Below, piece by piece: positions 1 to 64,000 of a stretch of DNA of 64,000 nucleotides. Below the pieces are notes generated by a model, which was given only the letters and a program-made list of their open reading frames with translations, did no database searches and was not told the origin of the DNA. The first letter of the stretch is position 1; every line of letters starts with the position of its first letter. The stretch comes from Alphaproteobacteria bacterium. Lineage in GTDB: Bacteria > Pseudomonadota > Alphaproteobacteria > MPNO01. Location: positions 96,001-160,000 of the forward strand of contig CBDFLJ010000002.1 in assembly GCA_965248835.1 (NCBI GenBank). The letters are read 5' to 3'. A program made the position numbers and the translations under genes.

Positions 1-773
1 GCGAGATCCGCCGGCTTATCGACATCGATCGCCGCTTCCGCTTGCGGCATGAGCACAGGGGCGACGCGCGCGCCGAGTCGGCGCGAGGCTATCTGCATGG
101 CCTGGTCCAGCGTCAGCAGCCCCAGCGCGGACAGGGCAAAAGGTACCGGGCCGAAGGCGCGAAACAGCCGGTAGGGCGATTTGCGGTGCTTTTCGGTGTG
201 GCTCCAGAAGGCCACCACGCGGAGCGCCGCCCGTGCGCGCAGCGCGAACAGATTGCAGCCGGAATAGGTGCCGCCGCGAAAGCGCAGATAGGTGCGCTGC
301 GCCTCGGGAAAGCGGCTGCGGACGGTCTCGGCGCGGGCGAGCCCGACGGTGAGATCCGCCGCGTTCGCCTCGGTCTCGGCGCAGAAATGCCGCACCATCG
401 CCGGACTCAGCAGCGCATGGTCCCCGGTGGTCACCAGAACCGGAAAGACCGACTCGTCGGTCTTTCCGGCGAGTTCCCGCGAGACGCTTTGCGGTGCGTT
501 CCGCCCCGAAGGAACCAGGCGTACCGCGCCCGAGGCGACCAGCGCCTCCAGGGCAGGCTCGTTGCGGAGCAAAGCGGAATCGTCGGTCGAGACCAGGATC
601 GATTCGACCTTTCCGCTTGCGACCAGGGCATCGATGACGCGCACGAGCATGGGCGTGCCGCCGATATCAGCGAGGCACTTGTTGCGCACCCCGGCCGCAC
701 GGGCCACCGGATCGTCGGCCGTGCGCCGCGCGGCGAGCACCAGCGCCGTGTAGCGGGCGCCGCCGCTGCTCAC
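1..773 (-). CDS. Nucleotidyltransferase (MobA-like NTP transferase) of the sphingolipid locus; 3' end runs off the window
   Basis: Not in the ORF track; both ends translated by hand and in frame. GTG at 773 overlaps the bCerS stop (GTGA). N-terminus MSSGGARYTALVLAARRTADDPVARAAGVRNKCLADIGGTPML; C-terminus ...AEAAIDVDKPADL, typical of this family. Confidence 0.8.
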   Translation of the reverse strand, partial: MSSGGARYTALVLAARRTADDPVARAAGVRNKCLADIGGTPMLVRVIDALVASGKVESILVSTDDSALLRNEPALEALVASGAVRLVPSGRNAPQSVSRELAGKTDESVFPVLVTTGDHALLSPAMVRHFCAETEANAADLTVGLARAETVRSRFPEAQRTYLRFRGGTYSGCNLFALRARAALRVVAFWSHTEKHRKSPYRLFRAFGPVPFALSALGLLTLDQAMQIASRRLGARVAPVLMPQAEAAIDVDKPADL

Positions 774-1963
774 AGGTCCCTCGCGTAGATGCGGTAGGTC
801 TTGTAGGGCACCGCGCCGATCCGCTCGAGGATCCGCACGAGTCTGGTGTTGTTCTCGAGCACCCAGGACAGCTCGGCGGAGACCACGCCGCGGCGGCGAT
901 AGGCGAGTTGGACGGCCTCCATCGCGGCGAAGCTCAGCCCGGCTCCGGTCAAGGTGGAGTGCAGTCGGCGCCGGAGGCCCATCAGAGGCATGCGTCCCGA
1001 CCTGATGCGGTGGAATTTCAGCCGATACATGAGCCGCGCCCAGCCAAAAGGCAGCAGCCGGCCGTCGAGGTCCCGGATCGCCTCGTTGAGGTTGGGCAGC
1101 CCGAAGGCAAACGCGGCCGGCTCGCCGTCGAGCTCCGCGATGCACACCGAGTCCTCATGGATGAGCGGTTTAAGCTCGCGCGCGGCATGGGTGATCTCCT
1201 CCTCGGAGAACGGGATGAAACCCCAATTGCCCGACCACGCGTCGTTGAAAATGTCGAGGATGCAGCGGATATCTTCCACCAGGCTCGACCACCGCAAGCC
1301 GCGCATGCGGACCGCCGGGTTCTGCCGCACACGATCGACCATGCGGCGGACTCCTTCAGGGAACGCCTCCTTGGCCATGTCGAAACGGTAGGCGATCATG
1401 TCGACCGCCTTGGCATAGCCGCAAGCCTCGACCAGACGCGGATAGCAGGGCCGGCCGTGCGGCATCATGATCGAGGGCGGCGTGCCGAACCCCTTCGTCA
1501 GCAGGCCGCACTCCTCGTTGATCGAGAAGTTGAACGGCCCCAGCGCGCGCCGCATTCCGCGCGCCCGGAGCCATTTCTCCGCGGTCTCCAGCAGGGCAGC
1601 CACGACCGCCTCCGACTCCACCGCCTCGAGGAAGCCGAAATGACCCGCGCCATCGTCGTAGCGCGCGAGATGGGCGTGGTTGACTTGGGCGCTGATCCGC
1701 CCGACCGGCCGGCCCTCCATGCGCGCCAGCCAGAGCTGGCTGTCCATCGTCCTGAGCGATGGGTTGACCGCGGGGTCGAGATGGCGCCGACGCTCGCGCA
1801 GCAGCGGCGGCACCCACGCCGGGTCGTCTTCATACAGCGCCCACGGCAGGCGGATGAACGCCTCGCGTTCGGCCCCCGTCCTGACCGGAAAGACCTCTAC
1901 GCCGGCGACCTGTCCCGAATCGCGTGGCGGGGCTGCGAAGGCGTTAGAGGACAGCGACGTCAT
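770..1963 (-). CDS. GNAT-fold N-acyltransferase, bacterial ceramide synthase (bCerS)-like
   Basis: Motifs WVPPL, VGRISAQ, GHFGFLE, GPFNFSINEECGLL, FNDAWSGNWGF, ELSWVLENN, YKTYRIY. Lies in a locus with spt/acp/cerR. Confidence 0.8.
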   Translation of the reverse strand: MTSLSSNAFAAPPRDSGQVAGVEVFPVRTGAEREAFIRLPWALYEDDPAWVPPLLRERRRHLDPAVNPSLRTMDSQLWLARMEGRPVGRISAQVNHAHLARYDDGAGHFGFLEAVESEAVVAALLETAEKWLRARGMRRALGPFNFSINEECGLLTKGFGTPPSIMMPHGRPCYPRLVEACGYAKAVDMIAYRFDMAKEAFPEGVRRMVDRVRQNPAVRMRGLRWSSLVEDIRCILDIFNDAWSGNWGFIPFSEEEITHAARELKPLIHEDSVCIAELDGEPAAFAFGLPNLNEAIRDLDGRLLPFGWARLMYRLKFHRIRSGRMPLMGLRRRLHSTLTGAGLSFAAMEAVQLAYRRRGVVSAELSWVLENNTRLVRILERIGAVPYKTYRIYARDL

Positions 1964-2699
1964 CCTTCCGTCCGGCCGTTGTGCTCAGCGCCGCAACCCA
2001 GGGGAACCGCGCTGCCTCCTCGGCGGTGTAGCCCAGGTCGTGGACCGTCGCACTTCGCGGCACCTCGGGAATCCTTCCGTAAAACGTCGCGAACGCCTTG
2101 TCCCAGAAGAAGTTGGTGATGCCGTAGTTGCCGTGCTCGTTGTGATAGTGATGGGCAAGATGCAAGCGTTTGATGCGCAGCAGGAACCGCGAGCGGGGCC
2201 GGAAGGCGAGGTGCTGGATGCAATGGCAGAACTCGTAGAAACAGGTGGTCAGGATGCCCGCCCCGACCGCTGCGGCAGCGCCGGCCGGCCCGGCGATCGC
2301 CCAACCCAGCGGCCCGGTCGCCAGCACGATCGTCGGCAGAGTGGTATGGAGCCCGCCGAACAGGACGGCGAGGTCATTGGGGTCCTGATGATGGTCGTAG
2401 TGGATGCGCTTCCACAGCGCGGCGGTGCGCGGCGACTTGTAGAGCCGTCGGCTGTGCAGCAGGAAACGGTGGAGCAGATACCAGACCAGCGGATAGATCG
2501 CAGCCGAGACCAGTGCGGCCAGCGCGGTGCGAAGCGGCGGGCCCTGCCACATCCCCGCGATCACGAGCGCGACCACGATGAGCGCGATATAGACCTGGAT
2601 CGCCGGATAGGTGAAATAGGCCCGCACCAAGTCTTTCAGCGACATCCGGTCGAGCAGGTGCTCCTGACGCTTCCAGGCGTTGTACCCCAAGACGATCAA
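1944..2699 (-). CDS. Fatty acid hydroxylase / sterol desaturase family membrane di-iron enzyme
   Basis: C-terminal part of ORF 1944..3347. His boxes HRFLLH, HYDHH, HCIQH, HLAHHYH and NYGIT. Start placed at the TTG at 2699 after a GGAG-containing RBS. Confidence 0.85.
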   Translation of the reverse strand: MIVLGYNAWKRQEHLLDRMSLKDLVRAYFTYPAIQVYIALIVVALVIAGMWQGPPLRTALAALVSAAIYPLVWYLLHRFLLHSRRLYKSPRTAALWKRIHYDHHQDPNDLAVLFGGLHTTLPTIVLATGPLGWAIAGPAGAAAAVGAGILTTCFYEFCHCIQHLAFRPRSRFLLRIKRLHLAHHYHNEHGNYGITNFFWDKAFATFYGRIPEVPRSATVHDLGYTAEEAARFPWVAALSTTAGRKDDVAVL

Positions 2700-2858
2700 C
2701 GGGCCTACCTCTCCGCGCGCCTCGCGCACCCTCCGCGCATCCCGGCGACAACAGCGCACTATTATAGTAATTCTGCGGGCATTGGTACCGCTGCTATAGT
2801 GCCGACGCAGACGTGACATCGGCCAGTCGATGACGTTGGATCGCCGAAGGAAGCGGCC

Positions 2859-4019
2859 GTGAAGGTCGTCGACCGCTACATACTGCTCCGCATCCTCGGT
2901 TACGCAGGCGCCTTCGCGGGTGTCGCCCTGCTCATCCTGCTGCTCGAGCGCATGCTGCGTCTGATGGAGCTGACGGCGAGCTACCAGGGAACGCTCGGGC
3001 ACATGGCGCGGATGATGCTCAGCCTCATTCCTCATTATCTCGAGATCGCCCTGCCGTCGGCGTTCTTCCTCGCGGTTCTGCTGAGCGTCCACCACCTTAG
3101 CGAGAACGGTGAACTCATGGCGCTGCAGGGCGCGGGCGTCGGACTGCCGCGGCTGTTGGTGCCGGTCACGGTCATGGGCGTCGGACTGGCTGCGCTCGCG
3201 TTCTTGATCATCGCCTACATTCAGCCACATGCCCGCTATGCCTATCGCGGCCTGGTCCATCAGATCGCCCACCAGTCGCTCGCCGCAATCGTCCGCGAGG
3301 GCACGTTCGTGACCGTCGACAACCATACTTTCATTGCCAGGCGGCACGCCCCGGAAAGCGGTGCTCTCCAGCAGGTATTCGTCTACACGCAGGAGGGCGA
3401 GGGACGCACCGCGGTGACCACGGCAAACCGCGGCGTGCTGCGGCGTGCACGGGACGGCGACGGCTCCGTGCTTGCGTTGGGCGGCGGGGCGCGGACGTTC
3501 TTCGGCAAAAACGGGGCGATCTCCGGCAACCTTGCCTTTGACGTCTATCGTTGGAACCTCGGCGCCGAGGCCAACGGGGGGTTCCGGGCGCGCGGCAAGG
3601 ATGTCCGCGAGATGACCCTTTCGGAGCTGTCGAAGGCGCGCGCCGGGCCATCGGAAAGGATATCCCCGGCGCGGATCTCCTCGGAGTTCAACCGCCGCCT
3701 GGTCGCGGTGCTGACCATCCTGCTGCTGCCGCTGGTCGCCATCCCGTTCGGGTTGAGCGCCGGACGCATGGGACGGTCTGCCGGCGTCGTCGCCGGACTG
3801 GTCGTGCTGGTCGTCTACGAGAAGTCGATCAAGCTCGGCGCATCGCTCGCGGGCGCGGGCGCGATCCCCGCCTGGATCGGGACATGGCTGCCGTTCGCCT
3901 GTCTGGCGCTGCTCGGCACGGTATTGTTCGCGCGCGCTGCCTACAGCGTCAGCGCGCCGCCGCTGGCCGTCCTTTCCAGATCTTTCGAAGATCTGCTCCG
4001 CCGGCTTCCGCGCACCTGA
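2859..4019 (+). CDS. lptF: LptF/LptG (YjgP/YjgQ) family permease, LptF-like
   Basis: Starts with DRYIL; three N-terminal TM segments, SENGELMALQGAGVG motif, periplasmic beta-rich region, three C-terminal TMs. Confidence 0.8.
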   Translation: MKVVDRYILLRILGYAGAFAGVALLILLLERMLRLMELTASYQGTLGHMARMMLSLIPHYLEIALPSAFFLAVLLSVHHLSENGELMALQGAGVGLPRLLVPVTVMGVGLAALAFLIIAYIQPHARYAYRGLVHQIAHQSLAAIVREGTFVTVDNHTFIARRHAPESGALQQVFVYTQEGEGRTAVTTANRGVLRRARDGDGSVLALGGGARTFFGKNGAISGNLAFDVYRWNLGAEANGGFRARGKDVREMTLSELSKARAGPSERISPARISSEFNRRLVAVLTILLLPLVAIPFGLSAGRMGRSAGVVAGLVVLVVYEKSIKLGASLAGAGAIPAWIGTWLPFACLALLGTVLFARAAYSVSAPPLAVLSRSFEDLLRRLPRT

Positions 4020-4030
4020 CCGGCCGGCCG

Positions 4031-5098
4031 ATGTCGATGCTGCAGCGATATTTGGCCGGATTGTTGCTGTCGCGCTGGCTGATAATCGTCTTCGCGCTCG
4101 TGGCGCTGGTCATGATGCTCGACCTGATGGCCAATGGCGAGGATGTCGTGGCCGCCGACGGCGCCCGCCTGGAGTCGCTGCTGCGCTACATGGCGCTCAG
4201 GGCGGCGATCATCTTCGCGCGCATCTTCCCGTTCTCGCTGCTGCTGGCCGCGCTGATCACGCTGGTCGGCCTGACGCTGCGCCGCGAGCTGGTGGCGATG
4301 ATGGCCGCCGGGGTCTCGCAACGCGGCCTGCTGGTCGCCATCGCCCCGGTCGCCGTGTTGCTCGCGGCCGTCGGGTTCGTCGTCGCCGATCAACTCTCGA
4401 CCCGCGCCACCGAAGCGTTGCGGGCCTGGGGGGTAGGTGATTACGCACGCGGCGGCGAAGGTAGCCCTGACCGCCCGCTCTGGCTCCACGCCGGTGCCGA
4501 CATCATCCGGATCGGGTTCGCGCGCGCGCCCGGTGTTCTGGAGGATGTCTCGGTTTTCGAGCGCGACGCCGCCGGTGGGCTCGTCGCCAGGCTCGACGCC
4601 CCCCGCGCGGTGCACGAGGACGGCACATGGTGGCTGGAGGACGTCGACCGGCGCGATGTCGCGACCACAGGCATCACCCGCGCCGAGCGGATACGCTGGT
4701 CGGTCCCGCTCGCGCCCGGACACATCGCCGCGCTTGTGACCAACCCGCGGGAGCTCACCCTCGCGGCGCTGAAGGACATCTCGCAGCGCCCGGGCCTCGG
4801 CGCTTACCCGGCCTACGTTTATGACCTGCGGCTGCAACGGAAGTTCGCCGAGCCGGCGGCGATCATCGTCATCTTCCTTTTCACCATCCCGTTGGTCCAG
4901 CGCTACCGGAGGCCCAGCGGCGGCGCGGTGGTCGTCGGCATCGGCCTGTTATGCGGGTTCATATTCTTCGCCGTCGATGGTTTCCTGGTCGGCATGGGCG
5001 AGGCGGGGCTGCTGCCGCCGTCGGTCGCAGCGTGGTCCGCGACTGTCCTCTGCGCGCTCATCGGGCTTAGCGTCCTGGCCAGCCAGGAGGTCCGCTAG
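4031..5098 (+). CDS. lptG: LptF/LptG family permease, LptG-like
   Basis: ATG 4031 (MSMLQRYLA), RRELVAMMAAGVS motif, C-terminal GEAGLLPPSVAAW. In tandem with the lptF-like gene. Confidence 0.8.
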   Translation: MSMLQRYLAGLLLSRWLIIVFALVALVMMLDLMANGEDVVAADGARLESLLRYMALRAAIIFARIFPFSLLLAALITLVGLTLRRELVAMMAAGVSQRGLLVAIAPVAVLLAAVGFVVADQLSTRATEALRAWGVGDYARGGEGSPDRPLWLHAGADIIRIGFARAPGVLEDVSVFERDAAGGLVARLDAPRAVHEDGTWWLEDVDRRDVATTGITRAERIRWSVPLAPGHIAALVTNPRELTLAALKDISQRPGLGAYPAYVYDLRLQRKFAEPAAIIVIFLFTIPLVQRYRRPSGGAVVVGIGLLCGFIFFAVDGFLVGMGEAGLLPPSVAAWSATVLCALIGLSVLASQEVR

Positions 5099-5152
5099 AC
5101 CGGCCGGCGACGCAATGCGCGCGTCGAACGTGCTTCATCGAGGAGGTAAGCT

Positions 5153-5443
5153 ATGGCTCGTATCGCCATCCACCCGGACGGGACTCCGCGTGAAGACCTG
5201 GGAGTGCTCGAGATGAGCGCCGCTGAAACGGCTCGGCAAATCAAAGTCCCGATAAACCGAACCGCCGAGACCCTCAAAGGCTGCCGCGCCGTCATCGGCG
5301 ACACGGCGCCGCGTTTGGGACGCAATTTCGGGACTCCCGATGAGTTTGGGCTCGATCTCCAAAAACTCTACGAATTGCGCCTTACAGAGCAGAAAAACGG
5401 CGCGGAGATTGCCCGTTTGCCTTCTTTGCACACTGCGTCGTGA
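5153..5443 (+). pseudogene. Degenerate orphan HigA-type antitoxin (XRE HTH)
   Basis: MARIAIHP..., SAAETARQIKVPINR, GDTAPRLGRNFGTPDEFGLDLQKLYEL resemble HigA with conserved residues eroded. Strong GAGGAGG RBS; no toxin ORF upstream. Confidence 0.6.
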
Positions 5444-5507
5444 ACCTGCGCCTTGCCCGACGTTCGTGTCCTGCCGCGGCACAAGCTGTATACGCAGACC
5501 ACCACGC

Positions 5508-6464
5508 ATGAAGATCGGACTCATCACCAACCCGCACAGCGAGCGGAACAGGAAACGCGGCAGCCGGACCGCCGCGGCGGCGCGCGGGGCGCCCGATATA
5601 CTCCGGCGCGAGCTTGGCACGATCGCCGATATCGGCCCGATCCTTGCCGAATTCGCCGCTCGCGAAGTCGGGATCCTCGCCCTGGACGGCGGCGACGGCA
5701 CCGTCCAGGCGGTGCTGAGCGCGCTCTTCAATGACCGTGCCTTCGAGCGCACGCCGGTTCTCGCCGTAGTCGCCAGCGGAATGACCAACGCGGTGGCCAT
5801 CGATGTCGGGCTGAGCGGGCCGCCCGGGAAAGCGCTGGTGCGGCTCCAGGATGCCGCACGGCAGGGTCTCGCGGGCGCGAAGGTCGCCGAACGCGGCGTG
5901 ATCCGCATGACCCGCGATCCCGACCAGCCGCCGGTCTACGGTATGCTGTTCGGGCTGGGTGCGGTCTACCGCGCGATCGAGATCTGCAGGCGGCGGGTGC
6001 ATCCGCTGGGCATAACGTCCTCGCTTGCCGTTGGTGCGACGATTGCCGGCCTGCTTGCCCGCCGCATGCTGAACGGCGCGCGCGAGGACGAGATTTTCCG
6101 CGGCGACCGGATCGAGGTCGGCTGGGACGGCGGAGAGCGCCGCGCGGGGCTGCACCTGCTGATGCTGGGCAGCACCTTGCGCCGCTTCGCCTTGGGGATC
6201 ACGCCGTTCTGGGGCGAAGGGCCGGGTGCCCTGCGGGTGACCGACGTGGCCTACCCGGCGCACCGACTCGCCCGGTCGCTGGTCCCGATCCTGTGCGCCG
6301 GCCGACCGCCCCAGGGGAACGGCGAAATCTATGTGAGCCGCAACGTCGAGCGGGTCTGTTTGCGCATGTCCTGCCCGTTCACCCTCGACGGGGAGCTGTT
6401 CGAGCCGCTACCGGACATGCCGGTGACGCTGGAGATCGGCGCCACCGCCCGGTTCTTGCGCTGA
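5508..6464 (+). CDS. Diacylglycerol/sphingosine kinase family lipid kinase (ceramide kinase CpgB-like)
   Basis: ITNPHS, DGGDGTV, SGMTNAVA and FTLDGE motifs of the DAGK catalytic family; sphingolipid locus context. Confidence 0.75.
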   Translation: MKIGLITNPHSERNRKRGSRTAAAARGAPDILRRELGTIADIGPILAEFAAREVGILALDGGDGTVQAVLSALFNDRAFERTPVLAVVASGMTNAVAIDVGLSGPPGKALVRLQDAARQGLAGAKVAERGVIRMTRDPDQPPVYGMLFGLGAVYRAIEICRRRVHPLGITSSLAVGATIAGLLARRMLNGAREDEIFRGDRIEVGWDGGERRAGLHLLMLGSTLRRFALGITPFWGEGPGALRVTDVAYPAHRLARSLVPILCAGRPPQGNGEIYVSRNVERVCLRMSCPFTLDGELFEPLPDMPVTLEIGATARFLR

Positions 6465-6474
6465 GGCGACGAAG

Positions 6475-7392
6475 ATGAGCAGCGATCGGGCGCTTCTCGC
6501 CTGTCTCGAAGCCGCGGCCCGCGTAGCGGTGCCGCCGCGCACCGCCGCGGTCGCGGATGCGATCCTGGCGCGCCATCACGGCGCCGTCCTGGCGCTGCTG
6601 TTCTACGGCTCTGCGCTGCGCGAGCCCGACACTGCGGAGCGGACGGTCGACATCTACGTGCTGGCCGAGTCCTATCGTGGGTTTCACCGCCGTCGGCTTG
6701 CCGCGCTCGCCAACCGGTTGCTGCCGCCCAGCGTCTACCGCCTCCATACCATGTTCGAGGGCCGGAAGGTGCGCGCAAAGTACAGTGTGCTCACGCTCGC
6801 CGATTTTGAGCGGCTGGCCTCGCCGCGCACTTTCCAATCGCTGATCTGGGGCCGGTTCTCGCAACCCTGCGCGATCGCTTACGTCCGCGACGATGCAGTG
6901 CGCGGCCGGCTGGTGGGTGCCTTCGCCGATGCGGCGCGCAAGATGCTCAATGAAACGCTCGGGCTCATGCCGCCTCGGTTCTCCGCGCGCGAGATCTGGC
7001 TCCGCGCGCTCAGCGAAAGCTATGCCAGCGAGATCCGGGCCGAGCGCTCGGAGCGGCCGAGCGAAATCCATGACGCTGACCCGGAGCACTACCGGCGCGT
7101 CGCCACGCTCGTCCTCGGAGGGGAGGCGGAATTCTCGCACACACCGACCCGCCGACAGACCGCCCGCGCACGCCGCCGCTGGGCCGTTCGGCGCATTCAG
7201 GGCAAGGCGCTCGGGATCGCGCGGCTCGCCAAGGGCGCGTTCACCTTCGAAGACGGGTTGGATTACGTCCTCGAAAAGGTCGCGAGCCATACGGGGGTGG
7301 CGATCAGGCCCACGCCGTGGCAACGCCGACATCCGCTGCTCGCCGCGCCGGTCCTCGCGTGCCGGCTTTACCGCAAGCGAGCATTTCGATGA
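6475..7392 (+). CDS. Nucleotidyltransferase-fold protein, CpgA/Tam41-like putative cytidylyltransferase
   Basis: LFYGSALR...VDIYVL, IWGRFSQP, SYASEIRAE, KGAFTFEDGLDY. Lies between the lipid kinase and spt. Confidence 0.6.
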   Translation: MSSDRALLACLEAAARVAVPPRTAAVADAILARHHGAVLALLFYGSALREPDTAERTVDIYVLAESYRGFHRRRLAALANRLLPPSVYRLHTMFEGRKVRAKYSVLTLADFERLASPRTFQSLIWGRFSQPCAIAYVRDDAVRGRLVGAFADAARKMLNETLGLMPPRFSAREIWLRALSESYASEIRAERSERPSEIHDADPEHYRRVATLVLGGEAEFSHTPTRRQTARARRRWAVRRIQGKALGIARLAKGAFTFEDGLDYVLEKVASHTGVAIRPTPWQRRHPLLAAPVLACRLYRKRAFR

Positions 7393-7405
7393 AACGTCGT
7401 GCGGC

Positions 7406-8611
7406 TCAGCGCCCAGCCGCCTCGGCGGGCCTTTGATCTTCGGCCAGGCGCGAGAACGCCTCGCAGATCTTCGCGATCTCGTCTTCGGTGTGCGCCGCCG
7501 ACATGCTGAGCCTGAGCAGCGAAGATCCGTCCGGCGTGCCGGGCGGGATGGCGAGGTTGACGTACACGCCATCCTCGAGAAGCCGGTTCCAGCTATAGGC
7601 CGCCGAGGCGCGATCGGGCATGCGGACCGCGATGATCGGCCCGAGCGGCGCGCAGAGCGAAAAGCCCAGCGCCGACAGGCCGTCGTAGAGCTGAGCCGCG
7701 TTGTGCCAGAGCCGCGTCCGGAGGTCGGGCCGCGATTCGATTTGACGCAGCGCGGCAAGCGCGCTGGCGGCGTTCGACGGCGACAGTGAAGCGGTGAACA
7801 TGTAAGGCCGGCTGGCGCAGCGCAGGAGGTCGAATTGCGGGTGGTTGGACGCACAGAACCCGCCGGTCGAGCTCAGGCTCTTGCTGAACGTGCCCATGTA
7901 GAAGTCGACGTGGTCGAGCACGTTCTGGGCCTCGGCCACGCCGCGTCCGTTCTCCCCGAAGACGCCGAAGGAATGGGCCTCGTCGAGATAGAGATAGGCG
8001 TTGTGGCGCCGGACGACCTCGACGATCTCGGCCAGCGGGGCGACATCGCCCAGCATCGAATAGATACCCTCCACGACGACCAGCGTAACGCCGTCGCCCC
8101 GCGACAGCCGGCCGAGGCGGTTGTCGAGATCCGATACCGAATTATGGCGGAAGCGGTTCGTGGTTGCATCGCTCAGCCGGCAGCCGTCGTAGATACAGGC
8201 ATGGCAATGCGCGTCGATCAGGATCGTATCATCGGGCCCGGTCAGCCCGGTGATCGCGCCGAGATTGGCGAGGTAGCCGGTGGAGAAGACGATCGATCGC
8301 TCGAAGCCGAGGAATTTCGCCAGGCCCTGCTCGAGCTCGCGGTGCATGGTGTAGGTGCCGTTGGCGAACCGGGACCCGGTGGTGCCCGTCCCGAGCTGGT
8401 CGATCGCATCCTTGGCAGCGGCCACGCAAGCGGCATCGAATGTCAGGCCGAGATAGTTGTTGGTGCCGGCGAGAATGACCGGGCGCCCCTGGATGACCGC
8501 GCGGGTCGGCGACTGGACCGCTTCCATTGTGACGCCGAACGGGTCGCTGCCGAACTCCAGGATCTGCTCGAGTTGCTCGGAGAGTTCCTGAAACCGTCTG
8601 AACAAGCTCAC
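7406..8611 (-). CDS. spt: Serine palmitoyltransferase (PLP alpha-oxoamine synthase family)
   Basis: GTNNYLGL, GTTGSRFANGT, DEAHSFG, GTFSKS (PLP lysine), RPYMFTASL. Directly downstream of an ACP gene. Confidence 0.85.
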   Translation of the reverse strand: MSLFRRFQELSEQLEQILEFGSDPFGVTMEAVQSPTRAVIQGRPVILAGTNNYLGLTFDAACVAAAKDAIDQLGTGTTGSRFANGTYTMHRELEQGLAKFLGFERSIVFSTGYLANLGAITGLTGPDDTILIDAHCHACIYDGCRLSDATTNRFRHNSVSDLDNRLGRLSRGDGVTLVVVEGIYSMLGDVAPLAEIVEVVRRHNAYLYLDEAHSFGVFGENGRGVAEAQNVLDHVDFYMGTFSKSLSSTGGFCASNHPQFDLLRCASRPYMFTASLSPSNAASALAALRQIESRPDLRTRLWHNAAQLYDGLSALGFSLCAPLGPIIAVRMPDRASAAYSWNRLLEDGVYVNLAIPPGTPDGSSLLRLSMSAAHTEDEIAKICEAFSRLAEDQRPAEAAGR

Positions 8612-8618
8612 TGACGTC

Positions 8619-8867
8619 TTATCCCCGCTTGAGTTGATGGATTGCTTCCATCAGTTGACCGATCGTTTGAAACTCGGAGATGAGGTTCATGGAGAAAGAC
8701 ACATTATAGCCGTCCTCGATCTCCATAATGAGGTCCAAAACGGCGACCGAGTCGATCTCCAGGTCGCGTCCGATATTGGTGTCGTAGGCCAGCTCGATCC
8801 CGTTCCCGTTGAACGGCTCGATCAGGTCGCAGATCTTGCGGAACATCAATTCGTCGTCTTCCGCCAT
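8619..8867 (-). CDS. Acyl carrier protein associated with Spt
   Basis: Small acidic protein with DLEIDSVAVLD (phosphopantetheine serine). Alternative start at 8897. Confidence 0.85.
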   Translation of the reverse strand: MAEDDELMFRKICDLIEPFNGNGIELAYDTNIGRDLEIDSVAVLDLIMEIEDGYNVSFSMNLISEFQTIGQLMEAIHQLKRG

Positions 8868-8915
8868 CGGCGCGCCCGCGGGTCGTTTTTCCCTCATCTG
8901 CCCCTCCAGCCCGGG

Positions 8916-9866
8916 TTACAGCATGTTTTGCTGCCGGTACCAGCGCGCGGTCCGGGCGAATCCATCCCCGATTGCCACCTCCGGCCGCCAGCCCACATGC
9001 TCGCCGAGCGAGCCTTCGGCCACACCCCAATCGGGATGGAAAATCTCGCGTATCTTGGCGGGTGTGATCAGAGGTGATTCGCCGAGAACGCGGCGGAGAA
9101 CCAGGTTCGCACCGGCGAAGAGGGTCATCACGCGGAAGGGCACCGGGACCCGTCGCACTTTGGTGCCGAGAGCACGTCCGCCGTTCTCCGCGATCGCCTG
9201 CCATGTGTGACCACCGGCCTGAGGGTCTCCAAGCTCGAAGATACCATGATCGAAAGAACCCGCCGCCAACATTGCCGCCACAGCACTGGCGACATCCTCG
9301 ACATAGATCAGCGAAACCCGCGCGTCCATAGGTCGTGCCGGCGATGGGACCAACATAAGCCCACGTTTGAACAGCTTGAACAGCGGCAAGCACGCCGGAT
9401 CGCCCGGCCCGTAGACCGCCGCCGGGCGCAGGACTGACCAGTCGAGGTCGCGGCCGAGGTGAGACAGCGCATCCTCGGCCGCCCGTTTGGATGCGGCGTA
9501 GGGTGAGATGGCCGGTTCGCGGGCGGCGAGCGAGGAGATGAGAACGAACCGCGGTCGCATGGGCGCGGCGCTTGCCGCCGCAACCAGCCGAGCGGTTCCC
9601 ACGGCGTTGACCGCGTGAAATGCCGCCGGCCGTCCGCCGCGCGTAAGCCCGGCGCAATGGACCACGACATCGGCGCCTGCAACAAGGCGCTCCAACGACC
9701 CGCGGTCGGCGAGGTCGCCTTCGACGATTTCCATGCCCTCGCCGGCATCCAACGCGCGCGGCCGGCGCGCAAGCGCGCGGATTCGCCAGCCCTCCGCCAG
9801 GAGGCGGGAGACGATGTGCCGGCCGAGAAACCCGGTTGCCCCGGTCAGCGCGACAAGCCCGCTCAT
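8916..9866 (-). CDS. NAD-dependent epimerase/dehydratase (extended SDR), ceramide reductase CerR-like
   Basis: TGATGFLG, SSLAA, YAASK catalytic motif, RPAAVYGPGD. Lies between the acyl-AMP ligase and the ACP. Confidence 0.75.
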   Translation of the reverse strand: MSGLVALTGATGFLGRHIVSRLLAEGWRIRALARRPRALDAGEGMEIVEGDLADRGSLERLVAGADVVVHCAGLTRGGRPAAFHAVNAVGTARLVAAASAAPMRPRFVLISSLAAREPAISPYAASKRAAEDALSHLGRDLDWSVLRPAAVYGPGDPACLPLFKLFKRGLMLVPSPARPMDARVSLIYVEDVASAVAAMLAAGSFDHGIFELGDPQAGGHTWQAIAENGGRALGTKVRRVPVPFRVMTLFAGANLVLRRVLGESPLITPAKIREIFHPDWGVAEGSLGEHVGWRPEVAIGDGFARTARWYRQQNML

Positions 9867-9918
9867 GGATCACCCGCGCCTTGCCGGAGGCGTGCGGCCG
9901 CCGAAAGCTCGGCCGAAG

Positions 9919-11724
9919 TCATAGCGGTGGGTTTGCGGCGTCCTGAACAAGAACCTTCGCGCGGGGCGGCGCCTCGCGAAATGCCCCGGCGATATATTTC
10001 TCCTTGACCTTCGCGCGGCTCAGCTTGCCCGAGGATGTCATGACCAGGCTGCGCGGAGGTGCCAGCACGACACGGCTCGAAACCCCGGCTTCCGAATGGA
10101 TGGTTGCCGCGATCTCGCGGACCAGATCCTCGCGTGCCGAACGGTCCTTGAGCCGGCACTCCACGAGGGTAACGATAATCGGATCGTTCTGGGTGCCGTC
10201 CACCGAGAACGCGGCAACGGTGCCGTCGCGCACCTCCGGCAACCTCTCCACTGCCCACTCGATGTCCTGCGGCCAGATGTTGCGACCGTTCCAAAGTATC
10301 AGGTCCTTGCTGCGGCCGGTAATCAGGACGTCCCCGTCGATGGTGTAGCCGAGGTCGCCGGTATCGAGCCAACCGTCGGAATCGAAGACCTCCGCCGTGG
10401 TCTCGGGGTCGCGAAAATAGCCGGCCGACACGCTCGGGCCCTTGACGAAGATCCTGCCGACCTTGCGGTCGCCGAGCGGGCGTCCCTTTCCGTCGCGCAG
10501 CTCGATGTCGTGGCCGGGCAGGGAGCCGCCGCAATTGACGAAAGTCCGGCGGTGTTGGGGCGGCGTGTCGCGGGTGGCCGGGACGGCTTCGCCGGACCGG
10601 CTGTAGCGGCGCATGTCGATCGTGTCGGTCTGGTAGAGCTTGTCCGTCCGGGCAAAGGTGACCGCGAGCGTCGCCTCGGCAAGGCCGTAGCTCGGCGTGA
10701 AGGCGTCCGTGCGGAACCCGCTGGCCCTGAACGCCGTGCCGAAACGCTCGAGCACGTCCGCACGGACGATGTCGCCGCCGACTCCCGCGATCCGCCACTG
10801 CGAAAGGTCGTAGCTGGCGGCCATGCGATTGACCGCCCGCCGTCGGCACAGGTCGTAGCCGAAGGAAGGGCTGAAGCTTATGCTGGCGCGGTTTCGGGAC
10901 ATGACATCGAGCCACAGCAGCGGCCGACGCGCGAAATGCGCCGTCTCGATGTAGTCGACCGAGAGCTGACACATCATCGGTGTCAGCATGAACCCGACCA
11001 AGCCCATGTCGTGATAGAGCGGCAGCCAGGAGCCACAGCGGTCGCCGGAGACGATCGCGGTGCCGTGCTGGATGATCGCGCTGCAGTTGCTGACGACCGC
11101 GCGCTGGGTGCTGACCACGCCCTTGGGCGCGGTCGTGCTGCCGGACGAGTACTGGATATAGCAGATCTCGTCGCTGCCCAGCGGCGTCGGCGGCGTCGTG
11201 TCGCGCGGCAGGGCCCTGATGGACTCGTAAGAGTACGTCAGCACGTCCGGCAGGTCCGCTGTCGCCTCGACGGCGAACGCCAGCAGATCCTCCGACGCAA
11301 TGAGGGCCGAGGCGCGGGCGTTCTGCATCATCCGACGGACCTGTGCCAGGTAGTTCTTCTTGCCGCCGATGCCCATCGGCAACGGCAGTGGCACCGGGAC
11401 GAGCCCGGCGTACTGGCAGGCGTAGAAGGCAATGGGGAAATCGGGCGTCGTCTTACTGATCAGCCCGATGCGCGTCAGACGCGGGAACCGGCGGGCCAAG
11501 CGGGCAGCGAGATCGATCGCCGCATCGCGCAGGTCCGAATAGGGCAGGCTGCTCAGCAGCTCGCCGCCGAGCGCATAGAAGTTGTAGCCGGTTCGTCCGC
11601 GCGCGGCATATTCCAGACCGGCGACAAGCCCATCGAAATCGCCGCCGCGCAAGGCAATCGGATCGTTGTTTGTCGGTGTCGGTTGGATGTTATTGCCTCC
11701 ACTCTGCGTCACGCCGTCAGGCAC
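9919..11724 (-). CDS. Fatty acyl-AMP ligase (FAAL) / acyl-ACP synthetase
   Basis: YIQYSSGSTTAPKG, WLPLYHDMGL, SYGLAEATL, FAAL-type insertion (DTIDMRRYSRSGEAVP), LDTGDLG, TSSGKLSR. Confidence 0.85.
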   Translation of the reverse strand: MPDGVTQSGGNNIQPTPTNNDPIALRGGDFDGLVAGLEYAARGRTGYNFYALGGELLSSLPYSDLRDAAIDLAARLARRFPRLTRIGLISKTTPDFPIAFYACQYAGLVPVPLPLPMGIGGKKNYLAQVRRMMQNARASALIASEDLLAFAVEATADLPDVLTYSYESIRALPRDTTPPTPLGSDEICYIQYSSGSTTAPKGVVSTQRAVVSNCSAIIQHGTAIVSGDRCGSWLPLYHDMGLVGFMLTPMMCQLSVDYIETAHFARRPLLWLDVMSRNRASISFSPSFGYDLCRRRAVNRMAASYDLSQWRIAGVGGDIVRADVLERFGTAFRASGFRTDAFTPSYGLAEATLAVTFARTDKLYQTDTIDMRRYSRSGEAVPATRDTPPQHRRTFVNCGGSLPGHDIELRDGKGRPLGDRKVGRIFVKGPSVSAGYFRDPETTAEVFDSDGWLDTGDLGYTIDGDVLITGRSKDLILWNGRNIWPQDIEWAVERLPEVRDGTVAAFSVDGTQNDPIIVTLVECRLKDRSAREDLVREIAATIHSEAGVSSRVVLAPPRSLVMTSSGKLSRAKVKEKYIAGAFREAPPRAKVLVQDAANPPL

Positions 11725-12574
11725 GCGACCGCGGTTGCACTAGCCGCTGGGTATGCGGTGCAAACGTCCCCCCGCGGCCATCCAAAGAACACTGCCGGGC
11801 CGAACCGACCTCCGGTCCGGACCGCGAAGCGGGCGCCGCCGCGCCGGCAAGCAGACTGCCCAGGCGCGGTGTCGCGCAGCCCAACCATGAGTGCCACGGA
11901 ACCGCCCCGACGATTCCGCGGACCCTGCCGCGATGCTTACGCCGCGACGGAAAGCCGGCGATTTTCCCCGAAGGGGAGGGCCGGCCTCCCTACCGGCAAC
12001 CAGCGCCCCCCGTTTCGATCCCGCGGTCCAGATCAGAGCCAAGATGGACCCACGACATCCCATCCTCCAAACCTCGCCTGTTCGGGTGGCACCCCGAAGA
12101 TGACTAACCCTGAAAGTGCTGGCGCTGCCCCCACCCGGTTACGGGCATCGGGAACGCCGTCGGTTATTCTTGCCCGGGCATTGTCTAACGCGGTCCATGG
12201 GGATATTTCCAGCACAATCGTGACCGGATTTCATAATAATTTCACGCCCCCGAACCATGTTCCCTTAGTGTTCTAAGAGATCTCATCGACCGCTCAAACG
12301 CGCCGAGGAGCAACGGAAGGTGACCGGCAGCGCGGATGGGACCGGCGGCCGATCGAGAATCGCGGCAGGCGGTCGCGCAGAGCGCGCATGGTCGAACCGG
12401 ATCGAGGCGGTCCGATTGGACCATGCTCCAAGTCTCGCAAATCAATCGATCAGGGGATGGCGGTGGGAACGAAACCGGGTTCGAACCGTCTCCAATTGGG
12501 CGGTTGCCCAGTCGGAGATGGTTTGTGATCACGGGCGCATGGCGACCGAAACCCCAATCAAACTTGCCATTGCA

Positions 12575-12655
12575 GGACCCGACAAGCCGAGGAGTTCGAC
12601 GCCGGAGTACCGGCTAACGGAGAAAGGGCGGGTCGCCATCACGCTCATCGCGTAA
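12575..12655 (+). pseudogene. C-terminal remnant of a Fic/RecG-type winged-helix domain
   Basis: PDKPRSSTPEYRLTEKGR resembles the recalled PDKPxSxxQxYRLTxKG motif; the upstream frame does not look protein-like. Confidence 0.45.
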
Positions 12656-12700
12656 TTGGGCTCGGGGTCCATTTTCCCGAAAAATGGACCCCGAGCCCAA
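12656..12700. repeat. Perfect 20-bp inverted repeat with 5-nt loop
   Basis: TTGGGCTCGGGGTCCATTTT-CCCGA-AAAATGGACCCCGAGCCCAA read directly. Confidence 0.95.
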
Positions 12701-12821
12701 CTACCGATGGCCTCCCTTAGGGCTGGCCAATTCCACGTTGAAAATCAACGGCTTGGTCCATGGTGTGGGCGGCGAACCGCCCATTGATTCCATTCACCTT
12801 TTCCGATGGCCGCCCACACCT

Positions 12822-13007
12822 ATTTCGGGCTGGTTTGGCCCCAGCGCGGTGTACGGCATCACGGTGGCGACCGAGGCGATCGCCCGCGCGATGGGTGAAC
12901 GGACCCGGCCCGAGCCCGTTCATCGCTACGAGCTGGAGCCGCCGGCGCAGGTCGAAATCGGGCAACCCGTCCATGTCCATTTTCACGACGACGAGCTCGA
13001 GGGCTGA
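12822..13007 (+). pseudogene. 3' half of a phage-type hypothetical gene
   Basis: FGPSAVYGITVATEAIARAMG...PVHRYEL resembles the C-terminus of a common small phage protein (recall). The ORF-track start at 12684 lies inside the hairpin. Confidence 0.45.
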
Positions 13008-13011
13008 TCCG

Positions 13012-13242
13012 GTGGGCTATTTCGCGAACGGCACCGAAGCCGAGGGCTATCAGGCGCAATGGTGTGCCCGCTGCAAGCACGATGAGGAAGACCCCGGCTG
13101 CATGATCTGGCTGGCACACCTGCTGTGGGCCTACAGCGGCACCGACGAGCAGAAGGAAGTCCTCGACTTGCTGATCCCGCCGACAAAGAGCGGCTTCGGC
13201 AACGAGCAATGCAAGCTGTTCGTCGCCAGGGCCGACGCATGA
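13012..13242 (+). CDS. Small Cys-containing phage-type hypothetical protein
   Basis: GTG start; MGYFANGTEAEGYQAQWCARCKH...C...LIP...GNEQCKLF. ATGA overlap with the next gene. Confidence 0.6.
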   Translation: MGYFANGTEAEGYQAQWCARCKHDEEDPGCMIWLAHLLWAYSGTDEQKEVLDLLIPPTKSGFGNEQCKLFVARADA

Positions 13243-13496
13243 GCCAGCACCTGTGCCATTGGCCGGGCTGCGGGCGGGTCGTGCCGCCGAAACTGTGGGG
13301 CTGCCGCTATCACTGGATGCAGTTGCCCAAGCGCATCCGCGACCGGATCTGGAATGCGTATGTGCCGGGCCAGGAAGTCACCAAGAGGCCCGGCCGGGAT
13401 TACCTGTATGCAGCCCGGGCGGCGCAGGAGTGGATACGCGCGAAGAACAAGACGCCATTCGACGCGTGGCCGGCGGATCTGAGAACGAAGGGCTGA
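13239..13496 (+). CDS. Small phage-type Cys/His (putative Zn-binding) protein
   Basis: MSQHLCHWPGC...LWGCRYHW..LP..RDRIW..YVPGQE; translationally coupled to the preceding gene. Confidence 0.6.
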   Translation: MSQHLCHWPGCGRVVPPKLWGCRYHWMQLPKRIRDRIWNAYVPGQEVTKRPGRDYLYAARAAQEWIRAKNKTPFDAWPADLRTKG

Positions 13497-13516
13497 AGGC
13501 GCTGGTGCTCGAGGTT

Positions 13517-14710
13517 ATGAAGCGCGCTCGCACGAACAGGTTATGGCTGGGTTGTGATTGCCGGAGTGAGGACGGCAGGAGGCCCGTCGTTGCGCCGTGC
13601 GGGAATCATCGAGGGACCGATTACTGGCGGGTTCTGACGGGGAGGCAGGTTCTTCATGGTCGGGACTGTGTGTTTTATCGAGCGCATGTTCGACGCCGGC
13701 ATGAAGAACTGTGGAACCGGCCGGCGAGGAGGGCGCCGGTGGGCTACTTTGCGGTGCTCCGTGAGGGTGCTGAGGACCGGCAAGTCTTGGGTCCGAGCAT
13801 GCGCGGTGGCGTGGAGAGTGTTCGGCGGACAGTCCGCCGGCCGGCGCTTTCGCAGCTGTTATTGATGTTGATGGAGAAGGCCAACCTCAACCTCATCCGG
13901 TCGGTGGATGGATTTAAGCCGGCGAGTGATTGGCGGGAAGATATTCGGGAGATCATGAACGGTCTCGAGATTGCTCCCGCTCGCCTGCTGTCGGATCTAT
14001 GGTTCGATTATATCCGAATGTGGAGCGGCAATTTGGTCCATGCGAGGGTCCGCGCCGCGGCGAGAGATTGGCCGGCCGGGCATAAGCCGCAAGGGTTCGC
14101 TTGTTGGGTCGTTAGGGAAGTGGATGAATTCGGGGTTGGTACAGTCTCGAAAAATAATCGGGTCGAAGTTCTGTCCGGGGTTGGGTGCCCCGTTATCGGC
14201 CACAACCGGGTCGGCGGGCCGTATTTGTTTTTGGGTGGGGTGGGGCTTCCGACGCGGCAAAGCGGCTACGAGTGTCTCGAAGGCTATGCGCAACCGATAG
14301 TGGCGTGGGATTGCCCGGTGCCGGTGGATTCCGGGCAAGAGCGGCGGGCGTTCGGGACGCTGAGGGCTACGCAGCGGATCCTGAACGCGGCGTTCCCGGA
14401 CGCCGCTTTCGAGCTCAAGAAGCCAGTGTTCGAAATAGATACTGCGGAGGGGCCATGTCTCCCGGACTTCGTCATCGGGGCTCGGCGTGGCGAGGACGCG
14501 CTGCAATTCGTGGTCGAGGTGATGGGGTTTGATCGTGTCGCGTATCTGCTGGGTAAAGAGGTGACGCACCCTCGGATGAGGACCTTTGGGACGTTGTGTA
14601 CGATGCAGGCGAGTGAGTTCGACCGCGTCTCGGGGGAGGGAGTGAAATCAGAGGGGCGCAAGGTGACGGAGACGATCCGCCGTGTGCTCAGGGATAGATG
14701 GGGATCTTGA
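13517..14710 (+). CDS. DUF1173-like protein with Cys/His cluster and C-terminal PD-(D/E)XK-like motif; probably 5'-truncated
   Basis: WLGCDC...H...CVF at the N-terminus; PVDS..ER, LPDFVI...VVEVMGF...Y..GK at the C-terminus. G/T-rich codon style differs from the host genes. Confidence 0.5.
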   Translation: MKRARTNRLWLGCDCRSEDGRRPVVAPCGNHRGTDYWRVLTGRQVLHGRDCVFYRAHVRRRHEELWNRPARRAPVGYFAVLREGAEDRQVLGPSMRGGVESVRRTVRRPALSQLLLMLMEKANLNLIRSVDGFKPASDWREDIREIMNGLEIAPARLLSDLWFDYIRMWSGNLVHARVRAAARDWPAGHKPQGFACWVVREVDEFGVGTVSKNNRVEVLSGVGCPVIGHNRVGGPYLFLGGVGLPTRQSGYECLEGYAQPIVAWDCPVPVDSGQERRAFGTLRATQRILNAAFPDAAFELKKPVFEIDTAEGPCLPDFVIGARRGEDALQFVVEVMGFDRVAYLLGKEVTHPRMRTFGTLCTMQASEFDRVSGEGVKSEGRKVTETIRRVLRDRWGS

Positions 14711-14928
14711 AGCTATAGTGGGCGGCAGGCGACACCTTGGGCGTATTTAACTGATTATCGGTCCCGCCCTCGCCGCCCTCGCCGTCTGCGCTGCGAGCAC
14801 CAAGGCGGGGGAGGGGCTGAGCATGAACCTGAGGTTTCTACGGAAGCGAGTTGCATGTCGAGAGGTTTCGAGTCATGCTCGATGGGCTGCGAGGTGGCAC
14901 ATGGAAGTCTCAGTATAGGATGGGAGAT

Positions 14929-15305
14929 ATGGCAATGAAATATCTGCCATTGTGGTTGATCGGTTTTTGTTTGTTTTTGTGTTCAGGAACTATAACAGCT
15001 GCGGAGAAGCTACGCCATCTGAAGTAAAACAATTGTTGGACGACAGAACAATCAGCGGTGCCACTGCGATCAGCGGCGTTGGGTTCACTTTGAACTTCGC
15101 GGCCGATGGGAATGTTTCGATTGATACGGATAATTATGGTTCTGACAGAGGAAAATGGCGAGTTGATAAGGACGCGAACTTCTGTATCAAGTATCAACGT
15201 TTTCTCGATCAATTAGAAAATTGTTTTACGTTGGCAATACGGGATGGTCAGCCCGTGTCTTTTAGAGCGGACAATGGAGCACCAACTTACTGGAGATTCA
15301 AATAA
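14929..15305 (+). pseudogene. Frameshifted AT-rich secreted protein (DUF995-like)
   Basis: ATG 14929 gives a signal peptide MAMKYLPLWLIGFCLFLCSGTITAAEKL and then stops. Another frame continues TPSEVKQLLDDRTISG...GKWRV...FCIKY. One base appears to be missing near 15011. Confidence 0.6.
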
Positions 15306-15435
15306 AAATTGCTCGTTGTGAGATGATTTGAGACAGGATGGTGGTGCCCGCGATATTCATTTGGGGTTGTCGGTGACGGTGACGTCTGAGCCGTGCGATC
15401 GCCGTGGTCACTATCGGGTGGAGAGCTTGGTTAAG

Positions 15436-15504
15436 AGCGGCTTCGACAAGCTTCTGCCGATGCACGAGACCAAGGCGGACGCGCGCGCATCCCTCGGCGG
15501 CTGA
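15436..15504 (+). pseudogene. 3' remnant of a STAS (anti-anti-sigma) gene
   Basis: Translates SGFDKLLPMHETKADARASLGG*, matching the end of the STAS at 43070-43408 (SGFDKILPIHPSRAEALSSLGG*). Confidence 0.7.
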
Positions 15505-15727
15505 TCGGCCGGGGCAAGAACGCCGGGCCGAGCCGCCCCGGGATGTCCGACGGGCGGTTCGCTTCGCGGCCTTTGTAAAGCGTCCCTCCAGGGTCGATCG
15601 ACGGTCCGGTTGTCGCGCGAAGCCCCCGAATTGCGTTTGCGCCTTCGGCTCCTGTGCGCCGGGTTCGAGCGACCGCGTCGGATCGGCGGCCGGACGAGCA
15701 AATCCCCGCTTACGAGAGGCATGAGAG

Positions 15728-16432
15728 ATGGACAGACGGAAAGTAGCGATCGTCACCGCCGGCGGCCGGGGGATGGGCGCCGCGATTGCCCGAGCTCTAG
15801 CCGCGCAGGATCACGCGCTTGTCCTGATGTCGCCCGGCGGGTCCGCCGAGGCGCTGGCCGCAGAGCTCGGTGCGATCGGCGTCAACGGTTCGGTCACCAG
15901 GGCCGGGGACCTCGAAAAGCTGGTCGGCGCGGCGATGGACGCCCATGGCCGGATCGACGCCGTGGCCAACAACACCGGTTTCCCGCCCAAGGGGCCGCTG
16001 CTCGAGATCCCCGACGAGGACTGGCATGACGGCCTCGATATGGTCCTGATGAACGTCATCCGCATGGCCCGGCTGGTGACGCCGATCATGGCCGGGCAGC
16101 GCGGCGGTGCGATCGTCAACATTTCCACCTACGCCGCCGTCGAGCCCAGCCCGGCCTATCCGGTCTCCGCGACCTTCCGGGCGGGGCTCTCCGCGTTCAC
16201 CAAGCTCTATGCCGATCGCTACGCCCCCGACGGCATCCGCATGAACAACATCCTGCCCGGCTTCATCGATACCCACGGCGTCGACGAAGAGGTGGCGGAA
16301 GGCATCCCCGCGCGACGCTACGGAACCCCGGAAGAGGTGGGCGAAACTGCGGCGTTCCTGCTCTCCGAGGGCGCCGGCTACATCACCGGCCAGAACCTCC
16401 GCATCGATGGCGGGCTGACGCGGTCGGTGTAG
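15728..16432 (+). CDS. Short-chain dehydrogenase/reductase (SDR)
   Basis: TAGGRGMG, NNTG, NIST, NNILPG, YITGQNLRIDGG. Confidence 0.9.
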   Translation: MDRRKVAIVTAGGRGMGAAIARALAAQDHALVLMSPGGSAEALAAELGAIGVNGSVTRAGDLEKLVGAAMDAHGRIDAVANNTGFPPKGPLLEIPDEDWHDGLDMVLMNVIRMARLVTPIMAGQRGGAIVNISTYAAVEPSPAYPVSATFRAGLSAFTKLYADRYAPDGIRMNNILPGFIDTHGVDEEVAEGIPARRYGTPEEVGETAAFLLSEGAGYITGQNLRIDGGLTRSV

Positions 16433-16445
16433 CCCGCCGCTTTCC

Positions 16446-16819
16446 TCACGGGTGCAACGAGATACAGATCGCCTCTTCGCCGGGTATCTCGCCGTCGAGC
16501 ATCCGGATGGCGCGGTTTGCGTTCTCTAGCATTTCGTGGGTGTGCAACGGCGCGAGGCGTTCGAGGTTCCGCGCCAGCAGGTCGATGCCGGCGCGATACA
16601 TGTCCGCGCCCTGGGTGAACACCCCCTTCATGGTGATTTCCTTGTAAACCATGCGGTCGGTATCCAGGGTCGCCATGTTGGTGCCGCCCTTGACCCCCGC
16701 GGCGACGACGGTGTCGCCCGACCGCACGACCTCGATGGCGTGGCCGATAACCCCGGTGTCGGCCGGGACCACGTCCATGGCAATATCGACGCCGCTTCCG
16801 CCGGTGATCTCCATGACCC
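16446..16819 (-). pseudogene. C-terminal fragment of a medium-chain (Zn-binding) alcohol dehydrogenase, truncated by IS3
   Basis: EITGGSGVDIAMD...VYKEITMKG is the distal Rossmann part of MDR enzymes. The frame abuts the IS end at 16820. Confidence 0.7.
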
Positions 16820-16835
16820 TGACCTTCTCCCGACA

Positions 16836-17763
16836 TTAGGGCCAGGTCGGCTGAGAGTGTTTCGTGTCGATCATAGCGCTCAAGGGCAGCTGAGTGGAGC
16901 CGTTGCGGAGCTCATGCGAAGCTGCCCGTGTTGCCAGATAGGCGGCCGGCGTCTGATAGCCGAGCGCCGAATGCGGCCTGGCGGTGTTGTGGTGCACGCG
17001 CCAGGCCTCGATCACCGACCGGGCATGGGCCAGGCTGGTGAACCATTCCTCGTTCAGGCATTGATCGCGGAACCTTCCATTGAAACTCTCCACGAACGCG
17101 TTCTGCACCGGCTTGCCGGGCTCGATGAAGTGAAGGCCGACGCCGGTGCGCCGGGACCACTCGAACATCGCCCGGGAAGTCAGCTCCGGACCGTTGTCCA
17201 TGACCAGCGTCTCGGGCAGGCCACGGCGGGCGGCCATATCCTCGAGGAAGCGGACCAGCCGCGCCCCGGAGATCGACACGTCGACGATCTGGCCCGGGCA
17301 TTCTCGGCTGTGGTCGTCGACGATGTTGAGGATGCGGAACCGCCGGCCCGAGGCGAGCTGGTCGGAGACAAAGTCCACCGACCAGCGCTGCATCGGCCGC
17401 TGCGGCACAGCCAGCGGCATGCGATCACGGCGTGGCAGCCGCCGGCGTACGCGACGGCGCACCTGCAGGCCTTCCTCGCGGTAGAGCCTGTCGGTCCGCT
17501 TGGCATTCACCACCAGGCCCTCACCGGCCAGCAGCACATGCAGGCGCAAGTAGCCATAGCGCCGATAGCGCGCCGCCAGATCCTTCATGCGAACACGCAG
17601 AACCTCGTCCTGCTTGGGCGTCGGGCGATACTGCGCCACCGAACGCGACAGGCCGACCACGCGACAGGCCGACCACGCGGCAGGCCCGCCGCTGGCTGTA
17701 GCTGCGCCGTTCCATCAGATAGCCCACGGCGTCCCGCCGCGCCGCGGGCTTCACCAGTTTTTT
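16836..17763 (-). pseudogene. IS3 transposase OrfB (DDE), frameshifted by a 16-bp tandem duplication
   Basis: [29 protein letters not shown]. The duplication ACGCGACAGGCCGACC x2 at 17643-17674 breaks the frame after ACRVVGLSR. Confidence 0.85.
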
Positions 17764-18017
17764 GATAGCAGATCCTTCAGCGAGGCGTTGTCCAAGTGCG
17801 CTTCCGCCAGAAGACGCTTCAGTTTGGCGTTCTCCGATTCCAGATCCTTCAGGCGCCGCGCTTCGGACACGCCCATGCCGCCGTACTTCGACTTCCAGCG
17901 ATAGAAGGTCTGCTCCGAGATCCCATGACGACGGCACAGATCCCGCGCCGTCCCGCCGGCCTCATGCTCCCGAAGCACACCGATGATCTGTTCGTCCGTA
18001 AACCGATTCCGCTTCAT
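17751..18017 (-). CDS. IS3 transposase OrfA
   Basis: MKRNRFTDEQIIGVLREHEAG...CRRHGISEQTFYRWKSKYGGM HTH plus leucine zipper. Confidence 0.9.
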   Translation of the reverse strand: MKRNRFTDEQIIGVLREHEAGGTARDLCRRHGISEQTFYRWKSKYGGMGVSEARRLKDLESENAKLKRLLAEAHLDNASLKDLLSKNW

Positions 18018-18408
18018 GTCGAGTTCTCCCTTCAAAAGTCTCCTCCGGAAAACTCTCTTCCGCTATGGCCCGGATCACGGGGGGAAGGTCAAGCGCACTC
18101 TCATTGCCGTATCGAGAGATCAAAGAAACTCAATGAATTCAGTGCTCGGGTTGGATGCCGGTCTCGCCCGTTCGGGCGAACGAAATTCCAACTCCGGGAA
18201 TTCCAAATCCCGCTAACCCATTGAAATTTCTACGGTCTGAAAAGCCGTACAGAATTGGCGCAGTCAACAGTCGCGGAGAATATCGGCGGAGAGAGCGGAT
18301 TCGGCCCGAATCGCGGGACCGGCGGTCAACGGTTGTCGGCTGAAACCCGCGCGAATACTGAGCTTTTTGCGTTGCCCGAAGCGAACAGAGAAAGTTGGGC
18401 GTGGGGCT

Positions 18409-18497
18409 TGGCGGAGGGGGTGGGATTCGAACCCACGGTACGCAAAGCGTACAACGGTTTTCGAGACCGCCCCGTTCGACCACTCCGGCACCCCTCC
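18409..18497 (-). tRNA. tRNA-Ser(CGA)
   Basis: The reverse complement folds with a GGAGGGG/CCCCTCC acceptor stem, anticodon arm GCGGT-CTCGAAA-ACCGT, long variable arm, GGTTCGAATCC T-loop and encoded CCA. Confidence 0.97.
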
Positions 18498-18605
18498 GCT
18501 GACGCGGCTCGACCCCGCGCGGCGGCGCGGACCCTAGCGCATCCTTGGGGCGGGCCGCAACCGCGTCGCACGGCCGCGAAACGGCGCCGAGTCGGGGGAT
18601 ATCCG

Positions 18606-18633
18606 TTGACTTGCGGGCCGGGCTGGCTATAGT
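18606..18633 (+). promoter_or_regulatory. Sigma70-type promoter of the rplU-rpmA operon
   Basis: TTGACT-N16-TATAGT, ending 26 bp upstream of the rplU ATG. Confidence 0.65.
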
Positions 18634-18659
18634 CGCGGCCTTCGTTTTCGGTTGGATCG

Positions 18660-19054
18660 ATGTTTGCAGTCATACGCACGGGCGGGAAGCAGTACCGCAT
18701 CCGGAAGGACGACGTGATCAGGGTCGAGCGCTTGGCCGGCGAACCGGGCGCGACGGTCGCGTTCGACCAGGTGCTGATGCTGGACTCGGGCACCGGGGTG
18801 ACCATCGGCAGCCCGCTGGTCGAGGGTGCGCACGTCGCAGCCACCGTTCTCGATCAGGCGCGCGCCGAGAAGATCCTGGTCTTCAAGAAAAAGCGCCGGA
18901 AGAAATATCGCCGGTTGCACGGACACCGCCAGGACCTGACGGTGCTGCGGATCACAGACATTGCCGCCGGTGCCGAAGAGCCGCCGGCCGAGGAGGGCTC
19001 CGGATCAGTGTCGGAAACGACACAGGCGTCGGCCGGGACCGGGGAGACTTCATA

Positions 19055-19055
<1 letters not shown>
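18660..19055 (+). CDS. rplU: 50S ribosomal protein L21
   Basis: [12 protein letters not shown]...[17 protein letters not shown]. Confidence 0.97.
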
Positions 19056-21496
<2,441 letters not shown>

Positions 21497-21526
21497 AGCG
21501 TCCGAAGCGATGACGGGGAGGCGGTA

Positions 21527-22810
21527 ATGGCGACGCGCCGCACGGTCGGGGAGGCCGACGCACGACAGATGGTCGAAGGACTCGCCCGCGAGGCGCGGGC
21601 GGCGGTGCGCGCGATGGCCGCATGCGGATCGGAGGACAAGAACCGCGCGCTGCATGCCGCCGCTGCCAGGATACGCGCCGACGAAAAGGCCCTGCTCGCC
21701 GCCAATGCGCGCGATTTTGCCGCGCTCGACCGGTCGCGCCGGACCGAGGCGTTCACCGACCGGCTCGGGCTGACGCCCGCGCGCATCGAGGCGATGGCGG
21801 CCGGGCTGGAGCAGATTGCCGGTCTACCCGATCCCGTTGGTGAGGTGATCGCGGCCTGGTCCCGGCCCAACGGGCTTTCGATCGAGCGCGTCCGCGTGCC
21901 GCTCGGCGTGATCGGGATCATCTACGAATCGCGGCCCAACGTGACGGCGGACGCTGGTGCGCTGTGCCTGAAATCGGGCAATGCAGCGATCCTGCGCGGC
22001 GGCTCGGAAAGTCGTCACTCCAGCGCGGCGATCATGGCCTGCCTGGGCGCCGGGCTCGCCGAAGCGGGCCTGCCGGCGGGCGCGATCCAGATCGTGCCGA
22101 CGACCGACCGCGCCGCGGTCGGCGCGATGCTGACCATGCCCGACCTGATCGACATCATCGTCCCGCGCGGCGGCAAGTCGCTGATCGAGCGCGTCCAGCG
22201 CGAGAGCAGGACACCGGTGATCGCCCATCTCGACGGCAACTGCCACGTCTATGTGGAGCGCGGCGCCGATCCTGAGGTGGCTCGATCAATCGCGTTCAAC
22301 GCCAAGATGCGCCGGACCGGGATCTGCGGGGCGGCCGAGACTCTCCTGATCGACCGCTCGATCGCCTCGAGCGTATTGCCGCCGATCCTCGACGATCTGG
22401 CCGCTTCGGGCTGCGAGCTGCGTGGCGATGTCGCCACCTGTGCGCTGGACGATCGCGTGGTCGCCGCGACGGAGGAGGATTGGTACACCGAATACCTCGA
22501 TTCGATCATTGCGGTGAAGCAGGTCGAGGGGCTGGAAGACGCGATCGCGCACATCAACACCTACGGCTCGCACCACACCGACTCGATCGTCACCGGCGAT
22601 GCGCGGGCTGCGGAGCGGTTTCTCGGTGCGGTGGATTCCGCGATCGTGCTCCACAACGCCTCGACCCAGTTCGCTGACGGCGGCGAGTTCGGGATGGGTG
22701 CGGAGATCGGCATTTCCACCGGCCGGCTGCACGCTCGCGGCCCGGTCGGGGTCGAGCAGCTCACCACTTACAAATACGTGGTGCGCGGTTCCGGGCAGGT
22801 TCGGCCCTGA
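21527..22810 (+). CDS. proA: Gamma-glutamyl phosphate reductase
   Basis: [46 protein letters not shown]. Confidence 0.96.
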
Positions 22811-23481
22811 CCGTCTACACCACGATCCGTCGTGGCCTGGATGCGCCCGGTCTCAGAGTCGGCATCCTCGGCGGGTCCTTCAACCCGGCCCACGAGGGCC
22901 ACCTGCATATCAGCCTGCTGGCGCTCAAGCAGCTCAGGCTGGACGAGATCTGGTGGATGGTCTCGCCGCAGAACCCGCTCAAGCCGGCCGAAGGCATGGC
23001 CGGCTTCGACGACCGGCTCACCGGGGCTCACAGGTTCGCCCGCCATCCGGCGATCCGCGTCGTCGACATCGAACAACGCCTGGGCACCCGCTATACCGCC
23101 CATTCGCTGCACGCGATGAAGTTCTGCTTCCCGCGCATGCACTTCGTCTGGATCATGGGCGCCGACAATCTCGCCGAGATCTCCAGATGGCGGCAATGGA
23201 CCAAAATCTTCAATCTCATGCCCATTGCCGTTTTCGACCGCGCGCCGTATTCTTTCGGGGCGATCGCCGGGAAGGCGGCGCAGGCGTTCTCACGATTCAA
23301 GATGAAGCGCAAGGACGCCCACGAGTTGATCGAAACGAAGCCGCCGGCGTGGATGTTCTTCCACACCAGACTGCATCCCGCCTCGGCAACGAATATCCGG
23401 GCGCGGCGCCAGGTGGCTCCGCCAAACGAGGAACGTGCGGCGCACGAGGCCCGATCCCGGGAAGGAGCGCAAGATCGCTGA
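22807..23481 (+). CDS. nadD: Nicotinate-nucleotide adenylyltransferase
   Basis: In frame upstream of the track's ATG is [14 protein letters not shown] (HxGH); also WIMGADN. Start inferred at the CTG overlapping the proA TGA. Confidence 0.9.
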
Positions 23482-23857
23482 CGGCGAACCGGCCGGTTCC
23501 GGATCCGATCCCCTGATCGAGGCCATCACGGCCTGCCTCGACGACAACAAAGCCATCGACGTGATGGTGATCGACCTGCGCGGCAAATCGCCGATGGCAG
23601 ACTACATGGTGGTTGCCTCCGGCGTCTCGGCGCGGCAGGTAGGCGCCCTGGCCCAACATCTGCTCCGCCGGCTGAAGCAGTTCGGCATCATCGGCATCAC
23701 CCCCGAAGGGCTCAAACAGGGCGATTGGGTGCTGATCGACGCCGGCGATGCGATCGTCCACCTGTTTCGCCCCGAAATCCGGGATTTCTACGGCATCGAG
23801 AAGATGTGGGGCATTTCGCTCGGCGAACCGGACCGGACGACCGAGGCCGGCGGCTGA
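23435..23857 (+). CDS. rsfS: Ribosome silencing factor
   Basis: LDDNKAID...ADYMVVASG...DWVLIDAGDAIVHLFRPEIRDFYGIEKMW. Start uncertain (ATC at 23474 follows AAGGAG). Confidence 0.92.
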   Translation: MRRTRPDPGKERKIADGEPAGSGSDPLIEAITACLDDNKAIDVMVIDLRGKSPMADYMVVASGVSARQVGALAQHLLRRLKQFGIIGITPEGLKQGDWVLIDAGDAIVHLFRPEIRDFYGIEKMWGISLGEPDRTTEAGG

Positions 23858-23865
23858 GCGCGCCG

Positions 23866-24327
23866 CTGCGGCTGACGATCGTCTCGGTCGGCCGGTTCAA
23901 GTCCGGTCCCGAACAGGCCCTGTTCGAGCATTTTCGCCGCCGGGTGTCCTGGCAGACGACCCTCCGCGAGGTCGAGGTCGCGGGCGGCCGCGTCGGCGGG
24001 GCGCGCATCAGACGCGAGGCAGAAGGGCTCGAGGCGGCGGTCCCGGCGGGCGCGCGCCGTGTGGCGCTGGATGAGCGCGGCAAAGCGCTGTCGAGCGCGC
24101 ATTTCGCGCGGCTTCTCGGAGATTGGCAGGACTCCGGCCACCGCGAGGTCGCGTTCTTCATCGGCGGTGCGGAAGGGCTCGCGCCCGGTCTCGTGGCGGG
24201 CTGCGATCTGGTGCTGTCCTACGGCAGCCCGACCTGGCCGCACCTGATGGTGCGCGGCATGCTGATGGAGCAGATCTACCGCGCGCAGCAGATCCTCGTC
24301 GGTCACCCCTACCACCGCGGCAAATAA
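23866..24327 (+). CDS. rlmH: 23S rRNA (pseudouridine1915-N3)-methyltransferase
   Basis: RLTIVSVGR, ALDERGK, FIGGAEG, TWPH.MVR.ML.EQIYRA..IL.GHPYHR. Only CTG starts are available near the expected N-terminus. Confidence 0.92.
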   Translation: MRLTIVSVGRFKSGPEQALFEHFRRRVSWQTTLREVEVAGGRVGGARIRREAEGLEAAVPAGARRVALDERGKALSSAHFARLLGDWQDSGHREVAFFIGGAEGLAPGLVAGCDLVLSYGSPTWPHLMVRGMLMEQIYRAQQILVGHPYHRGK

Positions 24328-24411
24328 AGGGTGGCTTTGCGTGCCCGATCGCTACAGTTTGTCGGCACTCTTGCCTAAATGGAGACCAGCAAGAGAGGGC
24401 CATTGACACTC

Positions 24412-25599
24412 ATGGCGCGACATCGCCTGCTCGCGGCTGCCATTCTGGCGCTCATTGCCGGCACAGCGGCCGTTTGCCCCGCTGCCGCGGACACGAAGGC
24501 GGACCCTCAGCGTCTGGAGGCGGTCAAACGCGCGCTCGAAAGGGCCCGAGACGACGGCACCGCCCTGCAGCAGCGCGCCGCGGACGAAGCGCGACGGCTA
24601 ACTCGGCTGAAGCGCCGCCTGGTCGGGATTGCCGCGACAACCCGGCGCTTCGACGACCGGATCGCTGCCAAGGACGAAGCTCTGAAAGGGCTGATCGCGC
24701 GCGAGGCGAAGGCCGCGAATGCGCTGGCGGGACGGCGCGAGTCGCTCGGGCGCCTGCTCGCTGCACTGCAGCATCTGGCGCGCCGTCCGGTCCGCGCCGG
24801 CATGTTGGCGGGCGCCGCGGATCCGCTGCCGACCCTGCGCGGGGCCATGGTGATGCGCCATGCAGTGCCCCGCCTGGACCACGACGCGAGGGCGCTTGCC
24901 GCCGAACTGCAGACCCTGAGGCGCCTGCGTCGGACGATCGTCCGTGAGCAGGTCGAACGCGACCGGGTCCAGGCCGCGCTCACCGCCGAGCGGCGCGCTC
25001 TCGCCGGGCTGATCGAGGAGCGAACCCGGCTCGAGCGCCGCTGGCGGAAGGCTGGCGCCAGCGCGCACGCAACGGCGGCACGCCTGGCAGACGAGGCCGA
25101 AGGGATCGAACAGCTCCTTGAACGGATCGACCGGGCGCAGCAAGGCCTCGGGCTGCGGCCGGGCGATCTGCTGGCCTCACCCGAACAGGCCTCGACCCTG
25201 GTGGTCGCGAGACGGGCGCCCCTGGCCGCGCCGCGCCTGCCGGTCGCCGGCAAGGTGACCGCGAAATTCGGCGGCAAGGTGCGCGGCACCACCGTGCGGA
25301 CGCGCCCGGCCGCGGAGGTGGTCGCGCCGCGCGCCGGTCGGGTCGTCTTCGCCGGCCCGTTCCGGGGCTATGGCCAACTCTTGATCATCCAGCATGCCGG
25401 GGGATATCATATGCTTCTCGCTGGATTGGGCCGGCTCCACGCCGGTTCTGGCGACGAGGTTCTCGCCGGCGAGCCGATCGGTGCCATGGGATCCAAGTCC
25501 GGCAGCGCAAGCGATCTCTATATCGAGCTGCGTCACGGTGGCCGCCTCATCAACCCTTTGCCCTGGCTAGCGGCAAACAGCGACAAGGTAAGTGGATAA
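24412..25599 (+). CDS. envC: Murein hydrolase activator EnvC family (coiled coil plus degenerate M23)
   Basis: Signal peptide, long coiled coil, VVFAGPFRGYGQLLIIQH...LYIELR...INPLPWL. Confidence 0.85.
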   Translation: MARHRLLAAAILALIAGTAAVCPAAADTKADPQRLEAVKRALERARDDGTALQQRAADEARRLTRLKRRLVGIAATTRRFDDRIAAKDEALKGLIAREAKAANALAGRRESLGRLLAALQHLARRPVRAGMLAGAADPLPTLRGAMVMRHAVPRLDHDARALAAELQTLRRLRRTIVREQVERDRVQAALTAERRALAGLIEERTRLERRWRKAGASAHATAARLADEAEGIEQLLERIDRAQQGLGLRPGDLLASPEQASTLVVARRAPLAAPRLPVAGKVTAKFGGKVRGTTVRTRPAAEVVAPRAGRVVFAGPFRGYGQLLIIQHAGGYHMLLAGLGRLHAGSGDEVLAGEPIGAMGSKSGSASDLYIELRHGGRLINPLPWLAANSDKVSG

Positions 25600-26888
25600 T
25601 GCGAGCCCGGATCTTCGCGGCGGCGGCCGTTGTCTCCCTCGTGGCCTTTACGGTCCCGGCCGGCGCGCAATCGAACACCTCGGAGACCTACCGGCAGCTC
25701 AACCTGTTCGGCGACATCTTCGAGCGGGTGCGCTCGGACTACGTCAAGGAAGTCTCCGACGAGAAGCTTGTTGAATTCGCGATCAATGGGATGCTGACGT
25801 CGCTCGATCCGCATTCGAGCTATCTGAATGCCAAGAACTTCCGCGACATGCAGGTGCAGACCCGCGGCGAGTTCGGCGGGCTGGGTATCGAGGTGACGAT
25901 GGAGAACGGCTTGGTCAAGGTGGTCTCGCCGATCGACGACACCCCAGCCCACCGCGCCGGCCTCAAGCCGGGCGATCTGATCACCCATCTCGACAAGGAG
26001 GCGGTGCAGGGCATGACGCTCTCCGAGGCGGTAGAACGCATGCGCGGTCCGGTCGATACCGATGTCGTGATTACCATCCGCCGGCTCGAACGCGAGCCGT
26101 TCGACGTCACCATCACCCGCGCGGTCATCAAGATCCAGTCGGTGCGCTCGCGGGCCGAGGGCGATGTCGGCTATATTCGGGTCACCACGTTCAGCGAGCA
26201 GACCGCGCGCGGAGTCGAGCGCGCCCTGGAGAAGTTCCACGCCGGGCTGGGCGCGAAGATGAAGGGCTTGGTGCTCGATCTGCGCAACAACCCCGGCGGC
26301 CTACTCGACCAGTCGGTCAAGGTCGCCGACGTTTTCCTCGACCGTGGCGAGATCGTCTCCACCCGCTCGCGCCGGTCCGACGATGCCCAGCGTTTCAATG
26401 CCAAGCCCGGCGACAGCGCGAACGGCCTGCCGATCGTGGTGCTGATAAACGGCGGGTCGGCCTCGGCCTCGGAGATCGTCGCCGGGGCGCTTCAGGACCA
26501 CCGCCGCGGCATCCTCATGGGTACGCGGTCGTTCGGCAAGGGATCAGTCCAGACGATCATCCCGCTGGCCGGCCACGGGGCGATCCGGCTGACCACGGCG
26601 CAGTACTACACACCCTCGGGCCGATCGATCCAGGCCAAGGGGATCGACCCCGATATCGTCGTCGAGCAGGCTCGAATCGAGACCGTCAACGAAGAGGGCC
26701 GCCGGCGCGAGCGCGACCTGCGCGGGGCGCTGAGAAACCCGGACGAGACCGGTTCCGATGGCAAGCCCCGGTCCGGCAGGAGCGACTCTGGCGCCCCCTC
26801 GTCCTCCCCGCCAGAGGATTACCAGCTTACGCGGGCGATCGACCTGCTGCGCGGTCTTGCGCTCTACGCGACCAGGCCCGGCAACTAG
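25599..26888 (+). CDS. ctpA: Carboxyl-terminal processing protease, S41 family
   Basis: LDPHSSY, PDZ GGLGIEV, DLRNNPGG, SASASEI, FGKGSVQ. Confidence 0.93.
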   Translation: MRARIFAAAAVVSLVAFTVPAGAQSNTSETYRQLNLFGDIFERVRSDYVKEVSDEKLVEFAINGMLTSLDPHSSYLNAKNFRDMQVQTRGEFGGLGIEVTMENGLVKVVSPIDDTPAHRAGLKPGDLITHLDKEAVQGMTLSEAVERMRGPVDTDVVITIRRLEREPFDVTITRAVIKIQSVRSRAEGDVGYIRVTTFSEQTARGVERALEKFHAGLGAKMKGLVLDLRNNPGGLLDQSVKVADVFLDRGEIVSTRSRRSDDAQRFNAKPGDSANGLPIVVLINGGSASASEIVAGALQDHRRGILMGTRSFGKGSVQTIIPLAGHGAIRLTTAQYYTPSGRSIQAKGIDPDIVVEQARIETVNEEGRRRERDLRGALRNPDETGSDGKPRSGRSDSGAPSSSPPEDYQLTRAIDLLRGLALYATRPGN

Positions 26889-26900
26889 CGCCCGATCCCG

Positions 26901-27389
26901 GTGCTTGCGGCGCCGCCTGACGGCTATCGTCCCTGTGTCGGCGTGGTGCTGTTCAACGATCACGGGCTGGTCTTCGCGGGCCGGCGGATCGATACGGCGG
27001 GCGACGCCTGGCAGCTACCGCAGGGCGGGATCGATGGCGGCGAGGCGCCCGGCGAGGCGGGGCTGCGCGAGCTTGCCGAGGAGACCGGAACGGACCGGGC
27101 GCGGATCGTCGACGAGCTCCCGGGCTGGCTGACCTACGACCTGCCGGCGGAACTCGCCGAGCGGATTTGGGGCGGGCGTTATCGCGGCCAGGCGCAGAAA
27201 TGGCTGCTGGCCCGGTTCACCGGCCGTGATGAGGATTTCGATCTGACCGCCGCCGGGCACGCCGAGTTTGATGCCTGGCGCTGGATGGACCTGGCCGAGA
27301 TCGCCGTGCAGATCGTCCCCTTCAAGCGCGCGGTCTATGACCGCCTGGTCGAGGGTTTCGCCGCGCGCATCGCGCGTGAGACCGCGTAG
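26901..27389 (+). CDS. rppH: RNA pyrophosphohydrolase (Nudix)
   Basis: [15 protein letters not shown]...[25 protein letters not shown]. Confidence 0.92.
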
Positions 27390-27397
27390 GCCGAAGC

Positions 27398-27811
27398 TCA
27401 GGCGCCACCGGTGCGGATGGCCTCGCGCAGCGCCTCGGCGACGGCGATCCGCTTGCGCGCCGCGTCGCGCGCGGACTCGTCCTCGGCGTATTCGAGGTCA
27501 TCGCGCGCGGCGGCAATTCGGTCCTCGGCCGCCTGCGGGTCGGCCTCTTCCAAGCCCACCGCCTCCTCGGCGAGCACCGTGCAGCGTTCGGGGTTGACCT
27601 CCGCGAAGCCGCCGGCAACGAAAACCCGCCGCTCCACCGCGCCGCCGTTCCAGATCGAGATCACGCCGGTGCGCACCGTGGAGATGAACGGCGCGTGGCC
27701 CGGCAGGACGCCGAAATCGCCCTCGGCGCCCGGCACCACCACCATCTCGACCGGGGCGGAAATCAACAGCCGTTCCGGCGAGACAAGCTCGAAGTCGACG
27801 GTTCCGGCCAT
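27398..27811 (-). CDS. atpC: ATP synthase F1 epsilon
   Basis: FELVSPER, PGAEGDFGVLPGHAP, FVAGGFAEV. Confidence 0.96.
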   Translation of the reverse strand: MAGTVDFELVSPERLLISAPVEMVVVPGAEGDFGVLPGHAPFISTVRTGVISIWNGGAVERRVFVAGGFAEVNPERCTVLAEEAVGLEEADPQAAEDRIAAARDDLEYAEDESARDAARKRIAVAEALREAIRTGGA

Positions 27812-27814
27812 GGC

Positions 27815-29254
<1,440 letters not shown>

Positions 29255-29282
29255 TTACCTGGCACGTCCGGACCGCCCGCGC

Positions 29283-30176
29283 TCAGACCGCCTCGGCACC
29301 GGAGATGATCTCGATCAACTCGCTGGTGATGGCCGCCTGGCGTGTCCGGTTGTAGTTGAGCGTCAGCCGGTCGATCATGTCGCCGGCGTTGCGCGTGGCG
29401 TTGTCCATCGCGGCCATCCGCGCGCCCTGCTCCGAGGCGTTGTTCTCCAGCAGCGCCCGGAAGACCTGGATCGACAGGTTGAGCGGCAGCAGGTCGGCCA
29501 GGATCTCGCTCTCGTCGGGCTCGAACTCGTAGACTGCTCTGGAGCCGGTGGTCTGCGCCTGCTCTTCCTCGACCGCCGCCGACAGGCCGAACGGGATGAG
29601 CTGCTGGACGGTCACGATCTGGCGGATGGCGGAGGCGAACTTGTTGTAGACGATGGTGCAAACGTCGAATGCGTCCTCGTCGTAGAGCGCGACCAGCCGG
29701 TCGGCGATCCCGCTGGCGTCGGCGTAGCCGAGGCTCGGACGGCCGACCTCGTCGATCGTCTCGACGATCATGGCGCCGTACTCGCGCAGCAGCTGGGCGC
29801 GCGCCTTGCGCCCGATGCATAGGATCTTGACCTCCTTGCCGGCGGCCTGGAGGGAGCGCAGCCGGTGGCGCGCCTCACGCACGATGGTCGAGTTGAACCC
29901 GCCGCACAGCCCGCGGTCCGAAGTGGCGACCACCAGGAGATGTACCTGATCGCGGCCGCGTCCGCCGAGCAGCGCAGGCGCATTGGTCCCCGGTGTAAGG
30001 CTTGCCGCAAGCGAGGCCAGCATGCGCTCCATGCTCTCGGCGTAGGGTCTGGCCGCCTCGGCCTGCTCCTGGGCGCGGCGCAGCTTGGCGGCTGCGACCA
30101 TCTTCATCGCCGCGGTGATCTTCTGCGTCGACTTGACGCTGTTGATGCGTGTGCGCAGGTCCTTGAGGTTGGGCAT
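29283..30176 (-). CDS. atpG: ATP synthase F1 gamma
   Basis: [38 protein letters not shown]. Confidence 0.97.
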
Positions 30177-30190
30177 CGGCGTGGCGATCC

Positions 30191-31722
<1,532 letters not shown>

Positions 31723-31726
<4 letters not shown>

Positions 31727-32283
31727 GCGGCCCCTTTCAAGGCTGTCTGCAGCTTCTGCAGCTTCGTTCTGAGGGAGGAATCGACCATGCGCGAGCCGAC
31801 CTTGACGATCAGCCCGCCGAGGATCTCGGGCTCGACGCGCGCCTCGACGGTGACGTTGGCGCCGACCGATCGGCGCAGCGCGTCCTCGAGCGCGTCGTGC
31901 TGGGCCGCCCCGAGCGGCTGAGCCGAGACGACGTCCGCAGTCATCTCGCCGCGGCGCGCGGCGAGCAGGGCCGCGAAGACCCTGATCATGTCGCCCAGCG
32001 CGGGCAGCCTGCGGTTGGCGGCTACCACGCCGACGAACCGCCGGGTCATCTCGCCGATCGCTGCGCGCTCCATCACTGCATCGATCGCCTTGGCCTGGTC
32101 GTCGCGGCCGATGATCGGACTGGTCAGCAGGCGGGCGAGATCGCCGGACTCCTCAATCATCGCCTGCAGGCGCGTCAAATCGTCCTTGACCTGATCGAAG
32201 GCGTCGCTCTCTCCGGCCAAATCGAATAAAGCGGTCGCGTACCGACCGGCGATACCGGACACGTCAATCGGCTCGGCTGACAC
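31723..32283 (-). CDS. atpH: ATP synthase F1 delta
   Basis: [10 protein letters not shown]...[17 protein letters not shown]. Confidence 0.96.
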
Positions 32284-32458
32284 CTGAGCTTGCCCCTAAA
32301 CCGTCTGGACGGTGACCTGTAATTCTCTCGTAACTGTATGAGAATCAAGGCGGTTTGTGCGCCGCGACGGGCCGGAAGACCCGCCTGCCAGCGCGGCAGG
32401 CCTACCTATCACAACCCCAAGACGGTTGCAACCCGCGGCCCCGCGCGCTCCCGGCCTG

Positions 32459-34555
32459 TCATTGGTGGCCGTGCAGCAGTTCGGAATAGGTCGGCAGCGG
32501 CCACAGACGGTGGTCCACGCGCTCCTCCAACCGATCCACCACCGCCCTTGCGGACTGCATCAGCGGTTTCATGGTTTCGTGGGCGTAGGACGCCGATTGC
32601 GCCGGGCCATCCTCGGGAAACTCATCGAACGCCTCGGCCAGATTATCGGTCTCGGTAAGCAACTGCTGAACGAGATCCTCCTTCTCGCCGAAAAGCCTGG
32701 AAGAAAAACCCGACCCGACGCCCGCGCGGACGTCTTCGATGGCCGCGGGGATGATGAAGGTCCGCAGGATGTTCAACAGCGTCCGCGCCTCGATCCAGAG
32801 CTCCGTGGCGTACGCCTCTTGCAGGACGCCCTGACGCGCCGCAATCTCCCGTTCGTTGAAGATGCCCAAATCACCGAACAGTCTGATGTTCTTGACCGAC
32901 GTCAGCTCCTGGTATGCCTCGGGGCTGCTCTTCAGATGGATCAGATCCCATCTTGCGGCGTGTTCATACAGCTCCTCGGAGTAGCCGTTGCCGCTGAACA
33001 ACGCGCCCTGGTTTTCCGCGATGGTCTCACGGATGACCTGGTCGACCTCCTTGCCGCCTTCGATCTCGTCGCACATGTGCTTCAGGCTGTCGGCCAGCGC
33101 CGCGTTGACCATCGTGAGCGGGAAGGCGATATGCTGGTTGCCGCCCACCGCCCGGAACTCGAACCGGTTGCCGCACCAGGGGAATGGCGCGGTGCGGTTG
33201 CGGTCCTCCAGATTGGCCCTGATGTCGGCGACCGGCGCCGATATCTCGATCTCCTTGTGCTGGGTTCCGTATGCGGTGAATTTGCCGCCTTCGGCGACCT
33301 TCTTGACATGCTTTTCCAGGAGCTCGCCGAGATGGAGCGTAATGATCGCCGGCGGCGCCTCCTGCGCACCCAGCCGGTGATCGTTGCCGGCGGTGGACAC
33401 CCCGCAACGCAGCAGATCACCGTGCTTGTTCACCCCGCGCAACAGCGCGGCGACGAAGGTGATGAAGCGCCGGTTGTCGTTTTCGGTTTTCCCGGGAACG
33501 AACAGATTGACGCCGGTGTCGGTGTTCAAGCCCCAGTTGTTGTGCTTGCCGTTCCCGTTGATGCCGGCAAACGGTTTTTCGTGGAACAAGATGGCGAAAC
33601 CGTGGTCGAAGGCCAGATCGCGCAGCACGTCCATCGCCAGCACGTTGGTGTCCGCGGCGAGGTTTGCCAAATTGAAGATCGGCGAGATCTCATGTTGCGC
33701 CGGCGCCACTTCGTTGTGGGTGCAGTGGATCGAAATCCCCAGCTCCCACATCTTCTCCCGCGCCGCCGCCATGTAGCGGTTCACCCGCGGCGGCAGCCTG
33801 GAGAAATAGTTGGTCGACATCTCCTGACCGCGAAGCGGCTTGGCCCCCACCAGAGTGCGTCCGGTGGCCACCAGATCGGGCCGCGCCAGATACTTCTCCC
33901 GGTCGATCAGGAAGAACTCCTGCTCCCAACCGACATTGCACACGACTTCCTTGGTGTCGGTGTCCCCGAGATGTTGCAACAACCGGAGGCTTTGTTCATT
34001 GACCGCAAGGTCGGCGCGCAACAGCGGGGTTTTCTGGTCGAGCGCCTCGCCGGTCCATGACACGAAGGCGGACGGGATGTACAGCGTTTGCCGGTAGACA
34101 AAGGGCGGTGATCCCGTATCCCAGCCCATATAAGCCGCCGCTTCGTGGGTTTCGCGGAGGCCTCCGTTGGGGAATGACGACCCATCGGTCTCGGTCTGGA
34201 ACAGTTGTGAGCCCGTCAAGTCTATGATCAACTTGTCGGTCGCGAAATCCACCGCCACGAATGTTTCGAGTTTCTCGCCGTGAATCGGCCCTCGTATGGG
34301 CGAGAACCAATGCGAATAGCCGATGCAGCCCTTCGACTGCGCCCACTCCAGGATGGATTTCGCCAACGCATCGGCGAAGTTCCTGTCCATCTGCAGCCCG
34401 GTCGCTCGGCACCGCGCGAACGCGTAATAGACGTCCGGATCGACCAGCTTTTTCAGGATCGCGTCGTCCAGCACATTGCTGTTCATGTTCGCCAATGCCT
34501 CGGGCAGGGCGACCGTCTGCGCCGGTGCGTCGTAGGTCGAATGCATCATGGCCAC
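32459..34555 (-). CDS. Glutamine synthetase type III
   Basis: About 700 aa; HWFSP, DGSSFPNGGLR, GWEQEFFL, HNEVAPAQHE, HEKPFAGINGNGKHNNW, NDHRLGAQEAPP, DRNRT..FEFR. Start placed at GTG 34555 behind GGGGAGG. Confidence 0.93.
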   Translation of the reverse strand: MAMMHSTYDAPAQTVALPEALANMNSNVLDDAILKKLVDPDVYYAFARCRATGLQMDRNFADALAKSILEWAQSKGCIGYSHWFSPIRGPIHGEKLETFVAVDFATDKLIIDLTGSQLFQTETDGSSFPNGGLRETHEAAAYMGWDTGSPPFVYRQTLYIPSAFVSWTGEALDQKTPLLRADLAVNEQSLRLLQHLGDTDTKEVVCNVGWEQEFFLIDREKYLARPDLVATGRTLVGAKPLRGQEMSTNYFSRLPPRVNRYMAAAREKMWELGISIHCTHNEVAPAQHEISPIFNLANLAADTNVLAMDVLRDLAFDHGFAILFHEKPFAGINGNGKHNNWGLNTDTGVNLFVPGKTENDNRRFITFVAALLRGVNKHGDLLRCGVSTAGNDHRLGAQEAPPAIITLHLGELLEKHVKKVAEGGKFTAYGTQHKEIEISAPVADIRANLEDRNRTAPFPWCGNRFEFRAVGGNQHIAFPLTMVNAALADSLKHMCDEIEGGKEVDQVIRETIAENQGALFSGNGYSEELYEHAARWDLIHLKSSPEAYQELTSVKNIRLFGDLGIFNEREIAARQGVLQEAYATELWIEARTLLNILRTFIIPAAIEDVRAGVGSGFSSRLFGEKEDLVQQLLTETDNLAEAFDEFPEDGPAQSASYAHETMKPLMQSARAVVDRLEERVDHRLWPLPTYSELLHGHQ

Positions 34556-34812
34556 CGGTTCTTCCTCCCCGATAGGTTCGCTGGTCGAGCCGAAACTACT
34601 GCATAACGCGACCGGCCGCCAAGGAGAACGATCCGCGCCGACGGCGCTGTCTGGCGCTGCGGGGCGGCGAGTATGAAGCTCCAATCAACTTGACCCTTGC
34701 GACGAAACCGGACAACAATTGTAGCGAACACTATGGACAACCGGATGCATGGCGATCGATCCGGAGCCGACATCTCGGACTGTCCGACACCGGGTGAAAC
34801 GTCGGTCCAGGG

Positions 34813-35253
34813 TTTGCTGAAATCGCTGTCCTCGAAATCTCGCTGACCAACGATCTTCAGGAGATCGCCGTCACGGCGGCGCAAATCGACGAATTTTGCG
34901 CTGCACGAGACCTGTCGCCGGCCATCGCCTTCGCCGTCAACCTGTCGGTCGATGAACTGCTGACCAACACGATCAGCTACGGCTACGACGACGGCACGCC
35001 CCATCGGATCGATATCGTGGTCCGCATGGACGGCAGCGTAATCGTCGTCGAGATCACCGACGATGCCAAGCCGTTCGATCCGTTCGAGGTCCAGAAACCC
35101 GATACCGACGCCGCGCTCGAGGATCGGCCGATCGGCGGATTGGGCGTCCACTTCGTCCGCGAGATGATGGACGGGTATCAGTACCGCCGCAGTCGGGGAC
35201 GCAACATCGTGACCTTGACCAAGGATACAAGGGGCGCCGCCGCCGGGACCTGA
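34813..35253 (+). CDS. RsbW/SpoIIAB-like anti-sigma factor Ser/Thr kinase (HATPase); lacks a canonical start codon
   Basis: Frame extended by hand: AEIAVLEISLTNDLQEI...NLSVDELLTNTISYGY...EITDDAKPFDP...RPIGGLGVHFVREMMD...YRR..GRNIV. TTT occupies the expected start position. Confidence 0.85.
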   Translation, partial: FAEIAVLEISLTNDLQEIAVTAAQIDEFCAARDLSPAIAFAVNLSVDELLTNTISYGYDDGTPHRIDIVVRMDGSVIVVEITDDAKPFDPFEVQKPDTDAALEDRPIGGLGVHFVREMMDGYQYRRSRGRNIVTLTKDTRGAAAGT

Positions 35254-35260
35254 AGGATGA

Positions 35261-35288
35261 GGCGCCGGGCATCGGGCATGCCGGCGCC
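35261..35288. terminator. GC hairpin between convergent genes
   Basis: GGCGCCGG-N12-CCGGCGCC; no U tract. Confidence 0.35.
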
Positions 35289-35294
35289 GCGCGG

Positions 35295-37241
35295 TCAGGC
35301 GGGCCCGCCGTTGTACCTCAGCACCAGACAGGTGATGTCGTCGGATTGCGGCGCCTCGCCGACGAATTCGGCGACCGCAAGGGTCACGTTTTCGATCACG
35401 ATGTCGACGGGGATCTCGTGGCCGACAGACAGCGCGGTTCGAATGCGTGCCTCTTCGAACATTTCGCCATCGCTGTTCATGGCTTCGGATATACCGTCGG
35501 TATACATGAACAGCGTGTCCCCCGCGGCAAGCGTCAGGCTTTTCTCTTCGTATGGCAGTTCCGGCAGGACGCCGATCGCGACCCCTCCGGTCAACGGCAA
35601 CACCTCGATCCCGCCGTCTTGTCGAACCAGGTACGGCGGATTGTGACCGCCATTGGCGTAGCTGAAATGGCCCGTTGACGGATCCAGAATGCCGTAGAAC
35701 AGCGTCACGAACAGATCGTGGGGGTTCTGCGAGCAGATCCCGTCATTGACCAGGCGCAGGCAGTCACCGGCCCGGTCGGTGTCCTGCGCGGTGGTGCGCG
35801 TAACCGTCCTTGCGATCGCCATGAAGAACGCCGCGGAGACGCCCTTGCCGGAGACATCGGCGATCACCACGCCGAGGCGGCCGTCCGGCAGGGTGAAGAA
35901 ATCGTAGAAGTCGCCGCCCATCTCGCGCGCCGGAGTCATCAGGGCGTGCCCCGAATAAGCGGTGTTTCGCGGCAAGGTCTTCGGCAGAATCGCGCCCTGG
36001 AGGGAATGCGCGATGGCGAGCTCGTCGTCCATGCGCTGTTTGGCCTGATCGAGTTGCGCGTTCTTCTGCTCCAGGTCCAACGTGCGCTCAGCGACCAGGG
36101 CTTCAAGATGTTCCTCGCGTGCCTGGACTTCGCGCGCCATCGTCTGGAAGACGCGGATCAGCCGTCCCAGCTCGTCCCGCCGGTGGCCGACGCGGTCGAG
36201 CGACTCCGGGGCGAAACTGCGCCGGTCCATCTCCTCGGCTGCCCGGGTCAGAGCCATGACCGGCCGCGTGATGCGGCGGGCCGACAATATTGCCGTCACC
36301 GAGCCGATCAGGAAGGCGGCGGCCGCAACGACCAGACCGAACATGAGGTAATCGGCGAGCAACCGGTCGAGCTGGTCACGCGGCATGTGGATGATCGCAA
36401 CGCCGGTGGCAACGCCGCCGCGGTCCAGGATGGGCGCGCCGACATGGAGCTCGTCCCGGCTCAGAAAGGACTGTGCGCCCGCACCGAGTACGCGGCCGGC
36501 GAGCGCCCTGTCGGCGGCCATAAACACCGGTTCCGGCGCGCCGCCGTGCGTGCCGCTGGCGACCGCGGCATTCACCTGAAGTGAATCGTCGACCACCCAG
36601 ATCGCCCGGACTCCGGGTTGCCCGGCCAGCGAGCCCAGCGTCGCCGCGAGGCTGATGATCTCGCGCAGGTGCGTGGTCTTGTCCACCAGGCTGCCGACCA
36701 GCACCGGCCCGCCGCCGCGGGTGCGGACGCCGACATATCGCAAGGGGCGCTCCAACCCGTCCCGCGGCACCGACTGGAGGGTGACGGAGAAACGGCGTCC
36801 CGACAGGAGGGTTTGCAAGACCGGTCCGTCGATATCCTCCAGAGCCATGTCGGTGCCGGCCTGGCTGAGCCCGTTGATGGCGCGCGCCGACGGCGTTCCG
36901 CTTTCGTCCAATATCCAGATGTCGTCGATAACGCTGTTCGCGGTAATCTCGGCGAGGTGAATGGCCAGCGCGCCGGCGTCGGGGCCGACGACCTCCGCCA
37001 AGTGGGCCAGCGCGATCGCCTGTGCCTCTTTCTCTTGCGCGACGACGCGGTCGATCTCGTCGGATATCAGCCCGGCTCGGTTGGCCTCGCCCGCGATCAG
37101 GCCGGCGACAAGCCGCGCTTGGTTCTCGGCCTGGCCGATCAGCGCATCGCGGGCCAGGAGGCCCAACGCTATCGCCACGCCGAGGATGGCAACGCCGACC
37201 GACGCCGAGACGATCAGGACCAGATGCCGGGACAGACTCAC
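35295..37241 (-). CDS. Membrane sensor PP2C/SpoIIE phosphatase (TM-periplasmic-TM-HAMP-SpoIIE), RsbU-like
   Basis: Two TMs, HAMP (ITRPVMALT...DELGRL..F..M), GGDFYD, DVSGKG, NGGH, YTDGISE, DDIT. GTGA overlap with the upstream permease. Confidence 0.92.
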   Translation of the reverse strand: MSLSRHLVLIVSASVGVAILGVAIALGLLARDALIGQAENQARLVAGLIAGEANRAGLISDEIDRVVAQEKEAQAIALAHLAEVVGPDAGALAIHLAEITANSVIDDIWILDESGTPSARAINGLSQAGTDMALEDIDGPVLQTLLSGRRFSVTLQSVPRDGLERPLRYVGVRTRGGGPVLVGSLVDKTTHLREIISLAATLGSLAGQPGVRAIWVVDDSLQVNAAVASGTHGGAPEPVFMAADRALAGRVLGAGAQSFLSRDELHVGAPILDRGGVATGVAIIHMPRDQLDRLLADYLMFGLVVAAAAFLIGSVTAILSARRITRPVMALTRAAEEMDRRSFAPESLDRVGHRRDELGRLIRVFQTMAREVQAREEHLEALVAERTLDLEQKNAQLDQAKQRMDDELAIAHSLQGAILPKTLPRNTAYSGHALMTPAREMGGDFYDFFTLPDGRLGVVIADVSGKGVSAAFFMAIARTVTRTTAQDTDRAGDCLRLVNDGICSQNPHDLFVTLFYGILDPSTGHFSYANGGHNPPYLVRQDGGIEVLPLTGGVAIGVLPELPYEEKSLTLAAGDTLFMYTDGISEAMNSDGEMFEEARIRTALSVGHEIPVDIVIENVTLAVAEFVGEAPQSDDITCLVLRYNGGPA

Positions 37242-37870
37242 GTGTGCTGCTCCGCCAGGTGGACGCGCAAGCCCCGCATCACCAAGGTCACCGCGGCCGC
37301 GAAAGCGAGGAACCAGATCATTGCGTAAAGATAGACCCAGAACGAGAAATCGTTCCTGCCGATCGCGCCGATCACGGTCTCGGCCCGGTGGACGAGTTCC
37401 GGCACGCCAATGACCGAGGCGGTAGCGGAGGCCATGACGATGATCAGGAAATAGCTGGTCCAGGACGGCAGGAACAGCAGCGCTTCTGCGGTCTCTCGGC
37501 GTCTGAGGTGCCGCAGCGCGGCGAGCGCGTTGTCGGACACATAGCCGGCCACCGCGATCGCCAGCGCGAGCGATGCCTTGATCCAGGCCGGCACGGTCAC
37601 GACGACGCCAAGGAGTTCGAAGGTTCCGGGGACGGCATAGGCGAGATAGAACAGCATCACGAAGGTCGGCGCGCTGCGGGCGAACACCGTCAGCGCGCCG
37701 CCGCCCCGGCTGACGCCCGAAACGGAGCCGGCCCGCATCAACGCCAGCAGCAGCCCGATCGGCGTACCGATCGCCATCGCGGCCAGCGAGACGGCCATGT
37801 TCCAGCCGAACCCGCCCGCGAGGTAGGGCGTCCAGGTTATCAGCACGTCGGCAACATCGAGCATCGTCAT
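37238..37870 (-). CDS. Polar amino-acid ABC permease-like protein (HisM-type, EAA loop shortened)
   Basis: YLAGGFGWN, RSAPTFVMLF, ASVIGVPELV. ATGA overlap with the upstream gene. Confidence 0.8.
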   Translation of the reverse strand: MTMLDVADVLITWTPYLAGGFGWNMAVSLAAMAIGTPIGLLLALMRAGSVSGVSRGGGALTVFARSAPTFVMLFYLAYAVPGTFELLGVVVTVPAWIKASLALAIAVAGYVSDNALAALRHLRRRETAEALLFLPSWTSYFLIIVMASATASVIGVPELVHRAETVIGAIGRNDFSFWVYLYAMIWFLAFAAAVTLVMRGLRVHLAEQHT

Positions 37871-39477
37871 GACGCGTGGCCCCGCTGTTCCCAAAGGCGG
37901 AAGAGCTGGACCGTGAGGAAGACCAGTACGAAGTAGCAGATCAGCAGCAGGTTCATCATCACGTCGTCATTGCCTTTTTCGGCAACGATGGCGGTGCTGG
38001 CGTGCACCAGCTCCGGCAATGCCAGGGTGCTGGCCATCCCGGTCGCCTTGACGATGTTGACCGAATTGCCCATCACCGCGGCGTGGCACAGGCGCAGCGC
38101 CCGGCGGAACTCCCGGATTCTGAAGCCCAGCGCGCCGCCCGTGCCGGCGGCGACGTCCGCCGCCAGGGCGAACGAAACGGCATTGCTGGCTGCGGCGTAT
38201 AGCGACAACACCACGGATGTGACGGTGAATGCGTCGAGCGAGAAGCCGAGCGCCAGAATGACACCGCCAAGCCCGAAAAAGACGACATAGAGTTGCAGCA
38301 ACGGCGGCGTCATCCGCAAGACCGCGCAAAACGCATGCAGAAACCCACCGACGACCGGCACGCGCCGATGCATCAGCCAACCGAACACCGCGCCCAGGAC
38401 GATGCTGCCCATGACCGTCACGATCGACAGCGCGGCCGTCAGGGCCAGGCCGAAGAGAAAGACGTTGCGGTCCAGCGGGTCGTAGAGCAGGCTGACGTCC
38501 AGACCCGTCGCCTCCATCAGCATCAGGGATACCCCGGAAATGCCACCCAGTTCGCGGCCCGCGACCAGCGCGACCTCGCGGCATGCCAGCGGCCATCTTC
38601 CGGCGTCGTCGCGCCGGCAGACCAATTCGCCGGCCGCGTCGGTCTGCTGCCAAGTCGACCGGGCGCGCCGCAAATAGGGTGAGGGCGGCAACCCCCACCG
38701 CTTCTCCAGCTCTTGCAGGAAGCCGCCGCGGTGCCATCCGGCCAGCGTGTCGCCCAGCAGTCGATCCAGGCGGCTGCCCGCCTCTTCCTTGGCGATGGCG
38801 ATCGCCCAGGGTGAAACGAAACGCGTAGGCAAGGACACGCTGTAGCCGTCCCAGTCTCCGCTCGCCAGCTCATTCAACAGGTTGACTTCGTCGTACAGCC
38901 AACCGATGCAGTGCCCGTTGCGCAAGGCCAGCAAGGCCTCCCGCGTGGAGTTGAGGGAGATCGGCTCGACCAGGAGACGTTCGCGGGCGAGGCGATTCCA
39001 CAGCGAGCCCTGGACGCTGCACAGCGTCCGGCCCCGCAGGTCCTGCCAATCGGAGATCCGCGCATCCGGCCGCAACAGGACGTTGGCGCCGTCGCCGTAA
39101 TATTGCGGCTCGACCATGGTAACGAGCTCGCGGCGGCTGCGGGTGTCGCCCAGCGTGGCGACGATGACGTCGATTTCTCCGCGCTGGAGCTTCTGCAGCC
39201 GGTTGGCGCTGGTCACTGGTTTCAACCGCAGCGACACGCCGATGGCTTCGGCCAAGGCGCGGGCGACATCGGTATCGTAGCCGACCAGGGCGCCGCTGGC
39301 GTCGCGGAAGCCGAAGGGTCGGTAGTCGGCCTTGACCCCGGCAACCAGATAGCCGCGGCCGCGGATCTCCTCAAGCCGGTCGGCTGCGGCCGCGCCGACG
39401 CTGCACAGCCACACGCCGAATGCGATAAGCACGAAACCTGCATAGGGGCATGGGCGGTGCCGGCCAGAAGTGCTCAC
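37867..39477 (-). CDS. Fused SBP family 3 binding domain plus amino-acid ABC permease
   Basis: Signal peptide, RLEEIRGRGYLVAGVKADYRPFGF, VTSANR..L..GEID, then FLFGLALT, LRMTPPLLQL, IVKATGMAS. GTG start overlaps the methyltransferase stop. Confidence 0.85.
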   Translation of the reverse strand: MSTSGRHRPCPYAGFVLIAFGVWLCSVGAAAADRLEEIRGRGYLVAGVKADYRPFGFRDASGALVGYDTDVARALAEAIGVSLRLKPVTSANRLQKLQRGEIDVIVATLGDTRSRRELVTMVEPQYYGDGANVLLRPDARISDWQDLRGRTLCSVQGSLWNRLARERLLVEPISLNSTREALLALRNGHCIGWLYDEVNLLNELASGDWDGYSVSLPTRFVSPWAIAIAKEEAGSRLDRLLGDTLAGWHRGGFLQELEKRWGLPPSPYLRRARSTWQQTDAAGELVCRRDDAGRWPLACREVALVAGRELGGISGVSLMLMEATGLDVSLLYDPLDRNVFLFGLALTAALSIVTVMGSIVLGAVFGWLMHRRVPVVGGFLHAFCAVLRMTPPLLQLYVVFFGLGGVILALGFSLDAFTVTSVVLSLYAAASNAVSFALAADVAAGTGGALGFRIREFRRALRLCHAAVMGNSVNIVKATGMASTLALPELVHASTAIVAEKGNDDVMMNLLLICYFVLVFLTVQLFRLWEQRGHAS

Positions 39478-40322
39478 GGAGCGCCCGGAGCCCGAGGTCG
39501 GCTCACGATCAAGAAACCGTAGCCGCTGGCCACGGGCGCGAGCCGGCACGCCAGGTCGTCCAGTCGGCCGAGCAACGGCTTGCCGACAACAAGACTTTCG
39601 GGCAGCAGGCTCTCGGGTTCCATGCTCTCGATGCGGAAACCTGCGGCCGAGAGGTCGCGGTGTACCTCCGGCGGACGGAAGAGGTGGTAGAACAGCCGGA
39701 TCTCGTCGCGGCCGCGGCCGCGCGTATAGAGTATGTCGCCGGGCTCGAGTTCGCCGGCCCGCACCAGCGGGTCCGCCGCGCGTTGTTCGGCGCGAAACCG
39801 CCGTCGCGCATTCGGCAGGCCAAGGATCAGGACGCCGTCCGGTTTCAGCATTTCGCGCACCGCTCCGAGCAGGCGCATGCGCTCCGCCCGTCCGGCGACG
39901 TGCCCCAGAACCCCGAAAGTCAAAAGCGTGAGATCGAACGCGCAACGATACTTCTCGGCCAGCGCGGTCAGGTCGCCGTTCCGGATGACGAGCCGTCCGT
40001 CGCCCACGAACGCGCGCAGGCGCTCCGCCATCGTCTGGCACGCCGCCGGACAGACATCGTAGGCCACCCCGTTCGCCCGGGTCAGTTCCATCAGCGGCAG
40101 CGTGTAACGTCCCGTGCCCGCGCCAAAGTCGAGGAAGCGGCCTTCGGCGGGCAGACAGCGCAGCGACGTCCTCAGCGTGCGCCGGTTCGGGCGTGGATAG
40201 CGCTGGTCGTAAAGGCCGGAGGAGATGTAGGCCTCGTAACTGCCGGCCATGTCGGGCACTTCCGCCTGCGGTGCGGGCGTGTCGTGGTCCGGGACGCTAG
40301 CGGCGTCCCTGGGTGCGATCAT
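39474..40322 (-). CDS. Class I SAM-dependent methyltransferase
   Basis: FLDFGAGTGRY motif I, YDVC, FGVLGHV, LKPDG. Confidence 0.85.
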   Translation of the reverse strand: MIAPRDAASVPDHDTPAPQAEVPDMAGSYEAYISSGLYDQRYPRPNRRTLRTSLRCLPAEGRFLDFGAGTGRYTLPLMELTRANGVAYDVCPAACQTMAERLRAFVGDGRLVIRNGDLTALAEKYRCAFDLTLLTFGVLGHVAGRAERMRLLGAVREMLKPDGVLILGLPNARRRFRAEQRAADPLVRAGELEPGDILYTRGRGRDEIRLFYHLFRPPEVHRDLSAAGFRIESMEPESLLPESLVVGKPLLGRLDDLACRLAPVASGYGFLIVSRPRAPGAP

Positions 40323-40414
40323 TGTCCCTCCGTCGGCCTCGGCTCATTGGGGGCTTGTCTCCGAAGCGACGACATCATTATGCTGCCGACATCGGGTCAA
40401 CCCTAATATTGGCG

Positions 40415-40489
40415 GTCCCGGTTGGCAATGCATTACGCAGTCCCGGTCGGCAATGCATAGTATTGCGGCGGTCCCGTTGGGCAAATTGC
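40415..40489. repeat. Three direct repeats in a divergent promoter region
   Basis: GTCCCGGTTGGCAATGCAT (40415), GTCCCGGTCGGCAATGCAT (40440), GTCCCGTTGGGCAAATTGC (40471). Confidence 0.75.
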
Positions 40490-40575
40490 GCGCTGGAATC
40501 GGCTCTGGAAGGGGCGGGCATGAGGACTTGCGGACGCGCAACGCCTGGATTGCCGATGGCGAAAAGGGGCAAAGG

Positions 40576-41478
40576 TTGAGACCGCGAGTCAAGGATCCGT
40601 TGCGACGCTGGTCGATGGCGGCGGTGCTGGTGTTGGCCGGGCTGGCGGCCCACGCCGGAGCGCACGCGGCCGATGGCGTCCTGGAACGGGTCGCGGCCGA
40701 GGGGGTGATTCGCGCGGGCACCCGGGCAAGCGCGGCGCCCTTCGCCCAGAAGACGGCCTCCGGAGAGTTCGAGGGATTTTCGGTCGACCTGCTCGAGGAG
40801 ATCCGCGCAGCCGCCCAGAGGACGGTCGGCCGGGCCGTCCGGCTTGCGCTTTTCGAAGTTACCCCGGCCGATCGGCTGCAGCGCGTCGCAGCCGGCGAGA
40901 TCGACATCGTCTGTGGCATCACCACGCCGACCTGGAAGCGGGAAGGTCTGGTGGATTTCTCCCTGCCGTTCTTCCGCGACGGGACCCGTGTGATGGTCTA
41001 TCGTGGGCGTGCTGGGCGCGTCGCAGACATCCACCGGCTCAAGATCGGCGTGGTCCAGGGCACCACCACCGTAGCGGTTGTCAAAGATCGGCTGCCCGCG
41101 GCCAGTCTGCGCGTTTACGCCAACATGGGCAATGCGATGCGCGGGCTGGAGACCGGCGAGGTCGAGGGCGTGGCCAATGTCGGCGTCGTGCTGCTCGGGC
41201 TGAGTGCACGCAGCAAGCCGCGGCGCAGCGTCGTGTTGTTGCCCAGGACCCGCGCGTTGGCGACGGAAACTCTGGCCTGTGTCCTGCCGCAGAACGACAG
41301 CCGTTGGCGGGATCTGATCAACCGGACCTTGGTCGAGATGTATCTCGACGTGGAAGACTTCCGCGGCCGTTACGAGGAAATCTACAACCGCTGGTTCGGT
41401 CGCGACAGTGCGCTGTTCTATCCGCTCGACCGCGGTACCCGCGCCTACCTTGCCGATATCTCGGTCTGGGCCAGGTGA
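40576..41478 (+). CDS. Periplasmic amino-acid (Glu/Asp/Gln-type) binding protein, SBP family 3
   Basis: Signal peptide, GTRASAAPF, GFSVDL, VTPADR...GEIDIVCG.TT.T..R...VDFSLPFF, GTTT. Start uncertain (40576-40615). Confidence 0.85.
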   Translation: MRPRVKDPLRRWSMAAVLVLAGLAAHAGAHAADGVLERVAAEGVIRAGTRASAAPFAQKTASGEFEGFSVDLLEEIRAAAQRTVGRAVRLALFEVTPADRLQRVAAGEIDIVCGITTPTWKREGLVDFSLPFFRDGTRVMVYRGRAGRVADIHRLKIGVVQGTTTVAVVKDRLPAASLRVYANMGNAMRGLETGEVEGVANVGVVLLGLSARSKPRRSVVLLPRTRALATETLACVLPQNDSRWRDLINRTLVEMYLDVEDFRGRYEEIYNRWFGRDSALFYPLDRGTRAYLADISVWAR

Positions 41479-41579
41479 TCGCCTCGATGTGCGCCGGCCG
41501 CGTTCGATCCGGATCCCGGATCCCGGGATCGAATCGAACAACATGGGGCTGCCGTCGGCTGCCAGGACGCAGACCTGAA

Positions 41580-42968
41580 ATGAACCGCCGCAAGGTTGGC
41601 CCTCCGGGGTCCAGGGCGCGGCTTGGTGCAGCTCTGCCCTTCGGCTTCGCGGCCGCACTCTCCCTGGCGCTCTTCTCCTCGGAAGCGCGCGCCGCGCTCG
41701 ATAGCGAGACCCAGTTCGTCCTGAACAGTTTTTCGTTCCTGGTGTGGGGCGCACTCGTGATGTGGATGTGCGCCGGCTTTACCATGCTCGAAGCGGGTTC
41801 GGTGCGCACCAAGAACGCCTCCGTGATCTGCCTCAAGAACATCGGCCTCTATTCTATCGCCGGGCTGATGTTTTACTTGGTCGGCTACAACATCATGTAT
41901 GTTGACGTCGAGGCGGGCGGCTGGTTCGGCTCCCTCGCACTCCTTTACGAGACCTCGGCCGAAGAAGTCGCCATGTTGCAGGGCGGGGCGGAGACGACGG
42001 CCGCGGTCGTCAAGACCGGCCATGCGACGATGTCGGGCTGAATTTTCCAGATGGTGTTCGTGGCCACGACGGCCTCGATCGTGTCCGGCGCCTTGGCCGA
42101 ACGGGCAAAGCTGTGGTCGTTTCTGGTCTTCGTTACCGTGCTCACGACGATCATCTATCCGGTCGTCGGCGCCTGGACGTGGGGCGGCGGATGGCTCGCC
42201 GAAATGGGTTTCAAGGACTTCGCCGGATCGACCATCGTGCACTCGACCGGCGGCTGGGCGGCGTTGGCCGGCGCCCTCGTCGTCGGCGCGCGGAAAGGCA
42301 AGTTCCGCCAAGATGGCAGCGTCAAGGCGACCCCGCCGTCGAACGTACCCGCGGTGACGCTGGGCGTGTTCATTCTCTGGCTCGGTTGGTTCGGTTTCAA
42401 CGGCGGTTCGCAGTTGGCGCTCGCCGGTGTCGTCGACGCGGTGGCGATCAGCAATATCCTGGCCAACACGAACCTCGCCGCGGCCGCGGGCGTGATGTCG
42501 GCGATGTGCTTGTCGCGGCCCATCCTGGGGCGCCTCGATCTGCTCGCGAGCCTGAACGGCGCTATCGCCGGACTGGTGGCGATTACCGCGGGGCCCGACA
42601 TCGTCGATCACTATTGGGCTGTCGTCATCGGCGCGGTCGGCGGCGCCGTATGCGTCGCCGGTCTGAAGCTCCTGGAGCGCTTCAAGATCGACGATGTCGT
42701 CGGCGCAATCCCGGCCCATCTGTTCGCCGGCATCTGGGGGACGCTCGCGGTTTGCATTGCAGGCGGCGGCGATCTGCTGGTACAAATTGCCGGAATCGCG
42801 GCCATCGGCGCCGCGGTATTCGGTGCCTCTTGGTTGACGTGGTCGGTCATAAAGTGGACGATTGGCGTGCGTACCACGCCGATCGTCGAGCAGTTGGGTC
42901 AGGATGTGGCGGAGTTGGGCATCGAGGCCTATCCGGAATTCGTGGTCGTGCCAGACGCCGATGACTGA
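41580..42968 (+). pseudogene. amtB: Ammonium transporter (Amt) interrupted by one in-frame TGA at 42039-42041
   Basis: LVMWMCAGFTMLEAG.VR.KN, then SG*IFQMVFVAT, AER, DFAGSTIVH, WFGFNGGS, IDDVVGAIPAH. Both halves are in the same frame. Confidence 0.88.
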
Positions 42969-43069
42969 GGGCCGAACAGCCCGCCCAAGCGGGGCGGTAC
43001 CGCGTGTGGCCTGCCGCCGGACGGACATGGGATGTAATTCGAAGGGGGCGACCCCGGGAGACGAAGACG

Positions 43070-43408
43070 ATGGACGTTACGACCGAACGGCATGACGATG
43101 TTCTGTCCGCCGACGTGGGCGGGCGCATCGACGGATCCAATGTCGTCCAGTTCGAGGAAGCGATCAGAACCGCGATCGAGGACAGCGACCGCGCCGTGAT
43201 CATGGATTTCGGGAAGCTGGTATATATCAGCAGCGCGGGCCTTCGCGCCGTCCTGTTGACGGCCAAGTCCCTCCACAGCCGTGACGCCAAGCTGTTGCTT
43301 TGCTCGCTTTCGGGGCCGATCCGCGAGGTCTTCGAGATAAGCGGTTTTGACAAGATCCTGCCCATTCACCCGTCCCGGGCCGAAGCTCTCTCGTCTCTGG
43401 GCGGCTGA
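43070..43408 (+). CDS. STAS domain anti-sigma factor antagonist 1
   Basis: GRIDGSN, MDFGKLVYISSAGLR (phosphorylatable Ser), EVFEISGFD. Confidence 0.92.
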   Translation: MDVTTERHDDVLSADVGGRIDGSNVVQFEEAIRTAIEDSDRAVIMDFGKLVYISSAGLRAVLLTAKSLHSRDAKLLLCSLSGPIREVFEISGFDKILPIHPSRAEALSSLGG

Positions 43409-43561
43409 TGCCGGAGATACCGATCGCTTGCAGCGCCTGGCCTGGAGCGCGACGACGCCGTCCCGGATCGGGGATATCTCGTTGCGAGCCACCCTTTCGC
43501 CCGCTAGCTTCGAAGTGCCGGATCGAACGTCTATTCTCTATTTCGGAGATAACCAGACAGC

Positions 43562-43918
43562 ATGCTGAACGTTACAGAAGAAAAAGCCGCCTCTGTGGCC
43601 ATCGTCTTGATCGACGGCCGTGCCGATGGCGTGACGGCGCCGGACCTTGAAGACCGGATCGTGAAAATTGTCGAACGCGGCGATGTCGATGTGTTGCTTG
43701 ATTGTGAAAAGATGGAATACATCAGCAGCGCAGGGTTGCGTGTCCTTCTCATAGGCGCCAGAAAATGCGAACAGAACGGCGGCAAGCTGTCGATTTGTGC
43801 GCTGCAGCCCGATTGTAGATCGGTCATCGAAATCGGCGGATTTCAAACGGTAATCGATTGTTATGACACACGCGAAGCCGCCCTCGCGGCCGCAGCGCAG
43901 CGGAGCGCAACATGCTGA
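43562..43918 (+). CDS. STAS domain anti-sigma factor antagonist 2
   Basis: GRADG, LDCEKMEYISSAGLRVL, VIEIGGF. Confidence 0.9.
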   Translation: MLNVTEEKAASVAIVLIDGRADGVTAPDLEDRIVKIVERGDVDVLLDCEKMEYISSAGLRVLLIGARKCEQNGGKLSICALQPDCRSVIEIGGFQTVIDCYDTREAALAAAAQRSATC

Positions 43919-44568
43919 CATTTGCGGAAGAGATTTTGTTGCTGATGCTGGATGACGAGGACGGTTCGTTTCTGCCGGTTCGTGAAAGCGCTGTCGAATA
44001 TGCCCTCGCAGGCGCTGTGCTGATGGACTTGGCGTTCTCGAACCGGATCGACACCGACCCGGATCAACTCGTTCTTCTGGACAACAAACCGACCGGCCAC
44101 CCGGTCCATGACAGAGTTCTTGATCACATTGCGCGCTCGTCCGAGACCAAGGACACGAAGACATGGATCGAGACGATTGCCCGGCTTGAATCCGCGGATA
44201 TCAGGAACCAGGCTCTTTCCAGCCTGATCGACCAGAATATTCTCGAATCACAAGAGGAAAAATTCCTTTGGGTCTTCCGCGCACGGCGATATCCGACGAT
44301 TGACGGGCGCACGGAACGCGAAGTGAAGCGGCGCATCACCGATGTCCTGCTGTCCGAAGCGGTGCCGGACCCCAGGGATGTAGCAATCGTCGGCCTGGCC
44401 GATGCCTGCGATCTGCTGCGCGAGGTGTTTTCCGACCGGGAGATCAACCGGATACGCCCGCGCATCGATCAGATCCGCAACCTGGATCTCCTCGGTCGCG
44501 AGGTTAGCGGCGCCGTCCTGGAAATCGAACGTTCGATCGCCATGGCGATGATGCATGCACCGCACTGA
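43912..44568 (+). CDS. GPP34/GOLPH3/Vps74 family protein
   Basis: MLTFAEEILLLMLDDEDG...LAGAVLMDLA...RID, L...IL...KFLWVF..RRYP. Overlaps the STAS 2 stop by 7 bp. Confidence 0.85.
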   Translation: MLTFAEEILLLMLDDEDGSFLPVRESAVEYALAGAVLMDLAFSNRIDTDPDQLVLLDNKPTGHPVHDRVLDHIARSSETKDTKTWIETIARLESADIRNQALSSLIDQNILESQEEKFLWVFRARRYPTIDGRTEREVKRRITDVLLSEAVPDPRDVAIVGLADACDLLREVFSDREINRIRPRIDQIRNLDLLGREVSGAVLEIERSIAMAMMHAPH

Positions 44569-44685
44569 AACACCGCACCGAAACACCAACTGAAACACCG
44601 ACCGGCATTTTCCCTCAGGCATCCTAAGGCAATTTCCAATCGGGTCGACTCGAGCCGATACGGTTCCCGGCCGGCCTGATCGGCG

Positions 44686-46203
44686 TCAACCCTCGGTCTC
44701 GAAGGTGCGGATGTCGGGGGGCTCTCCGGGCAGGCCGAGAGACCGCCAGGCCCCGGCGACTTCCTCGTAGACCTCACGGCGCAGCGTCGTGCGTTTGGCG
44801 AATTCCGTCAGGTGTTTGTGCGGCTTGCAGACGTTGATCAGCGCCTTCGAGCCGTAGGGCCGGTTCTCCGGCGGATGCTGGCTCGGGTCGAGCTGGGTGC
44901 TCCAGGTGTTGCGCAGGAAATCGATATCCTCGATAGGGTTGCACCGGCTGCCCATCGCCCACAGCACCTCGTCCATGTTCGACGGGTCGATGTCCTCATC
45001 CACGGCGATGATCCACTTGGTGAAATAGGCTCCGCCCGGCATCTGGGCGGCGAGCGCCAGCGCCTGGGCGGCGTGTCCGGCATAGAGCTGCTCCAGACTG
45101 ATCACTGTCATCCCCAGCCCGCCCGAGACCGCGGGGTGGGCATAGACCCCCTTGATGCCCGGGATCCCCAGTGAATCGAAATCGTCCCATACCCGGGCCG
45201 AGCGGATGACGGCGAAGAAGCCGCTCTGCTCGCACGAGGGGTAATCGGCCATCAGCGCGTTGGTCAGGATCGGGTTGTCGCGGAAGTGGACCGCGGTCAC
45301 CTCCATCAGCGGTGCCTGGCCGCCGGGCTTGCCGTAATAGCCGGTGAACTCGCCGAACGGGCCTTCCTCGGCGGTGGCGTTGGGGCGGATCACCCCTTCG
45401 AGGACCAGGTCCGCGTTGGCCGGCAGGAGCAGATCGGTGGTCTTGCCGCGCACCACCGGCACGGGCTGGCCTTTCAGGCCGCCGATATACTCATACTCGG
45501 AGACGTTCTTGGGGAAGCCCTGCGAGCCGACCAGCATGAACAGCGGGTCGATCCCCCAGGCGGCGGCGACCTGGACCTCTTCGCCGCGCGCCCAGCCCCG
45601 CGCGATGTGCAACCGCGCGTCCTTGCCGGGCGACAGGTAGAGCCCGGCCTGGCGCTTGCCTTGCTGCATCATCCGGTAGGTCCCGATATTGAGGTGGCCG
45701 CTGTCCGGATCGCGTGTGATCACCGCGTCCCCGGTGCCGCCGTAGCGTCCGCCGTCGAGCGGCCAGTGCTTGGGGATCGGCAGCAGGTCGAGGTCGATCT
45801 CATCGCCGATCAGCGTGTTCTGGAAGATCGGCGCCTCGTCGGGCTGCACTTCGGCGGGCGGCGTGCGGTTCTTCATCTTCGACTTGACCCGGCCGATCAG
45901 GTCGATCGCCGGCGTGTCGACCGGCTCCTCCAAGGTGAGCGCGACCCGGCGCAGGCTGGGGCCGACCAGGTTCCACAACAGCCGGGCGCCGACCGGGCTT
46001 TCCTCGAACCCGGCCGGATTCTCGAACAGCACCGTGGGCGAGGGCCGGCGCTTGGCCAGCATGTAGACCACTGCGCTCATCACCTCGTCGCGGCTCACCG
46101 GCGCGTCGATGCGCACCAGTTCGCCGATCTCCTCGACCTCTTCGATCCATTGCCGGAGATCCTGGATCGGCTCGTTGCGCGTGCGCTGTTCGATGTCGTT
46201 CAT
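44686..46203 (-). CDS. UbiD family prFMN-dependent (de)carboxylase
   Basis: DLRQWIE..E..GEL, DGGRY, NIGTYR, EGPFGEFTGYY, VDEDIDP, WAMGSRCNP. Confidence 0.92.
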   Translation of the reverse strand: MNDIEQRTRNEPIQDLRQWIEEVEEIGELVRIDAPVSRDEVMSAVVYMLAKRRPSPTVLFENPAGFEESPVGARLLWNLVGPSLRRVALTLEEPVDTPAIDLIGRVKSKMKNRTPPAEVQPDEAPIFQNTLIGDEIDLDLLPIPKHWPLDGGRYGGTGDAVITRDPDSGHLNIGTYRMMQQGKRQAGLYLSPGKDARLHIARGWARGEEVQVAAAWGIDPLFMLVGSQGFPKNVSEYEYIGGLKGQPVPVVRGKTTDLLLPANADLVLEGVIRPNATAEEGPFGEFTGYYGKPGGQAPLMEVTAVHFRDNPILTNALMADYPSCEQSGFFAVIRSARVWDDFDSLGIPGIKGVYAHPAVSGGLGMTVISLEQLYAGHAAQALALAAQMPGGAYFTKWIIAVDEDIDPSNMDEVLWAMGSRCNPIEDIDFLRNTWSTQLDPSQHPPENRPYGSKALINVCKPHKHLTEFAKRTTLRREVYEEVAGAWRSLGLPGEPPDIRTFETEG

Positions 46204-46222
46204 GTCGTCGGGCCCATCCTGT

Positions 46223-47407
46223 TCACAGAATCGCGTTCGTCGCCGGCAGGCCGACGGCGATGCGGCCGAACTCCGCGCCGTTGATGTCCCAGGACAGGTG
46301 GATCTGGTGGGCGGCGGCGTGGATGTCGCGGAACTGGCGCTGCAGGTCCGCCGTCAGATAGTTCGCCGTCGCACCGCGGACGGCATGGAGCAGATCGACC
46401 GCCCGCACCGCGCAGGACGCGGCGTGCGAGGCATCGCGACGCCAGCGCGCCCGATCGACCAGCGCCGGCCGTCTTTGCTCGGCGATCAGGCGGTGGCACT
46501 CCATCCAGTTCTCGCGCACCAGCAGCCGCGCGGTGTCGACCAGCAGACCCGCCTCGGCGACCTTGAGCTGCACCGTGACGTGTTCGCCCACCTTGGAGCG
46601 GTTGTAGACCGAGGTCTGCTCGGCCAGGAACGCGACGTAGTCGTCATAGGCGGCTTGCGCGATGCCGATCATGGGTGCGGCAACGAGGTGCGGGATGAAC
46701 GGGATCAGCGGGAATTTGTAGGCATCGGCGAGGTCCTCGGTGCCCGGCGTATAGCCTTCGCGCGAATAGAGCGGATCGAACACCATGTGTTCGGCGATCA
46801 AGACGTTCTCGCAGGCGACATCCTTGCTGCCGGTGCCGCTGAGCCCGCAGACATGCCAGGTATCGATCACCGTGAGGTCCGAGGCGCGGATCAGGATGAC
46901 CCGCGGGCTCGGCCGGTCCTCGCCTTCACGGGTTGCCATCGCGCCCAGCATCAGCCAGTCGCTGGCATCGACCCCGCTGGCATAGGGCCAGCGCCCGGAG
47001 CACAGATAGCCGCCGTCCGTCCGCTCCAGCCGCCCGGCGGGAAACACCAGAGTCGAGCCGATCAGCGCCTCGGGGTTCTCACCCCAGATGTCATCCTCGG
47101 CCGGTCTCGGCCAGTAGGGCAGCATCCAGTTATGGGCGATCAGGTTGATGTAGACCCACGAGGTCGAGCCGCAGCCGCGGCCGAGCTCGATCGCGACATC
47201 GATCATCAGCCCGAAATCGGTCACGCAGCCGCCGAACCGTTCCGGGCGTAGGATGCGCCACAACCCCGCCGCGCGCAGATCGGCGATGGTTTGGTCGGGG
47301 ATTCGCCGGATGCGCTCGGCCTCCGCCGCACGTTCGCGCAGCACCGGGATCATCTCGCGTGCCTTTGCGATGAAGGACTCGCGCGGTGCCGGCGAGGTCG
47401 CGTCCAT
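46223..47407 (-). CDS. Flavin-dependent monooxygenase oxygenase subunit (acyl-CoA dehydrogenase fold, HsaA/C2-HpaH-like)
   Basis: RERAAEAERIRRIP, P.RFGG, GCGSTSW, SGRWPYASG, DTWHVCGLSGTGS, LQRQFRDIH. Confidence 0.85.
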   Translation of the reverse strand: MDATSPAPRESFIAKAREMIPVLRERAAEAERIRRIPDQTIADLRAAGLWRILRPERFGGCVTDFGLMIDVAIELGRGCGSTSWVYINLIAHNWMLPYWPRPAEDDIWGENPEALIGSTLVFPAGRLERTDGGYLCSGRWPYASGVDASDWLMLGAMATREGEDRPSPRVILIRASDLTVIDTWHVCGLSGTGSKDVACENVLIAEHMVFDPLYSREGYTPGTEDLADAYKFPLIPFIPHLVAAPMIGIAQAAYDDYVAFLAEQTSVYNRSKVGEHVTVQLKVAEAGLLVDTARLLVRENWMECHRLIAEQRRPALVDRARWRRDASHAASCAVRAVDLLHAVRGATANYLTADLQRQFRDIHAAAHQIHLSWDINGAEFGRIAVGLPATNAIL

Positions 47408-48471
47408 CAGCTCTCCACCGGAACATCGGCGGATTGGATCGGGTCCAGCAGGACCTTGCCCACGGCCTCGCGCGCCTCGATCAGCCTGTGGGCGTCGGCG
47501 GCCCGGTGCAGCGGCAGGGTCCGGTCGATGATCGGGGCACGGACCGTGCCGTCTCGGGCCGCCTCGAGCGCCCAGTGAATATCGTCGAAATCGCAGGCCG
47601 GCATGGCGATGATGCGTTGGCGCTTGAGATAGAGCTGGCGTAGATCGAGGCTCACCTGGCCGCCGGCGTGCGCACCGGCGGTTACCAGCCGGCCGAGCAC
47701 GGCCAGGCTGCCCACCGCGCCGGGCCAAAGATCGGGGTCGCCGATGCTTTCCGTGACCACGTCGGCGCCGTGGCCGTCGGTGATCGCCATCACTTCCGCG
47801 GCGAGATCCTGGCTGCGGTAGTTCACGCCGTGATCGGCGCCGAATCGCTCGATCGCTGCGGCGACCCGTGCGTCGGCGCCGGCGGCGGCGATCACCCTGG
47901 CCCCCATCCGCTTTGCGACCTGGACGCAGCAGCTTGCGAGCCCGCCGGTCGCGCCCATCACCAGCACCCATTCGCCCGGCTCGAGCCCGGCCTGCTTGTG
48001 CAGCAGATGGCGTGCGGTCGGCAGGTGGCGGACGATCGCGGTGGCGTCCGGATAGCTCAGCCCGTCCGGCAGGACGAAGCAGTTCGCCGCCCTGATCGCC
48101 GCGTATTCCGCATAGCCGCCCCAGCAGGTGATGCCGACCAGCCCGAAGGGACCGCGATCGCGGGATTCCTGCCCCGGGACGCAAATATCGCTGTGCAGCG
48201 AGGTGTGGACCCCGACCCGGTCGCCGATCCTGAGCCCCCTCGCCTCGGTGCCCAACGCTACGACTTCGCCCACCGGGTCGGTGCCCATCACATGCGGCAG
48301 GGCAGGCTTTCGCGCATAGAGCCCCTTGCGCAGCAGGACATCGAGCGTGACGTTGACGGAAACGTTGTGCACCCGGATCAGCGCCTCGTCCGGCGCAGGC
48401 GCCGGGGTTGCGATCTCCTCGAATCGCAACCTCTCGGGTCCGCCGAATGCCTCCAGAACGATCGCCTTCAT
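47407..48471 (-). CDS. Medium-chain dehydrogenase / quinone oxidoreductase family
   Basis: MKAIVLEAFGGPE, PHVMGTD, GGYAEY, GATGGLA, GKVLL. Confidence 0.88.
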   Translation of the reverse strand: MKAIVLEAFGGPERLRFEEIATPAPAPDEALIRVHNVSVNVTLDVLLRKGLYARKPALPHVMGTDPVGEVVALGTEARGLRIGDRVGVHTSLHSDICVPGQESRDRGPFGLVGITCWGGYAEYAAIRAANCFVLPDGLSYPDATAIVRHLPTARHLLHKQAGLEPGEWVLVMGATGGLASCCVQVAKRMGARVIAAAGADARVAAAIERFGADHGVNYRSQDLAAEVMAITDGHGADVVTESIGDPDLWPGAVGSLAVLGRLVTAGAHAGGQVSLDLRQLYLKRQRIIAMPACDFDDIHWALEAARDGTVRAPIIDRTLPLHRAADAHRLIEAREAVGKVLLDPIQSADVPVES

Positions 48472-48629
48472 CGCCGCCTACCAAAGAGGGCTTCTGTCCC
48501 GGCGAAGTTTAAGGTTCGACCGCCGCCCGGTCCATCGTCGGGTGCCCGACCGCGTGCCGGACCGACTCGATCCGATCGAAACATGCTCTAGGATGGCCGT
48601 ATGCGTAGGCGGGATCGCAGGCGGGATCC

Positions 48630-49316
48630 ATGTGCGGCCGATACAGTTTGATCGCCACACCCGAGGTGATGCGCGGGCTTTTCCTGTTCGACAACCGGCC
48701 CAACCTTGCCGCGCGCTACAACATCGCCCCCACCCAGCAAGCGCCGGTGGTCCGGATCGGCGCCACCGGCCGCGAGCTCGCGCTGCTGCGCTGGGGGCTG
48801 GTCCCTCCCTGGGCCAAGGACACGGCGATGGGCGCGAAGATGATCAACGCGCGCGCCGAGACGGTTGCCGAGAAGCCCGCCTTCCGGGCCGCCTACCGCA
48901 AGCGGCGCTGCCTGGTTCCGGCCGACGGCTTCTACGAATGGCGGACCGAGAACGGCGCCAAGCAGCCCTTCCGCATCGGTATGAAGGGCGGCGCGCTGTT
49001 TGCCTTCGCCGGACTTTGGGAGCATTGGACCGACCCCGCCGATGCCGCACGAACCGTGGAGACATTCACCATCCTGACCACCGCGGCCAACGCCAAGCTG
49101 CGTCCGATCCACCCGCGAATGCCGGTGATCCTGTCTGCCGACCGCTTCGCGGCCTGGCTCGACGCCGACGCCGGGCCCGCCGATGTCCCGCTCGGCCCCC
49201 ACCCTGTCGAGTCGATGGCGTTCTACAGGGTCGGCACGCGGGTCAACAACGTGCGCAACGACGATCCGGCCTGCATCGAACCGCTCAACCCGCCGTCCGC
49301 CCGCCGCGTCCCGTAA
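48630..49316 (+). CDS. SOS response-associated peptidase (SRAP; YedK/HMCES abasic-site crosslinker)
   Basis: MCGRY, RYNIAPTQ, WGLVP.W, INARAET, DGFYEW, IHPRMPVIL. Confidence 0.93.
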   Translation: MCGRYSLIATPEVMRGLFLFDNRPNLAARYNIAPTQQAPVVRIGATGRELALLRWGLVPPWAKDTAMGAKMINARAETVAEKPAFRAAYRKRRCLVPADGFYEWRTENGAKQPFRIGMKGGALFAFAGLWEHWTDPADAARTVETFTILTTAANAKLRPIHPRMPVILSADRFAAWLDADAGPADVPLGPHPVESMAFYRVGTRVNNVRNDDPACIEPLNPPSARRVP

Positions 49317-49436
49317 TCGCCGCAACTTTTCCCCGGAAATCGGCGCGAATCCTCTTGCGCCCACTTTACCACGACATATAGTGGTTAATTATGACACGTA
49401 CACGACATCTGGGATGCGTGAACGGAGGGCTAGACG

Positions 49437-49802
49437 ATGACGTGGACATCCGAGAGAGTCGACAGCTTGGTGCGGCTGTGGTCCCAGGGTTGGTCAGCCC
49501 GTCAGATCGCCGACAAGCTGGGCGGCGTGACCCGTAACGCGGTCATCGGAAAGGCGCACCGCTTGAACCTTCAGCGCGGCGTGCCGGGACCTGCGCCCGC
49601 GTTGGAACCGCCTCCGCCGGTGGTTCCCTACCAGCCGATCATGCCGATGCCGGAGGTCAAGGGCTGGATGTGCCGCTGGCCGCTTGAAGAGCCCGGCCGG
49701 TTCGGCCTGCATATATGCGGCAAGACCGCCCAGCCCGGCCGGCATTACTGCGCCGAGCACCTGACGGCGGCCTATCTGATGCGCAGGCGCACCGCCGCCT
49801 GA
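49437..49802 (+). CDS. gcrA: GcrA family cell-cycle regulator (short form)
   Basis: MTWTSERV..L..LW..G.SA.QIA..LGGVTRNAVIGKAHRL; CRWP...CG.....YCAEH. Confidence 0.8.
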   Translation: MTWTSERVDSLVRLWSQGWSARQIADKLGGVTRNAVIGKAHRLNLQRGVPGPAPALEPPPPVVPYQPIMPMPEVKGWMCRWPLEEPGRFGLHICGKTAQPGRHYCAEHLTAAYLMRRRTAA

Positions 49803-49878
49803 AGACCGCGCACGGGGCGGCAACGCCCGGTCGCCGCCGTTGCCACGGCAGCGGAAAAGGGCCACCATCGCCGCGTCC

Positions 49879-49908
49879 GGGCGCAACGGCCGGCCGGCCG
49901 TTGCGCCC
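49879..49908. repeat. Perfect 30-bp palindrome
   Basis: GGGCGCAACGGCCGG|CCGGCCGTTGCGCCC read directly. Confidence 0.9.
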
Positions 49909-49927
49909 CGTATAGGAAAGGCCGCGC

Positions 49928-51160
49928 GTGTTCGTCCAAACAATCCGGGCCAATCCGTACGGCTGGCTCGTCGTCGCGGCCTGCTTTCTTTCATTGATGG
50001 CATCATATGCCGCACGCAGCTCGATCGGGCTGATGATGCCGTTGTGGGAGAAGGACCCCGGATGGACCCGCGACTTCACTTCGGGCGCGGGTGCGATGGT
50101 GCTGGTCCTGATGGCGGTGGTCTCGCCCGCCGCCGGCGCCCTCATCGACCGGTTCGGGCCGCGCGCGGTTTGTGCGGCCGGGTTGGCTTCGATCGGCGCC
50201 GGCCTGCTGCTGACCTCGGTCGGCTCGGCGGACTGGCAGCTCTTCGCCTTCTACGGCGGGTTGCTCGGGCTCGGGTCGGGCGCGATCGCGATGCCGATGG
50301 TCTCGGCCGCGGTGGCGCATTATTTCTCGACCAACCAAGGGCTTGCCAGCGGTATCGGGTTCTCGGGCGCGACCGGCGGACAGCTCATCGCGCTGCCGGC
50401 GCTCGGCCTGCTGGTCACCGCGCTCGGCTGGCGCGGCACCTATGTCAGCCTCGGCCTGACGATCCTGGTCCTGGCCGCGCTGGCCTGGGCGGTGCTGCGG
50501 GGCTGGACGCCACGCGCGGATGCCGGCGATGCCCGGGCCGCCGACCCGATCGGCAGCCGGCTCTCCTACCTTTTCGGGAACGCGACCTTCTGGCTGCTTC
50601 TGGGCGGCTTCCTGGTCTGCGGGTTCACCACCGCCGGCGTGATCGAGGTCCACCTGATCCCCTATGCCGCCTATTGCGGGTTCGGCCCTCTCGAGGGCGC
50701 GACCGCCTACGGCGTCCATGGCGGCTTCAACATGATCGGCGTGATCCTGGCCGGTGCGCTTGCCGACCGGCTCCACCGGCCGCGGATGCTGGCCGGGATC
50801 TTCTTCCTGCGGGCGGTCCTGTTCGTGCTGCTGCTCCATGTCGGGACCGACTTGCCGCTCCTGTTCCTGTTCGCAGCCCTGTACGGCTTCATGAACTTCG
50901 CCACCCTGCCGATCATCGCCAGCATCGTCGCCGCGCGGCTGGGAGTCGGGGTGATCGGGCTCGCGCTGGGGTTGATCTTCGGCGCGCACTGGCTGGGCGC
51001 GGCCGCCGGCGCCTTCCTCGGCGGCCATCTCTACCAACTGTTCGCGCGCTATGACGAGCTGTGGCTGGTCAGCATCGCCTCGGTGATCGTGGCCGGTTTC
51101 CTGATGCTGCTTATCCCCGAGGACAGGACCGGCGCCAGACCGATCGCGGTGCCGGCCTAG
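49928..51160 (+). CDS. MFS transporter
   Basis: About 12 hydrophobic segments; GALIDRFGPR and GALADRLHR motif-A copies. Confidence 0.9.
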   Translation: MFVQTIRANPYGWLVVAACFLSLMASYAARSSIGLMMPLWEKDPGWTRDFTSGAGAMVLVLMAVVSPAAGALIDRFGPRAVCAAGLASIGAGLLLTSVGSADWQLFAFYGGLLGLGSGAIAMPMVSAAVAHYFSTNQGLASGIGFSGATGGQLIALPALGLLVTALGWRGTYVSLGLTILVLAALAWAVLRGWTPRADAGDARAADPIGSRLSYLFGNATFWLLLGGFLVCGFTTAGVIEVHLIPYAAYCGFGPLEGATAYGVHGGFNMIGVILAGALADRLHRPRMLAGIFFLRAVLFVLLLHVGTDLPLLFLFAALYGFMNFATLPIIASIVAARLGVGVIGLALGLIFGAHWLGAAAGAFLGGHLYQLFARYDELWLVSIASVIVAGFLMLLIPEDRTGARPIAVPA

Positions 51161-51608
51161 CGCGTTCCGACCGGATCGCGCCGTGCTTGGCGGCCTGGTT
51201 ATGGCGCAGCGCGCGGAACGTGTCCTCCTCGGCCCAGGCCTCGAACTGGCCGGGATCGATCGGCGAGGTGCCTTGCGGGCACATCGCATCGTAGATGTCG
51301 GCGAACAGCACGTAGTGCGAGAACTCGTCGCGCATCAGGTCCAGAACGTCGTGCCGGCCGAAGCCGCGGTCGATCTGATCGAATCTTTCCTGGATCTCGA
51401 CGCAGGGTCCGAGAAGGATGCCGAGGTTTCTGTAATCGCCGGAGCCGGAGCCGTTGAACTCCTTGATGCATTGCCGGCGCAGCCAGTCGAGGTCGGTCTG
51501 GACGGTGCGCAGCGGCGAATCCCAATTGGTATGCACGACCTCCGCTTCGCCGGCCCAGTAGGGCGCCGATACCGCAATCAGCCGTTCGAGGTTCGCGCTT
51601 GCTGCCAT
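51111..51608 (-). pseudogene. Possibly truncated ferritin-like (ExxH) protein
   Basis: Protein-like N-terminus with DEFSHY; the C-terminus runs antisense into the end of the MFS gene. Confidence 0.35.
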
Positions 51609-51691
51609 CGCCGGACCCCCATTCTGCGGCCGGGGCGATATTAGGGTCTGTGCGGAAGCCCTGCCATATTGGCCGCTGCCCTGGTTCGGAG

Positions 51692-52603
51692 ATGGCGGTG
51701 GCCTCAGTCCTGCGTGCATACCGAGCGATCGGCCGGTGGCCGCCGGCGGTTCAGTGCGCCGGTCTGATCGTCATCTCCAGCCTGCTCATGGTCCTCCAGC
51801 TCGCGATCGTGAGGATGATCGCCGACGGTGTGCCGGTCTTCGAGATCGTCCTTTTCCGCGGGCTGTTCGGCGCGCTGGCGATGGCGCCGCTGCTCGTCCG
51901 CGGCGGCGGGATCCATCTGCGGCCCAACCGGCCGGGGCTGATCTGGCTCACCGGCTCGCTCGCCTTCCTGGCTGCGGTCCTGTTCTATCTGTCGGCCAAA
52001 CACCTGCCGATCGCCGACATCACCGCGATCCACCTGTCCCGGCCCATCTGCGCGGCCCTTGTCGCCGCGGTCGTGCTGGACGAGGCGCTGCGGCGCAACC
52101 GGCTGCTGGCGATCGGCCTCGGTCTGGTCGGGGCCGCGATCGTCATCCGGCCGGACCAGGTGGCGTTCAATATCGGGGTCGTCTATGTCCTGGGCGTGGT
52201 TGCGGTGCAGAGTTGGAACCCGATCAACCGCAAGCTGCTCGCGATGAGCGAGCATCCCGACACGGTGGCCGTCTGGAACGTCTTGACCATCATCCCGTTC
52301 GGGCTGGTGGCGACGGTCTTCGTCTGGACCCCGCCGTCGTTCGGCCAGCTTGGCTGGATGGCGGTGATCGGCCTGCTGGAACTGCTCAACCAGCGGGTCC
52401 TGGCCCGCGCCTATGTGCGCGGTGCCGCGATGGCCGTCGTCGGGCTGCAATATACGCGGCTGCCGATCGCGGCCGTCGTCGGTTATGCGCTGTTCGGCGA
52501 GGCGCCGACCATCTGGGTGTGGATCGGCGCAGCCGTGATCGCTCTGGCCGCGGTCATCCTCGCCCGCGGCGAGGGTGCATCAGGCGCCAAGCAGCCGCGC
52601 TGA
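51692..52603 (+). CDS. DMT/EamA family transporter
   Basis: EIVLFRGLFG, LPIADITAI, IVIRP, YALFGEAPTIWVWIGA; about 10 TMs. Confidence 0.9.
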   Translation: MAVASVLRAYRAIGRWPPAVQCAGLIVISSLLMVLQLAIVRMIADGVPVFEIVLFRGLFGALAMAPLLVRGGGIHLRPNRPGLIWLTGSLAFLAAVLFYLSAKHLPIADITAIHLSRPICAALVAAVVLDEALRRNRLLAIGLGLVGAAIVIRPDQVAFNIGVVYVLGVVAVQSWNPINRKLLAMSEHPDTVAVWNVLTIIPFGLVATVFVWTPPSFGQLGWMAVIGLLELLNQRVLARAYVRGAAMAVVGLQYTRLPIAAVVGYALFGEAPTIWVWIGAAVIALAAVILARGEGASGAKQPR

Positions 52604-53859
52604 GACCCAATCCGCGTGTTGCAGCAGCCGGTCGTCGGCACCGACGGGCGCGACGAGCTGGATGCCGACCGGCGCGCCCGTCGGCCCGGAGAACGCCGGC
52701 ACGTTGAGGCACGGGGTGTGCATCAAGGTCCAGACCCGGTTGAAGTTCGAGGCCTGGACGCCGACGAGATCGGTGGTCGGCTCGCCGGGCGCGCTCGGCG
52801 CCAGGATCAGATCGATGCCGGCGAACTTCCGGGCCAGCGCCCGGCGGAAGGTCTCGGCCGTCGCGCATGCGGCATCATAGGCCGCTTCGTCGCAGCGCTC
52901 GCCGAACGCGATTTGATCGCGGATCCACGCGTTGAGCGAATCGCGGTGCCGGGCGACCTCGCTGGCCAGCGCCCGGCCGCCCTCGACGGTCGAGATCACC
53001 TGGAAGGCCTCCTCGATCGCATCGAAGCCTTCCGGCAGGTCGAAGTCGACGACAGCGGCACCGGCAGCGCGCAGGATGCGTTCCGCCTCCTCGATCGCGG
53101 TCCGCGTTGCCGGTTCGGCGACCTCCCAGGCCGGGGTGCAGCACAGGCCGATCCGCGGTGCGGGCTGATCGGCGCCGATCGGCGCCAGCGGACTGCCGGT
53201 GATCGCCGCGCGCGCACGCGCGATGTCGGCCAGGCTGCGGGCGAAGATGCCGATGGTATCGAGCGTGGGGCGGAGGTGGCGCAGCCCGGTGCGCGCGATC
53301 CCGTCAAGGCTCGCCTTGTAGCCGAACACCCCGCAAGACGACGCCGGCATGATCATCGAGCCGCCGGTCTGGCTGCCCAGCGCGATCGGCACCATGTCGT
53401 CGGCCACCGCGGCCGCCGAGCCCGAGGACGAAACCCCGGGGCTGCGCGCCCGATCACGCGGGTTCAGGACGCCGACCGGCACCGGGCTCGCGAACTCGGT
53501 GGTGGTGGTCTTGCCGAGGATCACCGCGCCGGCCGCGCGCAGGGCGGCGACACAGGCTGTGTCGCGTGCCGGCCGGTGGCCTTTGTGGATCGCCGAGCCG
53601 TATTCGGTCGGCATGTCGGCGGTATCGAAAATGTCCTTGATTCCGACCGGGATGCCGCGCAGCAGGCCGCCTTCGGAAGCATCGGCATCGCGCGCCTGGG
53701 CCAGGGCGTGGGCCGGATCGACATGGGTCCAGGCGCCGACCTCGCCGTCGCGCTCGGCGATACGCTCCAGGCAGGCCGCAACCAGGGCTTCGGAAGTGAT
53801 CGCCCCGGCGGCGATCTCCGCTGCCGCTTCGGTCGCATCGAGGGTGTTGAGCGCCCGGC

Positions 53860-53863
<4 letters not shown>
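52580..53863 (-). CDS. Amidase signature family enzyme
   Basis: GIPVGIKD, GKTTTTEF, PGVSSSGSAAAVA, GSQTGGS. GTG start overlaps the ligase stop. Confidence 0.9.
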
Positions 53864-55443
<1,580 letters not shown>

Positions 55444-55452
55444 TGCGCGCAA

Positions 55453-56880
55453 TCAGTTGAAGTGGATGTATTCGAAGGTCTCGGGGTCCTCATGGTTGAT
55501 GCCGCGCGCCGGCGGGGCGACCCAGCCGGCGATCTTGCCCGGCTCGACCACGCGGTGCATCAGGGACAGGACGAAGGCGCGGTCGTCCTCATCGGGCAGC
55601 CAGTCGTCGTGGCTGCGGGTCCACTCGGCTTCGGAAACGATCTTGCCCTTGGGCGAGATCTTGTTGTCGGAGAAGTGACCGATCCGGCGGTGGAAGCCGC
55701 GGTGGGGCAGCTTGAACTGGAAGTCGATGCCGTGCTTCTTGATGTTGCGGTTCCAGCGTGTCATGCCGCGCTTGCAGTCGGCGATGTACTCATCGCGCAG
55801 CCGTTCGTTGACCGCGTTCAGCGCCGGCTGGTCCACGGTGCGGACCGCATCGCCGTCGACCATCTCGACCGGCCAGGTGCCGTCCAGCAGGCGGTGGTCG
55901 TCGTCGATCTGGGTCTCCAGGAACCGGCCCTTGAGGCTCTGGTTGAAGTAGTTCGCGGCGTTGGTCGACAGTTCCTGGCCGAACAGGTCGACCGAGACGC
56001 TGAAGTGGAAGTTCATGAACTTCTGCAGGGTCGGCATGTCGACCGCGCCGGCCGCGCGCACCCGCTCGGGGTCGTCGGTCTTGAGCTCGTTCATCACCTG
56101 GCAGGTACGCTCGATCACCCGTCCGACCCCGGTCTCGCCGATGAACATATGATGGCCTTCCTCGGTCAGCATGAACTGACAGGTCCGCGCCAGCGGGTCG
56201 AAGCCGGACTCCGCGAGCGAGGCGAGCTGGTACTTGCCGTCGCGGTCGGTGAAGTAGGTGAACATGAAGAAGGACAGCCAGTCCGGCGTCTTCTCGTTGA
56301 AGGCGCCGAGGATGCGCGGCTTGTCGGCGTCCCCCGAATGGCGTTCCAGCATCGCCTCGGCCTCCTCGCGGCCGTCGCGGCCGAAATAGGCGTGCAGCAG
56401 ATAGACCATCGCCCACAGATGGCGGCCTTCCTCGACATTGACCTGGAAGATGTTGCGCAGGTCGTAGAGCGACGGCGCGGTCAGGCCGAGCATGCGCTGC
56501 TGCTCGACCGAGGCGGGCTCGGTATCGCCCTGGGTGACGATCAACCGGCGCAGGGTCGAGCGGTACTCGCCCGGCACCTCCTGCCAGACGTCCTCGCCCC
56601 TGTGCTCGCCGAAGCTGATTTTCTTGTCCTCGATCAAGGGGCTGACGAAGATCCCCCAGCGGTAGTCCGGCATCTTGACGAAGTCGTAATGGGCCCAGCC
56701 CTCAGGCTCGACGCTGATCGCGGTGCGCAAATAGATGTCGAAGTTCTTGCTCCCCTCAGGGCCGAGCTCGCGCCACCAGTCGAGGAAGCGCGGCTGCCAG
56801 TTCTCCAGCGCCCGCTGTAGGCGGCGGTTGTCGCCCAGATCGACGTTGTTGGGGATGCGCTCGTTGTAGTTGATCGCCAT
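55453..56880 (-). CDS. boxB: Benzoyl-CoA 2,3-epoxidase subunit BoxB
   Basis: IPNNVDL, VKMPDYRWGI, QGDTEPASVEQQR, NVEEGRHLWAM, TDRDGK, LTEEGHH di-iron motifs. Confidence 0.95.
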   Translation of the reverse strand: MAINYNERIPNNVDLGDNRRLQRALENWQPRFLDWWRELGPEGSKNFDIYLRTAISVEPEGWAHYDFVKMPDYRWGIFVSPLIEDKKISFGEHRGEDVWQEVPGEYRSTLRRLIVTQGDTEPASVEQQRMLGLTAPSLYDLRNIFQVNVEEGRHLWAMVYLLHAYFGRDGREEAEAMLERHSGDADKPRILGAFNEKTPDWLSFFMFTYFTDRDGKYQLASLAESGFDPLARTCQFMLTEEGHHMFIGETGVGRVIERTCQVMNELKTDDPERVRAAGAVDMPTLQKFMNFHFSVSVDLFGQELSTNAANYFNQSLKGRFLETQIDDDHRLLDGTWPVEMVDGDAVRTVDQPALNAVNERLRDEYIADCKRGMTRWNRNIKKHGIDFQFKLPHRGFHRRIGHFSDNKISPKGKIVSEAEWTRSHDDWLPDEDDRAFVLSLMHRVVEPGKIAGWVAPPARGINHEDPETFEYIHFN

Positions 56881-56882
56881 GA

Positions 56883-58574
56883 TCAAACCCTTCGCTTGTC
56901 GAATTGGCTCTTGCGCCCGGAGCCGTAGAGCTTGAGTGCGCCCTGTTCACCGGCCGCGTTGGGCCGCTGGAATATCCAGTTCTGCCAGGCGCTGAGCCGG
57001 CCGAAGATCTTGGTCTCCAGGGTCTCCGGTCCGGCGAAGCGCAGGCTCGCCTCCATGCCGGTCAGCGCATCGGGCGAGAAGCTTGCGCGCTCCTCGATCG
57101 CGATCCGGACCTCGTCTTGCCAGTCGATGTCGTCGGGGGTGAAGGTGACCAGCCCGAGTTCCTCGGCGTCGGCGGCCTCCAGCTTGTCGCCGATGCGCGC
57201 CCGGGCGGTCTCGACCCTGGCCGGCTCGGACAGGAACCGGGATTCCAGCCTGGTGATGCCGCTGGACATGGTCAGCGGGCCGAAGTTCATGCCGGTCAGG
57301 GCGACGGCCGCCACCTCGTTGCCGCCTTCGAAAGTGCCGTCCAGCATGTAAACCCGGTCGGCGGCCAGCATCAGCTCGACCAGCGTGCCGGCAAAGCAGC
57401 TTCCCGGCTCGACCAGGGCGATCAGGCTGCGCGAGGAGACATCGACGCGCTTGAGCACGCGCTTGAGATAGAGCGTGGTCTCGCGCACCAGCCAGTCGCC
57501 TTCATTGTCCAGGAGCGCCTGGTCGGCGGCGGCTATCAGCGCGGAATCGCCGGTCGACTTGAAGACCCAGGTGCCGATCTCCTGCTCGTTCAGCCGGAGT
57601 TCCATGATCGCATCGTCGAGTTCGCGGGCGAGCGCCAGCGGCCAGAAGCCGACCCCCTGGGCGTGGATGTCGGCAATATCGCCCGGCGGTTCCCGATCGG
57701 GCGCGCGGATGGTGATCGTCGCCGTCGAATCGCCGCGGTCGAGCACGACGTCGAGGTGGGAATAGACGATCCGATCGGCCTCGATCGACTTGTCCAGCGC
57801 GGTGAGCGCGATGCCTTTGGCGTCGGCCGGCCGGTCGGACCGGCCGGCGAATTCCTTGGCGCGCTCGGCGACCGTCTCGGCGAAGCGGGAGCGGGGAACC
57901 AGCTCGTCGATCAGCCGCCAGTCGACCGCGCGCTGGCCGCGCATGCCCTCCGACGTGGTGCAGAAGAAATCGGCGTGGTCATGGCGGACCTTGCGCTTGT
58001 CGACCAGCCGGGTGAGCCCGCCGGTCCCCGGCAGTACCGCGAGCAGCGGAAGCTCGGGCAGCGAGACCGTGGACGAGCCGTCGTCGATCAGCATGATGTA
58101 GTCGCAAGCCAGGGCGAGCTCGTAGCCGCCGCCGGCCGCGGTTCCGTTGATCGCGCAGATATAGGTCTGGTGCGAGTTCCCGGTGGCGTCCTCGATGCCG
58201 TTGCGGGTCTCGTTGGTGAACTTGCAGAAATTGACCTTGTGAGCGTGGCTCGACCGGCCCAGCATGTTGATGTTGGCCCCGGCGCAGAAGACCCGCGGTT
58301 TGTCCGAGGTCACGACCACGCAGCCGACCTCCGGGTGCTCGAACCGGAGCCGCTGGATCGCATCGTAGAGCTCGATGTCGACGCCGAGATCGTAGGAGTT
58401 GAGCTTCAGCGCGTAGCCCGGCATCAGCGTCGCGTCTTCGTCGACGTCCATGGCAAGGCGCGCGACGCTGCCCTCGACGGTGAGCTTCCAATGGCGGTAC
58501 CGATCCGGGCTGGTCTGGATGTCGATCCGTCCCGCGCCTTCGGCCTGCGTGACGTCTTGTGCCGTTTCCGCCAT
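56883..58574 (-). CDS. boxC: 2,3-epoxybenzoyl-CoA dihydrolase BoxC
   Basis: YRHWKL, LKLNSYDLGVDIEL, KVNFCKFTNETRN, IFGRLSAWQNWIFQRPNA. Confidence 0.95.
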   Translation of the reverse strand: MAETAQDVTQAEGAGRIDIQTSPDRYRHWKLTVEGSVARLAMDVDEDATLMPGYALKLNSYDLGVDIELYDAIQRLRFEHPEVGCVVVTSDKPRVFCAGANINMLGRSSHAHKVNFCKFTNETRNGIEDATGNSHQTYICAINGTAAGGGYELALACDYIMLIDDGSSTVSLPELPLLAVLPGTGGLTRLVDKRKVRHDHADFFCTTSEGMRGQRAVDWRLIDELVPRSRFAETVAERAKEFAGRSDRPADAKGIALTALDKSIEADRIVYSHLDVVLDRGDSTATITIRAPDREPPGDIADIHAQGVGFWPLALARELDDAIMELRLNEQEIGTWVFKSTGDSALIAAADQALLDNEGDWLVRETTLYLKRVLKRVDVSSRSLIALVEPGSCFAGTLVELMLAADRVYMLDGTFEGGNEVAAVALTGMNFGPLTMSSGITRLESRFLSEPARVETARARIGDKLEAADAEELGLVTFTPDDIDWQDEVRIAIEERASFSPDALTGMEASLRFAGPETLETKIFGRLSAWQNWIFQRPNAAGEQGALKLYGSGRKSQFDKRRV

Positions 58575-58633
58575 CTCCGTTCTCCAAAGCCCAGCCTCTC
58601 GGGAGCCGCGGCAACCGGCCGCGCCGAACCCGC

Positions 58634-58685
58634 ATTCTTTTTAGGTTTATAATTGTTTTTATGTCAACAATATGATTCTCAACCA
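58634..58685. promoter_or_regulatory. AT-rich divergent promoter/operator region upstream of boxC
   Basis: ATTCTTTTTAGGTTTATAATTGTTTTTATGTCAACAATATGATTC stands out in a GC-rich context and contains TTGACA on the minus strand. Confidence 0.5.
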
Positions 58686-58757
58686 ATCCCGGCTTGAGGA
58701 CCTCCAGCCGCGCAATGTACCCTGTCCGGCGTGCAAATCGTAGGGCTGTCGAAGACC

Positions 58758-60335
58758 ATGCCGCAATCCGAAGCGCCGATGTCCGCCGCGCCCGACCAGC
58801 CCGTCGAGCACGTCCTGCTGGCATGGCTGGAGCGCAACGCGGCGCGGCATCCGGATAAGGTCTTCGTGCATTCGATCGATCAGGACAAGGCGATCACCTA
58901 TCGCCAGGCGCGGCTTGCGGTGGGCCGCCTGGCCTGCGAAATGGCTGCGCGCGGCCTCGGTGCCAACGACCGCGTAGTCCTGCTGGCGAACAACTCGATC
59001 GAGCATCTGATGGCCTATCTCGGCGTGATGGTCCACGGCGCGACGGTCTGCACGGTCCATGTCGAGATGAACGCGGCGTATTTCGAAGACATCCTGGGCT
59101 CGCTCGATGCCCGGCTGGTGCTGTTCGAGGAAGGGCTGGGCCTGGAGCGGCTCAAAGGCACGGCGGGCGGGGAATGGATCCCTCTGGGCGACTGGCGGCC
59201 CGACCGGGGCGCGGGGTTGTTTGCCGATATCGCGCGCCACGCAGAGGCGGGACCGTTCCGGCCGCTCAATGGCTATGGCGATATCGCGTCGATCTTCTAC
59301 ACATCGGGCACGGCGGCCAGGCCAAAGGGCGTTGTGTGCACCTTCGCCGAGCTGATCGACAACATCGAGCCTACCGCCGATGCGTTCGGCATCACCGGGC
59401 GCGACCGCGTGCTCGACTTCCGGTCCTACAACTGGATGTCTGCGCAGGTCCTGAGCTTCCTCGGCGTGCTGTGCAGGGGCGCGACGCTGTTCATGGCCCG
59501 CAAGTTTTCCCAAAGCCGTTATTTCGACTGGATCCGCGACTTCGAGATCTCCGTCGGCGTGTGCAATCCCACGGCCATCAACATGTTCATCAACCGGCCG
59601 ATCGCGGTCACCGGCGCCGATGTGCCGCATCTCCGCTTTCTCACCTCGAGCTCGGCGCCCCTGATGGTCGCCGACTGGAAGGCCTTCGAGGAGATGTATG
59701 CGATCCCCGTCGCCCAGGGCTACGGCTCGTCGGAGACCGGCTGGATCGCCGGCTCGAACGAGCACACCCGCCGGATGGGGACGGTGGGCAAGCCGCATGC
59801 CTATCAGAACCTCGCCGTGGTCGACGATGCCGGCCGGCCGCTGCCGCCGGGCGAGATCGGCGCGATCGAGCTCGGCCGCGCGCCGGACAACGCGTTCCGC
59901 TACCTGGCCGAGGACGGGACGTTCCGCGTCAATGCCAGGGGTCGGGCCAGGACCGGCGATCTCGGCTATCTCGATGCGGACGGGTATCTCCACGTCACCG
60001 GCCGGACCAAGGACCTGATCATCCGCGGCGGGGTCAACATCGCGCCCACCGAGATCGACAATCTGGTGCTCGGCATGCCCGAGGTCGCCGAGGCCGCCGC
60101 CGTGGGTGTCCCCGACAAGATCTACGGCGAGGAGGTCGTGGTCTATGTCGCCGCCAAGCCCGGCGTCGCGCTGACCGGCGAAGCGGTGCTCGCCCATTGC
60201 GGTGCTGCCCTGCCGCGCGCCAAGATGCCCAAGGAAGTCGTCTTCCGCGACGCGCTGCCCAAGACCGAGCGCGGCAAGTTGGACCGCAACGCGCTTGCCG
60301 CCGACTGGCGGGCGCACCATGCCGAACAGCCCTGA
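58758..60335 (+). CDS. Class I adenylate-forming enzyme (acyl-CoA synthetase)
   Basis: YTSGTAARPKG, GYGSSETG, RTGDLG, GRTKDLIIRGG, LPKTERGK. Confidence 0.9.
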   Translation: MPQSEAPMSAAPDQPVEHVLLAWLERNAARHPDKVFVHSIDQDKAITYRQARLAVGRLACEMAARGLGANDRVVLLANNSIEHLMAYLGVMVHGATVCTVHVEMNAAYFEDILGSLDARLVLFEEGLGLERLKGTAGGEWIPLGDWRPDRGAGLFADIARHAEAGPFRPLNGYGDIASIFYTSGTAARPKGVVCTFAELIDNIEPTADAFGITGRDRVLDFRSYNWMSAQVLSFLGVLCRGATLFMARKFSQSRYFDWIRDFEISVGVCNPTAINMFINRPIAVTGADVPHLRFLTSSSAPLMVADWKAFEEMYAIPVAQGYGSSETGWIAGSNEHTRRMGTVGKPHAYQNLAVVDDAGRPLPPGEIGAIELGRAPDNAFRYLAEDGTFRVNARGRARTGDLGYLDADGYLHVTGRTKDLIIRGGVNIAPTEIDNLVLGMPEVAEAAAVGVPDKIYGEEVVVYVAAKPGVALTGEAVLAHCGAALPRAKMPKEVVFRDALPKTERGKLDRNALAADWRAHHAEQP

Positions 60336-60349
60336 GACGGAGAACCGCA

Positions 60350-60790
60350 ATGCCAGAGACCGCAACCGCTTCCGGCCGCGTCCGGGCACCCCAGACCTTC
60401 CGCTACGAGAAGCCTCGGGACCAATCCTCCGACAAGGCGATCGTATCCCTGTGCCAGACCGACATCATCCGCGGCGCGGTCCAGGTGGTGCGCGAGGGCG
60501 GCGACAACAACCTCCATTCCCACACCGGGATGGACGGGTTCTGGATGGTGCTCAAGGGCCGGGTGCGCTGGTGGGGCCCCGGCGAGGAGGTGCTGGGCGA
60601 GTTCGGTGTGCACGAAGGGATCGTGATGCCGAGGAATTCCCAGTACTGGTTCGAATCGATCGGCGAGGAGCCGCTGGAACTGCTCCAGGTGGTTGCCTTC
60701 GACCGCTCGGTGAGGAATCAGCGGATCGATGTCGATGCCCGGAAATTCGACATCGACGCCACCCAGCGCTTCAGCGGCCGGGCGTCGTAA
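60350..60790 (+). CDS. Cupin domain protein
   Basis: GGDNNLHSHTGMDGFWMVLKG...MPRNSQYWFES; GGAG RBS. Confidence 0.85.
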   Translation: MPETATASGRVRAPQTFRYEKPRDQSSDKAIVSLCQTDIIRGAVQVVREGGDNNLHSHTGMDGFWMVLKGRVRWWGPGEEVLGEFGVHEGIVMPRNSQYWFESIGEEPLELLQVVAFDRSVRNQRIDVDARKFDIDATQRFSGRAS

Positions 60791-60921
60791 ATCCGCGTCC
60801 GGACCGTCGGATCATCCGACAGTGGTTGCGCCGCCAGGTTGCAGGATCGCGTCAAATTCTTGCTCCGGCCGGCCGGGACCGCCATCATGGCGCCTTCGGT
60901 CGATCAGCCGGGAGACCAGGC

Positions 60922-61779
60922 GTGGCGCCATTCCAGACCAGACCTCTGTCGGATGCCCTGGGGGCCGAGATCGTCGGGCTGGACATCCTGGCCCCGATCG
61001 ATGCCGAGACCGCGGCGGCGCTGCGCGAGGCGTGGACCAGGCATATCGTCTTGCTGGTCCGTGCCCCGGAGCTCTCGCAGGACGACCAGCTTCGCTTCGC
61101 CCAATGCTTCGGCGAGGTCGGCCGGCGCCCGCGCCCGGCCGCGGAACGGCCGGAGGATGCCCAGAGCGTCCACCCGGCGATGATGCTGATCTCGAACGTG
61201 CGGGTCGACGGCAAGCCGATCGGCTCGCTGCCCGACGGCGAGATGTACTTCCACCACGACACCATCTTCAAAGCCCAGCCCAACCGCGGCACCATGCTCT
61301 ACGCGATCGAGATCCCGAGCGTCGGCGGCAACACCAGGTTCGCCAATCTCTACAAGGCCTATGACGCGCTGCCCGAACGTATCAAGTCGCGGATCGCCGG
61401 GCGCAAGGCCCATCACGTCTACGACTACGTCGTCTACAACAGCCGCGAGGGCAAGGGCCGGCACGCCACGACCGTCGACGGCTATTCCCACCCTGTCGCG
61501 ATCACCCATCCGGCCAGCGGCCGCAAGGCGCTCTATGTCGACCGGCTGATGACCATGCGGATCGAGGGCCTGCCCGAGGACGAAAGCGATGCGCTGCTGG
61601 CGGAGATGTTCGACATCGCCGAGCGCGAGGACCTCGTCTACGAGCACGCCTGGACGCCGGGCGACCTGTTGATCTGGGACAATCTGTGCTCGGCCCACGC
61701 CCGCACCGACTTCTCCTCCGGTGAACGGCGGCTGCTGCGCCGCTGCCAGATGGCTTCGCAGACCGTCCCCGTGGAGTAG
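60922..61779 (+). CDS. TauD/TfdA family Fe(II)/2-oxoglutarate dioxygenase
   Basis: LGAEIVGLD, FHHDT (HxD), GGNTRFAN, WTPGDLLIWDNLCSAHAR. Confidence 0.92.
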   Translation: MAPFQTRPLSDALGAEIVGLDILAPIDAETAAALREAWTRHIVLLVRAPELSQDDQLRFAQCFGEVGRRPRPAAERPEDAQSVHPAMMLISNVRVDGKPIGSLPDGEMYFHHDTIFKAQPNRGTMLYAIEIPSVGGNTRFANLYKAYDALPERIKSRIAGRKAHHVYDYVVYNSREGKGRHATTVDGYSHPVAITHPASGRKALYVDRLMTMRIEGLPEDESDALLAEMFDIAEREDLVYEHAWTPGDLLIWDNLCSAHARTDFSSGERRLLRRCQMASQTVPVE

Positions 61780-61787
61780 GCCACGGC

Positions 61788-62555
61788 TCAGGCCCCGGTC
61801 GGATTCTCGTGCAGCGAGCGCCGTGACAGAAGCGGATGGCCGGCCGCTTCGGCCCGGGCGAGGCCGCGGCAGTAGTAGTCGTAGAGCGGGCTGCCGCGGC
61901 CCTTGCTCTTGACGTCGGCCGATTTGCGCTGCGCCTCCGCCGCGTCCGGCCACGACCAGTCGTAGCCCGATCCGTTGGCGGCGAGCACTTGGCTGCAATT
62001 GTGCTCCAGCTCGATGCCCGTGAGCACGAGATCGACCGCGTCGACGCCGCAGAACGCGACCCCGTGATTGCGCATGAACACCGCCGGCGCCCGGCCCAGC
62101 GCCGCGGCGAGCGCGCGGCCCTCGTCGCGGCGCACGATCAGCTCCGATGAACCTTCGTAGCGCGGCGGCGCGCCGGTTATGGTTACCTTGATCGGCTTCA
62201 GCGGCTCGGGGATCGCCGAATAGATCACCGCGTTGAACGGATGGGTGTGGGCGGTGAAGTGGATATCCGGCCGCGCCAGCAGGATCTCGCCATGAATCGG
62301 CCATTCGCTGTGGCTGCGGCCCTCGCCCGCCAGCACCGCGCCGTCGAAGCTCAGCAGCAGGAAGTCGCGGTGGTCCCAGACCTCGCCCAGGCCGATCATG
62401 TGGCGCTTCATCCAGAAGCCGCGCCCCAGCGGGTCGCGCATCGCGACATGGCCGAAGATCTTGTCGCCGTGGCCGTTGAGTTCGAGGATGCGGCAGGCCC
62501 GGGCCGCCTCGTCCAGCGCCTCGGTGATCTCGGGCTCGTTCGTCCGGTCGGTCAT
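61788..62555 (-). CDS. Class II aldolase/adducin family protein
   Basis: GHVAMRDP, HSEWPIHGEI..ARPD, HTHP, MRNHG. Confidence 0.88.
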   Translation of the reverse strand: MTDRTNEPEITEALDEAARACRILELNGHGDKIFGHVAMRDPLGRGFWMKRHMIGLGEVWDHRDFLLLSFDGAVLAGEGRSHSEWPIHGEILLARPDIHFTAHTHPFNAVIYSAIPEPLKPIKVTITGAPPRYEGSSELIVRRDEGRALAAALGRAPAVFMRNHGVAFCGVDAVDLVLTGIELEHNCSQVLAANGSGYDWSWPDAAEAQRKSADVKSKGRGSPLYDYYCRGLARAEAAGHPLLSRRSLHENPTGA

Positions 62556-62566
62556 CGCTTGCTCCC

Positions 62567-63376
62567 TTATTTCCGCGACCACGGCGTCACCGGCTTCTCG
62601 ACCGCGATCCCCTCCACGCTGATCGCATCCACGTTCTCGCCGTAGAAGCACATCAGGTCCCTTATCTTCGGGCATTCGGAGATCGGGTCGGGATAGGACC
62701 AGACGATGTCCTCGAACGTCTCGCCGTCGATCTCGGCCGACCAGTAGACCGCCTCGCCCTTGTAAGGGCAGCGCGTGCGGCTGTCGCTCGGCCTCAGCAG
62801 GTCCATCCGGACATCCTCGCGCAGCAGGTAGTAGCGGACCGGCAAACCGGTCTCGAACAGGAAATGTGCGCGCGTGCTCTCGGCAACCGTGCGGCCGCCC
62901 AGCCTCACCTGCACCGCGCGGGAGGACGCGATGGTGTCGATCCGCTTGTAGGGATCGCGCGCATGGACGAAGACCTCCTCGTCCTCTTCGTACCAGCGGT
63001 CGAGCCTGCCCCAGTAGAACGCGCCGTGACCGGCCATGTCGGGGTGTTCGTCGAACGGGGTCTCGTAACTCCACATGATGTTCTCTTCGCACCGCTCGCC
63101 GACGCCGATCGACCAATAGGACGCATCGCCCTTGTAGGGACAGTGGGTGCTGTGGTCGGTCCGGCTCATCAGCTCCATCCGCACGTCCTCCAGCGGAAAG
63201 TAGTAGACCGGCAGGTGGCGGCTCTCGTGCATCAGCTTCATGCGGGCCGAATCCGCGACGGTCTCGCCGTTGAACACCACCCGGACCCGGCGCGGGCTGG
63301 GCTCCAGGGTGATTCGATGGCCGGGGTTCCTGGCATAGCCCGGTGCCCGGCCGGCGGTCCTGACCTGCGCCATCAT
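62567..63376 (-). CDS. Tandem DUF427 (NTP_transf_9) protein
   Basis: Two repeats of VA.S...ET/ES.LP.YY...CPYKG.A.YWS...WSY..P. Confidence 0.9.
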   Translation of the reverse strand: MMAQVRTAGRAPGYARNPGHRITLEPSPRRVRVVFNGETVADSARMKLMHESRHLPVYYFPLEDVRMELMSRTDHSTHCPYKGDASYWSIGVGERCEENIMWSYETPFDEHPDMAGHGAFYWGRLDRWYEEDEEVFVHARDPYKRIDTIASSRAVQVRLGGRTVAESTRAHFLFETGLPVRYYLLREDVRMDLLRPSDSRTRCPYKGEAVYWSAEIDGETFEDIVWSYPDPISECPKIRDLMCFYGENVDAISVEGIAVEKPVTPWSRK

Positions 63377-63497
63377 CCCTCTCCCCTTGCTTCGACCGGC
63401 CGGAGTCTCACCGCTTGAACCCGGCCGCGCAAGCGCGATTGCCGCGGTGTCCGGCCGGACCTAACATCGGCGTCGAGCGGCATTGAGGAGCTCGTCG

Positions 63498-64000
63498 ATG
63501 GCCAGCGTCTTGAGAGAGGGCACCGTGGCGGCGAACGCGCCCGACATGGAGACCTACCGGCTGCGCCGCTTCATCGAGCAGCTTGTCGAAATGGACTTGG
63601 CCGAGATCCACGAGGACCCGATCGATCTGATCGACCTCGCCCGCGTGCTCGACGGCAACCCGAAGGCGGTGCTGTTCAAGAACGCCGGATCCGAAGGGGC
63701 CGAACTGGTCGGCGGTGTGACCGGCAGCCGGGCGCGGATCGCGGCCGCGTTCGGTGTCGCGCCGGGCGCGTTGCTCCAGACGGTGCGCAGTCGGCTCGCC
63801 CAGCCGCAGCCTCTGGTCGAGGTCGCGAGCGTCGAGGCACCGGTCCACGCGGTGATCCTGCGCGGCGAGGAGGCCGATCTGACGCGCCTGCCCGTCCATG
63901 TGCAGCACGAACGCGACGGCGGACCCTATATCTCGTCCTCGCTCGACCATGTGGTCGATCCCGAGACCGGCCTGACCAATCTCGGCTGCCGCCGGATGAT
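63498..64000 (+). CDS. Second UbiD family decarboxylase (5' part; runs off the window)
   Basis: Hand translation: ...YRLRRFIEQL...KAVLFKNAG...ADLTRLPVHVQHERDGGPYISS...TNLGCRRM; GAGGAG RBS. Confidence 0.85.
   Translation, partial: MASVLREGTVAANAPDMETYRLRRFIEQLVEMDLAEIHEDPIDLIDLARVLDGNPKAVLFKNAGSEGAELVGGVTGSRARIAAAFGVAPGALLQTVRSRLAQPQPLVEVASVEAPVHAVILRGEEADLTRLPVHVQHERDGGPYISSSLDHVVDPETGLTNLGCRRM

Follow-up and report, generated by a model that had tools for sequence, protein, structure and literature searches.

A candidate partner-switching system without a sigma factor, with an ammonium transporter and a GPP34 protein as recurrent genomic partners

The partner-switching systems RsbU/RsbV/RsbW and SpoIIE/SpoIIAA/SpoIIAB are built from three protein families, a PP2C phosphatase, a HATPase_c_2 serine kinase, and a single-domain STAS protein with a conserved serine, and the genes of partner-switching systems are sometimes split between loci. 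SiaABCD of Pseudomonas aeruginosa consists of the HAMP-PP2C SiaA, the kinase SiaB, SiaC, and the diguanylate cyclase SiaD, and RssB and HsbR-HsbA are switches of the REC-PP2C type. Ks-Amt5 and Sd-Amt1 are Amt-like ammonium receptors (PMC11152129). For the GPP34 proteins of sponge symbionts an action on host phagocytosis has been proposed, and cytochrome P450 neighbours of GPP34 have been described in Actinobacteriota (Ferreira et al. 2025, PMC11706023). The locus analysed here, which is part of a 64,000-nt stretch of an alphaproteobacterial contig (the window), resembles each of these systems in part. A first-pass annotation knew of no described system with this architecture, and we found no description in print either. 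We regard the chances as even that the locus encodes a complete partner-switching signalling system that operates without a sigma factor and has the ammonium transporter Amt and GPP34 as its conserved genomic partners.

The block lies directly upstream of atpH (31723-32283, minus strand) and begins with a GlnN-like type III glutamine synthetase (GSIII; 32459..34549, minus strand) of 696 residues with an ATG at 34549, which matches the Pfam families GSIII_N (E 2.5e-47), Gln-synt_C, and Gln-synt_C-ter. GSIII is divergent from the RsbW-type kinase gene, and coordinates and strands bear out both this arrangement and the position next to atpH as annotated. Pfam and NCBIfam searches likewise recovered the annotated gene set of GSIII, RsbW-type kinase, HAMP-PP2C phosphatase, Amt, two STAS proteins with the YISSAGLR motif, and GPP34. 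The SpoIIE-type PP2C, the two STAS proteins, GPP34, and Amt have their sole copies of the genome in this block, and the kinase is the only strong HATPase_c_2 match in the genome.

The kinase frame (34798..35253, plus strand) comprises 151 codons, covers profile positions 2-127 of 127 of Pfam HATPase_c_2 (E 1.3e-24), and has a readable N box and GxG motif in its translation. It does not contain an ATG, GTG, or TTG before position 35017, and translation probably starts at the ATC at 34822, giving a protein of 143 residues. In an alignment of 12 genes (11 orthologues and the gene of the window) only four have an ATG or GTG at the conserved N-terminus, three others have an ATT at this place, and in three, including that of the window, an ATC or ATT lies two codons further upstream. 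The lack of a canonical start is shared by most orthologues and looks like a conserved feature and not like decay. The phosphatase (35295..37241, minus strand, 648 residues; Pfam SpoIIE, E 8.1e-53, and HAMP) is composed of a transmembrane helix, a dCache-like periplasmic domain, a second transmembrane helix, a HAMP domain, and the PP2C (SpoIIE) domain, in which the catalytic motifs GDFYD, DVSGKG, TDG, and DDIT can be read. An AlphaFold model of residues 1-320 has a pLDDT of 70.8, and its top Foldseek matches are dCache ligand-binding domains. An open reading frame of 129 residues antisense to the phosphatase (35257-35646, plus strand) matches no family.

The start of the phosphatase gene overlaps the stop codon of a permease-like membrane protein of the ABC type for polar amino acids (37238..37870, minus strand), which has no Pfam match, weak NCBIfam matches to cystine and ectoine permeases, and a score of 37.7 bits to HEQRo_perm_3TM (cut-off 42.2). 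Next to it, a protein starting with a GTG at 39477 (37867..39477, minus strand) fuses a solute-binding domain (Pfam SBP_bac_3, E 1.2e-22) to a C-terminal ABC-type permease domain, again HEQRo_perm_3TM in NCBIfam. An orphan periplasmic SBP_bac_3 protein (40615..41478, plus strand, ATG at 40615; E 2.9e-21) has a signal peptide and is GrrP-like (TIGR04262, 134.6 bits against a cut-off of 190). The annotated amino-acid binding proteins are therefore present as two SBP_bac_3 proteins, with the correction that one of them is fused to a permease and that a second permease adjoins. The block does not encode an ATPase.

The Amt gene (41580..42968, plus strand) matches Pfam Ammonium_transp on both halves, which are separated by a TGA in the reading frame (42039-42041); at this position tryptophan is encoded in 9 of 9 relatives. 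Within the 'marine subtype' the protein falls into a separate branch with low scores, its C-terminal part reaching 397 bits against TIGR03644. Conserved parts of this Amt also have matches in many contigs from other organisms among the runs of a single sample. The TGA is flanked by two further substitutions and recurs in contigs that were assembled independently from two public runs (X1 and X3), accompanied by a minority 1-nt deletion nearby. In the closest relative (L043) Amt is a frameshifted remnant, and in L044 and L046 it is absent, while STAS1, kinase, and PP2C persist in all three. Because Amt is broken or lost in these genomes and in the window and the switch is retained, Amt cannot be its sole partner. 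Because of the TGA, the arm leading to Amt probably no longer functions in the window genome; the arm of STAS2 and GPP34 looks intact. The state of Amt here and in L043, together with the missing canonical start of the kinase, would also fit a decaying relic with a pseudogene for Amt, an untranslated kinase gene, and no regulation left. We consider this very unlikely given that most of the aligned kinase genes share the unusual start, and that PP2C, STAS1, STAS2, GPP34, GSIII, and the two solute-binding proteins retain their full length and share 70-86% identity with their orthologues.

Directly downstream of Amt follows STAS1 (43070..43408, plus strand, 112 residues; Pfam STAS, E 2.1e-18), a single-domain protein like SpoIIAA/RsbV whose profile matches the SpoIIAA structure 1auz (E 3.2e-17) and whose Ser-Ser pair is kept in all 25 orthologues compared. 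STAS2 (43562..43918, plus strand, 118 residues; E 7.9e-17) is 34% identical to STAS1, and its stop codon overlaps by 7 nt with the start of a short-form GPP34 protein of the GOLPH3/Vps74 family (43912..44568, plus strand, 218 residues; Pfam GPP34, E 1.2e-48), which matches GOLPH3 (3kn1, E 4.7e-9). A STAS gene adjoins GPP34 in 9 of 24 GPP34-anchored loci. In a class-wide sample of 400 genomes, GPP34 is present in 8 of the 10 STAS1-positive genomes compared to 13 of the 390 others. GPP34 and STAS2 form a separate module, which often occurs without Amt. In the loci L047-L054, identity to the proteins of the window is 72-85% for STAS1 but only 36-40% for the kinase; for Amt it amounts to 69-89% in these loci. 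Something besides the kinase must therefore constrain STAS1.

Conservation of synteny was assessed in 95 loci, of which 15 were anchored on the PP2C and 80 on STAS1. Synteny is conserved: the gene set recurs in both groups, so the association noted in the annotation is stronger than expected by chance, with the limitation that related genomes are not independent, that many loci may share one habitat, and that co-transfer could inflate the counts. All 15 PP2C-anchored loci retain the SBP-permease fusion, the orphan SBP_bac_3 protein, and, next to the PP2C, the permease-like protein, while the kinase is found in 13, Amt in 12, and STAS1 and GSIII in 11 each. Amt is present in 56 of the 80 STAS1-anchored loci, in 41 directly upstream on the same strand, and does not occur within 10 kb in the remaining 24. 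The kinase was found in 50 of these loci and a PP2C also in 50 (37 of the REC type, 11 of the HAMP type, and two others). An extracytoplasmic solute-binding protein is the constant input of both cluster architectures: the sensory head consists of the dCache-HAMP-PP2C with SBP_bac_3 proteins and permease-like partners here, and of a Peripla_BP_6 protein, a HAMP histidine kinase, and a REC-PP2C elsewhere. GSIII, which the annotation had counted as part of the system, does not belong to its core, because orthologues (76-86% identical in 11 of the 15 PP2C-anchored loci) are found in only 6 of the 80 STAS1-anchored loci; it is a lineage-specific neighbour.

The STAS1-anchored loci span four phyla according to their record titles (Pseudomonadota, Acidobacteriota, Chloroflexota, and Latescibacterota), and within the class STAS1 is patchy, being found in 10 of the 400 genomes from at least seven families, while a TIGR03644-type Amt is present in 108. 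The Amts adjacent to STAS1, found in six of the 10 STAS1 genomes, score lowest of all full-length groups (498-524 versus 540-661 bits). Patchiness is what one would expect if the genes formed a nutrient island that spreads by horizontal transfer, or were only co-transcribed, in which case the target of the switch would be unlinked and STAS1 would never touch Amt. The unusual similarity of Amt (69-89%) and STAS1 (49-86%) across phyla, the origin of many loci from metagenome bins of possibly one habitat, and the Amt-like contigs of other organisms in one sample point in the same direction. We nevertheless regard this explanation as improbable, because the adjacency of Amt and STAS1 has outlasted several independent rearrangements, with Amt being first, last, or inside an ATP-grasp operon (the two remain adjacent for example in L037 and L038), because about 17 of the 80 loci retain the Amt-STAS1 pair alone, and because natural fusion proteins, described below, unite Amt and enzymes of the same families in one chain.

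The annotation had listed neither a P-II nor a sigma factor gene in the block, which holds for the entire window. P-II is absent from all 95 related loci, and the sole P-II of the window genome is glnB, adjoining glnA. Nor do the related clusters carry a sigma factor, with one being detectable in only one of the 95 loci by tblastn with five seed proteins, which divergent ECF sigma factors could escape. Neither the survey of synteny nor that of sigma genes thus refuted the annotation. An ordinary anti-sigma system, in which the kinase holds a sigma factor encoded elsewhere that unphosphorylated STAS releases, would suit the bona fide SpoIIAA/RsbV-, RsbW-, and RsbU-like nature of the parts and the splitting of such systems between loci. 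However, the genome encodes only five sigma-70-family genes, all of them outside the window, the related loci provide a single candidate, and each STAS gene has its own conserved non-sigma neighbour, so that this possibility seems most improbable to us. Of the non-sigma outputs suggested in the annotation, synteny supports Amt and GPP34 as conserved partners and speaks against GSIII as part of the core, and for the window itself the TGA in Amt counts against an output by this route.

How could such a switch work? It seems to us an even bet that periplasmic solute sensing sets the phosphorylation of the STAS proteins, with Amt as the partner of STAS1 and GPP34 as that of STAS2. The activity of the PP2C would be set by a nitrogen compound, such as an amino acid or amine, that is bound outside the cell. 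The kinase would add, and the PP2C remove, a phosphate on the serine of the YISSAGLR motif. By analogy with GlnK on AmtB, unphosphorylated STAS1 might dock on the cytoplasmic face of Amt, either gating the channel or allowing the channel to sequester STAS1, and STAS2 might act likewise on GPP34. We infer both the binding within these pairs and its direction. GSIII would be a functionally related neighbour that assimilates ammonium outside the switch. The recurring pairing of the switch with Amt and GPP34 suggests an undescribed link of nutrient sensing to ammonium handling.

The direction of the coupling could also be reversed. Amt may be an input: as an ammonium receptor it would pass its state on to STAS1, the kinase, or the PP2C, so that ammonium and periplasmic organic-nitrogen signals would be integrated on STAS. 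The real outputs would then be GPP34, GSIII, the ATP-grasp/Alpha-E/transglutaminase genes, or unlinked targets. Natural fusions of the type Amt-(PAS/GAF)-PP2C-HATPase_c_2 fit this possibility at least equally well: among 120 listed long Amt proteins eight contain the PP2C and six of these also the kinase domain, and the domain order was confirmed in one (P0084; Amt 10-402, SpoIIE 516-706, HATPase_c_2 730-849). Their layout, in which an N-terminal Amt precedes the switch as a sensor, is that of the receptors Ks-Amt5 and Sd-Amt1 (PMC11152129), and a preprint mentions a fusion of Amt to a phosphoprotein phosphatase domain and interprets it as sensory. The persistence of the switch where Amt has been lost also speaks for this reading. 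On the other side, a regular expression for the published N1/N2 receptor signature found it in none of six cluster Amts tested, which keep the twin-His and other transport residues as read from their sequences. In addition, the PP2C already comes with solute-binding partners and a periplasmic sensor of its own, and Amt is a stand-alone protein adjoining STAS1 and not the PP2C. We therefore consider Amt as input possible but rather unlikely, and retain the coupling of STAS1 to Amt and of STAS2 to GPP34 as our working model.

Compared to RsbU/RsbV/RsbW and SpoIIE/SpoIIAA/SpoIIAB, the locus has the same three families, but no sigma factor gene is found in the block, elsewhere in the window, or in 94 of the 95 related loci, and there is a second STAS gene, so that two of them adjoin a non-sigma gene each. 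With SiaABCD it shares a membrane HAMP-PP2C with a non-sigma output, and the PP2C matches SiaA best in NCBIfam and 6k4e best among the solved structures of the PDB, with 3eq2 ('probable two-component response regulator') also among the matches. However, the SiaA match reaches only 114 bits compared to a cut-off of 700, a diguanylate cyclase is missing here, and the STAS proteins are SpoIIAA-like. The commoner form of the cluster, in which a histidine kinase feeds a REC-PP2C, resembles RssB and HsbR-HsbA, whereas the PP2C of the window is a dCache-HAMP membrane protein and the neighbours are Amt and GPP34 instead of flagellar or RpoS regulators.

As in AmtB-GlnK, which is the model for the proposed docking, the gene of a small regulator lies directly beside that of an ammonium channel in one operon. 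The partner here is a STAS phosphoprotein and not a P-II trimer, P-II being absent from the related loci, and the signal would be serine phosphorylation and not uridylylation or the binding of 2-oxoglutarate and ATP. Ks-Amt5, Sd-Amt1, and the uncharacterised Amt-PP2C-kinase fusions similarly couple an Amt module to cytoplasmic signalling enzymes, in the fusions of the same PP2C and HATPase_c_2 families, but the Amt here stands alone without the N1/N2 signature next to a PP2C with its own sensor. The short-form GPP34, finally, is related to eukaryotic GOLPH3/Vps74 and to the sponge-symbiont proteins, and its phyletic spread resembles that reported in PMC11706023. The terms STAS, anti-sigma, phosphatase, and ammonium do not occur in the main text of PMC11706023, and the GPP34 of the window is translationally coupled to a STAS gene.

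The DNA upstream of atpH holds a real, conserved, sigma-less partner-switching locus that is linked to an ammonium channel and to a GPP34 protein. Because the G+C content of the window is 62-72%, most long ORFs are spurious, and the gene map is based on family scans combined with start-codon checks. On this map the block lies between atpA and atpH (30191-31726 and 31723-32283, both on the minus strand) and UbiD (44686-46203, minus), and the parts listed by the first-pass annotation are correct. GSIII (32459-34549, minus) contains all type III glutamine synthetase domains, namely PF12437 (GSIII_N), PF00120 (catalytic), and PF18318 (C-terminal). Both enzymes of an RsbU/V/W-type switch are present. 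The HAMP-PP2C phosphatase (35295-37241, minus) matches PF07228 (SpoIIE family) with E 8.1e-53 and its metal-binding motifs are readable in the translation, and the RsbW-type kinase (HATPase_c_2; 34798-35253, plus) covers the full PF13581 profile with E 1.3e-24 but does not have a canonical start codon. A phmmer search of the kinase against the PDB gave no match. STAS1 (43070-43408, plus) and STAS2 (43562-43918, plus) are single-domain proteins matching PF01740, a profile search against the PDB gives SpoIIAA (E 3.2e-17), and the YISSAGLR motif with its conserved phosphorylatable serine was confirmed in both. The kinase would phosphorylate the STAS proteins and the PP2C would dephosphorylate them. 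The ORF at 35257-35646, likely the one that had been taken for the kinase, runs antisense to the PP2C gene and was discarded. The 80-aa ORF at 43408-43650 has no Pfam match, the Rfam scan of 31000-46000 gave only two sub-threshold matches, and PADLOC did not assign STAS1, STAS2, GPP34, the kinase, or the PP2C to any defence family. The sigma-54 consensus promoter pattern was found 8 times with 12.9 matches expected, and scans for sigma-70 promoters and terminators gave no excess over shuffles. At 12001-16000 the G+C content is 0.60-0.62 compared with about 0.67, and the GC skew is strongly positive (0.18) at 14001-16000; this part of the window is possibly an insert, either foreign or strand-biased.

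In the kinase frame the first ATG, GTG, or TTG appears only at 35017, and starting there would lose the N box. When 12 kinase genes, including that of the window, are aligned at the conserved N-terminus, this position is GTG or ATG in four and ATT in three; an ATC or ATT is located two codons upstream in three, one of them the gene of the window, and two are ambiguous. A weak, non-canonical start thus looks like a common feature of the orthologues. At the start sites themselves (34798-34830 in the window and the orthologous sites in loci L028-L042 from other genomes) GTG, ATT, and non-start codons alternate, which suggests near-cognate and deliberately weak initiation.

The assembly comprises 4.89 Mb in two contigs. 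Its only two STAS genes, its only SpoIIE-family PP2C, and its only GPP34 are all within the block, which also contains the sole Amt and the single strong HATPase_c_2 match (four others are weak). The switch is therefore self-contained. The only P-II gene is a glnB directly upstream of glnA, about 780 kb from the window. As to a cognate sigma factor, the window has no Sigma70_r2 match and none of the sigma-70-family genes of the genome is inside it; one encoded elsewhere may act in trans. For its 4.9 Mb, this genome encodes only five sigma factors of the sigma-70 family and a single P-II protein, and marker-gene 'contamination' is 9.5% in the two-contig assembly.

The gene set recurs in other genomes, which answers the question of conserved co-localisation that the first-pass annotation had raised. 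A search of 40 relatives with the PP2C found 15 full-length matches (56-82% identity), distributed over 14 genomes. About 20 kb were fetched around each, and several of these regions are cut off by the end of a contig. All 15 loci have the SBP, SBP-permease, permease, and PP2C genes; the kinase is present at 13, Amt at 12, STAS1 and GSIII at 11 each, and STAS2-GPP34 at one. Two loci (L037, L038) are rearranged, yet still keep Amt, STAS1, and GSIII together, and two (L034, L036) contain the four sensory genes alone. A STAS1 alignment scan with one genome per species yielded at least 467 relatives, of which the best 80 (55-95% identity, 10-kb flanks) were used. Nearly all of these are metagenome-assembled genomes, which by their titles belong to the Alpha- and Gammaproteobacteria, Terriglobia/Acidobacteria, Dehalococcoidia, and Latescibacterota. 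Within 10 kb of these best 80 STAS1 genes (tblastn, E <= 1e-8), Amt is found at 56 loci, directly upstream on the same strand at 41, and the kinase and a PP2C at 50 each, the latter being REC-type in 37, HAMP-type in 11, and of another type in 2 cases. Further neighbours, with extra families named by Pfam on cluster representatives, are Peripla_BP_6 (38/80), a HAMP histidine kinase (36/80), Alpha-E (26/80), CP_ATPgrasp_2 (25/80), GPP34 (16/80), transglutaminase (15/80), SBP_bac_3 (11/80), GSIII (6/80), and STAS2 (5/80). Neither Amt nor PP2C is present at 11 of the 80, some of which are short contigs, and about 17 contain Amt-STAS1 alone; five genomes of the latter kind encode RsbW-type kinases and P-II elsewhere. 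Of the three typical gene orders, one is Amt, STAS1, REC-PP2C, kinase, binding protein, and histidine kinase; in a second (L114) Amt is at the end and stops and starts overlap; a third (L102) begins with ATP-grasp, Amt, Alpha-E, transglutaminase, and STAS1. The block had been described as containing neither P-II nor sigma genes, and this holds for the window and extends to its relatives: P-II is absent from all 95 related loci (15 PP2C- and 80 STAS1-anchored), and a sigma gene is present at one (L089), as judged by tblastn with five seed proteins, a search of limited sensitivity for divergent sigmas.

The CP_ATPgrasp_2/Alpha-E/transglutaminase triad is located beside or around Amt-STAS1 at about 25 of the best 80 of at least 467 STAS1 loci (L047-L054 and L086-L121, e.g. 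L102 4869-9836; also L037 1579-4900), and in the Acidobacteriota Amt is inserted within it. The triad is absent from the window's own genome. Its link to Amt-STAS1 hints at a nitrogen-handling role.

Among 400 genomes sampled evenly across the class, 108 encode a TIGR03644-type (marine subtype) Amt, but a STAS1-type gene is present in only 10, from at least 7 families; in 6 of these 10 genomes STAS1 is directly beside an Amt. The STAS1-adjacent Amts are the lowest-scoring full-length group with 498-524 bits, which we grade as at or below the cut-off, compared with 540-661 bits for the remainder. The presence of STAS1 thus singles out a separate branch of Amt; ordinary 'marine' Amts occur without it. 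Across phyla, Amt is 69-89% and STAS1 49-86% identical, and this similarity makes the module a candidate for habitat-driven horizontal transfer. At loci where kinase identity drops to 36-40%, STAS1 remains 72-85% identical to that of the window. The constraint on STAS1 therefore probably comes from some other partner, for which Amt is the obvious candidate. Co-folding of mature Amt as a monomer (L031 orthologue, 25-row alignment) with STAS1 (25 rows) gave 0.11 and 0.15, below the mark of 0.32, scores that speak neither for binding nor against it. Eight of 120 listed long Amt-domain proteins also contain a SpoIIE PP2C, and six of these eight in addition a HATPase_c_2 domain; one carries P-II. 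The order Amt-(PAS/GAF)-PP2C-kinase was verified by Pfam scan, for example in the database protein P0084. Such fusions tie Amt and this pair of enzymes together in one polypeptide. They place Amt upstream, so that it may be either an input or an output. Among the longer proteins searched with STAS1, which gave two matches, no true STAS fusion was found, and this is weak evidence. In one match (P0004) a STAS N-terminus runs into unrelated sequence, in the other (P0005) a GPP34 C-terminus and a spacer precede STAS1, and both look like read-through or frameshifted calls. The protein P0121 (801 aa) has precomputed Amt and P-II domains and would be a candidate natural fusion of the classical Amt/P-II pair.

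The Amt of the window (41580-42968, plus) matches TIGR03644 as a whole with 508 bits (cut-off 514), and is interrupted by one in-frame TGA at 42039-42041. This site encodes Trp in 9 of 9 relatives (TMSDWFFQ), and in the window the codons on either side of it differ from theirs as well. Recoding of TGA (code 4 or 25) was rejected in view of the 66-68% G+C of the genome and of normal TGA stops nearby, such as that of STAS2. A consensus glitch is an unlikely cause: independently assembled contigs from the public sequencing runs X1 (41816-42257) and X3 (41816-42190, depth 33) cover the site without difference, these being runs of one sample that may be the source of the assembly itself. A minority form with a 1-nt deletion at 42016 was found in run contigs. 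The Amt arm is thus probably out of action in the window's genome. L043, the closest locus by STAS1 identity among the best 80 of at least 467 relatives, contains a frameshifted C-terminal Amt remnant upstream of STAS1 (9309-9896), and in two other close relatives, L044 and L046, GPP34 is divergent from STAS1 and Amt is absent (9137-9805). Judging from this remnant and these absences, Amt seems to be disappearing from this sub-lineage. In four runs of one sample, the conserved Amt parts at 41728-41855 and 42112-42431 are matched by divergent contigs with many differences and summed depths of hundreds to thousands; closely related Amts of this branch are therefore present in many co-resident organisms.

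GPP34 (43912-44568, plus), which is related to GOLPH3, contains a full-length domain (PF05719, E 1.2e-48, covering positions 2-200 of the 201 in the profile), and its start is overlapped by the STAS2 stop by 7 nt. It is encoded by 21 of the 400 class-sample genomes, including 8 of the 10 with STAS1. A STAS gene is adjacent at 9 of 24 GPP34-anchored loci, a kinase is within 10 kb at 6, a PP2C at 3, Amt at 1, and any part of the switch at 10. Judging from these counts, STAS-GPP34 is a second module independent of Amt, and in the window both modules have the genome's single kinase and PP2C in common. STAS2 would contact GPP34 as STAS1 would contact Amt. Being co-translated with an anti-sigma-antagonist-like phosphoprotein, GPP34 looks like a cytoplasmic signalling part. 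According to a 2025 paper (PMC11706023), GPP34 is a sponge-symbiosis family in 16 phyla and was proposed to help sponge symbionts escape phagocytosis; STAS, phosphatase, and ammonium are not mentioned in its main text. The STAS-GPP34 coupling bears on this phagocytosis-evasion proposal. If the switch does control GPP34, this 'eukaryote-like' symbiosis protein would be an intracellular output of nutrient signalling, instead of or besides acting on the host.

On the sensory side, the binding proteins include, as had been missed before, an SBP_bac_3 domain fused to a permease (37867-39477, minus) and a second, permease-like protein (37238-37870, minus), in addition to the orphan SBP_bac_3 protein (40615-41478, plus). 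Overlaps between these two permease genes and with the start of the PP2C gene point to a single operon, in which the permease proteins might serve as co-sensors. Of the parts of a HEQRo-type importer the binding domains are present, the permease domains score 36-38 bits, just short of the NCBIfam cut-off of 42.2, and an ABC ATPase was not found among the ORFs of the block. Pfam gives no match in the sensor region of the PP2C. The model of PP2C residues 1-320 (pLDDT 70.8) combines two alpha/beta modules with a long helix and a second TM helix. This is the topology expected of a dCache sensor, in which two TM helices enclose two PAS-like modules and a long helix at the N-terminus. The top Foldseek matches are dCache domains of receptors for amino acids, histamine, and other small ligands (E 1.7e-7 to 1e-5), with modest TM-scores of only 0.3-0.45. 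The putative ligand is an amino acid, an amine, or another nitrogen compound. In the commoner architecture of the relatives, a histidine kinase with a weak TorS-sensor match follows the binding protein and recalls binding-protein-dependent kinases. The 1.1-kb divergent spacer (39478-40614) that separates the SBP-permease gene from the orphan SBP gene has, like its ORFs, no Pfam or Rfam match, and its long ORFs seem to be the two flanking genes extended upstream.

We tentatively propose, as a rather doubtful possibility, that STAS and not P-II is the phosphorylation-driven cytoplasmic partner of this Amt branch, that horizontal transfer has carried the module into host-associated bacteria belonging to at least four phyla, and that the same switch controls GPP34. 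Bacterial ammonium channels are known to be controlled post-translationally almost only via P-II (GlnK). If wired to Amt, the STAS/PP2C/kinase switch would be a second, P-II-independent control. In the literature searches, no paper turned up that connects Amt with STAS or with anti-sigma antagonists, and neither STAS nor anti-sigma occurs in a review of prokaryotic Amts. In contrast to the AmtB-GlnK pair, the Amt of the window has no adjacent P-II gene. It also differs from the N1/N2 ammonium receptors in having no fused transducer domain, and the signature of that class, QX6EX15NX2D[F/T]X54-60TX2[S/T] (PMC11152129), is present in none of the six cluster Amts tested, which keep the transport residues. 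Compared with SiaABCD, the PP2C scores 114 bits with the SiaA model NF038263 (cut-off 700), and no GGDEF protein (diguanylate cyclase) is among the ORFs scanned. Non-sigma outputs of partner switches are already known, and if our reading is true, membrane transport joins this growing list.

Follow-up and report, generated by a model that had tools for sequence, protein, structure and literature searches.

An ATPase-free pair of ABC importer membrane domains as a probable receptor for an Rsb-type partner switch

Two permeases encoded in a 64,000-nucleotide stretch of alphaproteobacterial DNA (the whole stretch that was analysed, referred to here as the window) probably form an ATPase-free receptor, derived from a polar-amino-acid ABC importer, that controls an RsbU/RsbW/STAS switch. 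We consider this role probable because the motor and the helix on which it docks have been lost, yet the pair is conserved beside, or fused to, signalling enzymes. Two properties that define a type I importer, the EAA motif with its coupling helix and a cognate ATPase in the operon, are missing from the pair. A receptor rather than a transporter had been proposed in a first-pass annotation of this DNA. The loss of the loops, the lack of a cognate ATPase, the fusions to PP2C and RsbW and a related clade linked to a cyclase all favor that proposal, and it is from these that we infer the signalling itself.

The permeases belong to a chain of four minus-strand genes joined by consecutive 4-bp overlaps (GTGA at 39477-39474, ATGA at 37870-37867 and GTGA at 37241-37238), three start/stop overlaps that were already recognized in the first-pass annotation and are confirmed here. 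The products, of 282, 536, 210 and 648 residues, are a class I SAM methyltransferase (39474-40322; Pfam Methyltransf_12/23/25), a family 3 amino-acid-binding domain (residues 44-262; Pfam SBP_bac_3) fused to permease 1 (about residues 338-530; gene at 37867-39477), permease 2, with five TM helices (37238-37870), and a two-TM sensor phosphatase (35295-37241). The fused protein begins with an N-terminal hydrophobic leader. The junction between permease 2 and PP2C is bridged without gaps by contigs from four runs of one sample, which is probably the source sample and thus not independent; in two relatives, L001 and L004, the two genes are split at the same place. In the current annotation these genes appear as ordinary permeases or hypothetical proteins. 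A neighboring amt gene is broken in this assembly.

Both permeases have the HisM/ArtQ (MetI/HisM) fold, judged by sequence for both and by a structure model for permease 2. The AlphaFold model of permease 2 (pLDDT 90) has ArtQ as its top structural match (4yms_C; Z 21.9, rmsd 2.8, 194 residues aligned). Both fall just under the cut-off of TIGR01726, the binding domain-permease 1 protein scoring 36.9 bits against 42.2, and neither matched Pfam BPD_transp_1, which the intact sister permeases described below do match. On importer permeases, the EAA motif and the coupling helix form the docking site of the ATPase. A multiple alignment gives the TM3-TM4 segment a length of 46 residues in canonical permeases, 36 in permease 1 (S431-A466; 38080-38187, minus strand) and 26 in permease 2 (Y110-P135; 37466-37543, minus strand). 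Relative to the intact sister permeases, permease 2 has lost the EAA motif and the coupling helix as a single block of 20 residues, and permease 1 is shorter by 10 residues and likewise without the EAA motif. Where ArtQ (4YMS) has its EAA region, the sequence of permease 2 aligns with a gap of some 18-19 residues, and the model retains just a four-residue helix (127-130) in the loop. Among 400 distinct aligned rows, the segment has 26 residues in 290, 36 in 56, 46 in 28 and some other length in the remaining 26; EAA-like motifs are carried by 0 of the 290, 1 of the 56 and 22 of the 28. The first-pass annotation had described a permease 2 segment of about 25 residues without the motif and had predicted that alignments would reveal no intact coupling helix; both points are borne out, and the helix is deleted family-wide. 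Its word for the loops, eroded, was right about the loss and understated it, as these are deletions of fixed length conserved throughout the family. The alignments support the conclusion that both permeases have lost the site of ATPase coupling.

The dN/dS ratios of the two membrane domains are 0.20-0.26 and 0.20-0.37 (three pairwise comparisons each), indicating purifying selection. Because both domains are under such selection and the deletion is fixed family-wide, the shortening of the loops is a maintained loss and not decay. A decaying importer that came to lie next to a signalling cluster by chance could explain why both permeases score under the Pfam and NCBIfam cut-offs and why the amt gene nearby is broken. 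We give this explanation almost no weight: its reading frames stay open in 120 loci at dN/dS of 0.20-0.37, the deletion length is fixed in 290 distinct rows, and the linkage outlasts several rearrangements. The selection and conservation data already contradict it.

The window contains no ABC ATPase gene, in agreement with the first-pass annotation. When 46 ABC ATPases of the genome were made into a profile, it matched 104 ORFs genome-wide and none in the window, and 43 further called genes of the window, scanned with Pfam, gave no ABC_tran match. The nearest ABC ATPase genes, at C2:27512 and C2:193912, lie more than 30 kb beyond the window. We then asked about homologous operons, using 120 loci, of which 40 came from genomes and 80 were the best of 115 from metagenomes. 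These contain 37 ABC ATPase genes near the module, of which 15 representatives were classified: polyamine, sugar, peptide, LptB, PhnC, type I secretion, Zn, B6-type and three polar-type. With 15 of the 37 genes classified, no cognate ATPase was found in the operons of the 120 loci. Polar-type ATPases occur near the module in four loci (L004, L039, L111 and L117), where each is accompanied by canonical permeases of its own. In loci of the L016-L036 type, the divergent binding protein has an ABC ATPase as its neighbor; this was considered as the cognate motor and rejected, being ZnuC encoded with its ZnuB. In L090 and L095, a B6-type ATPase directly follows the phosphatase, and the contigs end there, before any permeases of its own.

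ATPase sharing in trans is known for other importers (MsmX/MsmK). An ordinary importer powered in this way, by a distant ATPase that docks on the loop remnants, is nevertheless very improbable here. At least one GlnQ-type ATPase is encoded in 29 of 30 module-bearing genomes (the exception, G401, is 64% complete), and in L111 and L117 a complete polar-amino-acid ABC system follows on the same strand. Since nearly every genome thus has a candidate motor, it is the missing docking helix, deleted in permease 2 and shortened without an EAA motif in permease 1, that argues against powering in trans, and not genomic absence. The partners of the candidate motors argue in the same direction: the single polar-type ATPase of this genome (318 bits; the next scores 183) adjoins its own two permeases, and so do those of L004, L039, L111 and L117 their canonical ones.

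A sister family whose loops are intact came to light through a phylum-wide search, which matched 14 of 401 genomes at E 1e-20. In four of the seven regions fetched, a binding protein is followed by two permeases with 46-residue loops and, directly behind them, a GlnQ-type ATPase. The expectation that operons homologous to this one would lack a cognate ATPase holds for the loci surveyed above, and the family with intact loops keeps one. The best tree nests the intact sister permeases among the short-loop rows; a single shared deletion event for both short-loop clades has a p-AU of 0.47.

Linkage of the module to signalling genes persists through several gene orders and rearrangements. Among the 60 of 120 loci with 4 kb on both sides (well-flanked loci), the Cache-HAMP-PP2C phosphatase is present in 52, a STAS protein in 33, RsbW in 17 and a TAXI-like membrane protein in 6, counts that overstate independence because close relatives are heavily over-represented among the loci. 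The phosphatase and the TAXI-like protein never occur together in the 120 loci, and L028 and L062 have neither. The lack of both partners in L062 is a counterpoint to a receptor role. Permease 1 is present in 116 of the 120 loci, and the other four are cut by contig ends. Across 41 related genomes, permease 2 and the full phosphatase sensor stand side by side in the same 15, and the full sensor is absent from the other 26. The distance correlations among the six domains (0.80-0.91) reflect shared ancestry and so are not evidence of coupling.

In some relatives the linkage has become covalent. Of the 118 permease 2 genes in the loci, 14 encode a fusion with PP2C and 5 a fusion with RsbW, and three different fusions to the TAXI-like protein are found in three divergent proteins. 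Clusters of permease 2 fusions have 24, 16, 1, 10, 3 and 3 members. Tree tests reject a single clade of RsbW fusions (p-AU 0.0004), and the PP2C fusion may have a single origin (p-AU 0.36 for one clade). A 4-bp overlap makes gene fusion easy. In the PP2C fusion, of which a natural example is 855 residues long, the last permease helix and the first sensor helix are linked by about 17 basic residues; such a short cytoplasmic linker would hold both helices side by side in the membrane. The loci linked to the TAXI-like protein showed no enzymatic output domain, and the C-terminal part of that protein was assigned to no named family. A transporter fold joined to a signalling domain is one mark of a transceptor, and it is seen in the natural PP2C and RsbW fusions.

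The phosphatase consists of a tandem PDC/dCache-like periplasmic domain, a HAMP domain and a SpoIIE-type PP2C domain (Pfam HAMP and SpoIIE). Its acidic catalytic residues D444, D447, D462, D582, D634 and D635 are invariant in 46 rows. Convergent with it is an RsbW-type anti-sigma factor kinase (34804-35250, plus strand; Pfam HATPase_c_2), whose start codon is uncertain. Two STAS-only proteins are encoded further along the plus strand: the first (43070-43408; Pfam STAS), of the anti-anti-sigma type, is a likely substrate, and the second (43562-43918; Pfam STAS) is followed by a GPP34-family gene (43912-44568; Pfam GPP34). The phosphatase, the kinase and the STAS proteins together make up an Rsb-type partner-switching gene set, and a blastp search of the genome matched no other RsbW or STAS genes. 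No sigma factor or other target of RsbW and the STAS proteins was found among the window genes scanned with Pfam.

The periplasmic domain of the phosphatase gives PDC fold matches up to Z 12.7, with 2hj9 (LuxP-LuxQ) among them. Because it carries this Cache-type sensor of its own and nearly always has a second binding protein at its side, the phosphatase could sense without the permeases, and the Cache domain is the main argument against a permease role in sensing. The first-pass annotation had missed this sensor, together with the second binding protein, RsbW and the two STAS genes. In G281, a relative of the sensor domain belongs to a cyclase, and within 20 kb of this cyclase there is no permease pair. 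It is conceivable, if improbable, that the pair is a passive scaffold that does no more than hold the binding domain and the signalling proteins together, with the signal going from the binding domain to the Cache domain directly in the periplasm; direct signalling from a binding protein to a periplasmic sensor is known from LuxP-LuxQ. The conservation pattern argues against such a scaffold: in permease 2 it is highest in the pore-lining helices (0.84 against 0.68 overall) and does not mark one outer surface. Two distinct subunits, moreover, are retained in every lineage examined.

Residues R115 and D196 of the fused binding domain, which we take to be amino-acid ligand positions of family 3 domains, are conserved. 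Gly110 was considered as a mark of an N-substituted ligand and dropped, as sister importers vary there. The second binding protein, stand-alone, of family 3 and GrrP-like (40615-41478, plus strand; TIGR04262, 135.6 bits against a cut-off of 190), is divergent from the chain here, is present in 52 of the 60 well-flanked loci and lies in the phosphatase operon in other lineages. The methyltransferase occurs in 39 of these 60 loci and a formyltransferase in 3, never both; in other lineages the methyltransferase is replaced by the formyltransferase or by a HemK/MTS-like methyltransferase.

These enzymes raise the question whether the pair still moves a solute. In an ATP-free carrier, the uncoupled permeases would pass an amino acid, or its N-methyl or N-formyl derivative, by facilitated diffusion; the transferase would trap the compound inside or make an exported signal, and the phosphatase would detect it independently, by way of the Cache domain and the second binding protein. 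Most lineages have a transferase gene immediately upstream, a slot occupied by any of three different enzymes, the polar residues of TM3 and TM4 are strongly conserved, and the sensor domain also exists without permeases, all consistent with a carrier; the conservation of the pore-lining helices suits it as well as it suits a receptor. However, 18 of the 60 well-flanked loci keep the permeases without a transferase, and in 17 of these the phosphatase or RsbW/STAS genes are present; the fusions seen join permease 2 to signalling proteins and never to a transferase. In the permease alignments, the positions matching ArtQ Tyr100, Glu103 and Glu152, which we take to be substrate-binding pore positions, are partly replaced, a weak point against transport. 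On balance we regard the carrier as rather unlikely.

Based on these observations, we suggest how the receptor may work. The fused binding domain would capture a periplasmic amino acid or derivative, close around it and dock on the permeases in the manner of an importer. The docked pair could then shift its conformation without an ATPase. With the last helix of permease 2 abutting TM1 of the phosphatase, this shift would bias the output of the HAMP-PP2C region, and the phosphatase would counteract the RsbW kinase, with both enzymes acting on the STAS proteins. A further, parallel input probably comes from the second binding protein by way of the Cache-like domain; the methyltransferase may modify the ligand or the receptor.

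A distant permease 2 clade with the same 26-residue loop, which we call clade B, is linked to a different enzyme. Eleven regions were fetched for this survey, of which three belonged to the phosphatase clade. In seven of nine clade B loci, spanning three genera and two families, the order is a dCache-adenylate/guanylate cyclase, a HemK/MTS-like methyltransferase, the binding domain-permease 1 protein and permease 2, so that the cyclase lies in the permease operon; these seven operons contain no ATPase. Of the two exceptions, one contig ends early and the other has transposase-like genes upstream. By gene order and fusion, the pair is thus tied to three kinds of two-TM partner. We tentatively raise the possibility of a portable receptor class, in which a motorless type I ABC importer is combined with exchangeable two-TM outputs (PP2C, class III cyclase or TAXI-like protein) and a dedicated N-methyl- or N-formyltransferase makes or tunes an amino-acid signal, possibly a self-made one passed from cell to cell.

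To our knowledge, type I ABC membrane domains have been taken as inseparable from their ATPases, and as a receptor or as an ATP-free carrier the pair would put this fold to a new use. If the receptor reading is true, it shows how one deletion, together with the recruitment of partners, turns a pump into a sensor, with the intact sister family as the ancestral control. The system also makes it testable whether docking of a binding protein alone moves a permease pair. Cultured carriers of the module (Kaistia geumhonensis and Aquamicrobium zhengzhouense, by source names, and Collimonas) make an experimental test practical.

The system was not found described in the literature searched, which was covered by listings and abstract openings, with most subscription journals outside. 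It shares the membrane fold, the family 3 binding domain and the use of two permeases with the importers Art(QN)2 (PDB 4YMS), HisJQMP2 and GlnPQ, the last of which also has fused binding domains; unlike them, it has no ATPase in the operon, its EAA motif and coupling helix are deleted, and it is linked or fused to signalling proteins. PstSCAB-PhoU-PhoR and UhpC-UhpB are transporter co-sensors. BceAB-BceS and DctA-DcuS are given as such in the accessible part of PMC11109136. The resemblance is that a transporter or its homologue governs a membrane signalling enzyme; the ABC co-sensors, however, retain their ATPase and coupling helices, and UhpC is an MFS protein. On the output side, the best NCBIfam match of the phosphatase is P. 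aeruginosa SiaA (114 bits against a cut-off of 700). The chlamydial Rsb switch (RsbU, RsbW and RsbV1/V2) likewise combines a membrane sensor phosphatase that has a periplasmic domain, a kinase and two STAS proteins, and its RsbU is described as sensing alpha-ketoglutarate and dephosphorylating RsbV (PMC11619594, accessible part). That part mentions no permease pair or binding proteins, both of which are present here. The closest concept in print, as far as the available text of PMC11109136 goes, is the S-component/5TMR transceptor fold: 5TMR receptors have the ECF S-component fold with a kinase, MCP or SpoIIE output, and are termed there the first prokaryotic transceptor case. As in the present system, a transporter membrane fold is joined to signalling outputs. 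The 5TMR fold is different, however, and consists of a single ligand-binding membrane domain, whereas here a heterodimeric type I ABC pair is combined with a periplasmic binding domain.

The motorless permease pair, a binding protein-permease fusion and a second permease without an ATPase, is flanked in the window and in several close relatives by a Type III glutamine synthetase gene (window 32459-34555, minus strand) and an ammonium transporter gene, amt (41580-42968, plus strand), hinting at nitrogen control. Both flanking genes are missing from most distant loci. In the window, amt contains an in-frame TGA at 42039-42041. Sequence comparison places a tryptophan at this position in three relatives, and the region around the TGA is apparently one residue shorter than in the relatives. 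Either the gene is broken or the TGA is an assembly error.

For the RsbW-type kinase gene (34804-35250, plus strand), the region of homology begins without ATG, GTG or TTG. Contigs from four runs of one sample, probably the source sample and therefore not independent, were compared with the assembly over an interval that does not extend to the TGA in amt, and no difference was found at this site. Because the contigs agree with the assembly there, it is possible that translation starts at a rare codon.

Two other regions of the window were noted. An LptF/LptG-like permease pair (2859-5095, plus strand), located next to genes for an acyl carrier, an aminotransferase and an AMP-ligase, likewise has no adjoining ATPase gene; the lack of an ATPase gene next to a permease pair is thus, by itself, little proof. 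The stretch 12849-18035 contains short ORFs without assigned names together with a transposase/integrase pair of the IS3 type, suggesting a small inserted region.

In loci where a TAXI-like membrane protein replaces the phosphatase as permease partner (L038-L040, L107 and L120), a cluster with two DUF2589 genes, which in L038 also holds a chitinase-like GH19 gene, lies upstream of the module. Downstream, L038-L040 and L120 encode a winged-helix regulator whose N-terminal part is unusual.

A GPP34 (GOLPH3-like) gene (window 43912-44568, plus strand) occurs alongside the partner-switch genes in 8 of the 120 homologous loci (L003, L005, L026, L028, L043, L049 and the distant L113 and L119). The 120 loci comprise 40 from genomes and the best 80 of 115 from metagenomes. 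In L113 (2451-13263), the motorless pair is surrounded by genes for a formyltransferase, two Cache-PP2C proteins, two additional binding proteins, GPP34 and RsbW. A chemoreceptor (MCP) is encoded downstream of permease 2, in the same orientation, in L054 (1795-3399, plus strand); this single occurrence possibly represents a fourth output type of the motorless pair.
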